Shown piece by piece: positions 1 through 64,000 of a stretch of 64,000 nucleotides of DNA; within the stretch, counting starts at the first letter, position 1, and the number at the start of each line of letters is the position of its first letter. The stretch is from NCBI RefSeq assembly GCF_000027125.1, contig NC_017626.1; one strand, given 5' to 3'. The translations under genes and the position numbers were made by a program. The notes beneath the pieces are model-generated. The model worked only from the letters and a program-made list of their open reading frames with translations, did no database searches and was not told the origin of the DNA. Source of the DNA: Escherichia coli 042 (GTDB lineage Bacteria > Pseudomonadota > Gammaproteobacteria > Enterobacterales > Enterobacteriaceae).

Positions 1-1
1 G

Positions 2-1420
2 GAAGGAATTGAACTCAGACAGAGAGCAGATGCTTTTTCAAAACAATATCAGACCCGGGAGCAGCAGAGAGCTAGTGAACTTGCAAAACTGGAAAAGCTA
101 AAGAATCAGTATTCAAAGGAAGAATATAATAATCTTATCGCTCAAATAAATGAGCGTTATAAAGATCCAAAGCAACCAAAGGCGAAAGGTTATTCGGATG
201 ATGCTGCCCAACGAATGATTGATCATCTGAATCAACAGAATGCGTTACTAAGTTCACAAGCTGAATTGACCGTTAAATTAAGTTCCTCTGAACAGGAACT
301 GGTTAAGTGGCGTCAGCAGATTGCCGACCTGGAGTCACGACCGTCATCGAAATTAACCCAGGATCAGAAATCGCTTCTCTTACACCGGGAAGAAATAACC
401 GCGTTGATGGAGAAAAATGTTGCGATTGAAAAAAATAACAGGCTAATCAAAGAATCCGCCGAAATAGCCGCATGGCGTGATTCATTGCAGGCTTCGATTG
501 ATAATCGTCAGCAGGGGTATGATATTCAGATTGCTGGTTATGGGGTTGGCGATAAAAATCAGCAACGCCAGCAGGAATTACTGCGGATTGAACGTGAATA
601 TAACAATCAGCGTCTGCAACTTGAACGTGACTATGCAGATAAATCCCGTGGAATGTCAAATCATGTTTTTCAGGAGAAAATGCAGGCTCTGAATGATGCT
701 CTGGAGCGAGAAAAAGAAATTGTCAGCCAGAAAAACGAGCAGCTCGATATTCAGGCAGGAGACTGGATTAGTGGTGCCTCCCAGGGATTCAATAACTGGC
801 TGGATGACACTAAGGATATCGGTGCGCAAATAAAATCAACCACGACTCAGATGTTTGATGGGATGACCGATGCGCTAGGTGATTTTGTCACGACAGGCAA
901 GGCAAATTTTCGTTCTTTCGCTACTTCCGTGATTTCAGATCTTAGTCGAATTGCATTAAAGGCTTCAATTACTGGGATTTTCGACAGCATTAGTAACAGT
1001 TCTTCTGGGGGTATTTTAGGAACTATCGGGAGTGCTATTAGTAAATTTATTCCGAATGCAAAGGGCGGTGTTTATGAGTCTCCGTCATTGAGTACATATT
1101 CGAACGGTATTTATGACTCCCCGCAATTTTTTGCTTTTGCAAAAGGAGCTGGTGTTTTTGGTGAGGCTGGACCGGAAGCTATTATGCCATTAACGCGAAC
1201 TTCCGATGGTTCTCTTGGTGTCAGAGCTATTAATAGTAAAAGTGGTAATGGAGGCAGAGATATTACTTATGCCCCTGTATACCAAATCACTATTCAAAAT
1301 GACGGCCAGAATGGAGAGATTGGTCCTCAGGCAATAAAAGCACTTATGGGGATGGTTGATCAGCGGGTGCAGGGCGCTCTGTTAAATATGCGACGTGATG
1401 GAGGAATGTTAAGTGGCTAA
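2..1420 (+). CDS. phage tail tape measure protein, C-terminal portion (lambda H-like); 5' end lies upstream of the window
   Basis: Frame open from nt 2 to the stop at 1418-1420; Gly/Ser-rich C-terminal region typical of tape measure proteins; followed by M-L-K-I-J in lambda order. Confidence 0.7.
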   Translation, partial: EGIELRQRADAFSKQYQTREQQRASELAKLEKLKNQYSKEEYNNLIAQINERYKDPKQPKAKGYSDDAAQRMIDHLNQQNALLSSQAELTVKLSSSEQELVKWRQQIADLESRPSSKLTQDQKSLLLHREEITALMEKNVAIEKNNRLIKESAEIAAWRDSLQASIDNRQQGYDIQIAGYGVGDKNQQRQQELLRIEREYNNQRLQLERDYADKSRGMSNHVFQEKMQALNDALEREKEIVSQKNEQLDIQAGDWISGASQGFNNWLDDTKDIGAQIKSTTTQMFDGMTDALGDFVTTGKANFRSFATSVISDLSRIALKASITGIFDSISNSSSGGILGTIGSAISKFIPNAKGGVYESPSLSTYSNGIYDSPQFFAFAKGAGVFGEAGPEAIMPLTRTSDGSLGVRAINSKSGNGGRDITYAPVYQITIQNDGQNGEIGPQAIKALMGMVDQRVQGALLNMRRDGGMLSG

Positions 1421-1751
1421 TACGGAAGAATTTTACTGGTTACCAGAGGATGGAATGAAAACAGAAAATAAGCCATCGATAAAAACTGTAAGATTTGGCG
1501 ATGGTTATGAACAACGAAGCCCAAACGGACTTAATCATTCTCTGCGTGTTTTTACCTGTGATTTCAGGGTTGAGGCGAATGAACGTAATTCATTTGAACT
1601 GTTTCTGGCTCGGCATGGAGGCTATAAATCTTTTTTTTGGCGCCCGCCGGGTATTAACAGAAAAATCAGAGTGGTGTGTCGAACGTGGTCAGCGACAGAA
1701 CATATCACCTATACCGATTTTTCGTGTCAGTTTGACGAAGTGGTGATCTGA
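1413..1751 (+). CDS. minor tail protein M (lambda M-like)
   Basis: 112 aa; GTG start overlaps the tape measure stop; VRFGDGY-type motif and size as recalled for lambda M; position in tail module. Confidence 0.75.
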   Translation: MANTEEFYWLPEDGMKTENKPSIKTVRFGDGYEQRSPNGLNHSLRVFTCDFRVEANERNSFELFLARHGGYKSFFWRPPGINRKIRVVCRTWSATEHITYTDFSCQFDEVVI

Positions 1752-2449
1752 TGCAGGACATACGACAGGAAACACATCATGAGACGACACGCCTTACTCA
1801 GTCAGCCCAGGTGGTGCTCTGGGAAATCGATCTGACAGAGGTCGGTGGTGAACGTTATTTTTTCTGTAATGAGCAGAACGAAAAAGGTGAGCCGGTCACC
1901 TGGCAGGGGCGGCAGTATCAGGTATACCCTATTCAGGGGACGGGATTTGAACTGAACGGTAAGGGTAGTGCTACCCGTCCGACACTGACGGTCTCTAACC
2001 TGCACGGCATGGTCACCGGGATGGCGGAAGACCTGCAGAGTCTGGTCGGCGGAACGGTGGTCAGGCGTAAGGTTTACGCCCGTTTTCTGGATGCGGTGAA
2101 CTTCGTCAACGGAAACAGCGACGCCGATCCGGAGCAGGAGGTGATCAGCCGCTGGCGCATCGAGCAGTGCAGCGAACTGAGTGCGGTCAGTGCCTCCTTT
2201 GTGCTCTCCACACCGACGGAAACGGATGGTGCTGTTTTTCCGGGGCGCATCATGCTGGCCAACACCTGCACCTGGACCTATCGCGGTGATGAGTGCGGTT
2301 ATCATGGTCCGGCTGTCGCGGATGAATATGACCAGCCGACGTCCGATATCACGAAGGATAAATGCAGCAAATGCCTGAGCGGCTGTAAGTTTCGCAATAA
2401 CGTCGGCAACTTTGGCGGCTTCCTTTCCATTAACAAACTTTCGCAGTAA
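1751..2449 (+). CDS. minor tail protein L (lambda L-like)
   Basis: 232 aa, same length as lambda L; ATG overlaps the M stop (TGATG); Cys-rich C-terminus. Confidence 0.8.
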   Translation: MQDIRQETHHETTRLTQSAQVVLWEIDLTEVGGERYFFCNEQNEKGEPVTWQGRQYQVYPIQGTGFELNGKGSATRPTLTVSNLHGMVTGMAEDLQSLVGGTVVRRKVYARFLDAVNFVNGNSDADPEQEVISRWRIEQCSELSAVSASFVLSTPTETDGAVFPGRIMLANTCTWTYRGDECGYHGPAVADEYDQPTSDITKDKCSKCLSGCKFRNNVGNFGGFLSINKLSQ

Positions 2450-2453
2450 TCCC

Positions 2454-3197
2454 ATGACACAGACAGAATCAGCGATTCTGGCGCACGCCCGGCGATGTGC
2501 GCCAGCGGAGTCGTGCGGCTTCGTGGTGAGAACGCCGGAAGGGGAAAGATATTTTCCCTGCGTGAATATCTCCGGTGAGCCGGAGGCGTATTTCCGGATG
2601 TCGCCGGAGGACTGGCTGCGGGCAGAGATGCAGGGTGAGATTGTGGCGCTGGTCCACAGCCACCCCGGTGGTCTGCCCTGGCTGAGTGAGGCTGACAGGC
2701 GGCTGCAGGTGCAGAGCGATTTGCCTTGGTGGCTGGTCTGCCGGGGTGAGATTCATAAATTCCGCTGTGTGCCGCATCTTACCGGGCGGCGCTTTGAGCA
2801 CGGGGCGACGGACTGTTACACGCTGTTCCGGGATGCTTATCATCTGGCGGGGATTGAGATGCCGGACTTTCATCGTGAGGATGACTGGTGGTGTAACGGC
2901 CAGAATCTCTATCTGGATAATCTGGAGGCCACAGGGCTGTATCAGGTGCCGTTGTCAGCGGCGCAGCCGGGCGATGTGCTGCTGTGCTGTTTTGGTTCAT
3001 CGGTGCCGAATCATGCCGCCATTTACTGCGGCGACGGTGAGCTGTTGCACCATATTCCTGAACAACTGAGCAAACGAGAGAGGTATACCGACAAATGGCA
3101 GCGACGCACACACTCCCTCTGGCGTCACCGGGCATGGCACGCATCTGCCTTTACGGGGATTTACAACGATTTGGCCGCCGCATCGACCTTCGTGTAA
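2454..3197 (+). CDS. tail assembly protein K (MPN/JAB plus NlpC/P60-like)
   Basis: ATG 4 nt after the L stop; JAMM-type HSHPGG motif in the N-terminal half; lambda K family by position and motif. The longest frame begins at 2412. Confidence 0.75.
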   Translation: MTQTESAILAHARRCAPAESCGFVVRTPEGERYFPCVNISGEPEAYFRMSPEDWLRAEMQGEIVALVHSHPGGLPWLSEADRRLQVQSDLPWWLVCRGEIHKFRCVPHLTGRRFEHGATDCYTLFRDAYHLAGIEMPDFHREDDWWCNGQNLYLDNLEATGLYQVPLSAAQPGDVLLCCFGSSVPNHAAIYCGDGELLHHIPEQLSKRERYTDKWQRRTHSLWRHRAWHASAFTGIYNDLAAASTFV

Positions 3198-3742
3198 AAA
3201 CGGGGGCTGAAGCCATCCGGGCGTTGTCCACACAGCTCCCGGCGTTTCGTCAGAAACTGAATGAGGGCTGGTATCAGGTGCGCATTGCCGGGCGTGATGC
3301 AGGCGAAAATGAATTATCTGCCCGTCTTAATGAGTCGCTGGCAAATGGTGCCGTGATCCACATTGTGCCGCGTCTGGCGGGAGCTAAAAGTGGCGGTGTT
3401 TTTCAGGCAGTGCTGGGTGCGGCGCTGATTGCGGTGGCATGGTGGAACCCTGTGGGCTGGCTGGGTGCCGCGGCTGTATCGGGCATGTATGCGGCAGGGG
3501 CCAGTATGATCCTGGGTGGTGTGGCCCAGATGCTGGCACCGAAAGCCCGGACGCCCACAGCGACCAGCACGGATAACGGTAAGCAGAACACCTATTTCTC
3601 ATCACTGGATAACATGGTTGCCCAGGGCAATGTTCTGCCTGTTCTGTACGGTGAAATGCGCGTGGGGTCTCGTGTGGTTTCTCAGGAGATCAGCACGGCA
3701 GATGAAGGGGACGGTGGTCAGGTTGTGGTGATTGGCCGCTGA
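3095..3742 (+). CDS. tail assembly protein I (lambda I-like)
   Basis: 215 aa; overlaps the K 3' end; Gly/Ala-rich hydrophobic C-terminal half as in lambda I. Confidence 0.7.
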   Translation: MAATHTLPLASPGMARICLYGDLQRFGRRIDLRVKTGAEAIRALSTQLPAFRQKLNEGWYQVRIAGRDAGENELSARLNESLANGAVIHIVPRLAGAKSGGVFQAVLGAALIAVAWWNPVGWLGAAAVSGMYAAGASMILGGVAQMLAPKARTPTATSTDNGKQNTYFSSLDNMVAQGNVLPVLYGEMRVGSRVVSQEISTADEGDGGQVVVIGR

Positions 3743-3760
3743 TGCAAAATATTTCATGTG

Positions 3761-3790
3761 AAACCGCCTCCGGGCGGTTTTGTCGTTTAT
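3761..3790 (+). terminator. hairpin plus T-rich tract between I and J
   Basis: AAACCGCC / GGCGGTTT inverted repeat followed by TTTTGTCGTTTAT. Confidence 0.4.
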
Positions 3791-3802
3791 GGAGCATGAC
3801 GA

Positions 3803-6800
3803 ATGGGCAAAGGAAGCAGTAAGGGGCATATCCCGCGCGAAGCGAAGGACAACCTGAAGTCCACGCAGTTGCTGAGTGTGATCGATGCCATCAGTGAAGG
3901 GCCGGTTGAAGGTCCGGTGGATGGCTTAAAAAGCGTGCTGCTGAACAGTACGCCGGTGCTGGACAGTGAGGGGAATACCAATATCTCCGGCGTCACGGTG
4001 GTGTTCCGGGCAGGCGAGCAGGAGCAGTCACCGCCGGAGGGATTTGAATCCTCCGGTTCCGAGACGGTGCTGGGTACGGAAGTGAAATATGACACGCCGA
4101 TCACCCGCACCATTACGTCGGCAAACATCGACCGTCTGCGCTTTACCTTCGGTGTACAGGCACTGGTGGAAACCACCTCAAAGGGTGACAGGAATCCGTC
4201 GGAAGTCCGTCTGCTGGTTCAGATACAGCGTAACGGTGGCTGGGTGACGGAAAAAGACATCACCATTAAGGGCAAAACCACCTCGCAGTATCTGGCCTCG
4301 GTGGTGGTGGGTAACCTGCCGCCGCGCCCGTTTAATATCCGGATGCGCAGGATGACGCCGGACAGCACCACAGACCAGCTGCAGAACAAAACGCTCTGGT
4401 CGTCATACACCGAAATCATCGATGTGAAACAGTGCTACCCGAACACGGCACTGGTCGGCGTGCAGGTGGACTCGGAACAGTTCGGCAGCCAGCAGGTGAG
4501 CCGTAATTATCATCTTCGCGGGCGCATTCTGCAGGTGCCGTCGAACTATAACCCGCAGACGCGGCAATACAGCGGTATCTGGGACGGAACGTTTAAGCCA
4601 GCATACAGCAACAACATGGCCTGGTGTCTGTGGGATATGCTGACCCATCCGCGCTACGGCATGGGGAAGCGTCTCGGTGCGGCGGATGTGGACAAATGGG
4701 CGCTGTATGTCATCGGCCAGAATTGCGACCAGTCGGTGCCGGACGGCTTTGGCGGCACGGAGCCGCGCATCACCTGTAATGCGTACCTGACCACACAGCG
4801 CAAGGCGTGGGATGTGCTCAGTGATTTCTGCTCGGCGATGCGCTGTATGCCAGTATGGAACGGGCAGACGCTGACGTTCGTGCAGGACCGACCGTCGGAT
4901 AAGGTGTGGACCTATAACCGCAGTAATGTGGTGATGCCGGATGATGGCGCACCGTTCCGCTACAGCTTCAGCGCCCTGAAAGACCGCCATAATGCCGTTG
5001 AGGTGAACTGGATTGACCCGAACAACGGCTGGGAGACGGCGACAGAGCTTGTGGAGGATACGCAGGCCATTGCCCGTTACGGTCGTAACGTCACGAAGAT
5101 GGATGCTTTTGGCTGTACCAGCCGGGGGCAGGCGCACCGCGCCGGGCTGTGGCTGATTAAAACGGAATTGCTGGAAACGCAGACCGTGGACTTCAGCGTG
5201 GGTGCAGAAGGGCTTCGCCATGTACCGGGCGATGTCATTGAAATCTGCGATGATGACTATGCGGGTATCAGCACCGGCGGGCGCGTGCTGGCGGTGAACA
5301 GCCAGACGCGGACACTGACGCTCGACCGTGAAATCACGCTGCCATCCTCCGGCACCACGCTGATAAGCCTGGTTGACGGACAGGGGAATCCGGTCAGCGT
5401 GGAGGTCCAGTCCGTCACCGACGGCGTGAAGGTAAAAGTGAGCCGGGTTCCTGATGGCGTTGCCGAGTACAGCGTGTGGGGGCTGAAGCTGCCGACGCTG
5501 CGCCAGCGCCTGTTCCGCTGCGTGAGTATCCGTGAGAATGACGACGGCACGTATGCCATCACCGCTGTGCAGCATGTGCCGGAGAAAGAGGCCATCGTGG
5601 ATAACGGGGCGCACTTTGACGGCGACCAGAGCGGCACGGTGAATGGTGTCACGCCGCCAGCAGTGCAGCACCTGACCGCAGAAGTCACCGCAGACAGCGG
5701 GGAATACCAGGTGCTGGCGCGCTGGGATACGCCGAAGGTGGTGAAGGGTGTGAGCTTTATGCTTCGCCTGACCGTGGCAGCGGATGACGGCAGTGAGCGG
5801 CTGGTCAGCACGGCCCGGACGACGGAAACCACATACCGCTTCAGGCAGCTGGCTCTGGGAAATTACAGTCTGACAGTCCGGGCGGTAAATGCGTGGGGGC
5901 AGCAGGGCGATCCGGCGTCGGTATCGTTCCGGATTGCCGCACCGGCAGCACCATCGCGGATTGAGCTGACGCCGGGCTATTTTCAGATAACCGCCACGCC
6001 GCATCTTGCGGTTTATGATCCGACTGTACAGTTTGAGTTCTGGTTCTCGGAAAATCGGATTGCGGATATCAGGCAGGTTGAAACCAGCGCGCGTTATCTT
6101 GGCACGGCGCTGTACTGGATAGCCGCCAGTATCAATATCAAACCGGGCCATGATTATTATTTTTACGTTCGCAGTGTGAACACCGTCGGCAAATCGACAT
6201 TCGTGGAGGCTGTCGGTCGGGCGAGCGATGATGCGGAAGGTTACCTGGATTTTTTCAAAGGCCAGATAACCGAATCCCATCTCGGCAAGGAGCTGCTGGA
6301 AAAAGTCGAGCTGACGGAGGATAACGCCAGCAAACTGGAGGAGTTTTCGAAAGAGTGGAAGGACGCCAACGATAAATGGAATGCCATGTGGGGCGTCAAA
6401 ATTGAGCAGACCGAAGACGGCAGGCATTATGTCGCGGGGCTTGGCCTTAGTATGGAGGATACGGAGGAAGGCAAACTGAGCCAGTTCCTGGTTGCCGCTA
6501 ACCGTATCGCGTTTATTGACCCGGCAAACGGGAATGAAACGCCGATGTTTGTGGCGCAGGGCAACCAGATATTCATGAACGAAGTGTTCCTGAAGTATCT
6601 GACGGCTCCCACCATTACCAGTGGCGGCAATCCTCCGGTATTTTCCCTGACACCGGACGGGCGGCTGACGGCGAAAAATGCCGATATCAGCGGTAACGTG
6701 AATGCGAACTCCGGGACGCTCAATAATGTCACGATTAACGAGAACTGTCGGGTTCTGGGAAAACTGTCCGCGAACCAGATTGAAGGCGATCTCGTTAAAA

Positions 6801-7198
6801 CAGTGGGCAAAGCTTTCCCCCGTGACTCCCGTGCACCGGAACGGTGGCCATCAGGGACCATTACCGTCAGGGTTTATGACGATCAGTCGTTTGACCGGCA
6901 AATTGTTATTCCAGCGGTGGCTTTCAGCGGTGCCAGACATGAACGGGAGAATAGCGATACTTATTCGTCATGCCGCCTGATAGTGAAGAAAAACGGGGCT
7001 GAAATTTATAACCGAACGGCTCTGGATAATACTCTGATTTACACGGGTGTTATTGATATGCCTGCAGGCAGTGGCGTAATGACACTGGAGTTTTCGGTAT
7101 CAGCATGGTGGGTAAATGGCTGGTATCCCACAGCAAGTATCAGCGATTTGCTGGTTGTGGTGATGAAGAAAGCCACCGCAGGCATCAGTATCAGCTGA
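3803..7198 (+). CDS. host specificity protein J (central tail fibre), lambda J-like
   Basis: 1131 aa (lambda J is 1132 aa); C-terminal region resembles the recalled lambda J receptor-binding end ([21 protein letters not shown] motif). Confidence 0.85.
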
Positions 7199-7216
7199 AT
7201 TTTATAACCCCAATAC

Positions 7217-7241
7217 GGGCGTCAGAAATGACGCCTTTTTT
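7217..7241 (+). terminator. rho-independent terminator after J
   Basis: GGGCGTCA-GAAA-TGACGCC hairpin followed by TTTTTT. Confidence 0.5.
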
Positions 7242-7265
7242 ATTGCAGAAAAGCGAGAGGTAATT

Positions 7266-7865
7266 ATGCGTAAATTATGTGCTGTTATTCTGTCCGCAGT
7301 AGTCTGGCTGGTTGCCGCTGGTACGCCAGCGAGCGCAGCAGAGCATCAGTCCACACTAAGCGCCGGGTATCTTCAGGCCCATACTGATATGCCAGGCAGT
7401 GATGACCTGAAGGGCATTAACGTGAAATACCGTTATGAATTTACGGACACGCTGGGGCTGGTGACGTCATTCAGTTATGCCAATGCCAAAGATGAGCAAA
7501 AAACGCATTACAGCGATACCCGCTGGCATGAAGATTCAGTGCGTAACCGCTGGTTCAGCATGATGGCGGGGCCATCTGTACGCGTGAATGAATGGTTCAG
7601 TGCTTATGCGATGGCAGGTGTGGCTTACAGCCGTGTTTCGACGTTCTCCGGGGATTATCTCCGCGTAACTGACAACAAGGGGAAAACGCACGATGTGCTG
7701 ACCGGAAGTGATGACGATCGCCACAGCAACACGTCTCTGGCGTGGGGAGCTGGCGTGCAGTTTAACCCGACCGAATCCGTGGCCATTGATATTGCTTATG
7801 AAGGCTCCGGCAGTGGCGACTGGCGCACTGACGGTTTCATCGTGGGTGTCGGTTATAAGTTCTGA
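7266..7865 (+). CDS. lom: Lom/Ail/PagC-family outer membrane beta-barrel protein (lambda lom-like moron)
   Basis: 199 aa; signal peptide ending ASA; C-terminal ...GVGYKF aromatic terminus typical of OMPs; position between J and stf as in lambda. Confidence 0.8.
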   Translation: MRKLCAVILSAVVWLVAAGTPASAAEHQSTLSAGYLQAHTDMPGSDDLKGINVKYRYEFTDTLGLVTSFSYANAKDEQKTHYSDTRWHEDSVRNRWFSMMAGPSVRVNEWFSAYAMAGVAYSRVSTFSGDYLRVTDNKGKTHDVLTGSDDDRHSNTSLAWGAGVQFNPTESVAIDIAYEGSGSGDWRTDGFIVGVGYKF

Positions 7866-7892
7866 TTAGCCAGGTAACACAGTGTTATGACA

Positions 7893-7918
7893 GCCCGCCG
7901 GTTCAGGCGGGCTTTTTT
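7893..7918 (+). terminator. rho-independent terminator after lom
   Basis: GCCCGCCG-GTTCA-GGCGGGC hairpin followed by TTTTTT. Confidence 0.5.
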
Positions 7919-7923
7919 GTGGA

Positions 7924-10305
7924 GTGGATATGGCAGCAGTAAAAATCTCAGGTGTGCTGAAAGATGGTGCGGGAAAACCAATACAGAACTGCACTATTCA
8001 ACTGAAGGCAAAGCGTAACAGCACCACGGTACTGGTGAACACGGTGGCCTCTGAAAATCCGGATGAAGCCGGGCGTTACAGCATGGATGTTGAGTATGGT
8101 CAGTACAGCGTCACCCTGCTGGTTGAAGGTTTTCCGCCTTCACATGCCGGGACCATTACCGTCTATGAAGGTTCCAGACCAGGTACGCTGAATGATTTTC
8201 TCGGTGCCATGACGGAAGATGATGTCATGCCGGAGGCATTGCGTCGTTTTGAGGAAATGGTGGAAGAAGCGGCACGCAACGCTGAAGCCGCCTCTCAGAG
8301 CGCAGCGGCGGCAAAGAAATCCGAAACTGCAGCGGCATCATCGAAGAACGCGGCGAAAACCTCAGAAACGAATGCAGCTAACAGCGCACAGGCGGCAGCG
8401 GCCTCGCAGACTGCATCGGCAAACTCCGCAACAGCAGCTAAAAAATCAGAAACCAACGCGAAAAATAGCGAGACAGCCGCAAAGACGAGCGAAACCAACG
8501 CAAAGTCCAGCCAGACGGCAGCGAAGACCAGCGAAACGAATGCCAAAGCCAGTGAAACTGCGGCAAAAAACAGCCAGGTTGCAGCAGCCCAAAGCGAGAG
8601 CGCGGCAGCCGGTTCTGCGACTTCAGCAGCTGGATCAGCAACTGCTACGGCTAACAGCCAGAAAGCTGCGAAGACGAGTGAAACTAACGCAAAGTCCAGC
8701 CAGACGGCAGCGAAGACCAGCGAAACGAATGCCAAAGCCAGTGAAACTGCGGCGAAAAGCAGTCAGGATGCAGCGGCTCAAAGCGAGAGTGCCGCAGCCA
8801 GTTCTGCAAGCGCGGCGGCTGCTTCTGCCACTGCATCAGCTAACAGTCAAAAAGCAGCAAAAACCAGTGAAACCAACGCAAAGGTGAGCGAAACAGCGGC
8901 AGCGAACTCAGCGAAAGCATCGGCAGCAAGCCAGACGGCAGCTAAAGCAAGCGAAGATGCAGCCAGAGAGTACGCAAGCCAGGCTGCGGAGCCGTATAAA
9001 TATGTCTTACAGCCGCTGCCTGATGTGTGGATACCATTTAACGATTCGCTGGATATGATTACGGGCTTTTCGCCGTCATATAAAAAAATTGTTATTGGTG
9101 ACGATGAAATAACGATGCCTGGCGACAAGATTGTTAAGTTTAAACGTGCATCGAAAGCAACCTATATTAACAAATCTGGTGTGCTGACAGAGGCTGCCAT
9201 TGACGAGCCACGATTTGAACGTGATGGCCTGCTTATTGAGGGGCAAAGAACAAACTACATGCTCAATTCGGAAAGCCCTGCCAGTTGGGGGCGATCTTCA
9301 AATATGGATGTGCCCGAAACAGGGACGGATAATTTTGGTTTTACCTATGGAAAGTTTGTCTGCAACGATTCTCTGATTGGGCAAACCTCAGCCATTAATA
9401 TGGCATCAATTGCTGCAACAAAGTCAGTTGATGTCTCAGGCGATAATAAACACGTGACAACCTCATGTCGTTTTAAAACAGAACTGCAGGTAAGGTTGCG
9501 TATCCGGTTTGATAAATATGACGGTAGCGCAACAACTTTTCTTGGTGATGCGTATATTGATACACAAACGCTTGAAATTAATATGACAGGCGGTGCTGCC
9601 TCAAGGATTACAGCGAGAGTCAGAAAGGACGAAGCTACCGGATGGATTTTTGCAGAGGCAACAATTCAGGCAATTGATGGGGAGCTAAAAATAGGCTCTC
9701 AGATACAGTATTCTCCTAAGCAGAGCGGGGCAACCGTATCTGGTGACTATATTTATCTGGCCACCCCACAAGTAGAAGATGGGCCTTGTGTATCATCTTT
9801 TATTATATCAGGAGCGACGGCGGCGACCCGCGCAAGCGATATAGTTACAGTTCCAATTAAGAATAATCTTTATAATCTTCCTTTTACGGTTCTTTGTGAG
9901 GTACATAAGAACTGGTATAAAACGCCAAATGCAGCGCCACGTGTTTTTGATACCGGCGGTCATCAAACCGGAGCGGCTATTATTCTTGGCTTCGGTCGTT
10001 CAACAGATTACGACGGATTTCCTTATTGCGATATTGGAGGAGCTAACAGACGGGTAAACGAAAACGCATCGCTTGAAAAAATGGTTATGGGGATGCGTGT
10101 AAAGTCAGAGCAGTCTACGTGCTCAGTAAGTAACGGGCATATATCCAGCGAAACAAAAACCACATGGTCCTGTATTCAGAACACCGCAATTATCCGTATT
10201 GGAGGCCAGACTACAGCCGGGTTACGTCATTTATTTGGTCATGTCAGGAATTTCAGAATATGGCACAAGGCATTGACTGATGCTCAGGTGGGGGAGTCAA
10301 TCTAA
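7924..10305 (+). CDS. side tail fibre protein (Stf-like) with collagen-like Ala/Ser/Thr repeat shaft and divergent C-terminal domain
   Basis: N-terminal ~100 aa match the recalled lambda Stf N-terminus (MA.VKISGVLKDG.GKP.QNCTIQLKA...); KTSETNAK repeat shaft; C-terminal half (from ~nt 9000) visibly lower GC. Confidence 0.75.
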   Translation: MDMAAVKISGVLKDGAGKPIQNCTIQLKAKRNSTTVLVNTVASENPDEAGRYSMDVEYGQYSVTLLVEGFPPSHAGTITVYEGSRPGTLNDFLGAMTEDDVMPEALRRFEEMVEEAARNAEAASQSAAAAKKSETAAASSKNAAKTSETNAANSAQAAAASQTASANSATAAKKSETNAKNSETAAKTSETNAKSSQTAAKTSETNAKASETAAKNSQVAAAQSESAAAGSATSAAGSATATANSQKAAKTSETNAKSSQTAAKTSETNAKASETAAKSSQDAAAQSESAAASSASAAAASATASANSQKAAKTSETNAKVSETAAANSAKASAASQTAAKASEDAAREYASQAAEPYKYVLQPLPDVWIPFNDSLDMITGFSPSYKKIVIGDDEITMPGDKIVKFKRASKATYINKSGVLTEAAIDEPRFERDGLLIEGQRTNYMLNSESPASWGRSSNMDVPETGTDNFGFTYGKFVCNDSLIGQTSAINMASIAATKSVDVSGDNKHVTTSCRFKTELQVRLRIRFDKYDGSATTFLGDAYIDTQTLEINMTGGAASRITARVRKDEATGWIFAEATIQAIDGELKIGSQIQYSPKQSGATVSGDYIYLATPQVEDGPCVSSFIISGATAATRASDIVTVPIKNNLYNLPFTVLCEVHKNWYKTPNAAPRVFDTGGHQTGAAIILGFGRSTDYDGFPYCDIGGANRRVNENASLEKMVMGMRVKSEQSTCSVSNGHISSETKTTWSCIQNTAIIRIGGQTTAGLRHLFGHVRNFRIWHKALTDAQVGESI
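8461..8900 (+). repeat. in-frame 189-bp tandem direct repeat (~2.3 copies) inside the side tail fibre gene
   Basis: CAAAGTCCAGCCAGACGGCAGCGAAGACCAGCGAAACGAATGCCAAAGCCAGTGAAACTGCGGC occurs at 8501 and 8690; unit starts near 8461, 8650, 8839. Confidence 0.75.
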
Positions 10306-10586
10306 TGAAAGATTTAACACTCAAATTTGCCGACAGGGCCGACTTTTCGGCCTTTATGGATAGCACTGGCTATTATGATGACGAGTCGATGCAGGATGAT
10401 ATTCTTATTGACGTGATAGGTAACGTGTACAAAGAAACCGGAGAACTGACTGAAGATGGCGAACCGGTATGTGTTAAGGAAGACGGATATTTTGTAAACG
10501 TGCGCATCATTAATGATTCGCAAATATCGTCATTATTCGATGAATACGTGGTTGCTGTTGAGCATCAACTTCGTGGCTGGATGTGA
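10305..10586 (+). CDS. hypothetical protein, translationally coupled to the tail fibre gene (possible fibre assembly/chaperone factor)
   Basis: 93 aa acidic protein; ATG overlaps the stf stop (TAATG); no recognised motif. Confidence 0.4.
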   Translation: MKDLTLKFADRADFSAFMDSTGYYDDESMQDDILIDVIGNVYKETGELTEDGEPVCVKEDGYFVNVRIINDSQISSLFDEYVVAVEHQLRGWM

Positions 10587-10595
10587 GGAAGAAAA

Positions 10596-11636
10596 ATGGC
10601 TACATCGACAGTAATTCCTGATGACATCAAAACGCTAAAATCCGACGTTAGCAAATTAAAAAACGATCAAGGAAGCTACGCAACAAAATTATATGTAGAC
10701 AGCAAAGATGAAATCGTTGGTGACTGGTCTGCTTCATGGTATCAGCAGGTATTGCCAACTAGCGGAGCTATATTTGGGAGAAAACTCCGCTCAACTCACA
10801 GGACGGCAGGTGTTGAGGATGCGTATTGCGAACTATACCTCAAAAAATGGATAGACAGTCCAGGTAACGCAATGGCGCGCCTTAACCTGAACGATAACGG
10901 GACAAACATTTGCTGGGACTTTACCAACCTTTATGGCGGTACGATGATTTTTCCCGGTGACAGCGGATACCTCAAAATGGGTAACTGCCTTATGTCATAC
11001 AGCAAGCGTGGAAGTAACGCGCTTATTAAATTTGATTACACCGACACATTACAGATCAAATATGCCAATCATGGGTCAACCATGACATTAAACACACAGG
11101 GAACCGCTTATGCTGGTGTTACTGCTCAATTGTGGGGCAACACCAGCCGTCCTGTTGTTTATGAAGTCGGTGTTGATGGTGGCGCTTATATGTTCTATGC
11201 GCAGAAAAATACCGATAACACCTATATGTTAAGCGTTAATGGTGCATGTCATGCCACCGCATTTAACCAGCATTCCGACCGGGATCTGAAAGACAACATT
11301 CAGGTGATCGATAATGCAACCGACCGCATCCGTAAAATGAACGGCTATACATACACGCTTAAAGAAAACGGTATGCCCTATGCTGGTGTCATTGCACAGG
11401 AAGCTCTGGAAGCAATCCCAGAAGTTGTAGGTTCCGCAATGAAATATCAGGACGGTGCGAGCGGATCGGAAGGTGAAGAAGGTGAACGTTATTACACAGT
11501 AGATTATTCTGGTGTTACTGGCTTGCTTGTTCAGGTAGCCAGAGAGTCAGACGACAGAATAACAGCACTGGAAGAAGAAAACGCAGAATTAAGACAAAGA
11601 TTATCTGCAATTGAGGCGGCGCTTGCGTCTAAATAA
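10596..11636 (+). CDS. tail fibre/spike protein with C-terminal intramolecular chaperone (peptidase S74-like) domain
   Basis: 346 aa; GAGGAAG SD upstream; C-terminal HSDRDLKDNI motif matching the S-D-x-R-x-K-x-N-I autocleavage signature, followed by a coiled-coil tail. Confidence 0.6.
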   Translation: MATSTVIPDDIKTLKSDVSKLKNDQGSYATKLYVDSKDEIVGDWSASWYQQVLPTSGAIFGRKLRSTHRTAGVEDAYCELYLKKWIDSPGNAMARLNLNDNGTNICWDFTNLYGGTMIFPGDSGYLKMGNCLMSYSKRGSNALIKFDYTDTLQIKYANHGSTMTLNTQGTAYAGVTAQLWGNTSRPVVYEVGVDGGAYMFYAQKNTDNTYMLSVNGACHATAFNQHSDRDLKDNIQVIDNATDRIRKMNGYTYTLKENGMPYAGVIAQEALEAIPEVVGSAMKYQDGASGSEGEEGERYYTVDYSGVTGLLVQVARESDDRITALEEENAELRQRLSAIEAALASK

Positions 11637-11642
11637 TATTAA

Positions 11643-11665
11643 GGGGCCGAGCGCCCCGTTTTATT
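11643..11665 (+). terminator. hairpin plus T tract after the fibre gene
   Basis: GGGGCCGAGCGCCCCG followed by TTTTATT. Confidence 0.4.
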
Positions 11666-11678
11666 GGGTAGGATGAAA

Positions 11679-11972
11679 ATGGATATAACACCTTTCCTTC
11701 ATGCGCTTTGTGCTGTGGCTGCGCAGCTACTGATTGGTCTTTTTACCGGGAACTGGGCTTACGGGGCGATAGCCGGTTGTACGTTCTTCATTGCGCGTGA
11801 ACACACCCAGGCAGAATATCGCTGGATCGAAATGTTCGGGCATGGCAAGCGAATGAATATGCCGTGGTGGGGCGGTTTTGATCCGCGTGCATGGGATGTG
11901 GCAAGCCTGATGGATTTTGCTGTGCCGGTGGTGGCGTGTCTGCTGGTCTGGCTGTTGGTTAATCGTGGGTGA
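11679..11972 (+). CDS. small hydrophobic (probably membrane) protein, unknown function; prophage moron position
   Basis: 97 aa from the ATG with AGGA 6 nt upstream (longest frame from 11664); two to three hydrophobic segments; no known motif. Confidence 0.4.
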   Translation: MDITPFLHALCAVAAQLLIGLFTGNWAYGAIAGCTFFIAREHTQAEYRWIEMFGHGKRMNMPWWGGFDPRAWDVASLMDFAVPVVACLLVWLLVNRG

Positions 11973-12323
11973 AAAAAGGTGAGCTGTATATGCAACGGAG
12001 GAAGAAACCCCGTTGCTGGAAGCCTGGAAAAAGTATCGGATGCTGCTGAACCGTGTTGATACATCAACTGCACCTGATATTGAGTGGCCTACGAACCCTG
12101 TCAGGGAGTAATCATTGGGATTATGCCGCAGAAACGTTGTATGCAATAACGTTCTGCGGTTGGCTGATGCACTTTCGAGAGTGCATGTATTGAATTATTT
12201 CCAGCTATTATCGATTTTACGTATTTTTTGCATGAGAGAATTTGTACCTCCTCCCAACAACGACCTTCCATGACTTTCCGGACTTCTGTGGGCCAGCGGA
12301 CGATGCTGCCCTCGGATGTTGTG

Positions 12324-13181
12324 CTAATTGGGTGATGACAAATCCTGTGTATGGGTGTTTCCCTTTGTGCGTGCGTTGATGCTGGTAACGGTGAACGTCA
12401 TGATGAACACAACCGCGAATAAGACGACAATCGTCGGAGCTGGTGCACTGTCGATAAAAAAGGACAACCAGACACCAGTCATTGACACTATTACCGATAT
12501 GCCAATCGCCAGTAGGAGCGCAATATGAAAGCGTTGTGTCAGGAGTACCGCAATGGCGCCAGGCGCAATGAGCAGAGAAATGGAGAGAATGATACCTACC
12601 GCTTTCAGCGTCGCCACAATGGTCAGAGAGACCATGCACAGCAGCCCATAATGCAGACATCTCGTATGCAAACCGCTTACCTGCGCCTGTTGATAATCAA
12701 AGCTGAACAGCAAAAAATCCCGCCATTTTACGCTAATAACAAGTGTAACCAACCCGGCAATAATCACCGTCTGGATTATATCGCCGATGGTTACCCCGAG
12801 CATGTCGCCGAAAAGAATATGGTCAAGATGTACGTCTGGTTTGACTGCAATATACAAGATCAGACCTGCGGCAAACATGCCAGAAAAAACAATCCCCATC
12901 ACTGTATCTTGCTTGATTCGGCTGTTGTCTTTCAGGTATCCCGTCGCCACCGCGCAGAATACTCCGGCGACGAATGCCCCTGTAGCCAGAGGTAACCCCA
13001 GAATCCAGGCAAGCACGATGCCAGGAAAAACCGCATGACTCATCGCGTCACCCATCAGTGCCCAACCTTTCAGGACCAGAAAGACCGACAGCAGCGCACA
13101 GGGTATGGAAACTACCAGTGAAATCAGCAGTGCGTGACTCATAAAGGTGAACTGCAGTGGCTCCAGTAATAATGCCATCAT
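12324..13181 (-). CDS. sitD: Mn/Fe ABC transporter permease SitD
   Basis: 285 aa polytopic membrane protein; second of two paralogous permeases; 4-nt overlap with sitC. Confidence 0.85.
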   Translation of the reverse strand: MMALLLEPLQFTFMSHALLISLVVSIPCALLSVFLVLKGWALMGDAMSHAVFPGIVLAWILGLPLATGAFVAGVFCAVATGYLKDNSRIKQDTVMGIVFSGMFAAGLILYIAVKPDVHLDHILFGDMLGVTIGDIIQTVIIAGLVTLVISVKWRDFLLFSFDYQQAQVSGLHTRCLHYGLLCMVSLTIVATLKAVGIILSISLLIAPGAIAVLLTQRFHIALLLAIGISVIVSMTGVWLSFFIDSAPAPTIVVLFAVVFIMTFTVTSINARTKGNTHTQDLSSPN

Positions 13182-14035
13182 GAGCGATCCTCCAGCGCTT
13201 TATGCGCACGCCGACGATTTGCCAAAAGCCCATGGGTGGGCGCAAATACAAATGCTAAAAGAAACAGCAGTGTCTGCGCCACCACGATGATTCCACCTGT
13301 CGCGCCGTCCAGAAAGTAACTGACCCACGCGCCGAGGAAACTGGTTACACTGCCAATAGTTACAGCAATTATGAGCAGGCGGGGAAAATGATCGGTTAAC
13401 AACCATGCTGTTGCACCGGGAGTCACCACCAGACAGATCACCAGAAAGGCACCAACCGTTTGCAGCGCCGCAACGGTCGAAACCGACAGCAGGGTGAAGA
13501 AGAGGATTTTTAATCTGCCCGGATGCAATCCAATAGCACGAGCGTGATTCTCGTCGAAAAAGGTCACCATAAGATCTTTCCATTTGAAAAAAAGCACGAT
13601 GATCGAGAGAATGCCAATGATAGTGAGTTGCAGGATATCCGCCGGATCGATTGCCAGAATATTGCCCAGGACGATGGTCTGAATGTTCACGGATGTCGGG
13701 TTCAATGACACCATAAACAGCCCCAGGCCAAAAAAGGAGGAGAAGATCAGGCCGATGATGGCATCTTCTTTTAAGCGAGTGCGTTGGTTAAGAAACAGCA
13801 TGCTGCCCGCTGCCAGTCCGCCGGAAAAGAAGGCTCCCAGAGAAAACGGAAGCCCCAGCATATATGCCCCCGCAACACCCGGGACAATAGAGTGCGACAG
13901 CGCATCGCCAATCAGCGACCAGCCTTTTAGCATCAGATAGCATGACAGGAAAGCGCAGAGACCGCCGACCATCGCCGAGACCCACATCGCATTGAGCATA
14001 TATTCATAGCTGAAGGGTTCCAGTAGCACGTTCAT
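13178..14035 (-). CDS. sitC: Mn/Fe ABC transporter permease SitC
   Basis: 285 aa, ABC-3 type permease; overlaps sitB and sitD ends. Confidence 0.85.
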
Positions 14036-14859
14036 CTTGCTTCCCCCTGCACCGCTGACGGTCGATGTGCCACAAAAGGGTGTTCATCGTCAGTAATAAT
14101 GCTTTCTTCCGAGCCGTTAAGTGTGACATGGCGCAGTACGCCGCTAAAAGCCAGCTCCAGGTTCTCGGCTGTAAAAGTGGTGTCTGTCGGCCCGCTTGCC
14201 AGGACGGTGCCTTTGACCATGACCGTATAATCGCAAAATGTCGTGACTGAGCCGAGATTGTGCGTTGAGACAAGCATCGTCTTGCCTTCCGCGCGTAACT
14301 CCCTCAACAGGCTGATGATTTTCGCTTCGGTTTTCACATCAACGCCGGTAAAAGGTTCATCCAGCAGGATCACATCACCCTGCTGTGCAATCGCTCTCGC
14401 CAGAAAGACGCGTTTCTTTTGTCCACCGGAAAGCTCGCCGATTTGTCGATGGCGAAAATCCACCATATCGACACGTTCCAGCGCATCGGTGACAATCTGA
14501 CGATCCCTCTTTTTGGCTATACGCAACATACCCATGTGCCCATAGCGGCCCATCATCACCACATCTTCCACTAGTACAGGAAATGACCAGTCAACCTCTT
14601 CTGACTGAGGGACGTAGGCAACCAGGTTTTTCTGTAGCGCCTGTCGCGTGGGAATACCCAGAACAGATATCTTTCCGCTGGTCAGACGGACAAATCCCAT
14701 AATCGCTTTAAACAACGTCGATTTTCCGGAACCGTTTACCCCAACCAGAGCGGCAATAGATCCACTTGGTACTGTGAAGGATGCATCGCGCAGTGCTGTG
14801 TGCCCGTTACGCCAGGTGACAGTAACATCATTAACGACAATGCCCGCAGATTGCATCAT
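14032..14859 (-). CDS. sitB: Mn/Fe ABC transporter ATP-binding protein SitB
   Basis: 275 aa; Walker [13 protein letters not shown] signature LSGGQKKR, Walker B ILLDEP. Confidence 0.9.
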
Positions 14860-15773
14860 TATTTCTCCCTTTTCCCGGCTTTAATTCCCTGTACCAGCGT
14901 ACTGGTAGTAACCTTCAGAAGGTCGATATACGTAGGTACCGGGCCGTTTTCTGTGCTCAGGGAATCGACATAGAGTACACCGCCGTAGTGCGCGCCGGTT
15001 TCACGCGCAACCTGACGCGCTGGTTTATCGGAAATCGTACTCTCGCTAAAGACTGCCGGGATATGATTTTTCTTCACCATATCAACAACCTTACGTACCT
15101 GCTGCGGCGTGCCTTGTTGATCGGCATTAATCGGCCACAGATAAAGCTCTTTTAGCCCCAAATCGCGTGCGAGATAAGAAAAAGCCCCTTCACTGGTGAC
15201 CATCCATCGCTGATTCTCAGGGAGTTCAGCAATCTGCTTACGCAGGGGGGCAAGGGTTTGGGTAATCTTGGCTTTATAAGTATCGGCATTACGTTGGTAG
15301 GTTTGTGCATTTGCCGGATCGTATTTTATCAACGCATCACGAATATTATCGACATAAATCAGAGCATTATCTGGCGACATCCAGGCATGGGGGTTAGGTT
15401 TGCCCTCATAGGGTCCTTCGGTGATCCCTACTGGCGTCACACCCGAAGAGACAATTACTTCTGGAACCCCATTGAGATGTTGGTAAAAGCGTTGGAACCA
15501 CAATTCCAGATTCATACCATTGGCGAGAATCAGTTGTGCCCCCTGCGCACGTTTAATATCTCCAGGGGTAGGCTGATACTCATGAATTTCTGCACCAGGC
15601 TTGGTTATGGATGAGACTTCTGCAGCATCTCCAGCCACGTTTTTGGCCATATCCGCGATGATGGTAAATGTTGTAATGACCTTGAATTTTTCAGTTGCAC
15701 TTGCCTGAAATGCGATCGAGCAGGTGAGGGCGAGGCACCCCAAGAGCATGGTTACTTTTTTTATTGAGTGCAT
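14859..15773 (-). CDS. sitA: periplasmic Mn/Fe-binding protein SitA (cluster 9 / TroA-like)
   Basis: 304 aa with signal peptide; first gene of a four-gene co-directional operon. Confidence 0.85.
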
Positions 15774-15804
15774 AATTTAGTACCTATAGTGAGCAAAATT
15801 AGAA

Positions 15805-15828
15805 AAAACATAGCAACAGCTATGTTTT
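15805..15828 (-). promoter_or_regulatory. MntR-type operator upstream of sitA
   Basis: Palindrome AAAACATAGC-AACA-GCTATGTTTT, 32-55 bp upstream of the sitA start; matches the recalled E. coli MntR box (AAACATAGC...GCTATGTTT). Confidence 0.6.
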
Positions 15829-15849
15829 ATAGCATAAGCCATGCAAAAT

Positions 15850-15868
15850 GAAAATGATTATCATTAGC
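15850..15868 (-). promoter_or_regulatory. Fur box-like site upstream of sitA
   Basis: GAAAATGATTATCATTAGC resembles the Fur consensus GATAATGATAATCATTATC, ~80-95 bp upstream of sitA. Confidence 0.5.
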
Positions 15869-15981
15869 GGTTGTGGGCCCAACACAGGGATTAGGTTGTT
15901 TCCTGCTGGCGATGTGGTATTGAGGAAAAAATTAGGGCAGCTATTAGGCTTTGAAATGACTTTATGAGGAGAATTGTTGAT

Positions 15982-16032
15982 GGCAAAAATGGGGCAAAGC
16001 GCTGCAAAAGGGGCAAAAAAGGGGCAAAAAAA
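15982..16032 (+). repeat. short tandem GGGGCAAA(A) repeats (4-5 copies)
   Basis: GGCAAAAA, GGGGCAAAG, GGGGCAAAAAA, GGGGCAAAAAAA in tandem; overlap a 22-codon Lys-rich mini-ORF (15980-16048) with a GAGGA SD 9 nt upstream. Confidence 0.4.
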
Positions 16033-16331
16033 GAGTGGGTTATCGTAGCTTATTGTTGTCGCTGATGATGTTTAACACATTGAAAAATAAGTAAAATACT
16101 TATGAGTCAGAGAGTTGTGATTTTTGCCCTTACTTGTTCAGATTGTATTGTTCTTTCTTACTAATTTCTTGATTTTGCGACATTTAAAAGCGACTCAATT
16201 CGTTATATGGCATCAGAAGAGTATGCGTCATGCCGGAAAGCCCAGCATAAGAAATCTGATATAAAAACTGTGGCGTGTATGGTACGGATTAGAGGGGAAA
16301 ATGTCAGCACATTTGCGAAATGAATCAAAAA

Positions 16332-16351
16332 GCCCGCAGCAATGTGCGGGC
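16332..16351 (-). terminator. hairpin immediately downstream of uspF
   Basis: GCCCGCA-CATTGC-TGCGGGC on the minus strand followed by TTTTTGATT. Confidence 0.5.
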
Positions 16352-16358
16352 GTTAGTG

Positions 16359-16874
<516 letters not shown>

Positions 16875-16933
16875 TTAGATCAAAGGAGGAAGAATAAGCA
16901 GAAAAAGCCCGCCATAACAGCGGGCAGGAGGAT

Positions 16934-18067
16934 TTAGAACTGATAAACCAGACCTAAAGCGACAATATCATCGGTAGAGATGCCGTTGGCAGCGTAGAAG
17001 CTGTCATCTTCATCCAACAGGTTGATTTTATAGTCAACATAGGTGGACATGTTTTTATTGAAATAGTAAGTCGCGCCAACATCGGCGTATTTAACCAGAT
17101 CTTTATCATCAACACCTGCCGGGTTGTCTGCACCACCGGCAGCGTGCAGGTCACGGCCTTTAGACATCAGGAAAGAGACTGCCGGACGCAGACCAAAATC
17201 AAACTGGTACTGTGCAGTAACTTCAAAGTTCTGGGTTTTGTTTGCAACAGCATAATCGCTGTCGCCAAACGGGGTCATATTACGCGTTTCTGAATACATG
17301 GTTGCCAGGTAAATATTGTTAGCATCGTATTTTAGCCCAGCAGTCCACGCGTCTGCTTTATCACCACCCGCCGCAGTATGGTTAACCTGGTCATTGGTGC
17401 GGTCAGAAGAGGTGTATGCCGCACCAGCGCTAAAGCCCATGCCTAAATCATATGTTGTGGAAAGACCCCAGCCGTCACCGTTTTCATGGCGAACATCACG
17501 TCCGTTGTTGGTGCCTTCCTGACCATTACTGGCACCTTCGTTGTTACCTTGATACTGCACCGCGAAGTTCAGACCATTTACCAGACCGAAGAAATCAGTA
17601 TTACGATAAGTCGCGACGCCATTGGCACGACCAGTCATAAAGTTGTCTGCATTGGTATAAGAGTCACCGCCAAATTCAGGCAGCATATCGGTCCAGCCTT
17701 CGATGTCGTACATTACGCCATAATTACGTCCGTAATCGAAAGAACCGTAATCTGCAAATTTCAATCCGGCAAATGCCAGACGGGTCCATGACTGGTTTTT
17801 TGAGGATTCAGTGTTGTTTGCCTGAATATTGTATTCCCATTGACCGTAGCCAGTGAGTTGATCGTTAATTTGCGTTTCGCCTTTAAAACCCAGACGCGCA
17901 TAGCTCTGGTCGCCATCTTTCGCTGAATTATCAGAAAAATAATGCAGGCCATCAACTTTGCCATACAGATCTAATTTGTTGCCGTCTTTATTATAAACTT
18001 CGGCTGCATGTGCAGCACCTGCGGCGAGCAGGGCAGGAATTAAAAGTGCCAGTACTTTGCTTTTCAT
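16934..18067 (-). CDS. ompN: outer membrane porin OmpN
   Basis: 377 aa general porin (OmpC/F family); signal peptide; C-terminal ...LVYQF. Confidence 0.85.
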
Positions 18068-18294
18068 TGAATAAATCCTTTAGTTATTTTATTTGCCTTT
18101 TATCCCCATTTCGGGGAGTGAAAACATCCTAAAGGAGATGTTCAGTTAGCCGATAAATATCATTTGTTACGCCTTAAGTAAAACCTTAATCAAATAATTC
18201 TTCTGAAATGATAATAAGTCTGGTGAATGTATTGGAGATAATACATACAAAATAAAAATTATACTTTTAATTTGCTATACGTTATTCTGCGCGG

Positions 18295-18404
18295 GTTATA
18301 TGCCTTTATTGTCACAGATTTTATTTTCTGTTGGGCCATTGCATTGCCACTGATTTTCCAACATATAAAAAGACAAGCCCGAACAGTCGTTCGGGCTTTT
18401 TTTT
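18295..18404 (+). ncRNA. micC: MicC small regulatory RNA
   Basis: Sequence GTTATATGCCTTTATTGTCACAG...GCCCGAACAGTCGTTCGGGCTTTTTTTT matches the recalled MicC; terminator hairpin plus T-run; located between ompN and ydbK as in K-12. Confidence 0.8.
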
Positions 18405-18432
18405 AGAATTGGATAATTCTTATCCAGAGCAT

Positions 18433-21400
18433 TTAATCGGTGTTGCTTTTTTCCGCTTTTCCGGCCATTTGTGCCAGGAAGTCATAGCGTTTTTGCAAAT
18501 CAGCTGCAGCATCTTTCCATAACTGTTCTGCCACTTCTGGCTGCTGCGAATTCAGACGACGGAAACGTTGCTCATGCAGTAACGTTTCTTCCAGTGCTTC
18601 TGACGGCGGGCGTGAATCCAGTGCCAGCGGCAGTTTGCCTTCATCGGCTCGACGTGGATCGAAGCGATATAGCGGCCAGAAGCCGGTGGCAGTGAGTTGG
18701 CGCATCTGGTCGTGACTGAGTGCCAGATCGTAACCATGCTCTTCACACGGGCTATAAGCGATGATCAGCGATGGTCCCGGATACGCTTCTGCTTCCTGAA
18801 TCGCTTTCACTGTCTGGTTCAGCTGTGCACCAAGAGAAATTTGCGCCACATAAACATGACCGTACATCATCATACTGACGCCAAGATCTTTACGCGCTTT
18901 ACGTTTGCCATGCTCGCCAAACTTAGTTACTGCACCCAGCGGTGTCGCTTTCGACGCCTGACCACCGGTGTTGGAATAGCATTGCGTATCCAGCACCAGA
19001 ATGTTGACGTTTTCCGTCAAACTCAATACATGATCCAGACCGCCAAAGCCGATATCGTAAGCCCAGCCGTCGCCACCAATCAGCCAGATTGATTTTTCCA
19101 CCAGTGCATCTGCGTCACGTAGCAGTTCATGTGCTTCGGCAACATCTTTGAGTTGCTGGCGTAAAGCTGCAACCTGTTCACGACGAACCTCTGGCGTGGC
19201 GTCTGATTTCAACGCAGTCAGTAATTCCGCCGGGATTTTATCGGCAAATTGATCCAGCAGACGCAGCACGCGGACACGGTGTTGATCGACCGTCAGGCGG
19301 AAACCAAGGCCAAATTCGGCGTTATCTTCAAACAGCGAGTTCGCCCATGCCGGTCCACGACCGTTGGCATCGGTAGTATACGGTGTAGAGGGCAGGTTAC
19401 CGCCATAAATTGAAGAACATCCGGTGGCGTTAGCGATCAACATTCGGTCGCCATAGAGCTGAGTCAGCAATTTAATATACGGCGTCTCGCCACAACCGGA
19501 GCAAGCACCTGAATATTCAAACAGCGGTGTAATCAGCTGCGATGTACGAATATCAATACGTTCCAGTTTGCTACGGTCGATTTCTGGGAGGTTGAGGAAG
19601 AAATCGTAATTGATTTTCTCTTCTTCGACATGTTCCAGGCGCGACATCATATTGATGGCTTTGATCTCTGGATTCTGACGGTCTTTCGCCGGGCAAACTT
19701 CGACGCACAGGTTACAGCCGGTGCAATCTTCCGGTGCCACCTGCAAGACATATTTCTGCCCGCGCATATCACGCGATTTCACATCCAGCGAATGCAGGCT
19801 GGCAGGGGCGTTTTCCATCGCTTCAGGCGGTACCACTTTTGCGCGAATAGCGGAGTGTGGGCAAGCAGCGACGCAGTGGTTACATTGGGTACAGAGTTCC
19901 TCTTTCCAGATGGGGATCTCTTCGGCGATATTGCGTTTTTCCCAGCGCGTAGTGCCCATCGGCCAGGTGCCGTCTGGCGGCAGCGCCGAAACGGGGAGGG
20001 CATCACCAAGCCCGGCGAGCATCGCCGCGGTTACGGTTTTCACGAAATCAGGGGCGGCATCGGAAACCACTGGCGGTCGATTGGCGCTGTGCGGATTTAC
20101 TGGTTGCAGCGGAACTTCTTCTACGGATTCACGTGCCAGCGCCAGAGCCTGCCAGTTGCGTTCCACCAGATCCTGACCTTTGCTACTGTAACTTTTGGCA
20201 ATCGCACCCTGCAATTCTGCGAGGGCGCTATCGCCAGGCAGAATTTGCGTAAGATGGAAAAAAGCCATCTGCATGACGGTATTAATACGGGCTGCCAGGC
20301 CACATTCGCGGGCGATTTTCGCCGCGTTAATCACATAGAAGCGCGCTTTTTTCTGGTTTAACACGGCCTGAACTTCCTGCGGCAAGCGCGACCATACTTC
20401 ATCTGCGCTGTACGGCGTGTTGAGCAGGAAAATGCCGCCAGGTTTTAAACGTTCAGCCATCTGATATTTATCGATAAACTGCAACTGGTGGCAGCCAACA
20501 AAATCAGCCTGGGAAATGAGATAAGCGGAACGAATCGGCTGCTCACTCACGCGAAGGTGAGAAACCGTCAGGCCGCCCGCCTTTTTGGAGTCGTAAACAA
20601 AATAGCCCTGTGCGTACCACGGCGTGGAATTACCGATAATCTTGATATTGTTTTTGGTCGCGGAAACGCTGCCATCACTACCAAGGCCATAAAACAAGGC
20701 TTCAAGTTTCGCCGAGTTTGGCAGGGTGTTTTCCGGCAACGGTAGTGACAGATTGGTCACATCATCATAAATACCAACCGTAAAGCGCGCTTTCGGTTTA
20801 GCCGCGTTGAGCTCGGCAAATACCGCCAGTACACAGTCCGGGCCAAATTCTTTGGATGAAAGACCATAGCGCCCACCAATGACACGGGGCAGGGTTTCGC
20901 GCTCGCCATTATTAAAGGCTTCTGCCAGTGCAGTCATCACATCCAGATAGAGCGGTTCTGCCTGGGCACCGGGTTCTTTGGTTCTGTCCAGTACCGCCAC
21001 GCTGCGTACGGATCCCGGTAGAGCTTGTAGCAAGTGTTTGGCGGAGAAGGGACGGTACAGGCGAACTTTCAGCACGCCGACTTTTTCGCCACGGGTTAGC
21101 AATTCATCAACCACTTCTTCACAGGTGCCAATGGCAGAGCCCATCAGGATAATCACCCGTTCCGCTTGCGGATGCCCGTAATACTCAAACGGCTGATACT
21201 GACGACCTGTCGCGGCAGCGAAATCATTCATCGCCTGTTCAACATGGTCGTAAACTGCGTTGTACCACGGGTTGGTGGCTTCACGTGACTGGAAGTAGGT
21301 GTCCGGGTTAGCCGAGGTACCGCGAATCACCGGATGCTCCGGATTCAGCGCGCGGGCGCGATGAGCATCAATTTCGGCCTGCGGCATCAGTTCCAGAATC

Positions 21401-21957
21401 GTGTCATCGGCCAGCGGGACAATTTTATTGATTTCGTGGGACGTGCGGAAACCATCAAAGAAATGAATAAATGGAACGCGGCTTTTCAGCGTCGCGATGT
21501 GCGAAATGAGAGCAAAGTCTTGCGCTTCCTGGACGTTAGCCGCACACAACATCGCGCAACCCGTCTGGCGCACCGCCATAACGTCGGAATGATCGCCAAA
21601 AATAGAGAGTGCATGTGTGGCAACGGTACGTGCCGCTACATGCAGGACAAATGGCGTCAGTTCGCCTGCCAGTTTGTACAGCGTCGGGATCATCAGCAAC
21701 AAACCCTGCGATGACGTAAACGATGTTGAAAGGGCACCCGTCTGCAAAGCGCCATGCACGGTAGCGATAGCCCCCGCTTCCGACTGCATTTCAACCACGC
21801 GTGGTGTGTCTCCCCAAACGTTCTTCAAGCCGTTTCCGGCCCATGCATCAGCCTGTTCTGCCATCGTGGAACTGGGGGTAATAGGGTAGATGGCGATAAC
21901 TTCACTGGTGCGAAACGCCACCGAAGCAACCGCGCCATTACCGTCAATAGTAATCAT
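18433..21957 (-). CDS. ydbK: pyruvate:flavodoxin/ferredoxin oxidoreductase (PFOR, NifJ-like)
   Basis: 1174 aa; two 4Fe-4S Cys clusters (CTQCNHCVAACP, CTGCNLCVEVCP); TPP-binding region. Confidence 0.9.
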   Translation of the reverse strand: MITIDGNGAVASVAFRTSEVIAIYPITPSSTMAEQADAWAGNGLKNVWGDTPRVVEMQSEAGAIATVHGALQTGALSTSFTSSQGLLLMIPTLYKLAGELTPFVLHVAARTVATHALSIFGDHSDVMAVRQTGCAMLCAANVQEAQDFALISHIATLKSRVPFIHFFDGFRTSHEINKIVPLADDTILELMPQAEIDAHRARALNPEHPVIRGTSANPDTYFQSREATNPWYNAVYDHVEQAMNDFAAATGRQYQPFEYYGHPQAERVIILMGSAIGTCEEVVDELLTRGEKVGVLKVRLYRPFSAKHLLQALPGSVRSVAVLDRTKEPGAQAEPLYLDVMTALAEAFNNGERETLPRVIGGRYGLSSKEFGPDCVLAVFAELNAAKPKARFTVGIYDDVTNLSLPLPENTLPNSAKLEALFYGLGSDGSVSATKNNIKIIGNSTPWYAQGYFVYDSKKAGGLTVSHLRVSEQPIRSAYLISQADFVGCHQLQFIDKYQMAERLKPGGIFLLNTPYSADEVWSRLPQEVQAVLNQKKARFYVINAAKIARECGLAARINTVMQMAFFHLTQILPGDSALAELQGAIAKSYSSKGQDLVERNWQALALARESVEEVPLQPVNPHSANRPPVVSDAAPDFVKTVTAAMLAGLGDALPVSALPPDGTWPMGTTRWEKRNIAEEIPIWKEELCTQCNHCVAACPHSAIRAKVVPPEAMENAPASLHSLDVKSRDMRGQKYVLQVAPEDCTGCNLCVEVCPAKDRQNPEIKAINMMSRLEHVEEEKINYDFFLNLPEIDRSKLERIDIRTSQLITPLFEYSGACSGCGETPYIKLLTQLYGDRMLIANATGCSSIYGGNLPSTPYTTDANGRGPAWANSLFEDNAEFGLGFRLTVDQHRVRVLRLLDQFADKIPAELLTALKSDATPEVRREQVAALRQQLKDVAEAHELLRDADALVEKSIWLIGGDGWAYDIGFGGLDHVLSLTENVNILVLDTQCYSNTGGQASKATPLGAVTKFGEHGKRKARKDLGVSMMMYGHVYVAQISLGAQLNQTVKAIQEAEAYPGPSLIIAYSPCEEHGYDLALSHDQMRQLTATGFWPLYRFDPRRADEGKLPLALDSRPPSEALEETLLHEQRFRRLNSQQPEVAEQLWKDAAADLQKRYDFLAQMAGKAEKSNTD

Positions 21958-22230
21958 ATGACACCCTTACATTGCGCAAATGAGGGGCGCACGAAATTGC
22001 TGCGCGCCCAGTAGTTATCTTTCAATTTTAGCAAATGGCTTTCTTCTGCATTTTCGCTTTTGTGTCCCCCACATCAGCGTAATGAATGTTTTGATCAAAC
22101 AGAGGGCAAAAAAATAGCCATAAAAAAGTAAAAATGCGGGGCAACGCGCAGGACAGCTCTCGACGTCGCCCTCTGTGCTGCCTATTATTTATGGCGGTGT
22201 CGTTTGGCTTGAAGATCAGAGGAAGAAAAG

Positions 22231-22497
22231 ATGCGAGCAGCGTTTTGGGTAGGGTGTGCCGCTTTATTGTTGTCGGCGTGTAGTAGTGAACCTGTTCAGC
22301 AGGCGACTGCGGCGCACGTAGCGCCAGGTTTAAAAGCGTCGATGTCCAGTAGTGGAGAAGCAAATTGTGCAATGATCGGCGGTTCGCTTTCTGTTGCCCG
22401 TCAACTGGATGGTACGGCGATTGGGATGTGTGCATTACCCAACGGCAAACGCTGTAGTGAACAGTCACTTGCCGCCGGGAGCTGTGGCAGCTATTAA
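22231..22497 (+). CDS. ydbJ: small lipoprotein (DUF333 family)
   Basis: 88 aa, lipobox LLSAC; K-12 synteny. Confidence 0.65.
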   Translation: MRAAFWVGCAALLLSACSSEPVQQATAAHVAPGLKASMSSSGEANCAMIGGSLSVARQLDGTAIGMCALPNGKRCSEQSLAAGSCGSY

Positions 22498-22916
22498 TTC
22501 ATTAAATCCGCCAGCTTATAAGTTAATGTCTGTTTCGCGGTCGCCAGCGTTAACTGGTTCGCGGTCAGATCCACTTGTGCACCTTCTTTCAGCATTTCGC
22601 TAATGGTGTTATCGAGTTCATTAAGCTGCGGGTTAGCGCACATCATACGGGTCATTGCCAGCCCTTTGGCTGTTAGTTCACCATTAGACAGTTTGCCTTC
22701 ACCGCTAAAGCGGTTACACATGCTGCCGGAAATCATCATCTTTTCACCAAAGCTGATTTCTGGCGGATTTTTATCGCTGGTCACGGGCTTACCGTTTACG
22801 CTTTCCAGCACAAAGCGATGACGCTGTAGCTGTTCTGGGGTTACAGCAATTTTGTCATTACTTACACATCCCGCCATCAGCAGGCTTAGCGCAACAAACG
22901 CGGCTACTTTCTTCAT
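22494..22916 (-). CDS. hslJ: heat-shock lipoprotein HslJ (META domain)
   Basis: 140 aa from MKKVAAFVALSLLMAGC (lipobox); synteny next to ldhA. Confidence 0.75.
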   Translation of the reverse strand: MKKVAAFVALSLLMAGCVSNDKIAVTPEQLQRHRFVLESVNGKPVTSDKNPPEISFGEKMMISGSMCNRFSGEGKLSNGELTAKGLAMTRMMCANPQLNELDNTISEMLKEGAQVDLTANQLTLATAKQTLTYKLADLMN

Positions 22917-23026
22917 TGTGGTTCTCAATTACAGTTTCTGACTCAGGACTATTTTAAGAATAGAGGATGAAAGGTCATTGGGGATTATCTGAATCAGCTC
23001 CCCTGGAATGCAGGGGAGCGGCAAGA

Positions 23027-24016
23027 TTAAACCAGTTCGTTCGGGCAGGTTTCGCCTTTTTCCAGATTGCTTAAGTTTTGCAGCGTAGTCTGAGAAATAC
23101 TGGTCAGTGCTTCTGCTGTCAGGAATGCCTGGTGCCCGGTAAACAGCACGTTGTGGCAGGCAGACAGACGACGGAATACGTCATCCTGGATCACGTCGTT
23201 GGATTTGTCTTCAAAGAACAGATCGCGTTCGTTCTCATACACGTCCATACCCAACGAACCAATTTTCTGATTTTTCAGCGCTTCAATTGCCGCCTGAGAA
23301 TCAATCAATGCACCGCGACTGGTATTGACGATCATCACGCCATTTTTCATCTGATCGAAGGCGGCTTCGTTCAACAGATGGTAGTTTTCCGGTGTCAGCG
23401 GGCAGTGCAGAGAGATAACGTCTGATTCAGAGAACAGGGTTGGCAGATCGACATACTCCACACCGAGTTCCAGTGCCGCCGCACTTGGATACGGATCGAA
23501 CGCCAGCAGACGCATACCAAAACCTTTCAGAATGCGCAGCATCGCCACACCGATTTTACCGGTACCGATAACGCCTGCCGTTTTGCCATACATAGTAAAG
23601 CCGGTCAGACCTTCCAGAGAGAAGTTGGCGTCACGAGTACGCTGATACGCGCGATGAATACGGCGGTTCAGCGTCATCATCATACCGATGGCGTGTTCAG
23701 CAACGGCTTCTGGATCATAGGCTGGAACACGGACTACTTTCAGCCCCAGTTCTTTTGCCGCGTCAAGGTCGACGTTATTAAAACCGGCACAGCGCAGGGC
23801 GATATATTTAACGCCGTGCTTTTTCAGCTCTTCCAGCACCGGGCGGCTGCCGTCATCGTTTACGAAAATACATACCGCTTCGCAGCCATTGGCGGTTTTA
23901 GCGGTTTTTTCCGTCAGCAGAAAGTCAAAAAATTCCAGCTCAAAGCCAAAGGACTCGTTCACCTGTTGCAGGTACTTCTTGTCGTACTGTTTTGTGCTAT
24001 AAACGGCGAGTTTCAT
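23027..24016 (-). CDS. ldhA: fermentative D-lactate dehydrogenase (NAD-dependent 2-hydroxyacid dehydrogenase)
   Basis: 329 aa; NAD-binding GxGxxG (GVIGTGKIG); matches recalled LdhA. Confidence 0.9.
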   Translation of the reverse strand: MKLAVYSTKQYDKKYLQQVNESFGFELEFFDFLLTEKTAKTANGCEAVCIFVNDDGSRPVLEELKKHGVKYIALRCAGFNNVDLDAAKELGLKVVRVPAYDPEAVAEHAIGMMMTLNRRIHRAYQRTRDANFSLEGLTGFTMYGKTAGVIGTGKIGVAMLRILKGFGMRLLAFDPYPSAAALELGVEYVDLPTLFSESDVISLHCPLTPENYHLLNEAAFDQMKNGVMIVNTSRGALIDSQAAIEALKNQKIGSLGMDVYENERDLFFEDKSNDVIQDDVFRRLSACHNVLFTGHQAFLTAEALTSISQTTLQNLSNLEKGETCPNELV

Positions 24017-24223
24017 AAGACTTTCTCCAGTGATGTTGAATCACATTTAAGCTACTAAAAATATTTTACAAAATTTCAAATATAATTGAAAGCTATGGCG
24101 ATATTGAAAAATTCATCAACAACTATGCTTAGTGTAGGCGCAACCTTCAACTGAACGGTTAAACATGCCACAATACCCGTATTGAATGCTTAATTTTTCG
24201 CTAAATCAGGATATTAACTACCC

Positions 24224-26863
24224 ATGCTGGGTAAATATAAAGCCGTTCTCGCGCTGTTATTACTGATTATTCTTGTGCCGTTGACGCTGCTGATGACGCT
24301 CGGCTTGTGGGTTCCCACGCTGGCGGGCATCTGGCTACCGCTCGGGACACGTATTGCATTAGATGAAAGCCCACGCATTACGCGTAAAGGTTTAATCATT
24401 CCCGATCTCCGTTATCTGGTGGGAGATTGTCAGCTTGCGCATATCACCAACGCCAGCCTTTCACATCCCAGCCGCTGGTTATTGAACGTCGGCACGGTAG
24501 AATTTGATTCTGCTTGTCTGGCGAAATTGCCGCAGACGGAGCAATCGCCAGCTGCTCCAAAAACCCTCGCGCAGTGGCAGTCCATGCTGCCTAACACCTG
24601 GATCAATATCGATAAACTGATTTTTTCTCCCTGGCAGGAATGGCAGGGAAAACTCTCTCTCGCATTAACCTCTGATATTCAGCAACTGCGTTATCAGGGC
24701 GAAAAAGTTAAATTTCAAGGCCAGCTGAAAGGGCAACAACTTACAGTCAGCGAACTGGATGTCGTCGCGTTTGAAAATCAGCCGCCGGTTAAACTGGTGG
24801 GGGAATTTACTATGCCGCTCGTGCCGGATGGACTTCCTGTAAGTGGGCATGCTACTGCGACGTTAAACTTGCCGCAGGAACCGTCACTGGTGGATGCAGA
24901 GCTGGACTGGCAGGAAAATAGCGGGCAATTGATTGTGCTGGCACGGGATAACGGCGATCCGTTGCTCGATTTGCCGTGGCAAATTACTCGTCAACAATTG
25001 ACCCTAAGCGATGGTCGCTGGAGCTGGCCGTATGCAGGTTTTCCTTTGAGTGGCCGACTGGGTGTCAAAGTCGACAACTGGCAGGCAGGGCTCGAGAACG
25101 CTCTGGTCAGCGGACGACTTAGTGTGCTGACCCAGGGGCAAGCGGGTAAAGGCAACGCGGTGCTAAATTTTGGCCCAGGAAAATTAAGCATGGATAACAG
25201 CCAGCTGCCTATGCAACTGACCGGTGAAGCGAAACAGGCGGACCTCATTTTATATGCCCGTTTACCTGCGCAGCTAAGTGGAAGTCTGACTGACCCAACG
25301 CTGGCCTTTGAGCCAGGCGCGTTATTACGTTCGAAGGGAAGAGTCATCGATTCGCTGGACATCGATGAAATCCGCTGGCCTTTAGCGGGTGTAAAAGTCA
25401 CCCAACGTGGTGTTGACGGACGTTTGCAGGCCATTTTGCAGGCGCATGAAAATGAACTGGGCGATTTCGTGCTGCATATGGATGGGCTGGCGAATGATTT
25501 TCTCCCTGACGCTGGCCGCTGGCAGTGGCGCTACTGGGGAAAAGGCAGTTTTACACCGATGAATGCCACCTGGGATGTTGCAGGAAAAGGTGAGTGGCAT
25601 GACAGCACGATTACGCTGACCGATCTCTCCACCGGTTTCGACCAGTTACAATACGGTACGATGACGGTAGAAAAGCCGCGATTAATTCTCGACAAGCCCG
25701 TCGTCTGGGTACGTGACGCACAGCATCCCTCCTTTAGCGGCGCGCTGTCACTGGACGCCGGGCAAACGCTGTTCACTGGCGGCAGTGTGTTACCGCCATC
25801 AACCTTAAAATTTAGCGTCGATGGACGCGATCCGACGTATTTCCTATATAAAGGCGATTTACATGCTGGTGAGATTGGCCCGGTTCGGGTAAATGGTCGC
25901 TGGGACGGTATTCGTCTGCGCGGTAACGCCTGGTGGCCTAAACAATCACTGACCGTATTCCAGCCGCTGGTGCCACCCGACTGGAAGATGAACTTACGCG
26001 ATGGCGAACTGTATGCTCAGGTCGCATTTTCTGCTGCGCCTGAACAAGGATTCCGCGCGGGAGGGCACGGTGTGTTGAAAGGCGGTAGTGCCTGGATGCC
26101 AGATAATCAGGTTAACGGTGTCGATTTTGTCCTGCCTTTCCGTTTTGCCGATGGAGCCTGGCATCTGGGGACTCGCGGCCCCGTTACGTTGCGAATTGCC
26201 GAAGTGATTAATCTGGTGACAGCGAAAAATATTACGGCTGATTTGCAAGGGCGCTATCCGTGGACAGAAGAAGAACCATTGTTGTTGACTGATGTTAGCG
26301 TCGATGTGTTAGGCGGTAACGTGCTGATGAAACAATTACGTATGCCGCAACATGACCCGGCGCTGTTGCGGCTGAATAATCTCTCATCCAGCGAACTGGT
26401 TAGCGCCGTCAATCCGAAACAATTCGCCATGTCCGGGGCATTTAGTGGTGCATTGCCGTTATGGCTAAACAACGAAAAATGGATAGTGAAAGATGGTTGG
26501 CTGGCAAATAGCGGGCCAATGACCTTGCGGCTGGATAAAGACACCGCAGATGCGGTGGTAAAAGACAATATGACTGCGGGTTCAGCAATTAACTGGTTGC
26601 GCTATATGGAAATTAGCCGTTCATCGACAAAAATTAATTTAGATAATCTCGGTTTATTAACCATGCAGGCCAACATTACAGGTACCAGTCGCGTTGATGG
26701 TAAAAGCGGTACGGTAAACCTTAATTACCATCACGAAGAGAATATTTTTACGCTGTGGCGCAGTTTACGCTTTGGCGATAATCTCCAGGCATGGTTGGAG
26801 CAGAACGCGCGTCTGCCGGGAAATGACTGTCCGCAAGGAAAAGAGTGTGAGGAAAAACAATGA
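24224..26863 (+). CDS. ydbH: large envelope protein YdbH (AsmA-like/DUF748 family)
   Basis: 879 aa with N-terminal TM anchor; followed by ynbE-ydbL as in K-12. Confidence 0.75.
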   Translation: MLGKYKAVLALLLLIILVPLTLLMTLGLWVPTLAGIWLPLGTRIALDESPRITRKGLIIPDLRYLVGDCQLAHITNASLSHPSRWLLNVGTVEFDSACLAKLPQTEQSPAAPKTLAQWQSMLPNTWINIDKLIFSPWQEWQGKLSLALTSDIQQLRYQGEKVKFQGQLKGQQLTVSELDVVAFENQPPVKLVGEFTMPLVPDGLPVSGHATATLNLPQEPSLVDAELDWQENSGQLIVLARDNGDPLLDLPWQITRQQLTLSDGRWSWPYAGFPLSGRLGVKVDNWQAGLENALVSGRLSVLTQGQAGKGNAVLNFGPGKLSMDNSQLPMQLTGEAKQADLILYARLPAQLSGSLTDPTLAFEPGALLRSKGRVIDSLDIDEIRWPLAGVKVTQRGVDGRLQAILQAHENELGDFVLHMDGLANDFLPDAGRWQWRYWGKGSFTPMNATWDVAGKGEWHDSTITLTDLSTGFDQLQYGTMTVEKPRLILDKPVVWVRDAQHPSFSGALSLDAGQTLFTGGSVLPPSTLKFSVDGRDPTYFLYKGDLHAGEIGPVRVNGRWDGIRLRGNAWWPKQSLTVFQPLVPPDWKMNLRDGELYAQVAFSAAPEQGFRAGGHGVLKGGSAWMPDNQVNGVDFVLPFRFADGAWHLGTRGPVTLRIAEVINLVTAKNITADLQGRYPWTEEEPLLLTDVSVDVLGGNVLMKQLRMPQHDPALLRLNNLSSSELVSAVNPKQFAMSGAFSGALPLWLNNEKWIVKDGWLANSGPMTLRLDKDTADAVVKDNMTAGSAINWLRYMEISRSSTKINLDNLGLLTMQANITGTSRVDGKSGTVNLNYHHEENIFTLWRSLRFGDNLQAWLEQNARLPGNDCPQGKECEEKQ

Positions 26864-27045
26864 AAATTTTACTGGCTGCGTTGACGTCATCTTTTATGCT
26901 GGTTGGCTGTACGCCTCGCATTGAAGTCGCTGCACCTAAGGAACCGATCACTATCAATATGAACGTTAAAATTGAGCATGAGATCATCATCAAGGCAGAC
27001 AAAGATGTCGAAGAGCTGCTTGAGACTCGTAGCGATCTTTTCTGA
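26860..27045 (+). CDS. ynbE: small lipoprotein YnbE
   Basis: 61 aa, lipobox LVGC; overlaps the ydbH stop. Confidence 0.65.
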   Translation: MKILLAALTSSFMLVGCTPRIEVAAPKEPITINMNVKIEHEIIIKADKDVEELLETRSDLF

Positions 27046-27049
27046 GGCG

Positions 27050-27379
27050 ATGATGAAGAAAACATTACTTCTTTGTGCGTTTCTTGTTGGGCTGGTAAGC
27101 AGCAATGTAATGGCATTGACTCTGGATGAAGCCAGAACTCAGGGGCGGGTAGGGGAAACATTTTATGGTTATCTGGTTGCGCTGAAAACAGATGCTGAAA
27201 CAGAGAAATTAGTAAACGACATTAATGCCGAACGTAAAGCGAGTTACCAACAACTGGCAAAGCAAAATAATGTCTCGGTAGATGATATCGCGAAACTCGC
27301 CGGGCAAAAGCTCGTAGCTCGGGCTAAACCGGGGGAATATGTACAAGGGATAAACGGTAAATGGGTGCGAAAATTTTAA
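27050..27379 (+). CDS. ydbL: periplasmic protein YdbL (DUF1318)
   Basis: 109 aa from MMKKTLLLCAF signal peptide; longest frame from 26972. Confidence 0.65.
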   Translation: MMKKTLLLCAFLVGLVSSNVMALTLDEARTQGRVGETFYGYLVALKTDAETEKLVNDINAERKASYQQLAKQNNVSVDDIAKLAGQKLVARAKPGEYVQGINGKWVRKF

Positions 27380-27550
27380 TAGCAAAACCGCAATATCGGG
27401 ATAACGCTACAGGAGAAGGCGATTATTCTATTTTCCGGAAACAAGGTGAATATTCAAAAATTCCTGTCAAATTGCCTTTCGCCCTGAAAAATGCATAGTC
27501 AAATATCTGTTTTAACTAATTCGCGTTGCTGTACATGCAACGCGAATTAG

Positions 27551-27784
27551 TTAGCGGAATTTACGTCGATACTCGCCTGGCGTCATCCCAAAGCGTTGAT
27601 TAAATACCGTTGAAAAATGACTCTGGTCGGAAAATCCCCAATGAAAGCCAATGCCTGCCAGTTTTTCATCATCTGCGGCATGGCGAATCGCATCTGCACA
27701 AAAATCGAGACGACGGTTACGGATATATTGCGCGACTACCAAACCTTTATCGGCAAACTTTATCAGCGCGTAGCGCCTGCTGCT
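27551..27784 (-). pseudogene. feaR: 3' remnant of an AraC-family regulator gene (feaR-like): only the C-terminal HTH region (~78 codons) remains
   Basis: Frame encodes ...IGFHWGFSDQSHFSTVFNQRFGMTPGEYRRKFR (AraC-type HTH) but is closed by a stop at 27785-27787 with no N-terminal domain; convergent with ydbL as feaR is in K-12. Confidence 0.55.
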
Positions 27785-27787
27785 TTA

Positions 27788-27910
27788 GCGTTCGTTAGTG
27801 AAAAAGGTGAAACCTCGGTCGGTGAACTGCCTGCGCCGGGAAGCCTGTATTTTCAACGTTTTGGCGGCTTGAATATTGAACAGGACGCGTTATGCCAATT
27901 TATCAGATAG
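27788..27910 (+). pseudogene. possible 3' remnant of paaX, overlapping the paaY start
   Basis: Open frame ending 27910 with no plausible start or N-terminal portion; position upstream of paaY matches K-12 paaX-paaY. I do not recall the PaaX C-terminus, so assignment is by position only. Confidence 0.3.
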
Positions 27911-28482
27911 ACGGTCTGACTCCGGTTGTGCCAGAAGAGAGTTTTGTTCATCCGACAGCGGTATTGATCGGCGATGTTATTCTCGGCAAGGGTGTTTACG
28001 TTGGGCCAAATGCCAGCCTGCGTGGCGATTTTGGTCGTATCGTGGTGAAAGATGGCGCGAACATTCAGGATAATTGCGTTATGCACGGTTTTCCCGAGCA
28101 GGATACTGTCGTGGAAGAAGATGGACATATTGGTCATAGCGCTATCCTTCACGGCTGCATTATCCGCCGCAATGCATTAGTGGGAATGAACGCGGTAGTG
28201 ATAGACGGTGCGGTGATTGGCGAGAACAGCATTGTTGGCGCATCCGCATTTGTGAAAGCCAAAGCAGAAATGCCAGCTAATTACCTGATTGTCGGCAGCC
28301 CGGCGAAAGCGATTCGTGAACTCAGTGAGCAGGAGTTGGCATGGAAAAAGCAGGGTGCGCATGAGTACCAGGTGCTGGTGACACGCTGTAAGCAGACGTT
28401 ACATCAAGTCGAGCCATTGCGGGAAGTTGAACCTGGCAGGCAGCGCCTGGTATTTGATGAGAATCTGCGACCGAAACAGTAA
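27892..28482 (+). CDS. paaY: hexapeptide-repeat protein PaaY
   Basis: 196 aa; left-handed beta-helix hexapeptide repeats; matches recalled PaaY N-terminus [11 protein letters not shown]. Confidence 0.8.
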
Positions 28483-28525
28483 CGTCCTGATGCTGGACGT
28501 TCTAATTTTTAGCATGTGATACACA

Positions 28526-28558
28526 AACCGCAACGCTGATACAGGTTGCGGTTTTTTA
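28526..28558 (+). terminator. rho-independent terminator after paaY
   Basis: ACCGCAAC...GTTGCGGT hairpin followed by TTTTTT. Confidence 0.5.
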
Positions 28559-28712
28559 TTGCCGGATGCGGTACTTGACGCGTTTTGTTTTGGTGTCTTT
28601 CAGGGCAATAGAGCAACTCATCCAGTAATCTTGTTTACGCCTTCGCATTATTTATCTCTTTTCGTTTCTATACTGATTTTTCTTAATCCGTTTTATTACA
28701 GGGCAGGGTGCG

Positions 28713-29573
28713 ATGAGCAACAACACATTTACTCTCGGTACAAAATCCGTTAACCGTCTTGGTTATGGCGCGATGCAACTGGCAGGCCCTGGGGTTTTTG
28801 GCCCCCCAAGAGATCGCCACGTTGCTATAACCGTGCTGCGTGAGGCGCTGGCATTGGGTGTCAATCACATTGATACCAGCGACTTTTATGGTCCGCACGT
28901 CACCAATCAGATTATCCGCGAAGCGCTTTATCCTTACTCTGACGATCTGACAATTGTCACTAAAATTGGTGCGCGGCGTGGAGAGGACGCATCCTGGTTG
29001 CCCGCATTTTCTCCGGCAGAGCTGCAAAAAGCGGTACACGATAATCTACGTAATCTCGGCCTGGACGTACTGGATGTGGTTAACCTGCGCGTCATGATGG
29101 GGGATGGTCATGGCCCGGCGGAAGGATCGATTGAAGCCAGCCTGACCGTGCTGGCAGAGATGCAACAACAAGGCCTGGTAAAACATATTGGCCTGAGCAA
29201 CGTCACACCGACGCAGGTCGCAGAGGCGCGTAAGATTACCGAAATCGTCTGTGTGCAGAACGAATACAACATTGCTCATCGTGCTGATGACGCAATGATT
29301 GATGATTTGGCCCGCGATGGCATTGCTTACGTGCCGTTCTTCCCGCTTGGGGGCTTTACGCCGCTGCAATCCTCCACACTTTCGGATGTAGCAGCGAGCC
29401 TGGGCGCAACACCAATGCAGGTGGCGCTGGCGTGGCTGTTACAGCGTTCACCGAATATTTTGCTGATCCCAGGGACGTCTTCTGTTGCGCATTTACGGGA
29501 GAATATGGCTGCTGAAAAATTGCATCTTTCTGAGGAAGTGTTGTCTACGTTGGATGGTATTTCGCGAGAATAA
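28713..29573 (+). CDS. ydbC: aldo-keto reductase
   Basis: 286 aa AKR family; K-12 synteny. Confidence 0.8.
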   Translation: MSNNTFTLGTKSVNRLGYGAMQLAGPGVFGPPRDRHVAITVLREALALGVNHIDTSDFYGPHVTNQIIREALYPYSDDLTIVTKIGARRGEDASWLPAFSPAELQKAVHDNLRNLGLDVLDVVNLRVMMGDGHGPAEGSIEASLTVLAEMQQQGLVKHIGLSNVTPTQVAEARKITEIVCVQNEYNIAHRADDAMIDDLARDGIAYVPFFPLGGFTPLQSSTLSDVAASLGATPMQVALAWLLQRSPNILLIPGTSSVAHLRENMAAEKLHLSEEVLSTLDGISRE

Positions 29574-29630
29574 CGAATATACAAAAGGGAAAGATGCATT
29601 TCCCTTTTGTTTCTTTTTTAATGGCATGGA

Positions 29631-31937
29631 GTGCATATGTTTAAGCCCAGGATTTGCAGCTGGATAGGTTTACTTCCCCTGTTTATGCTGAGTCTTCCAG
29701 TACAGGCGGAACTTCGATGTGTTGCAAATGCAGTTGATATTGAACCATTTTTTTCTGCGGCTACCGCTGAAGATAAACAACAAGTTGAACAAGCTATCAA
29801 CAGTAGCGTGAATCTTGTCCCCTTCGGTTTATCTGCATCGGACTGGAAAGTGCATCGTGGCGATTTAGTGGTTGACGGTAATATAGAGAGTAATCAAAAA
29901 TTGATTGTTCTTGGCAATTTGACAGTCAAAGGTAATATTTCCACTTTCTCTCTTTCTAATCCATGGATTATTCTCGGTAACGTGACGGCAACGAATATAG
30001 TTACGGATTCACCACTGTTAATTACCGGTTCGATAAATGCAAGTGGACTGGTATTTATCGACTCATATTACGATAATCCGTCTACGATTAAGGGGAGTAT
30101 TAATGCGCGTGGGATATTTATCAATGACATAATTGCACCTGTTGTTGTGTCTTCGACAAATAGTGAATTCATGGTCCGTGCGGGAGACAAAAATGACACT
30201 GAAAATGTCAAAAAAGCGCTGACGATAATAAATCCTGATGCATATTATTGGGGCCTAATAAATGATGAAGATGCTCTGAAAGAAATTTTTAAGCGAAGCA
30301 ATATTCGCATAGCAGGGAATGTCTGTAATCAGATGAAAAAAGAAGCGCTGTTTCGCCCTAAGCCTTCACCTGAATTAGTGCAGGAATTGCAAATGCTGGA
30401 TGAAGGCAAAGTTGCTGCATTTGAAGGGCGAGACATTGCGACATTTGATCTTGCCATAATGCGAACTCTCCCAAGGCTTAAAGGAATTTCAGCTAACCTA
30501 CGCAAACAACTTATTAATAGCAATGATGAACAAACGATTGAAAGTATGGCGAGATATATGCCTGACAATGAGATTCTGGAGTTGACCGATCAGCAATTGG
30601 GTTACCAGCCTGTGGTTCTGGGGTTGCTCAACCGTGAACCGCTCTCTGTCGAAATAATGACGCGAATTAGCCATCTACCTGATGGTGCCGGTCCGTTGAA
30701 TCTTGCGCTACGTGAAAATCTCCCTCTGGATATCGTCATGACTCTGGCGAAAAGAGATTGGGTCATTGAGGGGCTTTATAAAGATGCATGGTTATTGCCC
30801 GAATCCATTATAGATGGCTATATCCGCAGTGATGATCCCACAATTCGTCAGGTCGGTGCTGGAGGACAACTCACCTACAATCAGGCAATGCAGTTGGCGA
30901 AAGATTCATCAAAAAATGTTGTCACAAACTTAGCGTTCAAGCTGGCAGAGATGAAACACCATGGTCAATTGTTGCGGATGACACCACAAGAGAGTGACAA
31001 AATAGCAGTATATTTATACCAAAAATTCGAGAATGACGATGATCTAATAGGTACGTTATTTTTAGCGTTGCCAGATAACTTACAGTTTAATTTTGTTAAA
31101 AGGATGGAGAAAAAATCCCCTGCCTACTTTTGCTGTCGGGATATGCAGATAATTCACTCTGACGCTGCTTTACAACGGTTATTGACACGTTTCAACGATC
31201 CTGAGGGGTGGAGTAATTTGGCGAAAAATCAGTATCTGAGCACGTCGATGAAACAAAAAATTTGGCAACGTGCTTTATCGCATCGGAAAAATAATCCGAA
31301 AGCAGATTCTGCAGCATATGAAACCAGCGCTGATATGATTTTGTCTGAGCTGATTAGCCACGGTGAAGTTGATGACCAGATGCTATTAAATGCCACCTCT
31401 CTGATACGTTCGGAAGGCTGGGACTTTTTAGAGAGTGCATTAGTTAGTTGGGATAATTTACCCGCTGTTGTCCTCAAGGAATTACAGCAAAATATGCCAC
31501 GCAATGATATTTGGGCGAAGTTTTTTCTGAGGCAGGAAAACAGCTCTCGTGCGCAGGTTAACGAAGCGTTACGTGTTTATTATGCACTTGACCCCGATGC
31601 ATTAGCACAACTGGATAAACTGGCAAAACAACCGGATCGTATATGGTGGAGTACACTGGCGAAAAGCAATCTCACATTTTTCAAGTTCGGCGCACTTAAC
31701 AACCACCACACACCGCCTGCAGTACTGGCGGCAGAAATTGATCCCGAGTGGTGGATTGTGGCGATGAATAATCCCCGTTTTCCAGTTGATATATTAAAGG
31801 CGAGGCTGAAACGTGATCCTTTGCTGGCGTTAGAGCTTGTTAACCCTGAACTGGATTTAGTTCGGCAGCTGGCGCTTAACGGTAAGACGCGCGCAATACG
31901 GGAACAAGCGATGAGAAAACTTGATGAGTTGTATTGA
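29631..31937 (+). CDS. ydbD: uncharacterised protein YdbD
   Basis: 768 aa with signal peptide; K-12 synteny. Confidence 0.7.
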   Translation: MHMFKPRICSWIGLLPLFMLSLPVQAELRCVANAVDIEPFFSAATAEDKQQVEQAINSSVNLVPFGLSASDWKVHRGDLVVDGNIESNQKLIVLGNLTVKGNISTFSLSNPWIILGNVTATNIVTDSPLLITGSINASGLVFIDSYYDNPSTIKGSINARGIFINDIIAPVVVSSTNSEFMVRAGDKNDTENVKKALTIINPDAYYWGLINDEDALKEIFKRSNIRIAGNVCNQMKKEALFRPKPSPELVQELQMLDEGKVAAFEGRDIATFDLAIMRTLPRLKGISANLRKQLINSNDEQTIESMARYMPDNEILELTDQQLGYQPVVLGLLNREPLSVEIMTRISHLPDGAGPLNLALRENLPLDIVMTLAKRDWVIEGLYKDAWLLPESIIDGYIRSDDPTIRQVGAGGQLTYNQAMQLAKDSSKNVVTNLAFKLAEMKHHGQLLRMTPQESDKIAVYLYQKFENDDDLIGTLFLALPDNLQFNFVKRMEKKSPAYFCCRDMQIIHSDAALQRLLTRFNDPEGWSNLAKNQYLSTSMKQKIWQRALSHRKNNPKADSAAYETSADMILSELISHGEVDDQMLLNATSLIRSEGWDFLESALVSWDNLPAVVLKELQQNMPRNDIWAKFFLRQENSSRAQVNEALRVYYALDPDALAQLDKLAKQPDRIWWSTLAKSNLTFFKFGALNNHHTPPAVLAAEIDPEWWIVAMNNPRFPVDILKARLKRDPLLALELVNPELDLVRQLALNGKTRAIREQAMRKLDELY

Positions 31938-32107
31938 ATAACAGCGTAATAATTTTTAACCACTTGATTTATTGGGGATAATCATTCCTGACGGTGAGTC
32001 CCCAATACCTTGATATATTCTGAATTTTTAATGAAGCGGCGTGTTACGATATCTCCGTCAGGGGAATTGATGCACCATAGCGCAAACCGAATTATCAAGG
32101 ATTGATA

Positions 32108-32713
32108 ATGACGCTCTACCAGATAAAACCGCTCTTTCAGTCGCTGTTAAGGCCGACGATGTTTTGGCTTAATAAGCACCATGTTACAGCGAATCACATC
32201 ACTCTTGCTGCACTGGCACTTTCTCTTCTTAGCGGATTGCTGTTGATGTTGGTGGCACAACCCATCCTCTTTTTGCTATTGCCTATCGTGCTTTTTATCC
32301 GTATGGCGCTCAATGCGCTGGATGGCATGATGGCGCGTGAGTGCAATCAGCAAACACATCTTGGGGCGATTTTGAATGAAACAGGCGATGTTATTTCCGA
32401 TATTGCGCTTTATTTACCGTTTTTATTTTTACCGGAAAGTAACGCATCACTCGTAATACTCATGTTATTTTGCACCATATTGACTGAGTTTTGCGGTTTA
32501 CTCGCGCAGACGATTAACGGTATTCGCAGTTATGCCGGTCCATTTGGCAAAAGCGATCGCGCGTTAATATTTGGTCTGTGGGGTCTGGCCATTGCCATTT
32601 ATCCACAGTGGATGCAATGGAATAATCTTTTATGGGGCATTGCTTCAATTCTGCTTCTCTGGACTGCGATTAATCGTTGTCGGAGTGTGCTTTTTATGAG
32701 TGCAGAAAGATAA
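32108..32713 (+). CDS. ynbA: CDP-alcohol phosphatidyltransferase family protein
   Basis: 201 aa; motif DG..AR...G...D...D; membrane protein; first gene of ynbABCD. Confidence 0.8.
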   Translation: MTLYQIKPLFQSLLRPTMFWLNKHHVTANHITLAALALSLLSGLLLMLVAQPILFLLLPIVLFIRMALNALDGMMARECNQQTHLGAILNETGDVISDIALYLPFLFLPESNASLVILMLFCTILTEFCGLLAQTINGIRSYAGPFGKSDRALIFGLWGLAIAIYPQWMQWNNLLWGIASILLLWTAINRCRSVLFMSAER

Positions 32714-32853
32714 TGCTGGAAAAATCTCTGGCAACACTTTTCGCGTTGTTAATTTTAGCAACGCTGATAAACCGTTTTCTGATATGGCGGTTACCGGAGA
32801 GAAAAGGGGGTGAGGTTACATTACGTATTCGTACCTGGTGGGGCATCGTCATT

Positions 32854-32862
32854 TGTTTTTCA
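32854..32862. repeat. IS1 target-site duplication, left copy (TGTTTTTCA)
   Basis: Identical 9-mer directly flanks both IS1 ends. Confidence 0.9.
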
Positions 32863-32877
32863 GGTAATGACTCCAAC

Positions 32878-33255
32878 TTATTGATAGTGTTTTATGTTCA
32901 GATAATGCCCGATGACTTTGTCATGCAGCTCCACCGATTTTGAGAACGACAGCGACTTCCGTCCCAGCCGTGCCAGGTGCTGCCTCAGATTCAGGTTATG
33001 CCGCTCAATTCGCTGCGTATATCGCTTGCTGATTACGTGCAGCTTTCCCTTCAGGCGGGATTCATACAGCGGCCAGCCATCCGTCATCCATATCACCACG
33101 TCAAAGGGTGACAGCAGGCTCATAAGACGCCCCAGCGTCGCCATCGTGCGTTCACCGAATACGTGCGCAACAACCGTCTTCCGGAGACTGTCATACGCGT
33201 AAAACAGCCAGCGCTGGCGCGATTTAGCCCCGACATAGCCCCACTGTTCGTCCAT
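32878..33255 (-). CDS. insB: IS1 InsB (made as the InsAB' transposase by -1 frameshift)
   Basis: 125 aa from first Met; matches recalled IS1 InsB (...[18 protein letters not shown]). Confidence 0.85.
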
Positions 33256-33299
33256 TTCCGCGCAGACGATGACGTCACTGCCCGGCTGTATGCGCGAGG

Positions 33300-33575
33300 T
33301 TACCGACTGCGGCCTGAGTTTTTTAAGTGACGTAAAATCGTGTTGAGGCCAACGCCCATAATGCGGGCAGTTGCCCGGCAGCCAACGCCATTCATGGCCA
33401 TATCAATGATTTTCTGGTGCGTACCGGGTTGAGAAGCGGTGTAAGTGAACTGCAGTTGCCATGTTTTACGGCAGTGAGAGCAGAGATAGCGCTGATGTCC
33501 GGCGGTGCTTTTGCCGTTACGCACCACTCCGTCAGTAGCTGAACAGGAGGGACAGCTGATAGAAACAGAAGCCAC
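33300..33575 (-). CDS. insA: IS1 InsA (transposition inhibitor / N-terminal part of transposase)
   Basis: 91 aa [23 protein letters not shown]... zinc-finger/HTH protein typical of IS1. Confidence 0.9.
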
Positions 33576-33630
33576 TGGAGCACCTCAAAAACACCATCAT
33601 ACACTAAATCAGTAAGTTGGCAGCATCACC

Positions 33631-33639
33631 TGTTTTTCA
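33631..33639. repeat. IS1 target-site duplication, right copy (TGTTTTTCA)
   Basis: Identical to 32854-32862. Confidence 0.9.
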
Positions 33640-34401
33640 ATGGTGATTTCAGGTCCACGCTGGATGACGTTGACGTTTTTTGCGCTGATAAGTTTTCTGG
33701 CATTGAAAGAATATTGTACGCTTATATCTGTACATTTTCCGCGTTGGTTATATTGGGGTATTCCTCTTAACTATTTGCTTATCGGTTTTAATTGCTTTGA
33801 GCTGTTTCTGTTATTTATACCTTTGGCTGGGTTTCTGATATTAGCCACTTGGCGAGTTTTTGTGGGTGACCCCTCCGGTTTTCTGCATACCGTGAGCGCC
33901 ATTTTTTGGGGCTGGATAATGACCGTTTTCGCCTTGAGTCATGCCGCCTGGTTGTTAATGTTGCCAACCATAAATATCCAGGGCGAGGCGTTACTGGTGT
34001 TATTTCTTTTGGCATTAACCGAGTCAAACGATATTGCACAGTATTTATGGGGAAAATCCTGCGGCAGAAGAAAAGTGGTCCCTAAAGTCAGCCCGGGAAA
34101 AACATTGGAAGGTCTGATGGGCGGCGTAATCACCACCATTATTGCGTCACTGATTATTGGACCGTTGCTGACACCGCTAGATACATTACAGGCATTATTA
34201 GCGGGTTTGTTAATTGGTATTAGTGGTTTTTGCGGCGATGTAGTGATGTCAGCCATCAAACGAAATATTGGTGTTAAAGATAGTGGAAAACTATTACCAG
34301 GACATGGCGGACTCCTTGACAGGATTGACTCATTAATTTTCACCGCTCCGGTATTTTTTTATTTTATTCGCTACTGCTGTTACTGAAGGAAAACAGAGAA
34401 A

Positions 34402-37465
<3,064 letters not shown>

Positions 37466-37518
37466 GCGGATTGAGATGTGGACTGAATATCTACAGTCCA
37501 CATCAAGATCGTGTCCGC

Positions 37519-38133
<615 letters not shown>

Positions 38134-38324
38134 TTATAGATGTTTGAATGGGCGATGCCCCGTTGCTTGTTGACACTTTATTCACAATCCTGCCACAGAG
38201 ATAGCGCAATAAATCGAAGCCTATGTTCGAATTTATTGAACAACGCATAGAAAGCCGCGATGTGGTACTCTATATCTATCATTTAAAAGAAAATTAATCA
38301 GGCAGCCTACTGCCCACTAACGTT

Positions 38325-41300
38325 ATGACAGAACAACAAAAATTGACCTTTACGGCCTTGCAGCAGCGGCTGGATTCGCTGATGCTGCGCGACAGACAGC
38401 GTTTTTCTCGCCGTCTGCACGGCGTGAAGAAGGTTAAAAATCCTGATGCACAACAGGCCATTTTCCAGGAGATGGCGAAAGAGATTGACCATGCGGCAGG
38501 GAAAGTCCTGCTGCGTGAAGCGGCACGACCGGAAATCACTTATCCGGACAATTTGCCGGTTAGTCAGAAAAAGCAGGACATTCTCGAAGCAATTCGTGAT
38601 CACCAGGTAGTGATCGTCGCCGGGGAAACGGGTTCCGGTAAAACGACTCAGCTACCGAAAATCTGTATGGAGCTGGGCCGCGGGATTAAAGGGCTGATCG
38701 GCCATACCCAGCCGCGTCGTCTGGCGGCGCGAACGGTGGCGAACCGTATTGCGGAAGAGCTGAAAACGGAGCCGGGCGGTTGCATCGGTTACAAAGTGCG
38801 TTTCAGCGATCACGTAAGTGATAACACGATGGTCAAGCTGATGACCGACGGTATCCTGCTGGCGGAGATCCAGCAAGACCGCCTGCTGATGCAGTACGAC
38901 ACCATCATTATTGACGAAGCGCACGAACGCAGCCTGAATATCGATTTTCTGCTCGGCTATTTGAAAGAGTTGCTGCCGCGGCGTCCTGACCTAAAAATCA
39001 TTATCACTTCCGCGACTATCGACCCGGAACGCTTTTCGCGCCACTTTAATAATGCGCCGATTATCGAAGTCTCCGGTCGGACCTATCCGGTGGAAGTGCG
39101 CTATCGCCCGATTGTTGAAGAAGCCGATGATACCGAGCGCGATCAGTTGCAGGCGATTTTTGACGCTGTAGACGAACTGAGCCAGGAAAGCCCTGGCGAC
39201 ATTCTGATCTTTATGAGTGGTGAGCGGGAAATTCGCGATACCGCCGATGCGCTGAACAAGCTGAACTTACGCCATACCGAAATCTTGCCGCTTTATGCGC
39301 GGCTTTCGAACAGCGAACAGAACCGCGTGTTCCAGTCGCACAGTGGACGGCGCATTGTGCTGGCGACCAACGTCGCGGAAACCTCGCTGACCGTACCGGG
39401 GATTAAATACGTTATCGACCCAGGTACGGCGCGTATCAGCCGCTACAGCTATCGCACTAAAGTGCAGCGTTTGCCGATTGAGCCGATTTCTCAGGCGTCT
39501 GCCAACCAGCGTAAAGGCCGCTGTGGTCGTGTGTCAGAAGGGATCTGTATTCGTCTCTATTCGGAAGATGATTTCCTGTCGCGCCCGGAGTTTACCGATC
39601 CGGAGATTCTGCGTACCAACCTGGCCTCGGTTATTTTACAGATGACCGCGTTGGGGCTGGGTGATATCGCCGCGTTCCCATTTGTCGAAGCGCCGGATAA
39701 ACGTAATATCCAGGATGGCGTGCGTCTGCTCGAAGAGCTGGGCGCGATCACCACTGATGAACAGGCCAGCGCCTATAAACTGACGCCGCTCGGTCGCCAG
39801 CTTTCGCAATTGCCTGTCGATCCTCGTCTGGCGCGTATGGTGCTGGAAGCGCAAAAACATGGCTGCGTGCGTGAGGCGATGATTATCACGTCCGCGCTCT
39901 CCATCCAGGATCCGCGCGAACGACCGATGGACAAACAGCAGGCATCGGACGAAAAACATCGTCGCTTCCACGACAAAGAATCCGACTTCCTCGCGTTTGT
40001 AAATCTGTGGAATTATCTTGGCGAGCAGCAAAAGGCGCTTTCTTCCAACGCCTTCCGTCGCCTGTGTCGTACCGATTATCTCAACTATCTGCGCGTGCGC
40101 GAATGGCAGGATATCTACACCCAGTTGCGCCAGGTAGTAAAAGAACTTGGCATTCCAGTTAACAGCGAACCGGCGGAGTATCGCGAAATTCACATCGCCT
40201 TACTGACCGGTTTGCTTTCCCATATCGGCATGAAAGATGCCGATAAACAAGAATATACCGGCGCACGTAACGCGCGTTTTTCCATCTTTCCCGGTTCTGG
40301 TTTATTCAAAAAGCCGCCGAAATGGGTAATGGTGGCGGAACTGGTAGAAACCAGCCGCCTGTGGGGGCGCATTGCGGCACGCATCGATCCAGAATGGGTG
40401 GAGCCAGTTGCTCAGCATTTAATTAAACGCACCTACAGCGAACCACACTGGGAACGGGCGCAGGGCGCGGTGATGGCAACGGAAAAAGTCACCGTTTACG
40501 GGTTGCCGATTGTTGCCGCGCGTAAGGTCAACTACAGCCAGATCGATCCGGCGTTATGTCGTGAACTCTTTATTCGCCACGCGCTGGTGGAAGGTGACTG
40601 GCAGACACGTCATGCATTCTTCCGTGAAAACCTGAAACTGCGGGCTGAAGTGGAAGAACTGGAACACAAAACACGTCGCCGCGATATTCTGGTGGATGAC
40701 GAAACGCTGTTTGAGTTTTATGACCAGCGCATCAGCCACGATGTGATCTCTGCACGTCACTTCGACAGCTGGTGGAAAAAAGTCAGCCGCGAAACGCCTG
40801 ATTTGCTCAACTTTGAAAAGAGCATGTTGATCAAAGAAGGGGCGGAAAAGATCAGCAAGCTGGATTACCCGAACTTCTGGCATCAGGGCAATCTCAAACT
40901 GCGTTTGAGCTATCAGTTTGAGCCGGGGGCAGATGCTGACGGTGTGACTGTGCATATCCCGCTGCCGTTACTTAACCAGGTTGAGGAGAGCGGGTTTGAG
41001 TGGCAGATCCCCGGTCTGCGCCGCGAACTGGTGATTGCTCTGATTAAATCGTTGCCGAAACCAGTACGCCGTAATTTTGTGCCCGCGCCAAACTACGCCG
41101 AAGCTTTTTTAGGCCGCGTCACACCGCTGGAATTGCCGTTGCTCGACAGCCTTGAACGAGAGCTGCGGCGGATGACTGGCGTCACCGTTGACCGCGAAGA
41201 CTGGCACTGGGATCAGGTGCCCGATCACCTGAAAATCACCTTCCGCGTGGTGGATGACAAAAACAAGAAGCTAAAAGAAGGGCGCTCATTACAGGATCTG

Positions 41301-42227
41301 AAAGATGCTCTGAAAGGCAAAGTGCAGGAAACGCTGTCTGCGGTGGCGGATGACGGTATCGAGCAGAGCGGCTTACATATCTGGAGTTTTGGGCAACTGC
41401 CGGAAAGCTACGAACAGAAGCGTGGCAACTACAAAGTGAAGGCGTGGCCAGCGTTGGTGGATGAGCGCGACAGCGTGGCGATCAAACTGTTTGATAACCC
41501 GCTGGAACAAAAGCAGGCAATGTGGAACGGTCTTCGCCGTTTACTGCTGCTGAATATTCCGTCGCCAATCAAATATTTGCATGAGAAGTTGCCAAACAAA
41601 GCCAAACTTGGGCTGTACTTTAACCCGTATGGCAAAGTGCTGGAGCTGATAGACGACTGTATCTCCTGCGGTGTGGATCAACTGATCGACGCCAATGGTG
41701 GCCCGGTCTGGACGGAAGAAGGCTTTGCTGCGCTGCATGAAAAAGTCCGCGCTGAACTGAACGACACGGTGGTGGATATTGCGAAGCAGGTCGAGCAAAT
41801 CCTTACGGCAGTGTTCAATATCAACAAACGCCTGAAAGGGCGGGTGGATATGACCATGGCGCTGGGGCTTTCTGACATTAAAGCGCAGATGGGCGGGCTG
41901 GTGTATCGCGGTTTTGTCACTGGCAACGGTTTTAAACGGCTGGGCGACACGCTGCGTTATTTGCAGGCGATTGAAAAACGACTGGAAAAACTGGCGGTTG
42001 ATCCGCATCGCGACCGTGCTCAGATGCTGAAAGTCGAAAATGTCCAGCAGGCGTGGCAGCAGTGGATCAACAAACTGCCGCCTGCACGTCGTGAGGATGA
42101 AGACGTGAAAGAGATCCGTTGGATGATAGAAGAGTTGCGCGTCAGCTACTTCGCTCAACAACTTGGTACGCCTTATCCGATTTCGGATAAGCGTATTTTG
42201 CAGGCGATGGAGCAGATTAGCGGTTAA
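38325..42227 (+). CDS. hrpA: ATP-dependent RNA helicase HrpA (DEAH-box)
   Basis: 1300 aa; Walker A GETGSGKTTQ, DEAH box IIIDEAHERS. Confidence 0.9.
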   Translation: MTEQQKLTFTALQQRLDSLMLRDRQRFSRRLHGVKKVKNPDAQQAIFQEMAKEIDHAAGKVLLREAARPEITYPDNLPVSQKKQDILEAIRDHQVVIVAGETGSGKTTQLPKICMELGRGIKGLIGHTQPRRLAARTVANRIAEELKTEPGGCIGYKVRFSDHVSDNTMVKLMTDGILLAEIQQDRLLMQYDTIIIDEAHERSLNIDFLLGYLKELLPRRPDLKIIITSATIDPERFSRHFNNAPIIEVSGRTYPVEVRYRPIVEEADDTERDQLQAIFDAVDELSQESPGDILIFMSGEREIRDTADALNKLNLRHTEILPLYARLSNSEQNRVFQSHSGRRIVLATNVAETSLTVPGIKYVIDPGTARISRYSYRTKVQRLPIEPISQASANQRKGRCGRVSEGICIRLYSEDDFLSRPEFTDPEILRTNLASVILQMTALGLGDIAAFPFVEAPDKRNIQDGVRLLEELGAITTDEQASAYKLTPLGRQLSQLPVDPRLARMVLEAQKHGCVREAMIITSALSIQDPRERPMDKQQASDEKHRRFHDKESDFLAFVNLWNYLGEQQKALSSNAFRRLCRTDYLNYLRVREWQDIYTQLRQVVKELGIPVNSEPAEYREIHIALLTGLLSHIGMKDADKQEYTGARNARFSIFPGSGLFKKPPKWVMVAELVETSRLWGRIAARIDPEWVEPVAQHLIKRTYSEPHWERAQGAVMATEKVTVYGLPIVAARKVNYSQIDPALCRELFIRHALVEGDWQTRHAFFRENLKLRAEVEELEHKTRRRDILVDDETLFEFYDQRISHDVISARHFDSWWKKVSRETPDLLNFEKSMLIKEGAEKISKLDYPNFWHQGNLKLRLSYQFEPGADADGVTVHIPLPLLNQVEESGFEWQIPGLRRELVIALIKSLPKPVRRNFVPAPNYAEAFLGRVTPLELPLLDSLERELRRMTGVTVDREDWHWDQVPDHLKITFRVVDDKNKKLKEGRSLQDLKDALKGKVQETLSAVADDGIEQSGLHIWSFGQLPESYEQKRGNYKVKAWPALVDERDSVAIKLFDNPLEQKQAMWNGLRRLLLLNIPSPIKYLHEKLPNKAKLGLYFNPYGKVLELIDDCISCGVDQLIDANGGPVWTEEGFAALHEKVRAELNDTVVDIAKQVEQILTAVFNINKRLKGRVDMTMALGLSDIKAQMGGLVYRGFVTGNGFKRLGDTLRYLQAIEKRLEKLAVDPHRDRAQMLKVENVQQAWQQWINKLPPARREDEDVKEIRWMIEELRVSYFAQQLGTPYPISDKRILQAMEQISG

Positions 42228-42253
42228 CCCTGCTATTTGCCTGATAAATCTCA

Positions 42254-42286
42254 AACCCGGTAAGCATTTAGCGCCGGGTTTTTTCT
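42254..42286 (+). terminator. rho-independent terminator after hrpA
   Basis: AACCCGG...CCGGGTT hairpin followed by TTTTTTCTTT. Confidence 0.5.
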
Positions 42287-42372
42287 TTATGAATTCTGAA
42301 AAATAGCAAGGGCGGTACTATTTTACATAAGTTACATTCATACTCTGCCCATGGTAAACAGGACGTATTGCA

Positions 42373-42507
42373 ATGAGTAGGCATGATATTTTAATGAGAT
42401 CGTATTATGAGCGAATAATAGAGCTTGATTGCGTCGGTCAGGCTTTAATCTCTTTCTATGAAAAACTTCCAGAGGAAATTTTATCAGAAAATAATGGATT
42501 GGATTAA
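42373..42507 (+). CDS. possible small ORF (44 aa) at the start of the AT-rich insertion
   Basis: ATG-initiated frame MSRHDILMRSYYERIIELD...; weak SD; overlaps the longest reading of the next ORF in another frame, so at most one reading is real. Confidence 0.2.
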   Translation: MSRHDILMRSYYERIIELDCVGQALISFYEKLPEEILSENNGLD

Positions 42508-42511
42508 TAGT

Positions 42512-42850
42512 ATGAAAAATGTAGACAATATTATCTGGCATGATGGTGTTTTAGTTGAAACAAGAATGGAATGTCACCACGCCGGGTATAATTTTATATT
42601 GACGACAGAACTTTATGTTGATGAATTTACAGCCGGAAGGGAACGAAAAAGATTCGAGTTTACAGGAGTGGAACATTTATCGCAGGTTATGGATATTGCT
42701 GAGCTTATAGATAACCAAAACGCAGGTAATATTAAAGATGCGACAATTGTTTATAAGGCAAAGAAGTATGAAATTTCACTTCATTTGTTTGGCGGTTTTT
42801 TAAGTTTTACATTTAAAACCATGCGAGTTGTTGACAATGAATTTGAGTAA
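42512..42850 (+). CDS. hypothetical protein (112 aa; 130 aa if started at 42458), AT-rich insertion ORF 1
   Basis: Same-strand ORF in visibly AT-rich DNA; no recognisable motif; contains ECHHAGY. Confidence 0.4.
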   Translation: MKNVDNIIWHDGVLVETRMECHHAGYNFILTTELYVDEFTAGRERKRFEFTGVEHLSQVMDIAELIDNQNAGNIKDATIVYKAKKYEISLHLFGGFLSFTFKTMRVVDNEFE

Positions 42851-43286
42851 TGCCAAATGCGACAAATTGTCTTTTTATGAAGAAAAAATCCGCTGGCGAA
42901 TGCGTCGGCAAATCTCGAATGCAGAGGCAATATTTTACGAGAATCAGGAAGAACACATTCAGCGCTTTTTAGGCAGATATACCTGTCGCAAACCGGTTCT
43001 TGTTTATTGGGAAAGTGAACAAAGATGGACATCTGTAAACGGTCTGGAAGTGATGAGTATGTTTGATGGGCATTGTCATCACATCTACCTTGATGATATC
43101 AATAAAAAAATACAAGCTGAATTACCTGAAGATAAAACATTAGGTTTCAAACGTCAATTGCAATTTTTCAGTTTAGGGGATGAGAAGATTAGAATATGGG
43201 TGCCACAGGGGGAATTATATTTCGCATTAATGAATGTATTGCAGATGTTCCCCCTGAAGAAAATGGTTAATGACTGGACAAGGTAA
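42837..43286 (+). CDS. hypothetical protein (149 aa), AT-rich insertion ORF 2
   Basis: ATG overlaps the 3' end of the previous ORF by 14 nt; contains HCHHIYL; no recognisable domain. Confidence 0.4.
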   Translation: MNLSNAKCDKLSFYEEKIRWRMRRQISNAEAIFYENQEEHIQRFLGRYTCRKPVLVYWESEQRWTSVNGLEVMSMFDGHCHHIYLDDINKKIQAELPEDKTLGFKRQLQFFSLGDEKIRIWVPQGELYFALMNVLQMFPLKKMVNDWTR

Positions 43287-43404
43287 TTTCAAATCACAGT
43301 AATGTCCATCGATTATACATGGTACGTAAACAGACTCGCACCGTTTTTGCAGAAGGTTAATGTGTGTCTATTGAGTGCAGTCTCATATATGAAGGGGTAT
43401 TGAC

Positions 43405-43782
43405 ATGGATGAATGTTTTATAAATATCACTCCGACTTCATTGTCTTTTAAAAACGCCGATCTGTCAGATTTAAGCTATAAAAATGCCAGGCTTGAACTT
43501 ACCCTGATATGCCCGGCGATCAAGTCAGAAGTTAAGTTATCATTTGACTGGATACATTCATTTCGTGTTACTGACGAAGGTGATTTGTTAGGAATGTCAG
43601 GAATGCACGGTATTAACCAAACAGGTATCTATAGAGTAGTGAATTCCGCCTATTTTTCATGGTTTACTATGCAAAGTTGTGAAATTTATAAAAATAATGT
43701 GATCGAGCATTATGTCATTGCCACGTCAAATGATGTTATTGATGTTTTATCAACAGTTTCTCCGCAAATACAGTATGACTAA
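43405..43782 (+). CDS. hypothetical protein (125 aa), AT-rich insertion ORF 3
   Basis: SD-like AAGGGG 8 nt upstream of ATG; no recognisable domain. Confidence 0.45.
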   Translation: MDECFINITPTSLSFKNADLSDLSYKNARLELTLICPAIKSEVKLSFDWIHSFRVTDEGDLLGMSGMHGINQTGIYRVVNSAYFSWFTMQSCEIYKNNVIEHYVIATSNDVIDVLSTVSPQIQYD

Positions 43783-43897
43783 AACCAGTGTCTGGTTCGC
43801 GATGGCGAGGTAGAAAAAGCATCATCTTCCTTTCAGAGTGCTCCGCTTCTCATTATTATCTCACGCAGTATTCTTAAGGAAACGATAAGGAGGAACC

Positions 43898-44698
43898 ATG
43901 AACATTACCCCGTTTCCGACGCTTTCGCCGGCAACCATAGATGCCATAAATGTTATCGGTCAGTGGCTGGCGTAGGATGATTTCTCCGGTGAGATGCCGT
44001 ATCAGGCCGATTGCGTGATCCTTGCAGGCAATGCGGTTATGCCAACTATCGATGCGGCATGCAAGATTGCCCGCGATCAGCAAATTCCTCTACTGATTAG
44101 TGGTGGTATCGGTCACTCGACAACTTTTTTGTATAGTGCCATCGCACAGCATCCGCACTACAACACTATCCGCACCACTGGCAGAGCAGAAGCTACCATC
44201 CTGGCGGATATCGCTCATCAGTACTGGCACATTCCGCATGAAAAAATCTGGATTGAAGACCAGTCAACAAACTGCGGTGAAAACGCACGCTTTAGCATCT
44301 CGCTATTGAATCAGGCCGTAGAACGAGTTCATACGGCTATCGTTGTTCAGGACCCCACAATGCAGCGGCGCACGATGGCGACGTTCCGCCGTATGACTGG
44401 GGACAATCCCGATGCACCACGCTGGTTAAGTTATCCCGGATTCGTTCCTCAGCTAGGAAACAACGCAGACAGTGTAATCTTTGTTAATCCGTTGCAAGGA
44501 TTATGGCCGGTTGAGCGTTATCTCTCACTACTCACTGGCGAGCTGCCACGTTTACGCGATGATAGCGATGGCTACGGTCCACGCGGGCGAGATTTTATCG
44601 TTCACGTTGATTTTCCGGCAGAAGTCATCCAGGCATGGCAAACGCTGAAACACGATGCGGTGCTCATCGAGGCGATGGAAAGTCGCTCGTTACGTTAA
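43898..44698 (+). pseudogene. ydcF: ydcF (DUF218 family) carrying an in-frame amber stop at codon 26
   Basis: ATG with AAGGAGG SD at 43898; TAG at 43973-43975 after ...GQWLA; frame continues ...[18 protein letters not shown]... to 44698 (266 codons total). The track ORF restarts at 43994. Confidence 0.7.
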
Positions 44699-44894
44699 AA
44701 ATTGCCCGTTTGTTAACCATTTGTTTGCAAACGGGCATGACTCCTGACGTTTATTTCTGCCTTTTATTCCTTTTACACTTGTTTTTATGAAGCCCTTCAC
44801 AGAATTGTCCTTTCACGATGCCGTCTCTATGATGATTGATGTTAATTAACAATGCATTTACCAATAACAAACATATAAATCACAGGAGTCGCCC

Positions 44895-46334
44895 ATGTCA
44901 GTACCCGTTCAACATCCTATGTATATCGATGGACAGTTTGTTACCTGGCGTGGAGACGCATGGATTGATGTGGTAAACCCTGCTACAGAGGCGGTCATTT
45001 CCCGCATTCCCGATGGTCAGGCCGAGGATGCCCGTAAGGCAATCGATGCAGCAGAACGTGCACAACCAGAATGGGAAGCGTTGCCTGCCATTGAACGCGC
45101 CAGTTGGTTGCGCAAAATCTCCGCCGGGATCCGAGAACGCGCCAGTGAAATCAGTGCGCTGATTGTTGAAGAAGGGGGCAAGATCCAGCAGCTGGCTGAA
45201 GTCGAAGTGGCTTTTACTGCGGACTATATCGATTACATGGCGGAGTGGGCACGGCGTTATGAAGGCGAGATTATTCAAAGCGATCGTCCAGGAGAAAATA
45301 TTCTTCTGTTTAAACGTGCGCTTGGCGTGACTACCGGCATTCTGCCGTGGAACTTCCCGTTCTTCCTCATTGCCCGCAAAATGGCTCCCGCTCTTTTGAC
45401 CGGTAATACCATCGTCATTAAACCCAGTGAATTTACGCCAAACAATGCGATTGCTTTTGCCAAAATTGTCGATGAAATAGGCCTTCCACGCGGTGTGTTT
45501 AACCTTGTGCTAGGGCGTGGTGAAACCGTTGGGCAAGAACTGGCGGGTAACCCAAAGGTCGCAATGGTCAGTATGACAGGCAGCGTCTCTGCAGGTGAAA
45601 AGATCATGGCGACTGCAGCAAAAAATATCACAAAAGTGTGTCTGGAATTGGGTGGTAAAGCACCAGCTATCGTAATGGACGATGCCGATCTTGAACTGGC
45701 AGTCAAAGCCATCGTTGATTCACGCGTCATTAATAGTGGGCAAGTGTGTAACTGTGCAGAACGTGTTTATGTACAGAAAGGCATTTATGATCAGTTCGTC
45801 AATCGGCTGGGTGAAGCGATGCAGGCGGTGCAATTTGGTAACCCCGCTGAACGCAACGACATTGCGATGGGGCCGTTGATTAACGCCTCGGCGCTGGAAA
45901 GGGTCGAGCAAAAAGTGGCGCGCGCAGTAGAAGAGGGGGCGAGAGTGGCGTTGGGGGGCAAGGCAGTAGAGGGGAAAGGATATTATTATCCGCCGACATT
46001 GCTGCTGGATGTTCGCCAGGAAATGTCGATTATGCACGAGGAAACCTTTGGCCCGGTGCTGCCAGTGGTCGCATTTGACACGCTGGAAGAGGCTATCGCA
46101 ATGGCTAATGACAGTGATTACGGCCTGACCTCATCAATCTATACCCAAAATTTGAACGTCGCGATGAAAGCCATTAAAGGGCTGAAGTTTGGTGAAACTT
46201 ACATTAACCGTGAAAACTTCGAAGCTATGCAAGGCTTCCACGCCGGATGGCGTAAATCCGGTATTGGCGGCGCAGATGGTAAACATGGCTTGCATGAATA
46301 CCTGCAGACCCAGGTGGTTTATTTACAGTCGTAA
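44895..46334 (+). CDS. aldA: lactaldehyde dehydrogenase (NAD-dependent aldehyde dehydrogenase)
   Basis: 479 aa ALDH family; catalytic Cys region; K-12 synteny. Confidence 0.9.
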   Translation: MSVPVQHPMYIDGQFVTWRGDAWIDVVNPATEAVISRIPDGQAEDARKAIDAAERAQPEWEALPAIERASWLRKISAGIRERASEISALIVEEGGKIQQLAEVEVAFTADYIDYMAEWARRYEGEIIQSDRPGENILLFKRALGVTTGILPWNFPFFLIARKMAPALLTGNTIVIKPSEFTPNNAIAFAKIVDEIGLPRGVFNLVLGRGETVGQELAGNPKVAMVSMTGSVSAGEKIMATAAKNITKVCLELGGKAPAIVMDDADLELAVKAIVDSRVINSGQVCNCAERVYVQKGIYDQFVNRLGEAMQAVQFGNPAERNDIAMGPLINASALERVEQKVARAVEEGARVALGGKAVEGKGYYYPPTLLLDVRQEMSIMHEETFGPVLPVVAFDTLEEAIAMANDSDYGLTSSIYTQNLNVAMKAIKGLKFGETYINRENFEAMQGFHAGWRKSGIGGADGKHGLHEYLQTQVVYLQS

Positions 46335-46375
46335 TGAGTGAAAGAGGCGGAGGTTTTTCCCTCCGCCTTTGCGCG

Positions 46376-47377
46376 TCAGAGTTTAGCGAATTTTTCGAGG
46401 GTGCGAATAAGCTGCGTGACGAAGCCATATTCGTTATCGTACCAGGCGACCGTTTTCACCAGTTGTAAATCGCCCACGGCGGTAATTTCCGTTTGCGTGG
46501 CATCAAACACCGACCCGAAATGGCTGCCAATGATATCAGAAGAGACTATTTCTTCATCGGTATAACCAAATGACTCGTTATTGTTTGTCGCCTTTTTAAG
46601 CGCGTTGTTCACCTCTTCGGCAGTCACTTTTTTTCCAAGAATAGACACCAGTTCAGTCACCGAACCTGTTTTCACGGGTACGCGTTGCGCATGACCTTTC
46701 AGTTTGCCGCTCAGTTCCGGGATCACCAGACCAATGGCTTTTGCCGCACCTGTAGTGTGGGGAATGATATTTTCTGCCGCTGCACGTGAAGCGCGTAGAT
46801 CTTTACCTCGCGGACCATCCACCAGTGACTGAGTGCCGGTATAGGCATGAATGGTCGTCATCGTGCCGACTTCTATTCCGAAACTGTCGTGCAAGGCTTT
46901 GGCCATCGGTGCAAGACAGTTAGTGGTGCATGACGCCACGGAAACAATGGTGTCGTTGCCATCCAGTGTGTCGTCATTGACGTTATAAACGATGGTTTTC
47001 ATTTCACCGGCAGGGGCGGAAATCAACACTTTCTTCGCACCAGCATCAAGATGCGCCTGCGATTTCTCGGCGGAGGTATAAAAGCCAGTACATTCGACAA
47101 TGATTTCTGCGCCTTTCGCTTTCCATGGAATATTTTTAGCCTCTTTTTCGGCGTAAACCGCGATACTTTTTCCATCAACGATAAGTGAATCTTCCGTAAA
47201 ATCAACGCGCCAGGGGAACGGACCATAGTTTGAATCATGTTTCAGCAGATAGGCGAGAATTTTTGGGGAAGTGAGATCATTAATAGCAACAATGTCTATG
47301 TTGCTTTTGACTTCAAGTAATCGACGCAACACCAGTCGACCGATACGACCAAAACCGTTAATACCAACTTTACTCAT
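46376..47377 (-). CDS. gapC: glyceraldehyde-3-phosphate dehydrogenase C, intact
   Basis: 333 aa uninterrupted ORF; N-terminal [13 protein letters not shown]-binding motif; catalytic SCTTNC. Confidence 0.85.
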
Positions 47378-47565
47378 GGTCTTCTCCTGTCAGGAACGTT
47401 CGGATGAAAATTGATCCTTTCCAGGCTTAGACCAGGATGGCGGGATGGGCAATCTACATTCTTGCCGTGAAACGTAACGTACTGAAAACGGGTGAACAAT
47501 ATTTAATGAAATTTTAAGAAAAGCTCGTTATGTTAACGGAAAATTGTTTTAAAGCAGGAAATGTT

Positions 47566-48096
47566 ATGGAAAATAAATACTCAAGGTTACAAATCAGCAT
47601 TCACTGGCTGGTCTTTTTGCTGGTTATCGCAGCGTATTGCGCAATGGAGTTTCGTGGTTTCTTCCCACGTAGCGATCGGCCGCTCATCAACATGATTCAT
47701 GTTTCCTGTGGCATCACAATTCTCGTGCTGATGGTGATTCGTCTTTTGTTAAGGCTGAAATACCCAACCCCGCCGATTATACCTAAGCCAAAACCGATGA
47801 TGACGGGACTGGCGCATTTGGGACATTTGGTGATCTATCTCCTGTTTATTGCGCTGCCAGTGATTGGTTTGGTGATGATGTATAACCGGGGCAACCCGTG
47901 GTTTGCGTTTGGTATGACGATGCCTTATGCATCAGAGGCCAATTTCGAACGGGTTGATAGCTTAAAGTCGTGGCATGAAACGCTGGCAAATCTGGGATAC
48001 TTTGTCATCGGGTTGCACGCTGCGGCTGCACTGGCACACCACTATTTCTGGAAGGACAACACACTTCTACGCATGATGCCGCGTAAACGTTCCTGA
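47566..48096 (+). CDS. cybB: cytochrome b561
   Basis: 176 aa from MENKYSRLQISIHW; four TM helices with conserved His; AGGAA SD. Confidence 0.85.
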   Translation: MENKYSRLQISIHWLVFLLVIAAYCAMEFRGFFPRSDRPLINMIHVSCGITILVLMVIRLLLRLKYPTPPIIPKPKPMMTGLAHLGHLVIYLLFIALPVIGLVMMYNRGNPWFAFGMTMPYASEANFERVDSLKSWHETLANLGYFVIGLHAAAALAHHYFWKDNTLLRMMPRKRS

Positions 48097-48106
48097 AGGA
48101 TATTTA

Positions 48107-48170
48107 AAGAAAACGCCTGTACTAAAACCGACCCGTGGTACAGGCGAAGAATACGGGTCTACATCGGAAG
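48107..48170 (-). ncRNA. rydC: RydC small RNA
   Basis: Minus-strand sequence CTTCCGATGTAGACCCGTATTCTTCGCCTGTACCACGGGTCGGTTTTAGTACAGGCGTTTTCTT matches the recalled RydC; immediately downstream of cybB. Confidence 0.7.
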
Positions 48171-48340
48171 CGCCTATTATATTTATTTGTGTGACAAATA
48201 AAACCATAATCCTGGTCCATACGTCCATCTGGCTTATCTTTAATCAATTCACCCGATCTTTGATCTCATCAACGGTATCAAAATAAACCAGCGTATAACG
48301 TTCAAATCGAACATAAGATTCGATAAACCATGGAGGTTAT

Positions 48341-48514
48341 ATGAAAAAACTGGCACTCATCTTTGTTATAGGAGCGCTTGTTTCCTTTTATGCCGATGCC
48401 GGGCGCAAACCCTGTTCTGGTTCGAAAGGGGGGATCTCACACTGTACGGCAGGCGGCAAATTTGTCTGTAATGATGGTTCTATTAGTGCATCGAAAAAAA
48501 CATGCACTAACTGA
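48341..48514 (+). CDS. ydcA: small secreted Cys-rich protein YdcA
   Basis: 57 aa with signal peptide; GGAGG SD 4 nt upstream; below the ORF-track size cut-off, found by hand. Confidence 0.7.
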   Translation: MKKLALIFVIGALVSFYADAGRKPCSGSKGGISHCTAGGKFVCNDGSISASKKTCTN

Positions 48515-48586
48515 AGCGTAAAAAGGGGTGCCATGAGAAAATGAATCTGCTAGTCAGATGCGCGGGGAAAATCCCCGCGCTTGCCC

Positions 48587-48736
<150 letters not shown>

Positions 48737-49134
48737 AGCCTTTCTCCTTGCCGGATGGCGGGTAAGAGGCTAAGATCTGAATTGCTAGGTTCATTCGTTG
48801 GCCTCGGTTGATAGAAATATCGGTCGGGGCCTTCGTCTTTCTGATTCCCGGTTAGCCTGAAAACAGAAAGTCTCAGGCACCCGTGAGCATCCTATGTGGT
48901 TTCCTTAGGGACGAAAATAATCACCTGACGAAATTGCGTGCTGTTTTCCAGAATTTTTCGTCATTCGGTTTAGCCAGTTTAATCATTCGTTACTCTCTTC
49001 ATTCCAATGGCATTATTCTTCTCTGCCATAATTGTTGTAAAAATGTGACGCAAAGAGGTTTTTGGTCGTAAGAAATTACCGTCAAGTGCCGATGACTTTC
49101 TATCAGGAGTAAACCTGGAAGAGAGTCAACGGTA

Positions 49135-50775
49135 ATGAATACAACTCCCTCACAGCGATTAGGTTTTTTGCATCACATCAGGCTGGTTCCGTTATTTGCC
49201 TGCATTCTTGGCGGTATCTTAGTTCTATTCGCATTAAGTTCAGCTCTGGCTGGCTATTTCCTCTGGCAGGCCGATCGCGATCAGCGTGATGTTACTGCGG
49301 AGATTGAGATTCGGACCGGGTTAGCGAACAGTTCAGATTTTTTGCGTTCAGCCCGGATCAATATGATTCAGGCCGGTGCTGCGAGTCGTATTGCGGAAAT
49401 GGAAGCAATGAAGCGAAATATTGCGCAAGCCGAATCGGAGATTAAACAGTCGCAGCAAGGTTATCGTGCTTATCAGAATCGGTCGGTGAAAACACCTGCT
49501 GATGAAGCCCTCGACACTGAATTAAATCAACGCTTCCAGGCTTATATCACGGGTATGCAACCGATGTTGAAATATGCCAAAAATGGCATGTTTGAAGCGA
49601 TTATCAATCATGAAAGTGAGCAGATCCGACCGCTGGATAATGCTTATACCGATATTTTGAGCAAAGCCGTTAAGATACGTAGCACCAGAGCCAACCAACT
49701 GGCGGAACTGGCCCATCAGCGCACCCGCCTGGGTGGGATGTTCATGATTGGCGCGTTTGTGCTTGCCCTGGTCATGACGCTGATAACATTTATGGTGCTA
49801 CGTCGGATCGTCATTCGTCCATTGCAACATGCCGCACAACGGATTGAAAAAATCGCCAGTGGCGATCTGACGATGAATGATGATCCGGCAGGTCGTAATG
49901 AAATCGGTCGCTTAAGTCGTCATTTACAGCAAATGCAGCATTCACTGGGGATGACAGTAGGGACCGTTCGACAGGGCGCGGAAGAGATTTATCGTGGCAC
50001 CAGCGAAATTTCCGCTGGCAATGCGGACCTTTCATCTCGCACCGAAGAACAAGCGGCGGCAATTGAACAAACTGCCGCCAGCATGGAGCAACTCACTGCG
50101 ACGGTGAAACAGAATACAGATAACGCGCATCATGCCAGCAAACTGGCGCAGGAGGCTTCTATTAAAGCCAGCGATGGCGGGCAGACGGTTTCCGGTGTAG
50201 TAAAAACGATGGGCGCTATCTCCACGAGTTCGAAGAAAATTTCCGAGATCACCGCCGTCATCAACAGTATTGCTTTCCAGACGAATATTCTGGCACTGAA
50301 TGCTGCCGTTGAAGCCGCGCGAGCGGGTGAGCAAGGGCGTGGATTTGCCGTTGTCGCCAGCGAAGTACGGACACTCGCAAGCCGCAGCGCCCAGGCGGCG
50401 AAAGAGATTGAAGGCTTGATCAGTGAATCAGTCAGGTTAATTGACCTGGGGTCGGATGAGGTAGCAACGGCAGGGAAAACCATGAGCACTATTGTTGATG
50501 CCGTCGCGAGTGTCACACATATCATGCAGGAAATCGCCGCCGCCTCGGATGAACAAAGCAGAGGCATAACACAGGTTAGCCAGGCGATTTCTGAAATGGA
50601 TAAGGTGACGCAACAGAATGCTTCTCTGGTAGAAGAGGCCTCAGCGGCGGCGGTGTCCCTTGAAGAACAGGCGGCACGATTAACTGAGGCGGTGGACGTA
50701 TTCCGTCTGAACAAACATTCTGTGTCGGCCGAACCTCGCGGAGCGGGTGAACCAGTTAGATTCGCTACGGTGTGA
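49135..50775 (+). CDS. trg: methyl-accepting chemotaxis protein III (ribose/galactose sensor)
   Basis: 546 aa; two TMs, HAMP, conserved MCP signalling domain. Confidence 0.9.
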
Positions 50776-50812
50776 AAATGTTAAAGGAGGGATCGACAGA
50801 TCCCTTCACCTT

Positions 50813-51736
50813 TCAGAACGGCATTGATTTTCGAATAGCGTTAATCATCAACTGGCAACCAGAAGAGAACGTCGCATCTACGCGGGTCAGTATTCCAATC
50901 GGTTCGCCTGCACCATGACCCGGAACAGGCAGGGCCACCAGCGTGGCATGACGCAGGTCGTCTTTTACAGCGCCAGAAGGGACAAACCACACGTAGTCGT
51001 ATTCAACCGTAAGTTGACGAGATAGCGAAGCAGACAGTGTTTCGATACAGCCCGAAGGAATTTTACAGCCCTGGCTCTGCACTAATGCATCTGAATGCTG
51101 GCGTGGCGCAGTGCCTTCTGGTGATACAACAACCGGCCATTCCAGCACCCGGCTTAGCGTTACGTTCTCCTGAAGTAGCGGGTGATTAGGGCGGACAACC
51201 AGCTTCAGCGATTCAAGAAACAGCAGTTCGTAATTAAGCCCGGTCATCAGTTCAGGATCTGACATCCGACCAATGCCGATATCGATTTCCCCGGTTTTTA
51301 AACCTGCCAGAATCATAGGGTTACTCATTGTCGCAACTTGCAAGGTCGTCTCTTTTTGTTGCTGATGAAACTGACCTATAACCGAAGGTAATATCCCCAG
51401 TGCCGCAGTAGGTAGTGCACCAACCCTGACGACATCATTATTAAGACCTTCTTTACGATGAAGCGACTGTCCGGCAGTGTTGATGGCGTCAAGAACTCTG
51501 ACTGCATGCGTTAAAAATTGTTCGCCGGGTAAGGTAAGTTGCGCCCCCTGACGACCACGCTCAAACAAGCGAGCGCCCGTCAGTTGCTCCAGTTCATTCA
51601 ATGTCTTAGAGAGCGCAGGTTGACTCAAATTAAGGGTTTCAGCCGCGCGCCCCAAAGTTCCTTGTTGTGCGACAGCTACGAATGTATGAAGGTGGCGCAA
51701 ACGGATGCGCTGACTAAACAGACTATTTTTTTCCAT
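50813..51736 (-). CDS. ydcI: LysR-family transcriptional regulator
   Basis: 307 aa from MEKNSLFSQRIRLRHLHTF; N-terminal HTH; longest frame extends to 51805. Confidence 0.8.
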   Translation of the reverse strand: MEKNSLFSQRIRLRHLHTFVAVAQQGTLGRAAETLNLSQPALSKTLNELEQLTGARLFERGRQGAQLTLPGEQFLTHAVRVLDAINTAGQSLHRKEGLNNDVVRVGALPTAALGILPSVIGQFHQQQKETTLQVATMSNPMILAGLKTGEIDIGIGRMSDPELMTGLNYELLFLESLKLVVRPNHPLLQENVTLSRVLEWPVVVSPEGTAPRQHSDALVQSQGCKIPSGCIETLSASLSRQLTVEYDYVWFVPSGAVKDDLRHATLVALPVPGHGAGEPIGILTRVDATFSSGCQLMINAIRKSMPF

Positions 51737-51952
51737 AAGCGATGTTAAAAACGAAGCGGTGTCGCTGACAAGTGAAGTTGTTTGATTATGATAACTTGAT
51801 TGCAAAATATTATTAACAATTAAAGCAATTGTATTACATCAAAATGGGTAATATTAATGTTTTCGCGGCGAGATCACAGTTTGCAAATTCTTCCCGCCAG
51901 AGTGAATGCGGTTACCTACACTCCAGATTACTGACCACTGGAGGCAGACATT

Positions 51953-53296
51953 ATGGCGAACAGCATCACGGCGGATGAGATTCGGGAACAGTTTTCGCAG
52001 GCAATGTCAGCCATGTACCAGCAAGAAGTTCCGCAGTACGGCACGCTGCTGGAACTGGTAGCTGATGTGAATCTGGCTGTGCTGGAAAACAATCCTCAAC
52101 TGCACGAAAAAATGGTAAATGCAGACGAGCTGGCGCGACTGAATGTTGAACGTCATGGGGCGATTCGCGTTGGGACTGCACAAGAGCTTGCTACTCTTCG
52201 GCGGATGTTTGCCATTATGGGGATGTACCCGGTGAGCTATTACGATCTCTCGCAGGCGGGCGTGCCGGTACATTCCACAGCATTTCGGCCCATTGATGAT
52301 GCTTCTCTGGCGCGTAATCCCTTCCGCGTTTTTACCTCCTTACTCCGCCTTGAGCTTATCGAGAACGAAATTTTGCGCCAGAAAGCGGCGGAGATTCTGC
52401 GTCAGCGCGATATCTTCACCCCACGTTGTCGACAACTGTTAGAGGAATATGAGCAGCAGGGCGGTTTTAACGAAACACAGGCACAGGAGTTTGTGCAGGA
52501 AGCCCTGGAAACGTTTCGCTGGCACCAGTCAGCGACGGTGGATGAAGTAACCTATTGCGCCTTGCATAACGAACATCGGCTGATTGCTGATGTGGTCTGT
52601 TTTCCTGGATGCCATATCAACCACCTGACGCCACGCACGCTGGATATTGACCGGGTGCAGTCGATGATGCCTGAATGCGGAATTGAACCCAAAATTCTGA
52701 TCGAAGGGCCGCCGCGCCGCGAGGTACCGATTTTACTACGCCAGACCAGTTTTAAAGCACTGGAAGAGACGGTGTTGTTTGCAGGGCAGAAACAGGGCAC
52801 GCATACCGCGCGCTTTGGTGAAATAGAGCAGCGTGGCGTGGCATTAACGCCGAAAGGACGACAACTGTATGATGATCTACTGCGGAACGCTGGAACCGGG
52901 CAGGATAATCTCACTCACCAAATGCATTTACAGGAAACCTTCCGCACTTTTCCTGACAGTGAGTTTTTAATGCGTCAGCAAGGGTTGGCATGGTTCCGGT
53001 ACCGTCTGACGCCTTCAGGTGAGGCGCATCGTCAGGCGATTCATTCCGGAGACGATCCACAGCCCTTAATTGAACGTGGTTGGGTAGTGGCGCAACCCAT
53101 TACCTATGAAGATTTCTTGCCCGTTAGCGCGGCGGGGATCTTCCAGTCAAATCTGGGTAATGAAACGCAGGCACGCAGTCACGGTAATGCCAGTCGCGAA
53201 ACATTTGAGCAGGCGTTGGGCTGCCCGGTTTTGGATGAGTTCCAGCTTTATCAGGAAGCGGAAGAACGCAGTAAACGTCGCTGTGGTTTGCTTTAA
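51953..53296 (+). CDS. ydcJ: DUF1338-family protein YdcJ
   Basis: 447 aa; K-12 synteny between ydcI and opgD. Confidence 0.75.
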   Translation: MANSITADEIREQFSQAMSAMYQQEVPQYGTLLELVADVNLAVLENNPQLHEKMVNADELARLNVERHGAIRVGTAQELATLRRMFAIMGMYPVSYYDLSQAGVPVHSTAFRPIDDASLARNPFRVFTSLLRLELIENEILRQKAAEILRQRDIFTPRCRQLLEEYEQQGGFNETQAQEFVQEALETFRWHQSATVDEVTYCALHNEHRLIADVVCFPGCHINHLTPRTLDIDRVQSMMPECGIEPKILIEGPPRREVPILLRQTSFKALEETVLFAGQKQGTHTARFGEIEQRGVALTPKGRQLYDDLLRNAGTGQDNLTHQMHLQETFRTFPDSEFLMRQQGLAWFRYRLTPSGEAHRQAIHSGDDPQPLIERGWVVAQPITYEDFLPVSAAGIFQSNLGNETQARSHGNASRETFEQALGCPVLDEFQLYQEAEERSKRRCGLL

Positions 53297-53520
53297 ATTC
53301 TGACCATCCGCCTTTGCAAAAATTTGCCTGATTTTACAAACGAATCAGGCTCATCCCATCGACATAAAAAAATTGCCGATTAATGCATATTCTCTCAGTT
53401 CAACAATTGGATTATTAATAAATATTGTCTAGAGTGAGCGGTCATAAATAAGCACTTTCTTGCCGCTGAAAACGACCAGCGCGGGACCATTCACAACACC
53501 AGAAGGACTCACTTTCAGGT

Positions 53521-55176
53521 ATGGATCGTAGACGATTTATTAAAGGTTCAATGGCTATGGCCGCCGTGTGCGGTACCAGCGGCATTGCTTCTCTTTTTTC
53601 TCAGGCGGCATTCGCGGCAGATTCTGATATTGCCGACGGGCAAACCCAGCGTTTTGACTTCTCCATTCTACAGTCAATGGCGCACGACCTAGCGCAAACA
53701 GCGTGGCGTGGTGCGCCGCGTCCGTTACCTGACACTCTGGCGACAATGACGCCGCAGGCTTATAACAGTATTCAATACGACGCCGAAAAATCGCTCTGGC
53801 ATAACGTTGAGAACCGTCAACTGGACGCTCAGTTCTTCCATATGGGAATGGGTTTCCGTCGCCGCGTTCGTATGTTTTCTGTTGATCCCGCAACACATCT
53901 GGCGCGTGAAATTCACTTTCGCCCGGAGTTGTTCAAATACAACGATGCGGGTGTTGATACCAAACAATTAGAAGGGCAAAGCGATCTCGGCTTTGCCGGT
54001 TTTCGCGTGTTTAAAGCCCCCGAACTGGCGCGTCGTGATGTAGTATCATTCCTCGGTGCGAGTTATTTCCGCGCCGTTGATGACACATATCAATATGGTT
54101 TGTCGGCTCGCGGCCTGGCGATCGACACTTACACCGACAGTAAAGAAGAGTTCCCCGACTTTACCGCCTTCTGGTTTGATACGGTAAAACCGGGGGCAAC
54201 TACCTTTACCGTTTATGCGTTGCTCGATAGCGCCAGTATTACTGGTGCCTATAAGTTCACTATCCATTGTGAGAAAAGTCAGGTGATTATGGATGTGGAA
54301 AATCACCTGTATGCGCGCAAAGACATTAAACAGCTGGGCATTGCGCCGATGACCAGCATGTTCAGCTGCGGCACTAATGAACGTCGGATGTGCGACACCA
54401 TTCATCCGCAAATCCATGACTCTGATCGTCTGTCCATGTGGCGGGGCAACGGCGAGTGGATTTGCCGTCCGCTGAATAATCCGCAAAAATTGCAGTTCAA
54501 TGCTTACACCGACAACAACCCGAAAGGGTTTGGTTTATTGCAACTGGATCGTGATTTCTCCCATTATCAGGACATTATGGGCTGGTATAACAAACGCCCA
54601 AGTCTGTGGGTGGAACCGCGTAACAAGTGGGGTAAGGGCACCATCGGCCTGATGGAAATCCCAACAACGGGCGAAACGCTGGATAACATTGTCTGCTTCT
54701 GGCAGCCAGAAAAAGCTGTAAAAGCGGGTGATGAGTTTGCATTCCAGTATCGTCTGTACTGGAGTGCGCAACCGCCTGTTCATTGCCCATTAGCGCGCGT
54801 TATGGCGACGCGTACCGGCATGGGCGGTTTCCCGGAAGGTTGGGCGCCAGGTGAACACTATCCCGAAAAGTGGGCGCGTCGTTTTGCCGTCGATTTCGTT
54901 GGTGGTGATCTGAAAGCTGCCGCACCAAAAGGCATTGAGCCGGTGATTACGCTTTCCAGTGGGGAAGCGAAGCAAATCGAAATTCTCTATATTGAACCCA
55001 TTGAAGGTTATCGTATTCAGTTTGACTGGTATCCGACTTCGGACTCCACTGATCCGGTCGATATGCGGATGTATCTGCGTTGTCAGGGCGACGCTATCAG
55101 TGAAACATGGCTGTATCAGTATTTCCCACCAGCGCCGGATAAACGTCAGTATGTTGACGACCGCGTGATGAGTTAG
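53521..55176 (+). CDS. opgD: glucans biosynthesis protein D (periplasmic, Tat-exported)
   Basis: 551 aa; twin-arginine signal [10 protein letters not shown]...AFA. Confidence 0.85.
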
Positions 55177-55315
55177 TCGTTTTTTCTTCGGCACCTTCTT
55201 CGGGAGGTGCCGTCTGGTTAAACACGATCCCGCTCGCATTTTTCCCTAAGTTAAATGAGTAATCTGATGGTGTGTATTTCAGATACACCTTGTCAGCCAC
55301 TAACAGGGAGTGCGT

Positions 55316-55540
55316 ATGTTTCCAGAATACCGAGATTTAATATCCCGTCTGAAAAACGAAAATCCTCGCTTTATGTCCTTGTTCGATAAACACAATAAAC
55401 TTGATCATGAAATTGCCAGAAAGGAAGGTTCCGACGGTCGAGGGTACAATGCGGAAGTGGTCCGCATGAAAAAACAAAAGCTACAGTTAAAAGATGAGAT
55501 GCTCAAAATCCTGCAGCAGGAGAGCGTCAAAGAGGTGTAA
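55316..55540 (+). CDS. ydcH: DUF465-family small protein YdcH
   Basis: 74 aa from MFPEYRDLISRLK with GGGAG SD. Confidence 0.65.
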   Translation: MFPEYRDLISRLKNENPRFMSLFDKHNKLDHEIARKEGSDGRGYNAEVVRMKKQKLQLKDEMLKILQQESVKEV

Positions 55541-55602
55541 ACTTTCCTAAGCCGCCAGCCAGGCGGCTTTTTTAACAACTGCATGGAGTGACTGGAGATA
55601 AG

Positions 55603-56142
55603 ATGACTGAAACGATAAAAGTAAGCGAATCACTTGAATTACATGCTGTTGCAGAAAATCACGTCACACCTCTTTATCAGTTAATCTGTAAAAATAAAAC
55701 CTGGTTACAGCAGTCGCTAAACTGGCCGCAGTTTGTTCAAATTGAAGAGGACACACGAAAAACGGTGCAGGGCAATGTAATGTTGCATCAACGCGGCTAT
55801 GCCAAAATGTTCATGATTTTCAAAGAAGATGAACTTATCGGCGTTATCTCGTTTAATCGTATTGAACCACTGAATAAAACCGCTGAAATCGGCTACTGGC
55901 TGGACGAATCTCATCAGGGGCAGGGGATCATTTCTCAGGCGCTGCAGGCATTGATTCATCATTATGCTCAGTCTGGTGAACTTAGACGCTTCGTGATCAA
56001 ATGTCGGGTGGACAATGCGCAAAGCAACCAGGTCGCTTTGCGCAATGGTTTTATCCTTGAAGGTTGCCTGAAACAGGCTGAGTTTCTGAATGATGCCTAT
56101 GATGATGTGAACTTATACGCGCGTATTATCGATTCACAATAA
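55603..56142 (+). CDS. rimL: ribosomal-protein-L7/L12 serine N-acetyltransferase (GNAT)
   Basis: 179 aa from [13 protein letters not shown]; GNAT fold motifs. Confidence 0.8.
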
Positions 56143-57114
56143 CCCTGCCAGCGGCGTTCGCGTAATGCGCTCTTCGCCGTTAATGACTTTTGGACCACGG
56201 ACATGAACCGTGTCGCCATCAAAGGCTTCAACGACGGCGTGGTCGGTTAACTCCACATGGTTTTCAATTATCACCGCACCTGTAATACGGCTCTCACCTT
56301 GTATTACAACGTGCTCGTCGAGCAGAATCGGTCCGCCACGTACCACGGCATTTCCGCCAATCAAGACATGATGTTTTAACACACAATTACCTTCCACAAT
56401 GGCATATTCCGCTACCTGCGAACTGTAATGAATTGTCGGAATGGCATCTTCTTCTATGCCAGCTTTCACCTGCGCGTGACCGTAGACTTTAGCACAATCG
56501 CATAGCCAGACGTTGTTCTCTTCATTACCTTCAACGCTGGCAAAATCAAAAACTTCGGCGCGATGTTCAATAAAAGCATACCGGACGACGGCATCGCCAT
56601 AAATTTGTGCCTGGTGAACAATACGCGAGGCGCTAACCCTTGCGCGATCATAAATTTGTAGCAGGAGTTGATGGTCGGAGGTTAAGCCTTGCGCGGCGAC
56701 GATCATAGAATGTTGATCAATTAAGGCGTGACCAAATATTCTACATTGACCGCAAACTAATGCGTCACGAATGGTGACGCTGTCACTTATATGTGCACCC
56801 TGACTGATTTCACTATTATCGATCCAGACGTTATCCGTTGCGTAAACCTCTCCCCAAAGGACGCTGGTGCCGGTGATACGCGTATTACCGGAAATCACCG
56901 TTCCGCCGAACGCAATAGCATTCTGATCGTAAATCCAGCAATTTCCTTCCTGCGCTAACACCGTTTCGCGATCGATCCAGCCGCCAGCGGTTCCTGCTAT
57001 CACATCGTTAAAATCGCTCATGGCGATAATTTGCCGTAATAACACACTTTTTTTAGTGCCATCATCCTGATAACTAAAGGCTCGCTGTTCTTCACTTAGA
57101 CGATATTTGCGCAT
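56134..57114 (-). CDS. ydcK: hexapeptide-repeat (left-handed beta-helix) protein YdcK
   Basis: 326 aa with many hexapeptide repeats. Confidence 0.75.
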
Positions 57115-57237
57115 AGCGTTTTCCCACAGGTGACTTACTATAACCGTAGCAAATTCTGCGGCTCTGGCTATGCTCGAGAAAATTCCATAAAATGCATTTC
57201 AAATATACTTTATAAATTAAACAAAATGAGTAAGAAG

Positions 57238-58230
57238 ATGCAGAGCGATAAAGTGCTCAATTTGCCGGCAGGCTACTTTGGTATTGTGTTGGGGACGATA
57301 GGGATGGGATTTGCCTGGCGCTATGCCAGCCAGGTTTGGCAGGTCAGCCACTGGTTAGGGGATGGGCTAGTGATTCTGGCGATGATCATCTGGGGATTAT
57401 TGACTAGCGCATTTATTACCCGACTCATACGCTTTCCGCATAGCGTGCTGGCGGAAGTGCGTCATCCAGTGATGAGCAGTTTTGTGAGTTTGTTTCCGGC
57501 AACGACGATGCTGGTGGCGATTGGTTTTGTTCCGTGGTTTCGCCCACTGGCGGTGTGCCTGTTCAGTTTTGGCGTCGTGGTGCAACTGGCTTATGCCGCC
57601 TGGCAAACTGCGGGATTATGGCGCGGATCTCATCCTGAAGAAGCTACCACGCCTGGACTGTATCTGCCGACAGTTGCCAACAACTTTATCAGCGCAATGG
57701 CCTGTGGTGCATTGGGCTACACCGACGCTGGTCTGGTGTTTTTAGGCGCAGGCGTTTTCTCATGGTTAAGCCTGGAACCGGTGATCTTGCAGCGTCTGCG
57801 CAGTTCGGGAGAATTACCCACGGCGCTGCGGACATCACTCGGCATTCAGCTCGCTCCTGCGCTGGTGGCCTGTAGTGCCTGGCTGAGCGTCAACGGCGGC
57901 GAGGGTGACACGCTGGCGAAAATGCTTTTCGGTTATGGGCTGCTGCAACTGCTGTTTATGCTACGTCTGATGCCATGGTATCTCTCCCAGCCATTTAATG
58001 CTTCATTCTGGAGTTTCTCGTTCGGCGTATCTGCACTGGCAACCACCGGTTTGCATCTGGGGAGTGGCAGCGATAATGGATTTTTCCATACGCTGGCGGT
58101 GCCGCTGTTTATCTTTACCAATTTTATAATTGCAATACTGCTCATCCGTACTTTCGCGCTTCTGATGCAGGGGAAATTGTTAATCAGAACCGAGCGCGCC
58201 GTTTTAATGAAAGCTGAGGACAAAGAATGA
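57238..58230 (+). CDS. tehA: tellurite resistance protein TehA (TDT family transporter)
   Basis: 330 aa from [15 protein letters not shown]; ten TMs; overlaps tehB start. Confidence 0.85.
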
Positions 58231-58820
58231 TCATTCGTGACGAAAACTATTTTACTGATAAGTATGAATTAACCCGCACACACTCTGAAGTACTGGAAGC
58301 GGTGAAAGTGGTTAAACCCGGTAAAACGCTGGATCTGGGCTGTGGCAATGGTCGTAATAGTCTTTACCTGGCAGCCAATGGTTATGAAGTTGACGCATGG
58401 GATAAAAATGCCATGAGTATCGCCAACGTCGAGCGTATTAAATCCATTGAAAATCTGGATAATTTACACACCCGGGTCGTTGATCTGAATAACCTTACGT
58501 TTGATGGGCAATACGATTTTATTCTTTCGACTGTGGTGCTGATGTTCCTTGAGGCTAAAACCATCCCAGGGCTGATTGCCAATATGCAACGTTGCACTAA
58601 ACCTGGCGGTTACAACCTGATTGTGGCGGCGATGGATACCGCTGATTATCCATGTACCGTCGGCTTCCCGTTTGCCTTCAAAGAGGGAGAATTACGTCGA
58701 TATTACGAAGGCTGGGAGATGGTGAAATACAATGAAGACGTCGGCGAGCTGCACCGCACCGACGCCAACGGTAATCGTATTAAACTGCGTTTCGCCACGA
58801 TGCTGGCACGTAAAAAATAA
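58227..58820 (+). CDS. tehB: tellurite methyltransferase TehB (SAM-dependent)
   Basis: 197 aa; SAM-binding [11 protein letters not shown]. Confidence 0.85.
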
Positions 58821-59122
58821 CCTGGTAAGAACAAGGCGCGTGAAAATTCCCCACGCTGAGATGGTCTACTGTTCTTCTTTTCGGTAAGCATAATTTTTAT
58901 CGAATGGATGTGAAATTAATCACAGTAGTCGAAGTTTTTTAGCAGCTTAACTTACTGAAATTTAACTACTGATGATTGACTTAGCCCCTTTTTCGGCATT
59001 GACTATGTCGTCTGAAAAGGGGCTGAAAAATTTATTTTCACCAACACTTTTTTTGCCACAACACGAAGCGGCGCTTTTTGCTATAACTTAGAAAGTAATA
59101 TAATCATCTCAGGAAACTATTC

Positions 59123-59791
59123 ATGCGTACCACATCAATTGCGAAAGTTGCAGCTTTATGCGGCTTGTTGGCTCTGTCTGGTTGTGCCTCTAAAATCACC
59201 CAGCCAGATAAATATTCTGGTTTTTTAAACAATTACTCTGATTTAAAAGAAACAACCTCAGCAACAGGTAAACCTGTTTTACGTTGGGTAGACCCGAGTT
59301 TTGATCAAAGCAAATATGACAGCATCGTCTGGAACCCAGTCACTTATTATCCGGTACCGAAACCATCTACCCAGGTAGGGCAGAAAGTTCTGGATAAAAT
59401 TTTGAGTTATACCAACACCGAAATGAAAGAAGCGATTGCGCAGCGTAAACCACTGGTTACCACCGCTGGGCCGCGTAGTCTGATTTTCCGTGGGGCCATT
59501 ACCGGTGTTGATACCAGCAAAGAAGGGCTGCAATTCTATGAAGTGGTTCCTGTCGCATTAGTGGTCGCGGGGACGCAAATGGCGACGGGCCACCGTACCA
59601 TGGATACTCGCCTGTATTTTGAAGGTGAGCTGATTGATGCAGCTACTAATAAACCGGTTATCAAAGTCGTTCGTCAGGGCGAAGGTAAAGACCTGAATAA
59701 CGAAAGTACGCCAATGGCTTTCGAAAATATTAAACAAGTTATTGATGACATGGCGACCGATGCCACCATGTTTGACGTTAACAAAAAGTAA
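59123..59791 (+). CDS. ydcL: lipoprotein YdcL
   Basis: 222 aa; lipobox LALSGC. Confidence 0.7.
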   Translation: MRTTSIAKVAALCGLLALSGCASKITQPDKYSGFLNNYSDLKETTSATGKPVLRWVDPSFDQSKYDSIVWNPVTYYPVPKPSTQVGQKVLDKILSYTNTEMKEAIAQRKPLVTTAGPRSLIFRGAITGVDTSKEGLQFYEVVPVALVVAGTQMATGHRTMDTRLYFEGELIDAATNKPVIKVVRQGEGKDLNNESTPMAFENIKQVIDDMATDATMFDVNKK

Positions 59792-59825
59792 TTCCAGCCG
59801 CGCCATCGTAAGATGGCGCTTTTTA

Positions 59826-60998
59826 TTATCGGTTTCTGTGAGCGATTAAATTCAACACCACGTAACAAACGCCTCCGGCAATTAATCCCCAGAACGCAGA
59901 ACCAATCCCGACCAGCGTCAATCCACTTGCCGTTACCAGAAATGCCACCACCGCCGCGTCGCGCTCACGCTCATTATGCAGCGCCTGATACAAACTGCCG
60001 CCAATGGTACTCAACAGCGCCAGACCTGCCAGCATCTGGATCCAACTTACGGGCAGGGCAGCCATCATCCCGGTAATGGCACTACCAAAAAGACCTGCGA
60101 GCAAATAAAAAATGCCTGCAACGGCAGCTGCCAGCCAACGTTGATCTTTATCCGGATGCGCTTCCGGGCTTTGACAAATAGCCGCGGTGATTGCCGCAAT
60201 ACCGACGGAATAAACGCCGAAAGGGGAAAAAACAAGCGCCAGCAATCCAGTAAACACAATCAACGGCGAAACAGGAGCCGAATACCCGGCTGCTTTCATT
60301 GCTGCGATACCTGGAGCGTTTTGCGATGCCATCGTCACCAGAAAAAGGGGGAGTGCAACGCTCAGACTGTGAGCAAACGAAAAATCAGGGGTAATATAAG
60401 TGGGGAGAACGGGTTTAAAGACAACATCATTTGTGACAACGTCACCTTGCGCCATAACGATCACGATCCCAATAATCATCGCGGCAATTACCGCATAGCG
60501 CGGCGCAACGGCCCTGGTTGCCAGCCATACCAGCAACATACTGCCACACAACGTAAATTGACCATCCAGACTGGCAAACGCCTGTAAACCAAAGCGTAAT
60601 AAAATCCCGGCAAGCATTGCTGCCGCAAGCGAGTGCGGAATAATGCGCATCAGACGAGCAAAGAGTCCCGTTATGCCGCAGAGGACTATTAACGCGTTGG
60701 TGACAATAAAAACGCCGATGGCTTCGTTAAGTGTTAGTCCCTGTAATCCGGTGACCAACAAAGCCGCGCCAGGCGTTGACCATGCGGTGAGAACAGGTAC
60801 GCGATACCATAATGTCAGAGTCAGCGTACTGACGCCCATTGCCAGCCCCAGCGCCGTCATCCAGCCAGAGATTTGTGCAGTGGTGGCTCCGGCGACAATC
60901 GCTGCTTGCCAGATTATTGCCGCTGAACTGGCGTAGCCAATTAATACCGCCAGAAACCCCGCCAGTAGCGTGGGTGGAGGAATAGAAAACAGACGCAT
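59826..60998 (-). CDS. ydcO: BenE-family transporter
   Basis: 390 aa from MRLFSIPPPTLLAGF; polytopic membrane protein; longest frame extends to 61259. Confidence 0.75.
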   Translation of the reverse strand: MRLFSIPPPTLLAGFLAVLIGYASSAAIIWQAAIVAGATTAQISGWMTALGLAMGVSTLTLTLWYRVPVLTAWSTPGAALLVTGLQGLTLNEAIGVFIVTNALIVLCGITGLFARLMRIIPHSLAAAMLAGILLRFGLQAFASLDGQFTLCGSMLLVWLATRAVAPRYAVIAAMIIGIVIVMAQGDVVTNDVVFKPVLPTYITPDFSFAHSLSVALPLFLVTMASQNAPGIAAMKAAGYSAPVSPLIVFTGLLALVFSPFGVYSVGIAAITAAICQSPEAHPDKDQRWLAAAVAGIFYLLAGLFGSAITGMMAALPVSWIQMLAGLALLSTIGGSLYQALHNERERDAAVVAFLVTASGLTLVGIGSAFWGLIAGGVCYVVLNLIAHRNR

Positions 60999-61089
60999 AG
61001 TCACCTCGTGCGTTATAGCGTACAGGTACCGTAGCATTTGTCCGTTATAACGCACAAGTGATAAACTTCCGTTTTGCCGGAGGAGTCGC

Positions 61090-61626
61090 ATGGAAAATCT
61101 CGCTCGCTTTTTATCCACCACACTTAAACAACTACGCCAGCAGCGCGGCTGGAGTCTTTCGCGACTGGCCGAAGCGACAGGCGTTTCTAAAGCGATGTTA
61201 GGGCAGATTGAGCGTAATGAGTCCAGCCCGACGGTCGCGACATTATGGAAAATTGCCACCGGGTTGAATGTGCCATTTTCGACATTTATTTCTCCGCCGC
61301 AGTCCGCTACGCCTTCAGTTTATGATCCGCAACAGCAGGCGATGGTGATCACTTCGCTGTTTCCTTATGATCCACAACTCTGCTTTGAACACTTCTCGAT
61401 TCAGATGGCACCTGGTGCAATAAGTGAATCGACGCCCCATGAGAAGGGAGTAATCGAACATGTTGTCGTCATTGATGGGCAACTTGATCTGTGCGTTGAT
61501 GGTGAATGGCAGAGCCTTAATTGTGGAGAAGGCGCTCGATTTGCTGCAGACGTTACGCATGTCTATCGTAATGGTGGGGAGCAAATCGTACATTTTCATT
61601 CCCTCATCCATTACCCACGCAGTTAA
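61090..61626 (+). CDS. ydcN: XRE-family HTH plus cupin transcriptional regulator
   Basis: 178 aa; N-terminal HTH (SLSRLAEATGVSKAMLGQIERNESSP); C-terminal cupin. Confidence 0.75.
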   Translation: MENLARFLSTTLKQLRQQRGWSLSRLAEATGVSKAMLGQIERNESSPTVATLWKIATGLNVPFSTFISPPQSATPSVYDPQQQAMVITSLFPYDPQLCFEHFSIQMAPGAISESTPHEKGVIEHVVVIDGQLDLCVDGEWQSLNCGEGARFAADVTHVYRNGGEQIVHFHSLIHYPRS

Positions 61627-61698
61627 GCGGGAAAACTATTTCGCAACGTCGCGCTTGTGGCTAAAATAGCCGCCATTTTTCAGCTACTGGATAAGAAT

Positions 61699-63660
61699 GT
61701 GACCGTATCTTCTCATCGACTTGAACTGTTAAGCCCGGCACGCGATGCCGCCATTGCCCGCGAAGCTATTTTGCACGGTGCCGATGCTGTTTATATCGGC
61801 GGCCCTGGTTTTGGTGCCCGTCATAATGCCAGTAATAGCCTGAAAGATATTGCCGAACTGGTGCCGTTTGCCCATCGTTATGGTGCAAAAATTTTCGTCA
61901 CGCTTAACACCATTTTGCATGATGATGAGCTGGAACCTGCGCAACGGCTGATTACCGACCTCTACCAGACCGGCGTCGATGCGCTGATTGTTCAGGATAT
62001 GGGGATTCTGGAACTTGATATTCCGCCGATTGAACTGCACGCCAGTACGCAGTGCGATATTCGCACAGTAGAAAAAGCGAAGTTCCTCTCTGATGTTGGC
62101 TTTACGCAGATTGTGCTGGCGCGAGAGCTGAATCTTGAGCAGATCCGCGCGATTCACCAGGCCACGGACGCGACCATTGAATTCTTTATTCATGGTGCAT
62201 TGTGCGTGGCCTATTCTGGTCAGTGCTACATTTCTCATGCGCAAACAGGGCGTAGCGCCAACCGTGGCGATTGCTCGCAGGCATGCCGTTTGCCATACAC
62301 ATTGAAAGACGATCAGGGGCGGGTGGTTTCTTATGAAAAACATCTGCTGTCGATGAAAGATAACGATCAGACTGCCAACCTTGGCGCGCTGATTGATGCT
62401 GGCGTGCGCTCCTTCAAGATTGAAGGGCGTTACAAAGATATGAGCTACGTGAAGAATATCACCGCGCATTATCGCCAAATGCTGGATGCCATTATTGAAG
62501 AACGTGGCGATCTGGCGCGTGCTTCATCAGGTCGTACTGAACATTTCTTTGTTCCATCGACGGAAAAGACTTTCCACCGTGGTAGCACAGATTATTTTGT
62601 GAATGCCCGTAAAGGGGATATCGGCGCGTTCGATTCGCCGAAATTTATCGGCCTGCCGGTGGGTGAAGTATTGAAAGTGGCGAAAGATCATCTTGATGTT
62701 GCCGTCACCGAGCCACTGGCAAATGGCGATGGCCTGAACGTGATGATTAAACGTGAAGTAGTCGGTTTTCGTGCCAATACGGTAGAAAAAACCGGAGAAA
62801 ATCAGTACCGCGTCTGGCCAAATGAGATGCCTGCGGATTTGCATAAAATTCGTCCGCATCATCCGCTTAATCGTAATCTGGACCATAACTGGCAGCAGGC
62901 GTTGACCAAAACATCCAGCGAACGTCGCGTAGCGGTAGACATTGAACTGGGCGGATGGCAGGAACAACTGATTCTGACCCTGACCAGTGAAGAGGGCGTC
63001 AGCGTCACGCATACGCTGGATGGACAATTCGACGAAGCTAATAACGCCGAAAAAGCGCTTAATAACCTGAAAGATGGTCTGGCTAAGCTGGGGCAAACCA
63101 TCTATTACGCCCGCGATGTGCAAATTAACCTGCCTGGTGCGCTGTTTGTACCGAACAGTCTGTTAAATCAGTTCCGCCGTGAGGCCGCCGAAATGCTGGA
63201 TGCTGCGCGTCTTGCCAGTTATCAGCGCGGCAGTCGTAAACCGGTTGCTGATCCTGCGCCGGTTTATCCGCAAACGCATCTGAGTTTCCTCGCGAACGTT
63301 TACAACCAGAAAGCGCGTGAATTTTATCATCGCTATGGTGTGCAGCTGATTGACGCGGCGTATGAGGCACATGAAGAGAAGGGCGAAGTCCCGGTGATGA
63401 TCACCAAGCATTGTCTGCGCTTTGCCTTTAATCTGTGCCCGAAACAGGCGAAAGGCAATATCAAAAGCTGGAAGGCGACGCCAATGCAACTGGTTAATGG
63501 CGATGAAGTGTTAACGCTGAAATTTGATTGCCGTCCGTGTGAGATGCACGTCATCGGCAAAATTAAAAATCACATTCTGAAAATGCCGTTACCGGGAAGC
63601 GTAGTGGCATTCGTAAGTCCGGATGATCTGCTGAAAACATTGCCGAAGCGAAAAGGGTAA
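61699..63660 (+). CDS. ydcP: peptidase U32-family protein (YdcP/RlhA)
   Basis: 653 aa from the GTG at 61699 (longest frame from 61657); U32 family motifs. Confidence 0.8.
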   Translation: MTVSSHRLELLSPARDAAIAREAILHGADAVYIGGPGFGARHNASNSLKDIAELVPFAHRYGAKIFVTLNTILHDDELEPAQRLITDLYQTGVDALIVQDMGILELDIPPIELHASTQCDIRTVEKAKFLSDVGFTQIVLARELNLEQIRAIHQATDATIEFFIHGALCVAYSGQCYISHAQTGRSANRGDCSQACRLPYTLKDDQGRVVSYEKHLLSMKDNDQTANLGALIDAGVRSFKIEGRYKDMSYVKNITAHYRQMLDAIIEERGDLARASSGRTEHFFVPSTEKTFHRGSTDYFVNARKGDIGAFDSPKFIGLPVGEVLKVAKDHLDVAVTEPLANGDGLNVMIKREVVGFRANTVEKTGENQYRVWPNEMPADLHKIRPHHPLNRNLDHNWQQALTKTSSERRVAVDIELGGWQEQLILTLTSEEGVSVTHTLDGQFDEANNAEKALNNLKDGLAKLGQTIYYARDVQINLPGALFVPNSLLNQFRREAAEMLDAARLASYQRGSRKPVADPAPVYPQTHLSFLANVYNQKAREFYHRYGVQLIDAAYEAHEEKGEVPVMITKHCLRFAFNLCPKQAKGNIKSWKATPMQLVNGDEVLTLKFDCRPCEMHVIGKIKNHILKMPLPGSVVAFVSPDDLLKTLPKRKG

Positions 63661-63729
63661 AACGCCAGTTTTCTGGTTACTCACAACTTATCAAATCTGC
63701 ATGATATTGTTGGCCGGGTAAGGCGTTAC

Positions 63730-64000
<271 letters not shown>

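Follow-up and report, generated by a model that had tools for sequence, protein, structure and literature searches.

A deletion scar with feaR and paaX remnants in place of the feaB-tynA-paa cluster in Escherichia coli 042

In Escherichia coli K-12 strain MG1655, the genes for phenylethylamine and phenylacetate catabolism lie within the order ydbH, ynbE, ydbL, feaR (minus strand), feaB, tynA (minus strand), paaZ (minus strand), paaA-K, paaX, paaY, ynbG, ydbA, pdxI, ydbD, with ydbA interrupted by IS2 and IS30. In the 64,000-nucleotide stretch of E. coli 042 DNA analysed here (the window), the order around this locus is ldhA, ydbH, ynbE, ydbL, an interval without a full-length gene, paaY, pdxI (= ydbC) and ydbD. 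Was the catabolic cluster once present in this lineage and then deleted, or was it never there, and what does the interval in its place record of the event? A preliminary description had proposed that a deletion of roughly 15-20 kb joined the 3' end of feaR to the 3' end of paaX, citing the K-12 order ydbL-feaR-feaB-tynA-paaZ-paaA-K-paaX-paaY-ydbA-ydbC, which agrees with the MG1655 record.

Remnants of feaR and paaX and the extent of the deletion

The region at 27200-28800 of the window was compared by blastn with a K-12 reference (MG1655 1,443,000-1,476,000, labelled L002), which returned three collinear blocks. The left block pairs 27200-27758 with MG1655 1,446,027-1,446,585 (97.1% over 559 nt), the middle block pairs 27756-28483 with 1,464,334-1,465,062 (98.2% over 729 nt, one gap), and the third pairs 28497-28800 with 1,474,005-1,474,308 (95.7%). 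The identities of 97.1% and 98.2% at the two flanks indicate that the matches to feaR and paaX are not due to chance. Base-by-base alignment to K-12 showed that 17,752 bp of MG1655 (1,446,586-1,464,337) are absent from the window, a length within the predicted range. The missing DNA comprises the 5' part of feaR (698 nt), feaB, tynA, paaZ, paaA-K and most of paaX (799 nt), affecting 16 of the 17 genes of the feaRB-tynA-paaZA-KXY locus, and the alignment matches the proposed loss of the feaB-tynA-paa cluster between the two 3' ends. The features at the scar are as follows.

27551-27758, minus strand: feaR 3' remnant, a pseudogene fragment (blastn, translation, NCBIfam, PGAP)
27756-27761, no strand: deletion junction, breakpoint at 27758/27759 (base-level comparison with K-12)
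27759-27910, plus strand: paaX 3' remnant, 152 nt (blastn from MG1655 1,464,338, translation, NCBIfam, PGAP)
27617-27910, plus strand: chimeric 97-codon ORF (mechanical ORF list, frame translation)
27892-28482, plus strand: paaY, intact, 196 aa (full-length ORF, NCBIfam, K-12 comparison)

The two remnants abut directly, with 0 nt between them. The feaR remnant consists of the stop codon (27551-27553), 68 codons (27554-27757) and one nucleotide of codon 233, and corresponds to residues 234-301 of FeaR, a protein of about 301 aa in full length; 67 of the 68 residues are identical to K-12, the exception being a single K-to-N change. FeaR is an AraC/XylS-family activator of tynA and feaB. The remnant covers the second helix-turn-helix of the AraC domain and has no start codon, promoter, N-terminal sensing domain or first helix-turn-helix. 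The NCBIfam FeaR equivalog model NF007243 matches it at positions 236-303 of 303 (E=5e-35) with 121 bits, below the curated cut-off of 199 for the full-length protein, and the next-best model, RamA, scores 44 bits. We thus regard the remnant as a pseudogene fragment and not a functional FeaR. The minus-strand frame reads ...FADKGLVVAQYIRNRRLDFCADAIRHAADDEKLAGIGFHWGFSDQSHFSTVFNQRFGMTPGEYRRKFR followed by a stop, and its upstream limit is another stop at 27785-27787, where the preliminary description had placed it. That description had assigned the whole frame, about 78 codons, to the 3' remnant of an AraC-type regulator; the feaR identity stands, but only 68 codons belong to feaR, and the further nine, from the junction to the 27785-27787 stop ('SSRRYALIK'), are antisense paaX.

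PaaX is a GntR-type repressor of the paa operons. Its remnant keeps 152 of 951 nt, has no start codon of its own, and translates as YQRVAPAALAF...QDALCQFIR followed by a stop, which corresponds to PaaX residues 268-316 plus the stop (about 50 codons) with one E-to-D change relative to K-12. NCBIfam model TIGR02277 matches at positions 243-278 of 279 with 24 bits against a cut-off of 264.55. Since only the last ~50 residues are present, this is a fragment and not a full-length PaaX. Its last 19 nt are shared with the beginning of paaY (27892), an overlap that paaX also has in K-12. Both remnants are therefore homologous to the proposed genes by blastn, translation and NCBIfam, including the paaX assignment that had been offered as putative. 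A start-less plus-strand frame running into the paaY start, also described before, does stay open from 27614 until it meets a stop at 27908-27910; only 27759-27910 of it is paaX. In the chimeric 97-codon ORF of this frame, antisense feaR continues without a frame change into the tail of paaX; this putative ORF is a mechanical by-product of the deletion.

We also asked whether the missing genes lie elsewhere. The deleted K-12 DNA has no copy elsewhere in the 64-kb window by blastn, and no paa gene was found elsewhere in it. In a tblastx search with the deleted interval, the sole match in the window was at 45291-46208 (34-43% identical), which falls within aldA as annotated by PGAP in the relative NZ_AP022298 (about 44.9-46.3 kb of the window); the match is an aldehyde dehydrogenase paralogue of feaB. 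A second paa copy outside the window would be rare, given that, in a collection of 5,426 complete E. coli genomes, paaABC sits at a median of 1 and at no more than 2 places per genome, 3 of these places being plasmid-borne. Each remnant is the 3' end, lacking a start, of a gene found in full length in other genomes, which shows that the present state was derived by deletion and is not an ancestral absence. We are highly confident that the scar records one deletion in an ancestor with the full ydbL-feaR-feaB-tynA-paaZ-paaABCDEFGHIJK-paaX-paaY arrangement, and no observation speaks against a deletion.

Junction sequence and neighbouring features of the window

The junction reads GGCAAAC/TTTATC, the slash marking the breakpoint, and the corresponding K-12 sites are GGCAAACATTCGG on the left and ATCAACATTTATC on the right. 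In a longer reading, the left K-12 site runs ...TATCGGCAAAC and then ATTCGG..., the right K-12 site runs ...GTATCAAC and then ATTTATCAGCG..., and the window runs ...TATCGGCAAAC and then TTTATCAGCG.... The motif AACATT is present at both parental sites, and the joint is AAC/TT, one A short. Intact genomes among the matches listed for a 200-nt junction probe have the same alignment extents as K-12, consistent with conservation of the motif. The preliminary description had put the junction near 27785-27790; blastn and the base-level reading place it about 28 bp further left, between 27758 and 27759. A gapped BLAST reading with a 3-nt overlap and a 1-nt gap was dropped, as the base-by-base reading gives a blunt join at this position.

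The base-level reading and a repeat search revealed no filler DNA, IS end, foreign DNA or inverted-repeat ends at the junction, and the repeat search around it found short chance repeats only and no long ones. Because feaR and paaX abut directly with no IS end, the joint does not have the form of an IS-mediated deletion. The scar is best explained by illegitimate recombination in a cluster-bearing ancestor, which took out the 17,752 bp and left the last 208 nt of feaR and the last 152 nt of paaX joined tail-to-tail. A clean microhomology (slippage) join would give AACATT; the observed AAC-TT suggests either that the join was slightly imprecise or that one nucleotide was lost later, in which case the loss would have been fixed before the allele spread. 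The check for microhomology that the preliminary description called for thus finds a shared motif at both parental sites and a joint that falls one A short of a clean join.

A perfect 17-nt inverted repeat (TAACTAATTCGCGTTGC / GCAACGCGAATTAGTTA, 7-nt spacer) occupies 27513-27553, between ydbL and the feaR stop and overlapping that stop, with no clear T-run on either strand; it may be a bidirectional terminator or a hairpin for RNA stability.

Downstream of paaY, two more features were found.

28484-28505, plus strand: second scar, with ynbG and the autotransporter gene ydbA missing (blastn gap 28483-28497, side-by-side sequences)
28525-28560, plus strand: terminator-like hairpin with a 10-bp stem (AAACCGCAAC/GTTGCGGTTT) followed by a T-run (inverted repeat, sequence reading)

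The loss at the second scar corresponds to K-12 L002 22064-31005, about 8.9 kb including IS2 and IS30, and the interval is replaced by 13 nt with no blastn alignment to K-12. About 20 nt at the scar (...CTGATGCTGGACGTTCTAA) resemble the 3' end of ydbA, whose last codons in K-12 read ...GTGATGCTGAAC...ACGTTCTAA for comparison. The same paaY-pdxI arrangement without ydbA occurs in many paa-positive genomes, which separates the loss of ydbA from the feaR-paaX deletion: it is an independent deletion, and a far commoner one. The preliminary description was therefore right that ydbA is absent, but this absence is a separate event. The terminator and ydbC that it had noted directly after paaY are seen as hairpins with T-runs 3' of paaY at 28481-28501 and 28525-28554, followed by pdxI from 28713. 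The hairpin at 28525-28560 is conserved with K-12, where it follows ydbA; here it follows paaY. An Rfam scan of 26800-29000 (E<=0.1) returned no RNA family.

The closest relative of the window among the 5,426 complete genomes is KK19-02, about 98-99.2% identical. Outside the scar, NZ_AP022298 is 97-99% identical to the window, and window positions 1-16133 have no counterpart in its corresponding stretch; its annotation was used only for 16134-32862 and for collinear mapped blocks. According to the KK19-02 annotation only, tail genes of a lambdoid prophage (tape measure, tail tip J, Lom-like, tail fibres) occupy about 1-12100 of the window, and the sitABCD iron/manganese transporter, adjoining uspF, lies at about 12320-15780. 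NZ_AP022298 has ttcA, dbpA and other housekeeping genes upstream of uspF instead of the prophage and sitABCD. An IS1 copy of 768 bp at 32863-33630 splits ynbB, a CdsA-like phosphatidate cytidylyltransferase gene; its InsA/InsB-type ORFs lie on the minus strand, its terminal inverted repeats read GGTAATGAC..., and the target duplication TGTTTTTCA is at 32854-32862 and 33631-33639. The insertion is absent from KK19-02 and NZ_AP022298. At 42319-43730, short plus-strand ORFs (42458-42850, 42828-43286 and 43405-43782) begin about 65 bp past the hrpA stop, and at this site NZ_AP022298 has an SMI1/KNR4-family gene and a hypothetical gene on the opposite strand. These ORFs may form a variable group of orphan genes of the immunity type.

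Frequency of the junction and the state of paaY

The 200-nt probe centred on the junction was spanned, at a coverage of at least 80%, by 259 of the 5,426 genomes (4.8%); in the other genomes its feaR and paaX halves match separately. With longer probes, 258 genomes showed the whole feaR'-'paaX-paaY-pdxI arrangement. The paaABC genes are present in 3,147 genomes (58%) and missing from 2,279 (42%), and the feaR'-'paaX junction explains about one in nine of these paa-negative genomes.

A different feaR'-'paaY deletion was found in 564 genomes, for example NZ_CP095137.1 (Iso00225). In it, feaR is kept up to L002 3630 (a 252-nt stub) and joined within paaY at L002 21722, paaX is gone, and the last 329 nt of paaY are left, with a 4-nt overlap at the joint (L003 = NZ_CP095137.1 3252-3830). 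Like the deletion in the window, it begins in the 3' region of feaR, removes feaB-tynA-paa and leaves start-less stubs that PGAP calls pseudogenes. In contrast, its breakpoints lie 44 bp and 383 bp away from those of the feaR'-'paaX junction, paaY is truncated, and a full-length 8.6-kb ydbA is retained downstream, making it a separate event. PGAP mislabels that ydbA of NZ_CP095137.1 as 'EntS/YbdA MFS transporter'. O157:H7 has yet another configuration of the locus, in which paaY is lost.

PaaY is a hexapeptide-repeat thioesterase of the paa pathway, and in the window its gene is the sole survivor of the 17-gene locus. The protein scores 372.3 bits against NCBIfam TIGR02287 (cut-off 319.6) over positions 3-195 of 196 aa, and 191 of its 196 residues are identical to K-12 (5 differences). 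The gene has lost its K-12 context, as the 5' part of paaX, the paaX promoter and paaA-K are all deleted, and a consensus scan found no plus-strand promoter-like site between 27272 and 28044. In the literature as quoted in PMC4640556, paaX and paaY form one operon. Cut off from the paaX promoter on which it normally depends, paaY is probably silent or expressed by read-through only.

We sampled seven carriers of the junction, namely the window, STEFF_1, a strain named ST648, an O169:H41 strain, 18KM2445, C4 and 2012C-4221, and in all seven the junction is base-identical and paaY is intact. The pN/pS of paaY is 0.16 in these carriers (n=7) and 0.08 in intact strains (n=4), and private changes number 5N:6S in carriers versus 6N:20S in intact strains. 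The higher value is a faint hint of relaxed constraint, the sample of 7+4 sequences being too small to conclude.

The survival of paaY could be read differently, namely that the deletion was kept because it freed paaY as an orphan with a role outside phenylacetate catabolism, with the chimeric ORF preserving translational coupling. An undamaged paaY in seven of seven divergent carriers would fit such functional remodelling, as would a chimeric frame that stays open across the junction with its 19-nt overlap with the paaY start kept, and a carrier pN/pS well under 1. However, this pN/pS is twice that of intact strains (in a tiny sample), the consensus scan gave paaY no promoter-like plus-strand site after the ydbL region, paaY is truncated in the 564 genomes and lost in O157:H7, and a 591-bp ORF can remain open for long by chance. 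We therefore consider functional remodelling quite unlikely.

Origin of the junction and relation to known polymorphism

The junction in the 259 genomes may have arisen once or repeatedly. In the 725 nt immediately to its right, any two of the sampled carriers show at most 19 differences, as many as unrelated paa-positive strains, and carriers interleave with intact strains. STEFF_1, which has the deletion, and the paa-positive AST240 are only 3 nt apart and have the same PaaY protein accession. The window and STEFF_1 are 2.8% different over 7.4 kb and about 1% different in the kilobase around the junction. At 27300-28750 the window is 100% identical to NZ_AP022298.1 and 11 other genomes, whereas its flanks differ from NZ_AP022298 by about 1% at 16134-32862 and by 3.3% at 35233-42319; this mosaic identity around the scar is consistent with recombination tracts. 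The junction is imprecise yet identical across divergent carriers, which points to a single origin, and the divergent, interleaved flanks indicate that the allele is old and that its surroundings have been reshuffled by homologous recombination. We infer that the junction arose once, is old, and has been inherited across several lineages with its flanks recombined; homologous recombination may also have carried the loss allele from one background to another.

The alternative is a recurrent hot spot, at which the same junction would have formed many times independently in different lineages. The mutual divergence of the carriers (up to 19 of 725 nt, as among unrelated paa-positive strains) and their interleaving with intact strains could be taken in this sense, and the locus is prone to deletion, as the 564-genome feaR'-'paaY junction and the O157:H7 configurations illustrate. 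However, homologous recombination routinely reshuffles flanks in E. coli, and independent events would be expected to give a clean AACATT or varied endpoints, as in the 564-genome deletion, rather than a one-base-short junction that is base-identical in seven of seven carriers from divergent backgrounds. Recurrent formation is thus very unlikely compared with a single, old deletion.

The deletion itself could be doubted if the site had been empty from the start and K-12-type strains had gained the fea-tynA-paa block by insertion. The absence of paaABC from 42% of the complete E. coli genomes and the wording of PMC4951805, which describes the locus as 'inserted between core genes', are in line with such a primary absence. 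Insertion, however, cannot yield 3' stubs of feaR and paaX that lack a start and match the ends of the full-length genes at 97-99% identity; moreover, the stubs are oriented convergently and then co-directionally, and paaY, itself one of the cluster genes, is present. We regard primary absence as scarcely credible. An assembly artefact, with the contig collapsed or mis-joined, has nothing specific in its favour and a next to negligible probability, since the same junction is found in 259 complete genomes assembled independently from many laboratories and hosts. The single deletion in a cluster-bearing ancestor is therefore retained.

For its carriers, the deletion is expected to be a metabolic loss. 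With tynA and feaB lost and their activator FeaR truncated, a carrier would be unable to turn 2-phenylethylamine into phenylacetate, and with all catalytic paa genes gone it would be unable to degrade phenylacetate. Our prediction is that neither 2-phenylethylamine nor phenylacetate can serve this strain or the 259 junction genomes as a carbon source, and that junction carriers are without TynA, the periplasmic H2O2-producing amine oxidase. The junction GGCAAAC/TTTATC could also serve as a PCR or in-silico marker for carrier lineages, and the relevance of the scar lies mostly in strain characterisation. The scar and the other deletions illustrate that the ydbL-pdxI interval is a plastic spot of the E. 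coli chromosome, as documented before.

This documentation is at the level of genes. Goldstone et al. (2016) described feaRB-tynA-paaZA-KXY as 'a region of genomic heterogeneity' between ydbH/ynbE/ydbL and ynbC/ynbD, reaching ydbA, with partial deletions in some isolates and tynA-paaZABCDE deleted in some mastitis isolates (PMC4951805). Elovaara et al. (2015) found 28 of 28 O157:H7 and 11 of 11 neonatal-meningitis isolates negative in a tynA PCR, and a 33-kb gap in CFT073 (PMC4640556). At least three or four different events have thus removed the locus: the 259-genome junction (including ST648), the 564-genome junction, the CFT073 gap and the O157:H7 configuration. These several different deletions show that the loss recurs; convergent, pathoadaptive selection for it in several lineages of E. 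coli, as opposed to neutral decay, seems unlikely to us.

The scar is an ordinary strain-level deletion, an already known kind of event that represents an instance of the documented polymorphism and is already annotated in RefSeq. It shares with the published polymorphism the locus, the core flanks ydbH-ynbE-ydbL and ynbA-D, and the loss of the phenylethylamine/phenylacetate genes, whereas PMC4951805 and PMC4640556 work at gene level and, to our knowledge, do not single out the base-level feaR'-'paaX junction. In every relative inspected, PGAP calls both stubs pseudogenes ('incomplete; missing N-terminus'), with boundaries that correspond to window 27551-27757 and 27758-27910. Examples of these entries are listed below.

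NZ_AP022298.1: H7R48_RS11270/RS11275
NZ_CM144238.1: ACZ0NM_RS13580/RS13575
ST648: FH07_RS26435/RS11630

The RefSeq/PGAP entries are identical to the stubs of the window in sequence and fragment boundaries, but the feaR stub is named only 'helix-turn-helix domain-containing protein' and the deletion itself is unannotated. Short-homology (illegitimate) deletions are known in enterobacterial chromosomes. The scar resembles them in the shared AACATT at its breakpoints and in having no mobile element at the joint, and it differs from a clean microhomology deletion in that its joint is one base short.

Follow-up and report, generated by a model that had tools for sequence, protein, structure and literature searches.

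The segment between hrpA and ydcF

The DNA analyzed here is a 64-kb stretch of the Escherichia coli 042 genome (the window), and the features of concern lie between hrpA and ydcF (Table 1). A preliminary description had placed the hrpA stop codon at 42227, with a terminator hairpin after it, and the start of ydcF at 43898; ORF calling, folding and annotation confirmed all three, and every ORF coordinate listed there was correct. The hairpin (-14.8 kcal/mol, z = -3.15) has its stem at 42253-42281 and is followed by a U-run. Because this terminator is conserved in K-12, it lies outside the variable segment, which we call the cassette and which is positioned on its 3' side. In ydcF of E. coli 042, translation and comparison with the near-identical strain GF60 revealed an in-frame TAG at codon 26 (43973-43975).

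Table 1. Features of the hrpA-ydcF region of E. coli 042 (positions in the window)
Feature	Coordinates	Strand	Description and basis
hrpA, ATP-dependent RNA helicase	38325..42227	+	1300-aa ORF; conserved left flank; annotated hrpA in all matching genomes
hrpA intrinsic terminator, hairpin and U-run	42253..42287	+	Folding; also present in the K-12 intergenic sequence
Cassette, variable AT-rich segment of ~1.5 kb	42302..43824	.	Pairwise alignment to K-12
ORF1 remnant, 44 codons	42373..42507	+	Stump of a small helical protein family associated with Rhs arrays; alignment to the O157 allele
ORF2, 112 aa	42512..42850	+	Predicted immunity protein for Rhs toxins with a Cys/His-rich module and a Tox-WTIP tail
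ORF3, 149 aa	42837..43286	+	Predicted Rhs/CDI-type immunity protein
ORF4, 125 aa	43405..43782	+	Predicted orphan CdiI immunity protein
ydcF (DUF218)	43898..44698	+	Conserved right flank; annotation and translation

The GC content per 200-bp window was 0.50-0.58 in hrpA, 0.33-0.41 from 42300 to 43800 and about 0.50 in ydcF. The cassette (0.33-0.41, against about 0.52 for the flanks) lies in the lowest-GC 2 kb of the whole window. Pairwise alignment showed that in its place K-12 has some 128 bp of unrelated filler, within an intergenic region of 271 bp. The suggestions that this is an accessory AT-rich segment at a core intergenic site, and that K-12 does not have it, were therefore borne out. 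The possibility that the K-12 filler is a decayed remnant of the cassette was rejected, local alignment giving a score of 12 against a mean of 11.6 for shuffled sequences. At the cassette edges there were no direct, inverted, att-like or terminal repeats marking an insertion, the matches found being short and attributable to chance, and no integrase, IS or mobility gene is annotated within it.

In RefSeq, strain GF60 carries the same three CDSs as ORF2, ORF3 and ORF4, the second of which overlaps the first by 14 nt. The preliminary description had listed a further, possible 44-codon ORF, ORF1; its coordinates hold, but it proved to be a remnant. Alignment to the O157:H7 allele revealed a deletion of about 280 bp, leaving the stump of a longer gene that encodes 141 aa in O157:H7, where it is also shortened, the length typical of the family being about 180 aa. 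The 5' part is recorded by RefSeq as a truncated pseudogene in GF60, and the gene is also a pseudogene in CE2050.

When carriage was counted at a coverage of at least 80% in 5,426 complete E. coli genomes, 584 (10.8%), O157:H7 included, contained the cassette, while about 89%, K-12 among them, were without it. Around 190 genomes retain only the last ~90 bp, and a deletion derivative encodes an ORF1::ORF4 fusion (P0055). The earlier picture of a simple insertion proved too simple, because no fewer than four alleles of the site occur within E. coli and, in other genera of the Enterobacteriaceae, it is occupied by other immunity-type genes. One alternative E. coli allele encodes an SMI1/KNR4 protein; these proteins form the SUKH superfamily, which is known for its role in immunity.

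These erosions raise the question of whether the cassette has lost its function and is decaying, either as what an ancient rhs/cdi orphan array left behind or as a passenger of recombination in the flanks, silent (for example, as AT-rich DNA bound by H-NS) and being lost by deletion. The truncation of ORF1 in O157 and its reduction to 44 codons in E. coli 042, the deletion derivatives and the large majority of genomes without the cassette would all fit this explanation. So would the lack of a promoter signal, promoter-like sites not being enriched within the cassette (5 found versus 7.2 expected), and the dN/dS values of ORF3 (0.36-0.82), which are compatible with relaxed constraint. However, three alleles with DNA divergences of 2.5-8% all keep ORF2, ORF3 and ORF4 uninterrupted, and dN/dS, which was below 1 in most comparisons of the ORFs, was 0.11-0.31 in most of those for ORF2 and ORF4 (0.11-0.30 for ORF4; 0.27 for ORF2 and ORF4 pooled). 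Moreover, four CDS features were annotated under the cassette in all 34 of the full-length carriers sampled, and the motifs that are invariant in the protein families have been kept. We therefore regard a relic as unlikely.

Protein families and their genomic neighbors

None of the four ORFs gave a significant match to Pfam, NCBIfam or PHROGs, or any match to 5,027 PADLOC models, and neither their sequences nor the family profiles gave a significant match to sequences in the PDB. No match to SMI1/KNR4 or any other Pfam immunity family was found for ORF1-4; when about 105 family members were scanned singly against the Pfam immunity families, the sole match was to CdiI_3, in a fused protein. The cassette proteins contain no transmembrane or signal segments and no nuclease, kinase, helix-turn-helix or membrane domain; those encoded by ORF2 and ORF4 are acidic. 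A word-indexed search with ORF2 and ORF3 returned sequences from Escherichia and Shigella only. An exhaustive phmmer search, for which ORF1, ORF2 and ORF3 were joined into one query, found remote homologues, and genomes were scanned with a degenerate DNA motif pattern, there being no stretch conserved enough for an alignment-based scan. The initial impression that the ORFs have no clear homology did not survive, since exhaustive HMMER searching placed each of them in a sizeable family. They represent four undescribed families, all absent as immunity families from Pfam and NCBIfam, so that an assignment to immunity rests on genomic context and one fold match. A Cys-His-His tripeptide had been taken as a hint that two of the ORFs, ORF2 and ORF3, are paralogues. 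BLASTP between the ORFs gave E = 2.2 or no alignment at all; they are not paralogues, and the shared tripeptide is therefore due to chance.

The ORF2 family has the signature WHDG...R...ELxDNxxAGNI. In the motif-based genome scan, its members were found directly after Rhs C-terminal toxins that follow the PxxxxDPxGL end of the Rhs core and share one toxin domain. This arrangement, with the same toxin domain throughout, was seen in Citrobacter youngae, in Paraburkholderia lycopersici, in an uncultured gammaproteobacterium and at vgrG-rhs loci of E. coli. Two of the toxins from the scan match Pfam Tox-WTIP at 9e-17, a class of toxins for which no immunity protein was listed by Zhang et al. (2012). 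The E. coli toxin/immunity pair at a vgrG-rhs locus occurs in about 400 genomes of the species, and its immunity protein shares 37% identity with ORF2 (E = 1e-20). Structure comparison showed that the ORF2 model resembles a solved immunity protein, PIM7 (PDB 8OWU; bioRxiv 10.1101/2021.10.19.465003), which protects against the DNase toxin PT7. There is no profile-level sequence similarity between the two (15% identity), and their partner toxins differ, being LXG-PT7 of Firmicutes for PIM7 and, for ORF2, Rhs toxins with a Cys/His module and Tox-WTIP. From the neighbors and the fold, ORF2 is predicted to be an Rhs-toxin immunity protein.

The ORF3 family has more than 50 members. A homologue in Salmonella enterica L017 (42% identical) begins before the stop codon of an Rhs-CT toxin gene, overlapping its last codons, within an orphan Rhs array linked to a type VI secretion system (T6SS); this adjacency was found in one species only. 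In another homologue (P0082/P0232), the ORF3-type domain is fused to a CdiI_3 domain. The AF2 model of ORF3 (pLDDT 90.5) consists of a long N-terminal helix followed by a PH-like β-sandwich, and its only matches in the PDB were PH-like, none of them specific to immunity proteins. ORF3 is predicted to be an immunity protein of the Rhs/CDI type. For ORF1, homologues occur in arrays of small genes downstream of Rhs, beside Imm15.

The family alignment of ORF4 contains an invariant motif, FDWxHSFRVTDEGDLL...HY.I.T..DVIDVLSS.P., and its members were found next to cdiA, or to remnants of its toxin domain, in three genera. In Duffyella, a protein about 45% identical to ORF4 (P0023) is encoded at three loci, each time with its start 6 bp past the end of a CdiA that bears Fil_haemagg_2 and PT-VENN domains and has been annotated as a hemagglutinin-repeat protein; at one of these loci, a full CdiA with a TPS domain lies upstream. 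The Cedecea homologue belongs to an orphan array of the cdiA-CT/cdiI type, where a Duffyella-type toxin domain, left as a frameshifted remnant, immediately precedes it; the one on a Cronobacter plasmid follows a 13-residue remnant of the same type of toxin and shares its array with the immunity genes MafI and Imm42. (No homologues of ORF2 or ORF3 were found on plasmids.) ORF4 is accordingly predicted to be a CdiI-type immunity protein. In E. coli 042 itself, ORF4 has no link to cdiBA or to a cdiA-CT fragment, and tblastn detected no toxin remnants in the window, in the cassette or in the O157 allele. With hrpA and ydcF as its flanks and no toxin remnant, it is an orphan rather than part of a CDI locus. 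In E. coli DNA, the Salmonella and Duffyella toxin domains each matched through a shared linker segment alone, and the catalytic parts of these two toxins, the partners of the ORF3 and ORF4 families, had no match in Pfam, NCBIfam or the PDB.

The preliminary description had likened the ORFs both to orphan immunity arrays and to small toxin-antitoxin or defence modules. The first comparison is favored by the ORF2-4 homologues directly downstream of Rhs and CdiA toxins and by the fold of ORF2. The second, in which ORF2 and ORF3 would be a translationally coupled pair in a small toxin-antitoxin or anti-phage module and ORF4 an accessory, could appeal to the 14-nt overlap, to the AT-rich accessory DNA and to solitary ORF4 homologues adjoining Gabija-like and BrxC/TerB genes in Citrobacter and Pantoea. 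We consider it very improbable: the searches described above gave no model match for catalogued defence systems, including type II toxin-antitoxin systems, and no toxin partner or domain expected of such a module. Homologues of ORF2 and ORF3 also occur apart, each by a different Rhs toxin, with no conserved pair, and the fold of ORF2 resembles that of an immunity protein. Still harder to credit is that these are ordinary small housekeeping or regulatory proteins that lie near toxin genes elsewhere by coincidence. Although PH-like and all-β folds are generic, three unrelated families overlap, or lie within a few bases of, the 3' ends of polymorphic toxin genes, recurrently across genera, and their relatives co-occur with named immunity families.

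A probable orphan immunity array and its relation to known systems

Because their relatives lie directly behind CdiA and Rhs toxin genes, the cassette genes are most likely orphan antidotes. The cassette as a whole is probably a toxin-less array of orphan immunity genes directed against polymorphic, contact-delivered toxins, with the ORF1 stump as a decayed fourth member; as ORF1 has already decayed, the array is eroding. The named immunity families that co-occur with relatives of the ORFs or at the site are CdiI_3, Imm15, Imm42, MafI, DUF4279 and SMI1/KNR4. In such an orphan array, each small, soluble, cytoplasmic protein would bind one particular toxin domain injected by a neighboring bacterium, with CdiA being delivered by the type V (CDI) pathway and Rhs toxins by the T6SS. 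The toxin would be blocked by this binding, allowing the carrier to survive attackers armed with toxins for which it has no genes. As a rule, immunity is highly specific to the toxin, and no cognate toxin with a near-identical immunity partner was found for the cassette ORFs. We infer that the genes are expressed and protective in E. coli 042.

No paper in the library searched names the cassette locus or its accessions. Among known systems, orphan modules of the cdiA-CT/cdiI and rhs-CT/rhsI types (Poole et al., 2011; PMC3150448) resemble the cassette in having small, unrelated, tandem immunity genes on the same strand, and homologues of ORF2-4 occur inside such orphan arrays as well as directly after CdiA-CT or Rhs-CT domains. 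However, classical orphan arrays follow an entire cdiBAI or rhs locus and retain CT toxin fragments, whereas the cassette has no cdi, rhs or vgrG neighbor and no toxin fragment, and lies between two housekeeping genes. In Bacteroidales of the gut, the acquired interbacterial defence (AID) clusters (Ross et al., 2019; bioRxiv 10.1101/471110) are toxin-less immunity arrays that are patchy among strains and are thought to protect against the contact-dependent toxins of other strains. The cassette, with three to four unrelated immunity-type genes, free of toxins and present in 10.8% of genomes, has the same character. AID clusters reportedly lie on mobile elements or are associated with recombinases; unlike them, the cassette has no integrase, IS or att-like repeat, its host belongs to the Enterobacteriaceae, and its predicted targets are Rhs (T6SS) and CdiA (T5SS) toxins. 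Membership in the immunity families defined by Pfam (Imm*, CdiI_*, SUKH) was not found for ORF1-4, which share with SMI1/KNR4 only the hrpA-ydcF site, in another E. coli allele.

The presence of an SMI1/KNR4 gene at the same site favors the view that immunity genes gather there. A broader proposal, which we put forward tentatively as a possibility rather than an expectation, is that toxin-less immunity genes accumulate 3' of hrpA, at a site conserved in this role across the Enterobacteriaceae, with no mobile element and with exchange by homologous recombination of the core flanks. The site might then be the proteobacterial equivalent of the AID clusters in Bacteroidales, with a cargo of four undescribed immunity families, one of them the missing partner of Rhs toxins with a Tox-WTIP tail. 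If so, the site would shape which Rhs- or CDI-armed competitors can be resisted by lineages like O157:H7.

As the concept of orphan immunity is well established, the cassette adds a further case to it and does not introduce a new principle. Four families of hypothetical proteins gain testable annotations, three of them paired with specific, largely uncharacterized toxin domains, i.e., ORF2 with the Cys/His-rich module plus Tox-WTIP of Rhs toxins, ORF3 with the Salmonella Rhs-CT, and ORF4 with the Duffyella/Cedecea CdiA-CT. Should the genes prove functional, roughly one E. coli lineage in nine, O157:H7 included, would hold antidotes to Rhs and CdiA toxins that it does not produce, and the outcome of contact-dependent competition in the gut would be affected.

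The low-GC segment between hrpA and ydcF

The layout given in the preliminary description, in which the hrpA stop and a terminator hairpin are followed by same-strand small ORFs and then by the start of ydcF, was borne out at the positions listed in the table. The AT-richness seen by eye was upheld by a scan in 200-bp windows: GC, 0.50-0.58 in hrpA, was 0.33-0.41 between about 42300 and 43800 and rose again to ~0.50 beyond, making this cassette the lowest-GC stretch of the 64-kb window at 1-kb resolution. Moderately low GC (0.43-0.45), milder than that of the cassette, was also seen at 1-2000, 9000-11000 and 30000-33000. The RefSeq annotation of strain GF60 (2 differences from the window in 4,670 bases) has the same three CDSs as ORF2-4.

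Features of the hrpA-ydcF interval in E. coli 042
Feature	Position	Remarks
hrpA	end at 42227	1300-aa ORF; left flank
hrpA terminator hairpin	stem 42253-42281, then U-run	fold -14.8 kcal/mol, z = -3.15
Variable segment	about 42302-43824	from alignment to K-12
ORF1	42373-42507	44-codon stump
ORF2	42512-42850	112 aa
ORF3	42837-43286	149 aa
ORF4	43405-43782	125 aa
ydcF	start 43898	right flank

K-12 and the window have in common the hrpA terminator at the left and the final 73 bp before ydcF at the right. Between these, the K-12 sequence is about 128 bp of unrelated filler, in which no remnant of the cassette was detectable (alignment score 12; mean of shuffles 11.6). Boundary repeats were looked for and none was present, and no integrase or IS was annotated.

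In the window, ydcF contains an in-frame TAG at 43973-43975 (Gln26 to stop) where GF60 has CAG, i.e., either a sequencing error or a nonsense mutation private to this strain; translation could restart at the ATG at 43994, giving a 234-aa product. Rfam matches at gathering threshold (MicC, 18292-18412; RydC, 48107-48170; sok antitoxin RNA, 48731-48882) are ordinary E. coli features.

Relatives of the cassette proteins and their probable toxin partners

Searches of NCBIfam, PADLOC, PHROGs, Pfam and PDB sequences gave nothing significant for any cassette ORF, and none has a transmembrane or signal segment (maximum 19-residue Kyte-Doolittle hydropathy <1.0); ORF2 and ORF4 are acidic. A common Cys-His-His tripeptide had hinted at paralogy, which BLASTP between the ORFs ruled out, so that the tripeptide is a chance resemblance. 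Two functions had been suggested for the locus. A toxin-antitoxin or phage-defence module lacks any support, as no ORF matched PADLOC or Pfam, whereas an orphan immunity array is the best explanation.

An exhaustive phmmer search with ORF1 (O157:H7 version), ORF2 and ORF3 concatenated returned 151 proteins, cleanly split into three families by query coordinates. The ORF2 family has the signature WHDG...R...ELxDNxxAGNI (39 sequences aligned), which as a degenerate DNA pattern picked out seven loci in one-genome-per-species contigs. In Citrobacter youngae the ORF2-family gene lies 17 bp past an orphan Rhs-CT, with a full Rhs further upstream; in Paraburkholderia lycopersici it sits next to a PAAR gene and directly at the stop codon of a large Rhs; and the copy in an uncultured gammaproteobacterium overlaps an Rhs-CT end. 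All three toxins have one common domain past the DPxGL core end (SGxWKDCGxGCRIRID...GRHLHWEC...SHG) and then a hydrophobic tail, which in two of them matches Pfam Tox-WTIP (9e-17). Tox-WTIP is a predicted two-helix pore-forming module, RHS-linked and with no immunity protein recorded (Zhang et al. 2012), and one cassette family is plausibly the missing partner of Rhs toxins with this tail. The common domain is thus an uncharacterized Cys/His-rich module ahead of the Tox-WTIP membrane tail (loci L033, 7058-7441; L024, 2845-3285; L026, 2065-2440). Within E. coli, ~400 genomes have, at a vgrG-rhs locus near yncH/ydcC, a pair of this toxin and an immunity protein that is 37% identical to ORF2 (E = 1e-20). 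ORF2, whose predicted structure has an immunity-like fold, is thus a predicted Rhs-toxin immunity protein.

ORF4 has relatives of ~45% identity in Duffyella, Pantoea, Erwinia, Cedecea, Citrobacter and others (large-database search), with the invariant core FDWxHSFRVTDEGDLL...HY.I.T..DVIDVLSS.P. In Duffyella gerundensis the homologue begins 6 bp past a CdiA with Fil_haemagg_2 and PT-VENN; the pair occurs both on a plasmid/ICE and chromosomally, the chromosomal copy having the TPS-domain part of CdiA upstream. A SymE-family type I toxin gene sits directly downstream of, and convergent to, this cdiI homologue (loci L005-L007, 8434-8766, minus strand). In Cedecea neteri the homologue is one gene of a long orphan array, together with PT-VENN, CdiA_C, EndoU, CdiA_C_tRNase, Ntox33 and CdiI_3 genes, and tblastn showed a frameshifted remnant of the Duffyella-type toxin domain ending directly upstream. 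A Cronobacter plasmid retains 13 residues of this toxin before the ORF4 homologue, in an array that also has MafI and Imm42 genes. The catalytic part of the partner toxin had no match in Pfam, NCBIfam or PDB; the toxin's resemblance to the E. coli CdiA tRNase 5J43 is confined to the linker region. From these neighborhoods ORF4 is predicted to be a CdiI-type protein.

The linker, NPN[VI]GKDLT.EEK.ELGG.GSG..GWGP.DEE, is found in 5J43, in the Duffyella CdiA-CT (L007, ~7420-7700) and in a Salmonella Rhs-CT (locus L017, ~8560-8700), which suggests an entry or translocation segment common to Rhs and CdiA toxins. Solitary ORF4 homologues in Citrobacter and Pantoea (loci L010, 2270-5409; L012, 8576-11340; L013, 8592-14416) neighbor Gabija-like (AAA_15/OLD-TOPRIM plus UvrD helicase) or BrxC/TerB-type defense genes; in these genomes the islands house both immunity and phage-defense genes.

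The ORF3 family has >50 members. A Salmonella enterica homologue (42% identical) is part of an Rhs orphan array that is linked to a T6SS and contains VipA/B, Hcp, VgrG, CdiI_3, CDI_Immunity_Comp and DUF4279; at L017 its likely TTG start overlaps the last codons of an intact upstream Rhs-CT. A further homologue, which carries a fused CdiI_3 domain, is named CDI immunity protein by NCBI. In the AF2 model of ORF3 (pLDDT 90.5), a PH-like sandwich comes after a long N-terminal helix; the model gave no immunity-specific match in the PDB. Members of the ORF1 family, usually about 180 aa, occur in arrays downstream of full Rhs and, in Neisseria zalophi, with Rhs fragments and Imm15; no toxin was found adjacent to them.

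The cassette itself contains no toxin sequence (tblastn), and it is probably a toxin-less orphan immunity array. This rests on family membership, the homologues beside toxins, the fold of ORF2, the lack of a toxin and the conservation of the ORFs across alleles. Each cassette protein would directly bind and neutralize one incoming CdiA-CT or Rhs-CT toxin; we infer expression, specificity and protection.

Carriage, selection and expression in E. coli

The accessory status proposed for the segment was confirmed by comparing the interval across E. coli: at least 80% of its length is present in 584 of 5,426 complete genomes (10.8%). In K-12, B, W and most other strains the site is short and "empty". 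Two main allele classes can be distinguished. The first, about 97.5% identical to the window and with ORF1 truncated likewise, comes from a variety of human, dog and bird isolates. The second, about 91.7% identical and ~280 bp longer, occurs in O157:H7 and relatives; its first gene encodes 141 aa, with an already divergent C-terminus. About 190 further complete genomes retain just the last ~90 bp, i.e., the 3' end of ORF4; in one of them, TUM14759 (locus L003, 1134-1924), the rest of the site is taken up by a 99-aa gene and, on the opposite strand, a 164-aa SMI1/KNR4 gene. The protein P0055 (126 aa) joins ORF1 residues 1-94 to the C-terminal 32 residues of ORF4, a deletion derivative of an O157-type cassette with ORF2 and ORF3 removed.

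The main rival reading is of a silent relic on its way to loss; the reduction of ORF1 to a stump and the lack of enrichment for promoter-like sites would fit it. Expression stays inferred because of that lack and of the position behind the hrpA terminator. ORF2-4 are nevertheless intact in three alleles, with dN/dS (Nei-Gojobori; few substitutions) of 0.23-0.60 for ORF2, 0.11-0.30 for ORF4 and 0.36-0.82 for ORF3, and 0.27 for ORF2 and ORF4 pooled (window versus O157, again from few substitutions). We consider a relic unlikely.

Probable immunity genes 3' of hrpA

The concepts of orphan immunity genes and of AID clusters are well established (PMC3150448; bioRxiv 10.1101/471110), and the cassette belongs among such arrays as a new case; within the literature collection searched, no paper mentioned the hrpA-ydcF cassette locus. 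It stands out in having no toxin, no rhs/cdi neighbor and no mobile element, and in that its four families are all missing from Pfam and NCBIfam.

Its recurrence at one core site across genera is also notable. Immunity-type genes occupy the position 3' of hrpA in other Enterobacteriaceae genera too (loci L011, L014, L018 and L019-L021), as a lone ORF2-like gene; ORF1-like and ORF2-like genes with a 217-aa gene; DUF596 with a CdiI_3::ORF3-like fusion and LprI; or an ORF2-like gene with LprI and two small genes. No mobility genes were found at these loci. Together with the SMI1/KNR4 allele of E. coli, the genes in other genera suggest that the site 3' of hrpA repeatedly gathers toxin-less immunity genes.

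Follow-up and report, generated by a model that had tools for sequence, protein, structure and literature searches.

The question raised by this locus is whether ydcF of Escherichia coli strain 042 still encodes its protein, with an amber codon in frame shortly after its start, and, if the gene is broken, what broke it and how long ago. The stretch of DNA analysed here (the window) is 64,000 nucleotides long, and all positions are given in its numbering. The evidence described below makes it very probable that ydcF is a very young nonsense pseudogene, produced by one C>T change at position 43973 in one sub-lineage of the enteroaggregative (EAEC) O44:H18 strain 042 clone.

The ydcF pseudogene is located at positions 43898–44698 on the plus strand and has 266 codon positions, with the in-frame amber at codon 26 and a terminal TAA. 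The native Shine-Dalgarno sequence, AAGGAGG (43887–43893, plus strand), lies 4 nt 5′ of the ATG at 43898, and its duplex with the 16S 3′ tail has an energy of −12.2 kcal/mol. Codons 1–25 read MNITPFPTLSPATIDAINVIGQWLA and are followed by the TAG at 43973–43975. This residual N-terminal frame (43898–43975, plus strand) covers most of a conserved helix (residues 11–25, see below). Beyond the TAG the frame is open as far as the TAA at 44696–44698. A frame of about 266 codons is thus present, interrupted by the TAG at codon 26, and the longest uninterrupted ORF is a 234-residue one at 43994–44698, for which the ATG at 43994 is codon 33. The preliminary description had named the same Shine-Dalgarno sequence and the total of 266 codons and had placed the ATG at 43898, the TAG and the internal ATG at these same positions, and all of this is correct on re-reading the sequence.

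The identity of the gene is clear from its domain and its neighbors. The 234-residue ORF matches the Pfam family DUF218 (PF02698) with 54.6 bits and E=1.4e-14, against a gathering cut-off of 27.6 bits, and a search of NCBIfam finds no model matching YdcF. The gene order hrpA, ydcF, aldA, a gap and cybB is conserved, as is appropriate for the ydcF orthologue. Of the four DUF218 proteins in E. coli, YdcF alone is cytoplasmic. It is reported to bind S-adenosyl-L-methionine (SAM), and its physiological role is described as unknown.

The preliminary description had allowed that the native start could be the ATG at 43994, downstream of the amber, instead of the one at 43898. The protein in PDB entry 3CA8 (Protein ydcF) has 266 residues and begins MNITPF. 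In an alignment of 13 YdcF orthologues from nine named genera (including Escherichia, Citrobacter, Salmonella, Leclercia, Kosakonia, Enterobacter, Trabulsiella and Lelliottia), there is no variation at F6, L9, A16, N18, G21, W23, L24 or A25 and almost none at Q26. At position 33 the orthologues have M, V, A, Q, T or P. The AlphaFold2 model of YdcF, with a mean pLDDT of 86, has a confident helix at residues 11–25, and the amber interrupts conserved coding sequence directly after this predicted helix. A native start at 43994 is rejected by the length of 3CA8, the conservation of residues 1–26 across the Enterobacteriaceae and the variability of residue 33, and for these same reasons the upstream ATG at 43898 is the true start of ydcF.

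A single base accounts for the lesion. Among 5,426 complete E. coli genomes, a megablast search with positions 43800–44760 finds ydcF in 5,414. At 99.9% identity, E. coli GF60 is the best match, and the gene is annotated there as an intact 266-residue DUF218 protein, YdcF. Over the 961 bp of this region the window and GF60 differ at one position, 43973, which is T in the window and C in GF60, and the interrupted frame is therefore no product of chance. The alignment has C at this position in GF43 and N3 as well. The causal change is therefore a C>T transition on the plus strand at 43973, converting CAG (Gln26) to TAG, and this guess of the preliminary description is borne out by the alignments to GF60 and to the draft assembly SRR8240396 (see below). 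Over a longer interval, 38120–48325, the only differences from GF60 are at 42986, where the encoded protein is unchanged, and at 43973. In a tblastn comparison, the conceptual ydcF product has 99.6% identity to the intact 266-residue protein of GF60, with one stop in the alignment. The other 240 codons encode the same residues as in GF60, and there is no further damage. A Dcm deamination hotspot at 43973 was considered and rejected, as the sequence context, GGCGCAGG, does not contain CCWGG.

The amber allele is rare. A 33-mer over codon 26, placed so as to avoid neighboring polymorphisms, was compared with the 5,426 complete genomes. Its CAG form is matched in 5,297 of them, exactly in 5,291, and its TAG form in none. 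A lone base that differs from near-identical genomes could be a sequencing or assembly error in a strain that truly carries CAG, a concern also raised in the preliminary description. However, the exact 234-residue ORF product is found on 22 NCBI contigs from separate assemblies, under the name 'YdcF family protein [Escherichia coli]'. Two of the 22 contigs, read at the nucleotide level, show 100% identity to the window with the TAG included, over 20,705 bp (GCA_013073995.1) and over 11,714 bp (GCA_026221415.1). Since independently assembled contigs carry the same TAG allele, an artefact is excluded as a general explanation, and an error at 43973 is extremely improbable.

The direction and age of the change are apparent from the sister genomes. 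The draft assembly SRR8240396 and the window agree throughout 20,801 bp but for base 43973, at which the draft has C (codon CAG). The O44:H18 strain PARC450 (LECL01; LECL00000000, PMC4563881) has C at 43973 and differs from the window at one other base over 20.8 kb. LR134246 has C at 43973 and the same second substitution as PARC450, together with seven single-base indels. Hence the ancestral CAG is found in the closest relatives, which have between zero and one other substitution each over 20.8 kb. WP_054623665.1, the intact protein belonging to this allele type, outnumbers the 234-residue product (103 contigs versus 22), and in a second search it was found in 166 index blocks. Because near-identical sisters keep CAG and the remaining codons of ydcF are undamaged, the amber is, as judged from these alignments, a derived and very recent mutation within one sub-lineage of one clone.

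The similarity to GF60 has a limit on one side. From hrpA onward (38120–63729), there are two differences in the first 10.2 kb, and three mismatches and two gap openings in the next 15.4 kb. To the 5′ side of 38120, GF60 is 1–6% divergent from the window. This change points to a likely recombination boundary close to where hrpA begins.

The consequences of the amber can be predicted from the reading frame. Ribosomes initiating at the native ATG at 43898 would stop after 25 residues, and the full-length 266-residue cytoplasmic DUF218 SAM-binding protein would no longer be made. At most, re-initiation at the ATG at 43994 could give, at a low level, a product without residues 1–32 and hence without the conserved N-terminal helix; such a protein would probably be non-functional. 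We infer that YdcF function has been lost in this strain. The preliminary description had reached the same reading of ydcF as a pseudogene, and it is supported by the interruption of a conserved coding region and by the intact state of the gene in the closest relatives.

There are two ways in which the gene might nevertheless be alive. A truncated protein (residues 33–266) may be made from the ATG at 43994 (Met33), a reasonable caveat of the preliminary description, and the gene would still be working if this product were functional. The ATG lies 18 nt 3′ of the amber, and a Shine-Dalgarno-like element, GGTGA (43988–43992, plus strand), ends 1 nt 5′ of it, at near-optimal spacing. The predicted duplex of this element (GGUGA in the message) with the extended anti-Shine-Dalgarno region of the 16S 3′ tail has an energy of −8.2 kcal/mol, compared to −12.2 kcal/mol for the native site. 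The possible restart product (43994–44698, plus strand, 234 residues) keeps the DUF218 domain, and restarts after early nonsense codons are known in bacteria, for example those of lacI. On the other hand, the 32 missing residues include the predicted helix at 11–25 and eight invariant positions, which argues that they are needed, and Met is not conserved at residue 33. Moreover, an ATG at 43977, only 1 nt past the amber, opens an out-of-frame ORF of 13 codons (43977–44018, plus strand), and this nearer start could capture the terminating ribosomes before they re-initiate at 43994. A functional restart product is thus unlikely.

Alternatively, readthrough of the amber, whether naturally high or due to a suppressor tRNA, could restore the wild-type, full-length YdcF if glutamine were inserted. 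A glutamine-inserting suppressor of the supE type corrects exactly the change from CAG to TAG, and the remainder of the ORF is undamaged. The undamaged ORF is equally well explained by the youth of the mutation, however, and there is no sign of a suppressor, with no tRNA genes found in the 64-kb window. The chance that readthrough keeps the gene alive appears to be very small indeed.

The amber is not expected to have a polar effect on aldA, the next gene, since in K-12 this gene has a promoter of its own. A promoter scan places a promoter-like site 5′ of aldA at 44805–44833. Another such site, TTCAGA-16-TATTAT (43832–43859, plus strand), lies 5′ of ydcF and is a consensus match only. It falls inside the 73 bp that are all that the window and K-12-like genomes have in common directly 5′ of the ydcF ATG. 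A scan for promoters and terminators around ydcF finds sites no more numerous than in shuffled sequence.

The region 5′ of these 73 bp is occupied by a cassette of about 1.5 kb in the gap between hrpA and ydcF (about 42302–43824, plus strand), delimited by comparison with K-12-like genomes, which have about 128 bp at this gap. The inserted cassette of the preliminary description is real in this comparison. It has a low GC content (37%) and contains three ORFs on the plus strand, of 112 residues (42512–42850), 149 residues (42837–43286) and 125 residues (43405–43782). The three ORFs have nothing significant in Pfam and no match in NCBIfam or PADLOC. At the same site, GF43 and N3 have another cassette, with an SMI1/KNR4 gene and a hypothetical gene on the opposite strand, and the site between hrpA and ydcF is, by these comparisons, a variable hotspot. 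A link between the cassette and the amber was considered and rejected. The same cassette is found together with an intact ydcF in GF60 and in about seven to eight further loci, and the two are unrelated for this reason.

The preliminary description had also seen in this lesion a gene decay typical of Shigella-like genomes. Within the window this is not borne out. Fifty-five reference genes, taken from GF60 and KK19-02, were compared against the window, and only two of them are disrupted, ydcF by the amber and ynbB by an IS1 element. There are two IS elements in the 64 kb. The Shigella connection does have some basis outside the window, as Shigella drafts break inside ydcF (see below). The IS1 element is located at 32863–33630, after about codon 50 of ynbB, and is flanked by a 9-bp target duplication, TGTTTTTCA (total span 32854–33639). 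The ynbB gene is intact in GF60.

The other IS element belongs to the IS3 family and is similar to IS1397. It begins near 63684, just 3′ of rlhA. In GF60 the next gene after rlhA is yncJ, of which no homologue was detected in the window. Both elements coincide with contig ends: the draft contigs of about 30 kb of this lineage that were read (for example, WEQW01000034.1) begin at the IS1 in ynbB, and WEQW01000034.1 ends near 63684–64000. In addition, the interval between ydbL and paaY (27377–27891) has only remnants of a gene for an HTH regulator and of paaX, according to the collinear annotation of KK19-02. Missing are the remaining paa genes of the operon and any other content between ydbL and paaY, and KK19-02 is in the same state. 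From the K-12 gene order, we take the missing stretch to be the fea/tynA/paa cluster.

The number of pseudogenes in the whole genome of EAEC strain 042 has been reported as 110 among 4,810 chromosomal CDS (Chaudhuri et al. 2010, PMC2808357), and the ydcF amber is presumably one of these. The gene is not named in the main text of that paper or in the supplementary material searched. The position of the window in the published chromosome can be fixed by the sit genes. In the window, sitDCBA is at 12324–15773 (3,450 bp), and the paper places sitABCD, as cargo of prophage ROD21, at 1580324..1583773 (PMC2808357). The two spans are equal in length and their coordinates are offset by exactly 1,568,000, which very probably puts the window at positions 1,568,001–1,632,000 of the 042 chromosome.

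YdcF is dispensable in E. coli. No phenotype other than that of elyC is reported on deletion of ydcF alone, of three DUF218 genes (sanA ygjQ ydcF) or of all four (PMC3879167; PMC12176290), and the independent knockouts in other assemblies (see below) also speak for dispensability. With a dispensable gene, its loss in the 042 sub-lineage is most simply explained as neutral decay. With at least 22 assemblies carrying it, the amber allele fits neutrality and also selection. In a selective scenario, loss or N-terminal truncation of YdcF would be favored in human-adapted pathotypes, and the amber may have swept a 042-like O44:H18 sub-lineage, in parallel with the apparently independent disruptions of ydcF in three Shigella species (S. 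flexneri, S. sonnei and S. dysenteriae). Alternatively, the 33–266 product from the ATG at 43994 could be a working isoform. We consider these possibilities, taken together, very unlikely. The ydcF amber is a case of ordinary, isolated gene decay.

By itself, another nonsense pseudogene that is specific to a lineage and affects a non-essential gene matters very little. It has, nonetheless, some practical uses. As a marker, the single SNP at 43973 cleanly tells the 042 sub-lineage apart from O44:H18 genomes that are identical in other respects. The locus also calls for caution in annotation, as the 234-residue 'YdcF family protein' reported by gene callers hides the lesion. Moreover, strain 042 is effectively a natural ydcF mutant in any work on the phenotypes of DUF218 proteins.

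The window gene can be compared with the K-12 protein (b1414; PDB entry 3CA8). Both lie between hrpA and aldA and have the same frame of 266 codons. All 266 residues of the restored protein (that of GF60) are aligned with 3CA8, with E=4.5e-181 and seven substitutions visible. The window differs from K-12 ydcF at codon 26, which is TAG instead of CAG, and at codon 33, which is ATG instead of GTG.

There are also other E. coli assemblies in which ydcF has been knocked out early. Six such knockouts were found, namely S10*, Q22*, W23*, Q26* and two frameshifts, and they share with the window an early truncating lesion that leaves a 234-codon ORF call. One of them (GCA_039998235.1) has the identical change from CAG to TAG at codon 26. 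All of these knockouts are on a K-12-like allele (ACT13, GGA21, GTG33), unlike the window, and are therefore independent of its amber. Within codons 1–32, a stop can be reached in one step only at S10, Q22, W23, Q26 and E32, and the nonsense knockouts in the other assemblies cover four of these five codons. Recurrence is expected with so few codons available, and the repeated early stops resemble what mutational sampling would yield in so large a data set and do not point to a hotspot.

The ydcF losses in Shigella are of another type. In the drafts, the gene is cut at contig ends, at codon 92 in S. flexneri (196 index blocks), at codon 205 in S. sonnei (12 contigs) and at codon 14/18 in S. dysenteriae. 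These breaks suggest three independent IS insertions, not point nonsense mutations, and these recurrent losses of ydcF in the drafts could merit a systematic look. There is a further difference in the surroundings of the lesions, as the Shigella losses are found in heavily decayed genomes, whereas few genes are disrupted in the E. coli window described here.

Follow-up and report, generated by a model that had tools for sequence, protein, structure and literature searches.

The gapC gene carried by the window, the 64,000-nucleotide stretch of E. coli 042 DNA that was analysed here, is with high probability an intact ancestral allele encoding a cytoplasmic type I glyceraldehyde-3-phosphate dehydrogenase (GAPDH; EC 1.2.1.12). 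As far as gapC is concerned, K-12 is the exception, and its two inherited lesions recur in roughly one complete E. coli genome in five. The remaining E. coli, this strain included, keep a conserved second GAPDH, and activity has been shown for a near-identical allele. That natural E. coli can possess an intact gapC is already known and has been published since 1998; according to the literature, environmental isolates have the intact gene and laboratory strains a mutated one. The significance of the present analysis lies mainly in correct annotation, and the window offers no new insight into what GapC does physiologically. Metabolic models and gapA-depletion work in non-K-12 strains should count GapC as a potential source of GAPDH.

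The gapC reading frame and its locus

The ORF listing and the raw sequence agree on a single uninterrupted frame running from ATG to TAA on the minus strand, a strand that the preliminary description of this DNA had not given. The start is fixed by an in-frame TGA located 4 codons 5′ of the ATG, and this arrangement is the same in all 12 of the 12 alleles examined. An open frame of 333 codons would arise by chance with a probability of about 1e-7 (assuming uniform codons). Beyond this argument from length, the ORF is taken to be real because homology is decisive. Coordinates of the gene and of the features around it are collected in Table 1.

Table 1. Features of the gapC locus, in window coordinates.
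Feature	Position	Strand	Description and basis
gapC CDS, 333 codons + TAA	46376..47377	-	type I NAD-dependent phosphorylating GAPDH; ORF, Pfam, TIGR01534, PDB, motifs
Shine-Dalgarno AGGAG, 6 nt 5′ of gapC ATG	47384..47388	-	read from sequence; invariant in 10-strain alignment
gapC-cybB divergent intergenic region, 152 bp	47378..47529	.	presumed gapC promoter site; 96% mean column identity, 10 strains
aldA (aldehyde dehydrogenase), convergent neighbour of gapC	44895..46334	+	ORFs and K-12/GF60 annotation
cybB (cytochrome b561), divergent neighbour of gapC	47530..48096	+	ORFs and K-12/GF60 annotation
aldA/gapC inter-stop hairpin, GC-rich, 9 bp	46345..46368	.	fold -19.9 kcal/mol, z = -3.9

We then consider family membership. 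The Pfam models Gp_dh_N (PF00044; residues 3-102, 1e-35) and Gp_dh_C (PF02800; residues 155-313, 4e-58) both match over their full length and far above their cutoffs, revealing the two-domain architecture of a type I GAPDH with an N-terminal NAD-binding Rossmann domain followed by a C-terminal catalytic domain. The equivalog model for type I GAPDH, TIGR01534, gives 446.8 bits, well over its cutoff of 367.2, and aligns residues 3-325 of the protein with positions 1-330 of its 330, and PDB entry 7C5F is matched with E=1.5e-217. Scores against models of other GAPDH groups lie below the respective cutoffs: 277.8 versus 530.55 (TIGR01532) and 280.5 versus 539 (PRK13535) for Epd/GapB, 307.5 versus 450 for the ArsJ-associated GAPDH (NF033735), and 301.8 bits versus 662 for the GapA type (PRK15425). 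The neighbours are aldA and cybB, with no arsJ.

An uninterrupted GAPDH frame with NAD-binding and catalytic cysteine motifs had been reported from a first reading of this DNA, and both motifs are indeed present. NGFGRIG occupies residues 7-13, and its G8-F-G-R-I-G13 portion is invariant in the alignment together with the acidic D34. The catalytic dyad is made up of C150, lying within SCTTNC (149-154), and H177; R232, T180, T209-G210 and WYDNE are found as well. Among 15 aligned sequences, no variation occurs at the substrate- and phosphate-site residues T180, R195, R198, T209 and R232, and G210 is shared by the window and all aligned sequences except one cluster representative (P0002), which has W. 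Hidden inactivating substitutions, which that first reading had named as a possible flaw, were looked for; in an alignment with 13 enterobacterial orthologs and GapA, no catalytic residue of the window GapC is altered. By its sequence, the protein agrees on each testable point with a type I phosphorylating GAPDH and with the E. coli gapC ortholog.

The order aldA-gapC-cybB is the same in K-12 and GF60, and both this position and nucleotide identity across E. coli identify the gene as the gapC ortholog. The stop codons of the convergent genes aldA (46332-46334) and gapC (46376-46378) flank the hairpin listed in Table 1. Its U-tract toward gapC is weak (UCUUUC), and it is absent from the output of a strict terminator scan because of this weak T-tract. 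It is probably a bidirectional terminator shared by aldA and gapC. Separately, aldA is annotated as frameshifted in the O111:H8 strain 1074-2 and in ECCWS199.

Two other parts of the window deserve description. A low-GC insert (36.7% GC versus 49% for the window) occupies 42300-43900 in the interval between hrpA and ydcF. It holds three small ORFs on the same strand (42458-42850, 42828-43286 and 43405-43782) that are annotated as hypothetical proteins only, and searches with Pfam and PADLOC returned no match for any of them. K-12 is without the insert, hrpA and ydcF adjoining each other there, and of the 5426 complete E. coli genomes 584 have the insert at a coverage of at least 80%, among them O157:H7, where the identity is about 92%. 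On the other side of gapC, Rfam places the RydC sRNA directly 3′ of cybB (48107-48170, minus strand) and, at 48731-48882 (minus strand), sok, the antitoxin RNA belonging to the type I toxin-antitoxin locus hokB/sokB, and this placement corresponds to the usual K-12-like layout.

Disrupted and intact gapC alleles in E. coli

PGAP labels the gapC gene of K-12 (BW25113) 'frameshifted; internal stop'. A base-by-base alignment between the window and K-12 gapC revealed 43 substitutions and one 1-bp deletion, among which two lesions inactivate the K-12 gene. One is A115T, which converts codon 39 from AAA to TAA (K39*), and the other is the loss of one A from a run of seven (A7, nt 738-744), which changes the reading frame near codon 248. 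The gapC of the window, with AAA as its codon 39 and the full A7 run (nt 738-744), is not a pseudogene of the K-12 type. Going from the window to K-12, 42 codons differ, and the only protein-changing differences are R18G, I29V, K39*, R57S, K262Q and N265T. The preliminary description had presented K-12 gapC as a pseudogene split by a frameshift; the frameshift is correct, but the account was incomplete in leaving out the nonsense codon.

Next, we asked how common each state is among 5426 complete E. coli genomes. gapC was found in 5417 of them, with 5409 covering at least 80% of the query, and the best match had at least 95% identity in 5325 of the 5417 and 90-95% in the remaining 92. The frequency of the lesions was assessed from the K39* site, from match lengths in a systematic sample, and from direct inspection of sampled alleles. 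A 30-mer able to seed only with the K-12 nonsense base placed K39* in 1153 genomes (21%), among them many isolates of clinical, animal and river origin and not laboratory strains alone. The counterpart 30-mer with the intact codon matched 3711 genomes. The other genomes, about 550, are explained by synonymous SNPs within the 30-mer that leave codon 39 as AAA, a configuration of which the alleles of O55:H7 and Combat11I9 are examples.

Match lengths gave a consistent picture. In a systematic sample taken down the ranked match list, 8 of 39 full-length matches were not 1002 bp long, in line with the 21% obtained from the K39* site. All of the 11 sampled 1002-bp alleles, including those of Nissle 1917, an ST95 strain, O111:H8 and O55:H7, are annotated as intact and translate cleanly. 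By contrast, the three alleles of 1000-1001 bp that were sampled are all pseudogenes with both K-12 lesions, one of them having an extra deletion. As both lesions are shared in the sampled alleles and K39* is this frequent, the K-12 state is a feature that a large clade has inherited, and about four fifths of E. coli keep an open gapC. Intact gapC is therefore the majority state in E. coli and not a peculiarity of one strain.

Other forms of damage were also encountered. LF82 GapC has a 19-residue in-frame deletion immediately before the catalytic cysteine, and several 383-aa GapC entries in the databases represent late frameshifts whose reading continues antisense to aldA. Several lineages have lost gapC independently, through K39* with the frameshift, the LF82 deletion and the late frameshifts, and this repeated loss indicates that gapC is dispensable under some lifestyles. 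We also observed that 5 of 5428 gapC matches lie on plasmid-typed records and that a few genomes have two copies. gapC serves as a species qPCR marker, and the O157:H7 protein has the UniProt entry P58072.

The lineage to which the window belongs was examined through 22 kb around the gene (window 36000-58000). This neighbourhood is at most 97.9% identical to all of the 5426 complete genomes except GF60, an isolate from chicken meat in Switzerland, to which it is 99.8% identical; an IS1 that GF60 carries between cybB and ydcA is missing from the window. The lineage thus has few complete genomes among the 5426. The identity of gapC itself to most complete genomes is 95-98%. A cause of low identity (98% or less) specific to gapC, such as recombination or horizontal import, was considered and rejected: the entire 22-kb neighbourhood is equally divergent.

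Selection, activity and expression

Compared with 11 other intact alleles, the window gene shows 18-40 synonymous and 2-5 nonsynonymous differences, corresponding to dN/dS values of 0.027-0.042. Among intact gapC alleles, mean pairwise dN/dS is 0.037, with dS up to 0.19. gapC is under strong purifying selection. The enzyme encoded by the 7C5F allele oxidises glyceraldehyde-3-phosphate (G3P) with NAD+ at a Km of 0.73 mM, and both C150 and H177 are essential in it, as their mutants lose activity (PMC8615399). The 7C5F chain is also a natural allele, being that of HKUOPY1, O111:H8 and RM9245, which have the same four differences from the window. The exact window GapC occurs on 150 public contigs (CBG34371.1, for example). 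The suggestion that this strain retains a potentially functional second GAPDH has thus gained support, with catalytic residues unchanged, dN/dS at about 0.03-0.04 and an active allele four residues away. From the sequence of the window allele, we infer that it is expressed and enzymatically active in its own strain. In the expected reaction, which follows the classical mechanism, Cys150, activated by His177, would attack glyceraldehyde-3-phosphate, hydride would be transferred to the NAD+ of the N-terminal Rossmann domain, and phosphorolysis of the thioacyl intermediate would yield 1,3-bisphosphoglycerate.

With respect to expression, a strict sigma-70 scan of 46250-47650 returned no site. A stretch at 47431..47423 on the minus strand, TCTAAGCCT, has what we take to be a resemblance to the sigma-S -10 consensus. 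Transcription of gapC is likely to start from an RpoS-dependent promoter between cybB and gapC, and may be induced by carbon limitation or freshwater. Such RpoS-dependent, starvation- or freshwater-induced expression would point to GapC as a starvation or environmental isozyme. In K-12, the gapC-1 and gapC-2 transcripts rise in slow growth and drop upon rpoS inactivation (PMC2759082). The pseudogene fragments are still transcribed there, at higher levels when growth is slow or carbon is limiting (PMC2759082, PMC4512719). gapC is transcribed in EPEC as well (PMC6333774).

An open frame could nevertheless be non-functional, and the residue that bears on this is R57 (codon 57, window 47207-47209), the only unusual residue of the window protein. 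The position is S in 13 of 13 sampled enterobacterial orthologs (from Escherichia, Citrobacter, Klebsiella, Enterobacter, Kluyvera and others) and T in GapA, and replacing serine with arginine is non-conservative, so a harmful effect of S57R on folding, tetramer formation or activity, leaving gapC open yet functionally dead, has something in its favour. We consider it very unlikely, however, as position 57 lies outside the NAD, catalytic and anion-site residues, the window allele has no secondary degenerative mutations, and the codon has persisted: an exact 28-mer with the R57 codon (CGC) is present in 177 of the 5426 complete genomes, on otherwise different alleles, in addition to the contigs with the exact protein. 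The same 177 genomes led us to reject the idea that R57 is private to the lineage of the window and GF60. Judging from these counts, R57 seems to be a recurrent minor polymorphism and not a fresh lesion, and its spread over different alleles suggests that it is a recombining one. It is doubtful, though somewhat less so than a dead enzyme, that S57R marks a functionally distinct GapC variant (in kinetics, surface interactions or moonlighting) maintained in about 3% of E. coli, and likewise that the contrast between most lineages, where gapC is under strong purifying selection, and the large clade with K-12, where one inherited double lesion is fixed, reflects a niche-specific need for GapC.

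The intact allele could also be cryptic in this strain, open but silent, its integrity reflecting too little time for decay. The strict scan detected no sigma-70 consensus promoter in the 152-bp upstream region, and losses of gapC recur within E. coli, as this explanation would have it. Yet neutral drift cannot account for a dN/dS of about 0.03 at dS values of 0.19 or less over deep E. coli lineages combined with proteins 87-96% identical in other genera; conservation extends to the upstream region and the Shine-Dalgarno sequence; and even K-12 and EPEC have an active promoter (PMC4512719, PMC6333774, PMC2759082). Silence of gapC is accordingly improbable to a high degree. Even smaller is the probability we attach to an active dehydrogenase whose role is other than glycolytic G3P oxidation, be it Epd-like, in arsenate resistance, gluconeogenic or moonlighting. 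Epd/GapB sets an E. coli precedent for a paralog of GAPDH that acts on another substrate, and K-12 gapC transcripts group with gluconeogenic genes (PMC2759082), but the scores for Epd and the ArsJ-associated GAPDH are far under the curated cutoffs, arsJ is missing from the neighbourhood, and the near-identical 7C5F enzyme oxidises G3P with NAD+ efficiently (PMC8615399). A gluconeogenic direction of flux for GapC would still be GAPDH chemistry.

Comparison with known GAPDHs

K-12 gapC (gapC_1/gapC_2, b1417/b1416) occupies the orthologous aldA/cybB locus with 95.6% nucleotide identity. It carries K39*, the A7-run deletion and R18G, whereas the window has none of the three. Alignments to K-12 gapC and to gapA had been proposed in the preliminary description as a check, and they show the window without both K-12 lesions and GapC with 47% identity to GapA. 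GapA, the housekeeping GAPDH, has the same fold, the same chemistry and the same catalytic motif, including H177, R232 and WYDNE. In addition to its sequence divergence, it differs from GapC in its locus and, according to the literature, in its regulation. GapC is a GapA paralog and is probably shared vertically with other Enterobacteriaceae. Orthologs from E. albertii, Citrobacter, Klebsiella oxytoca/grimontii, Enterobacter, Kluyvera and Trabulsiella are 332-333 aa long and 87-96% identical to the window protein; they differ from it by species-level divergence only, and all of them have S57.

The closest characterized enzyme is 'EcGAPDH1' of PDB 7C5F, for which further structures are available (7C5G-7C5R and 7C7K). 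It is identical to the window GapC at 329 of 333 residues, the differences being I29V, R57S, K262Q and N265T, all of surface type. I29, K262 and N265 are also found in other sampled alleles. C150, H177, and the NAD and phosphate sites are the same in both proteins.
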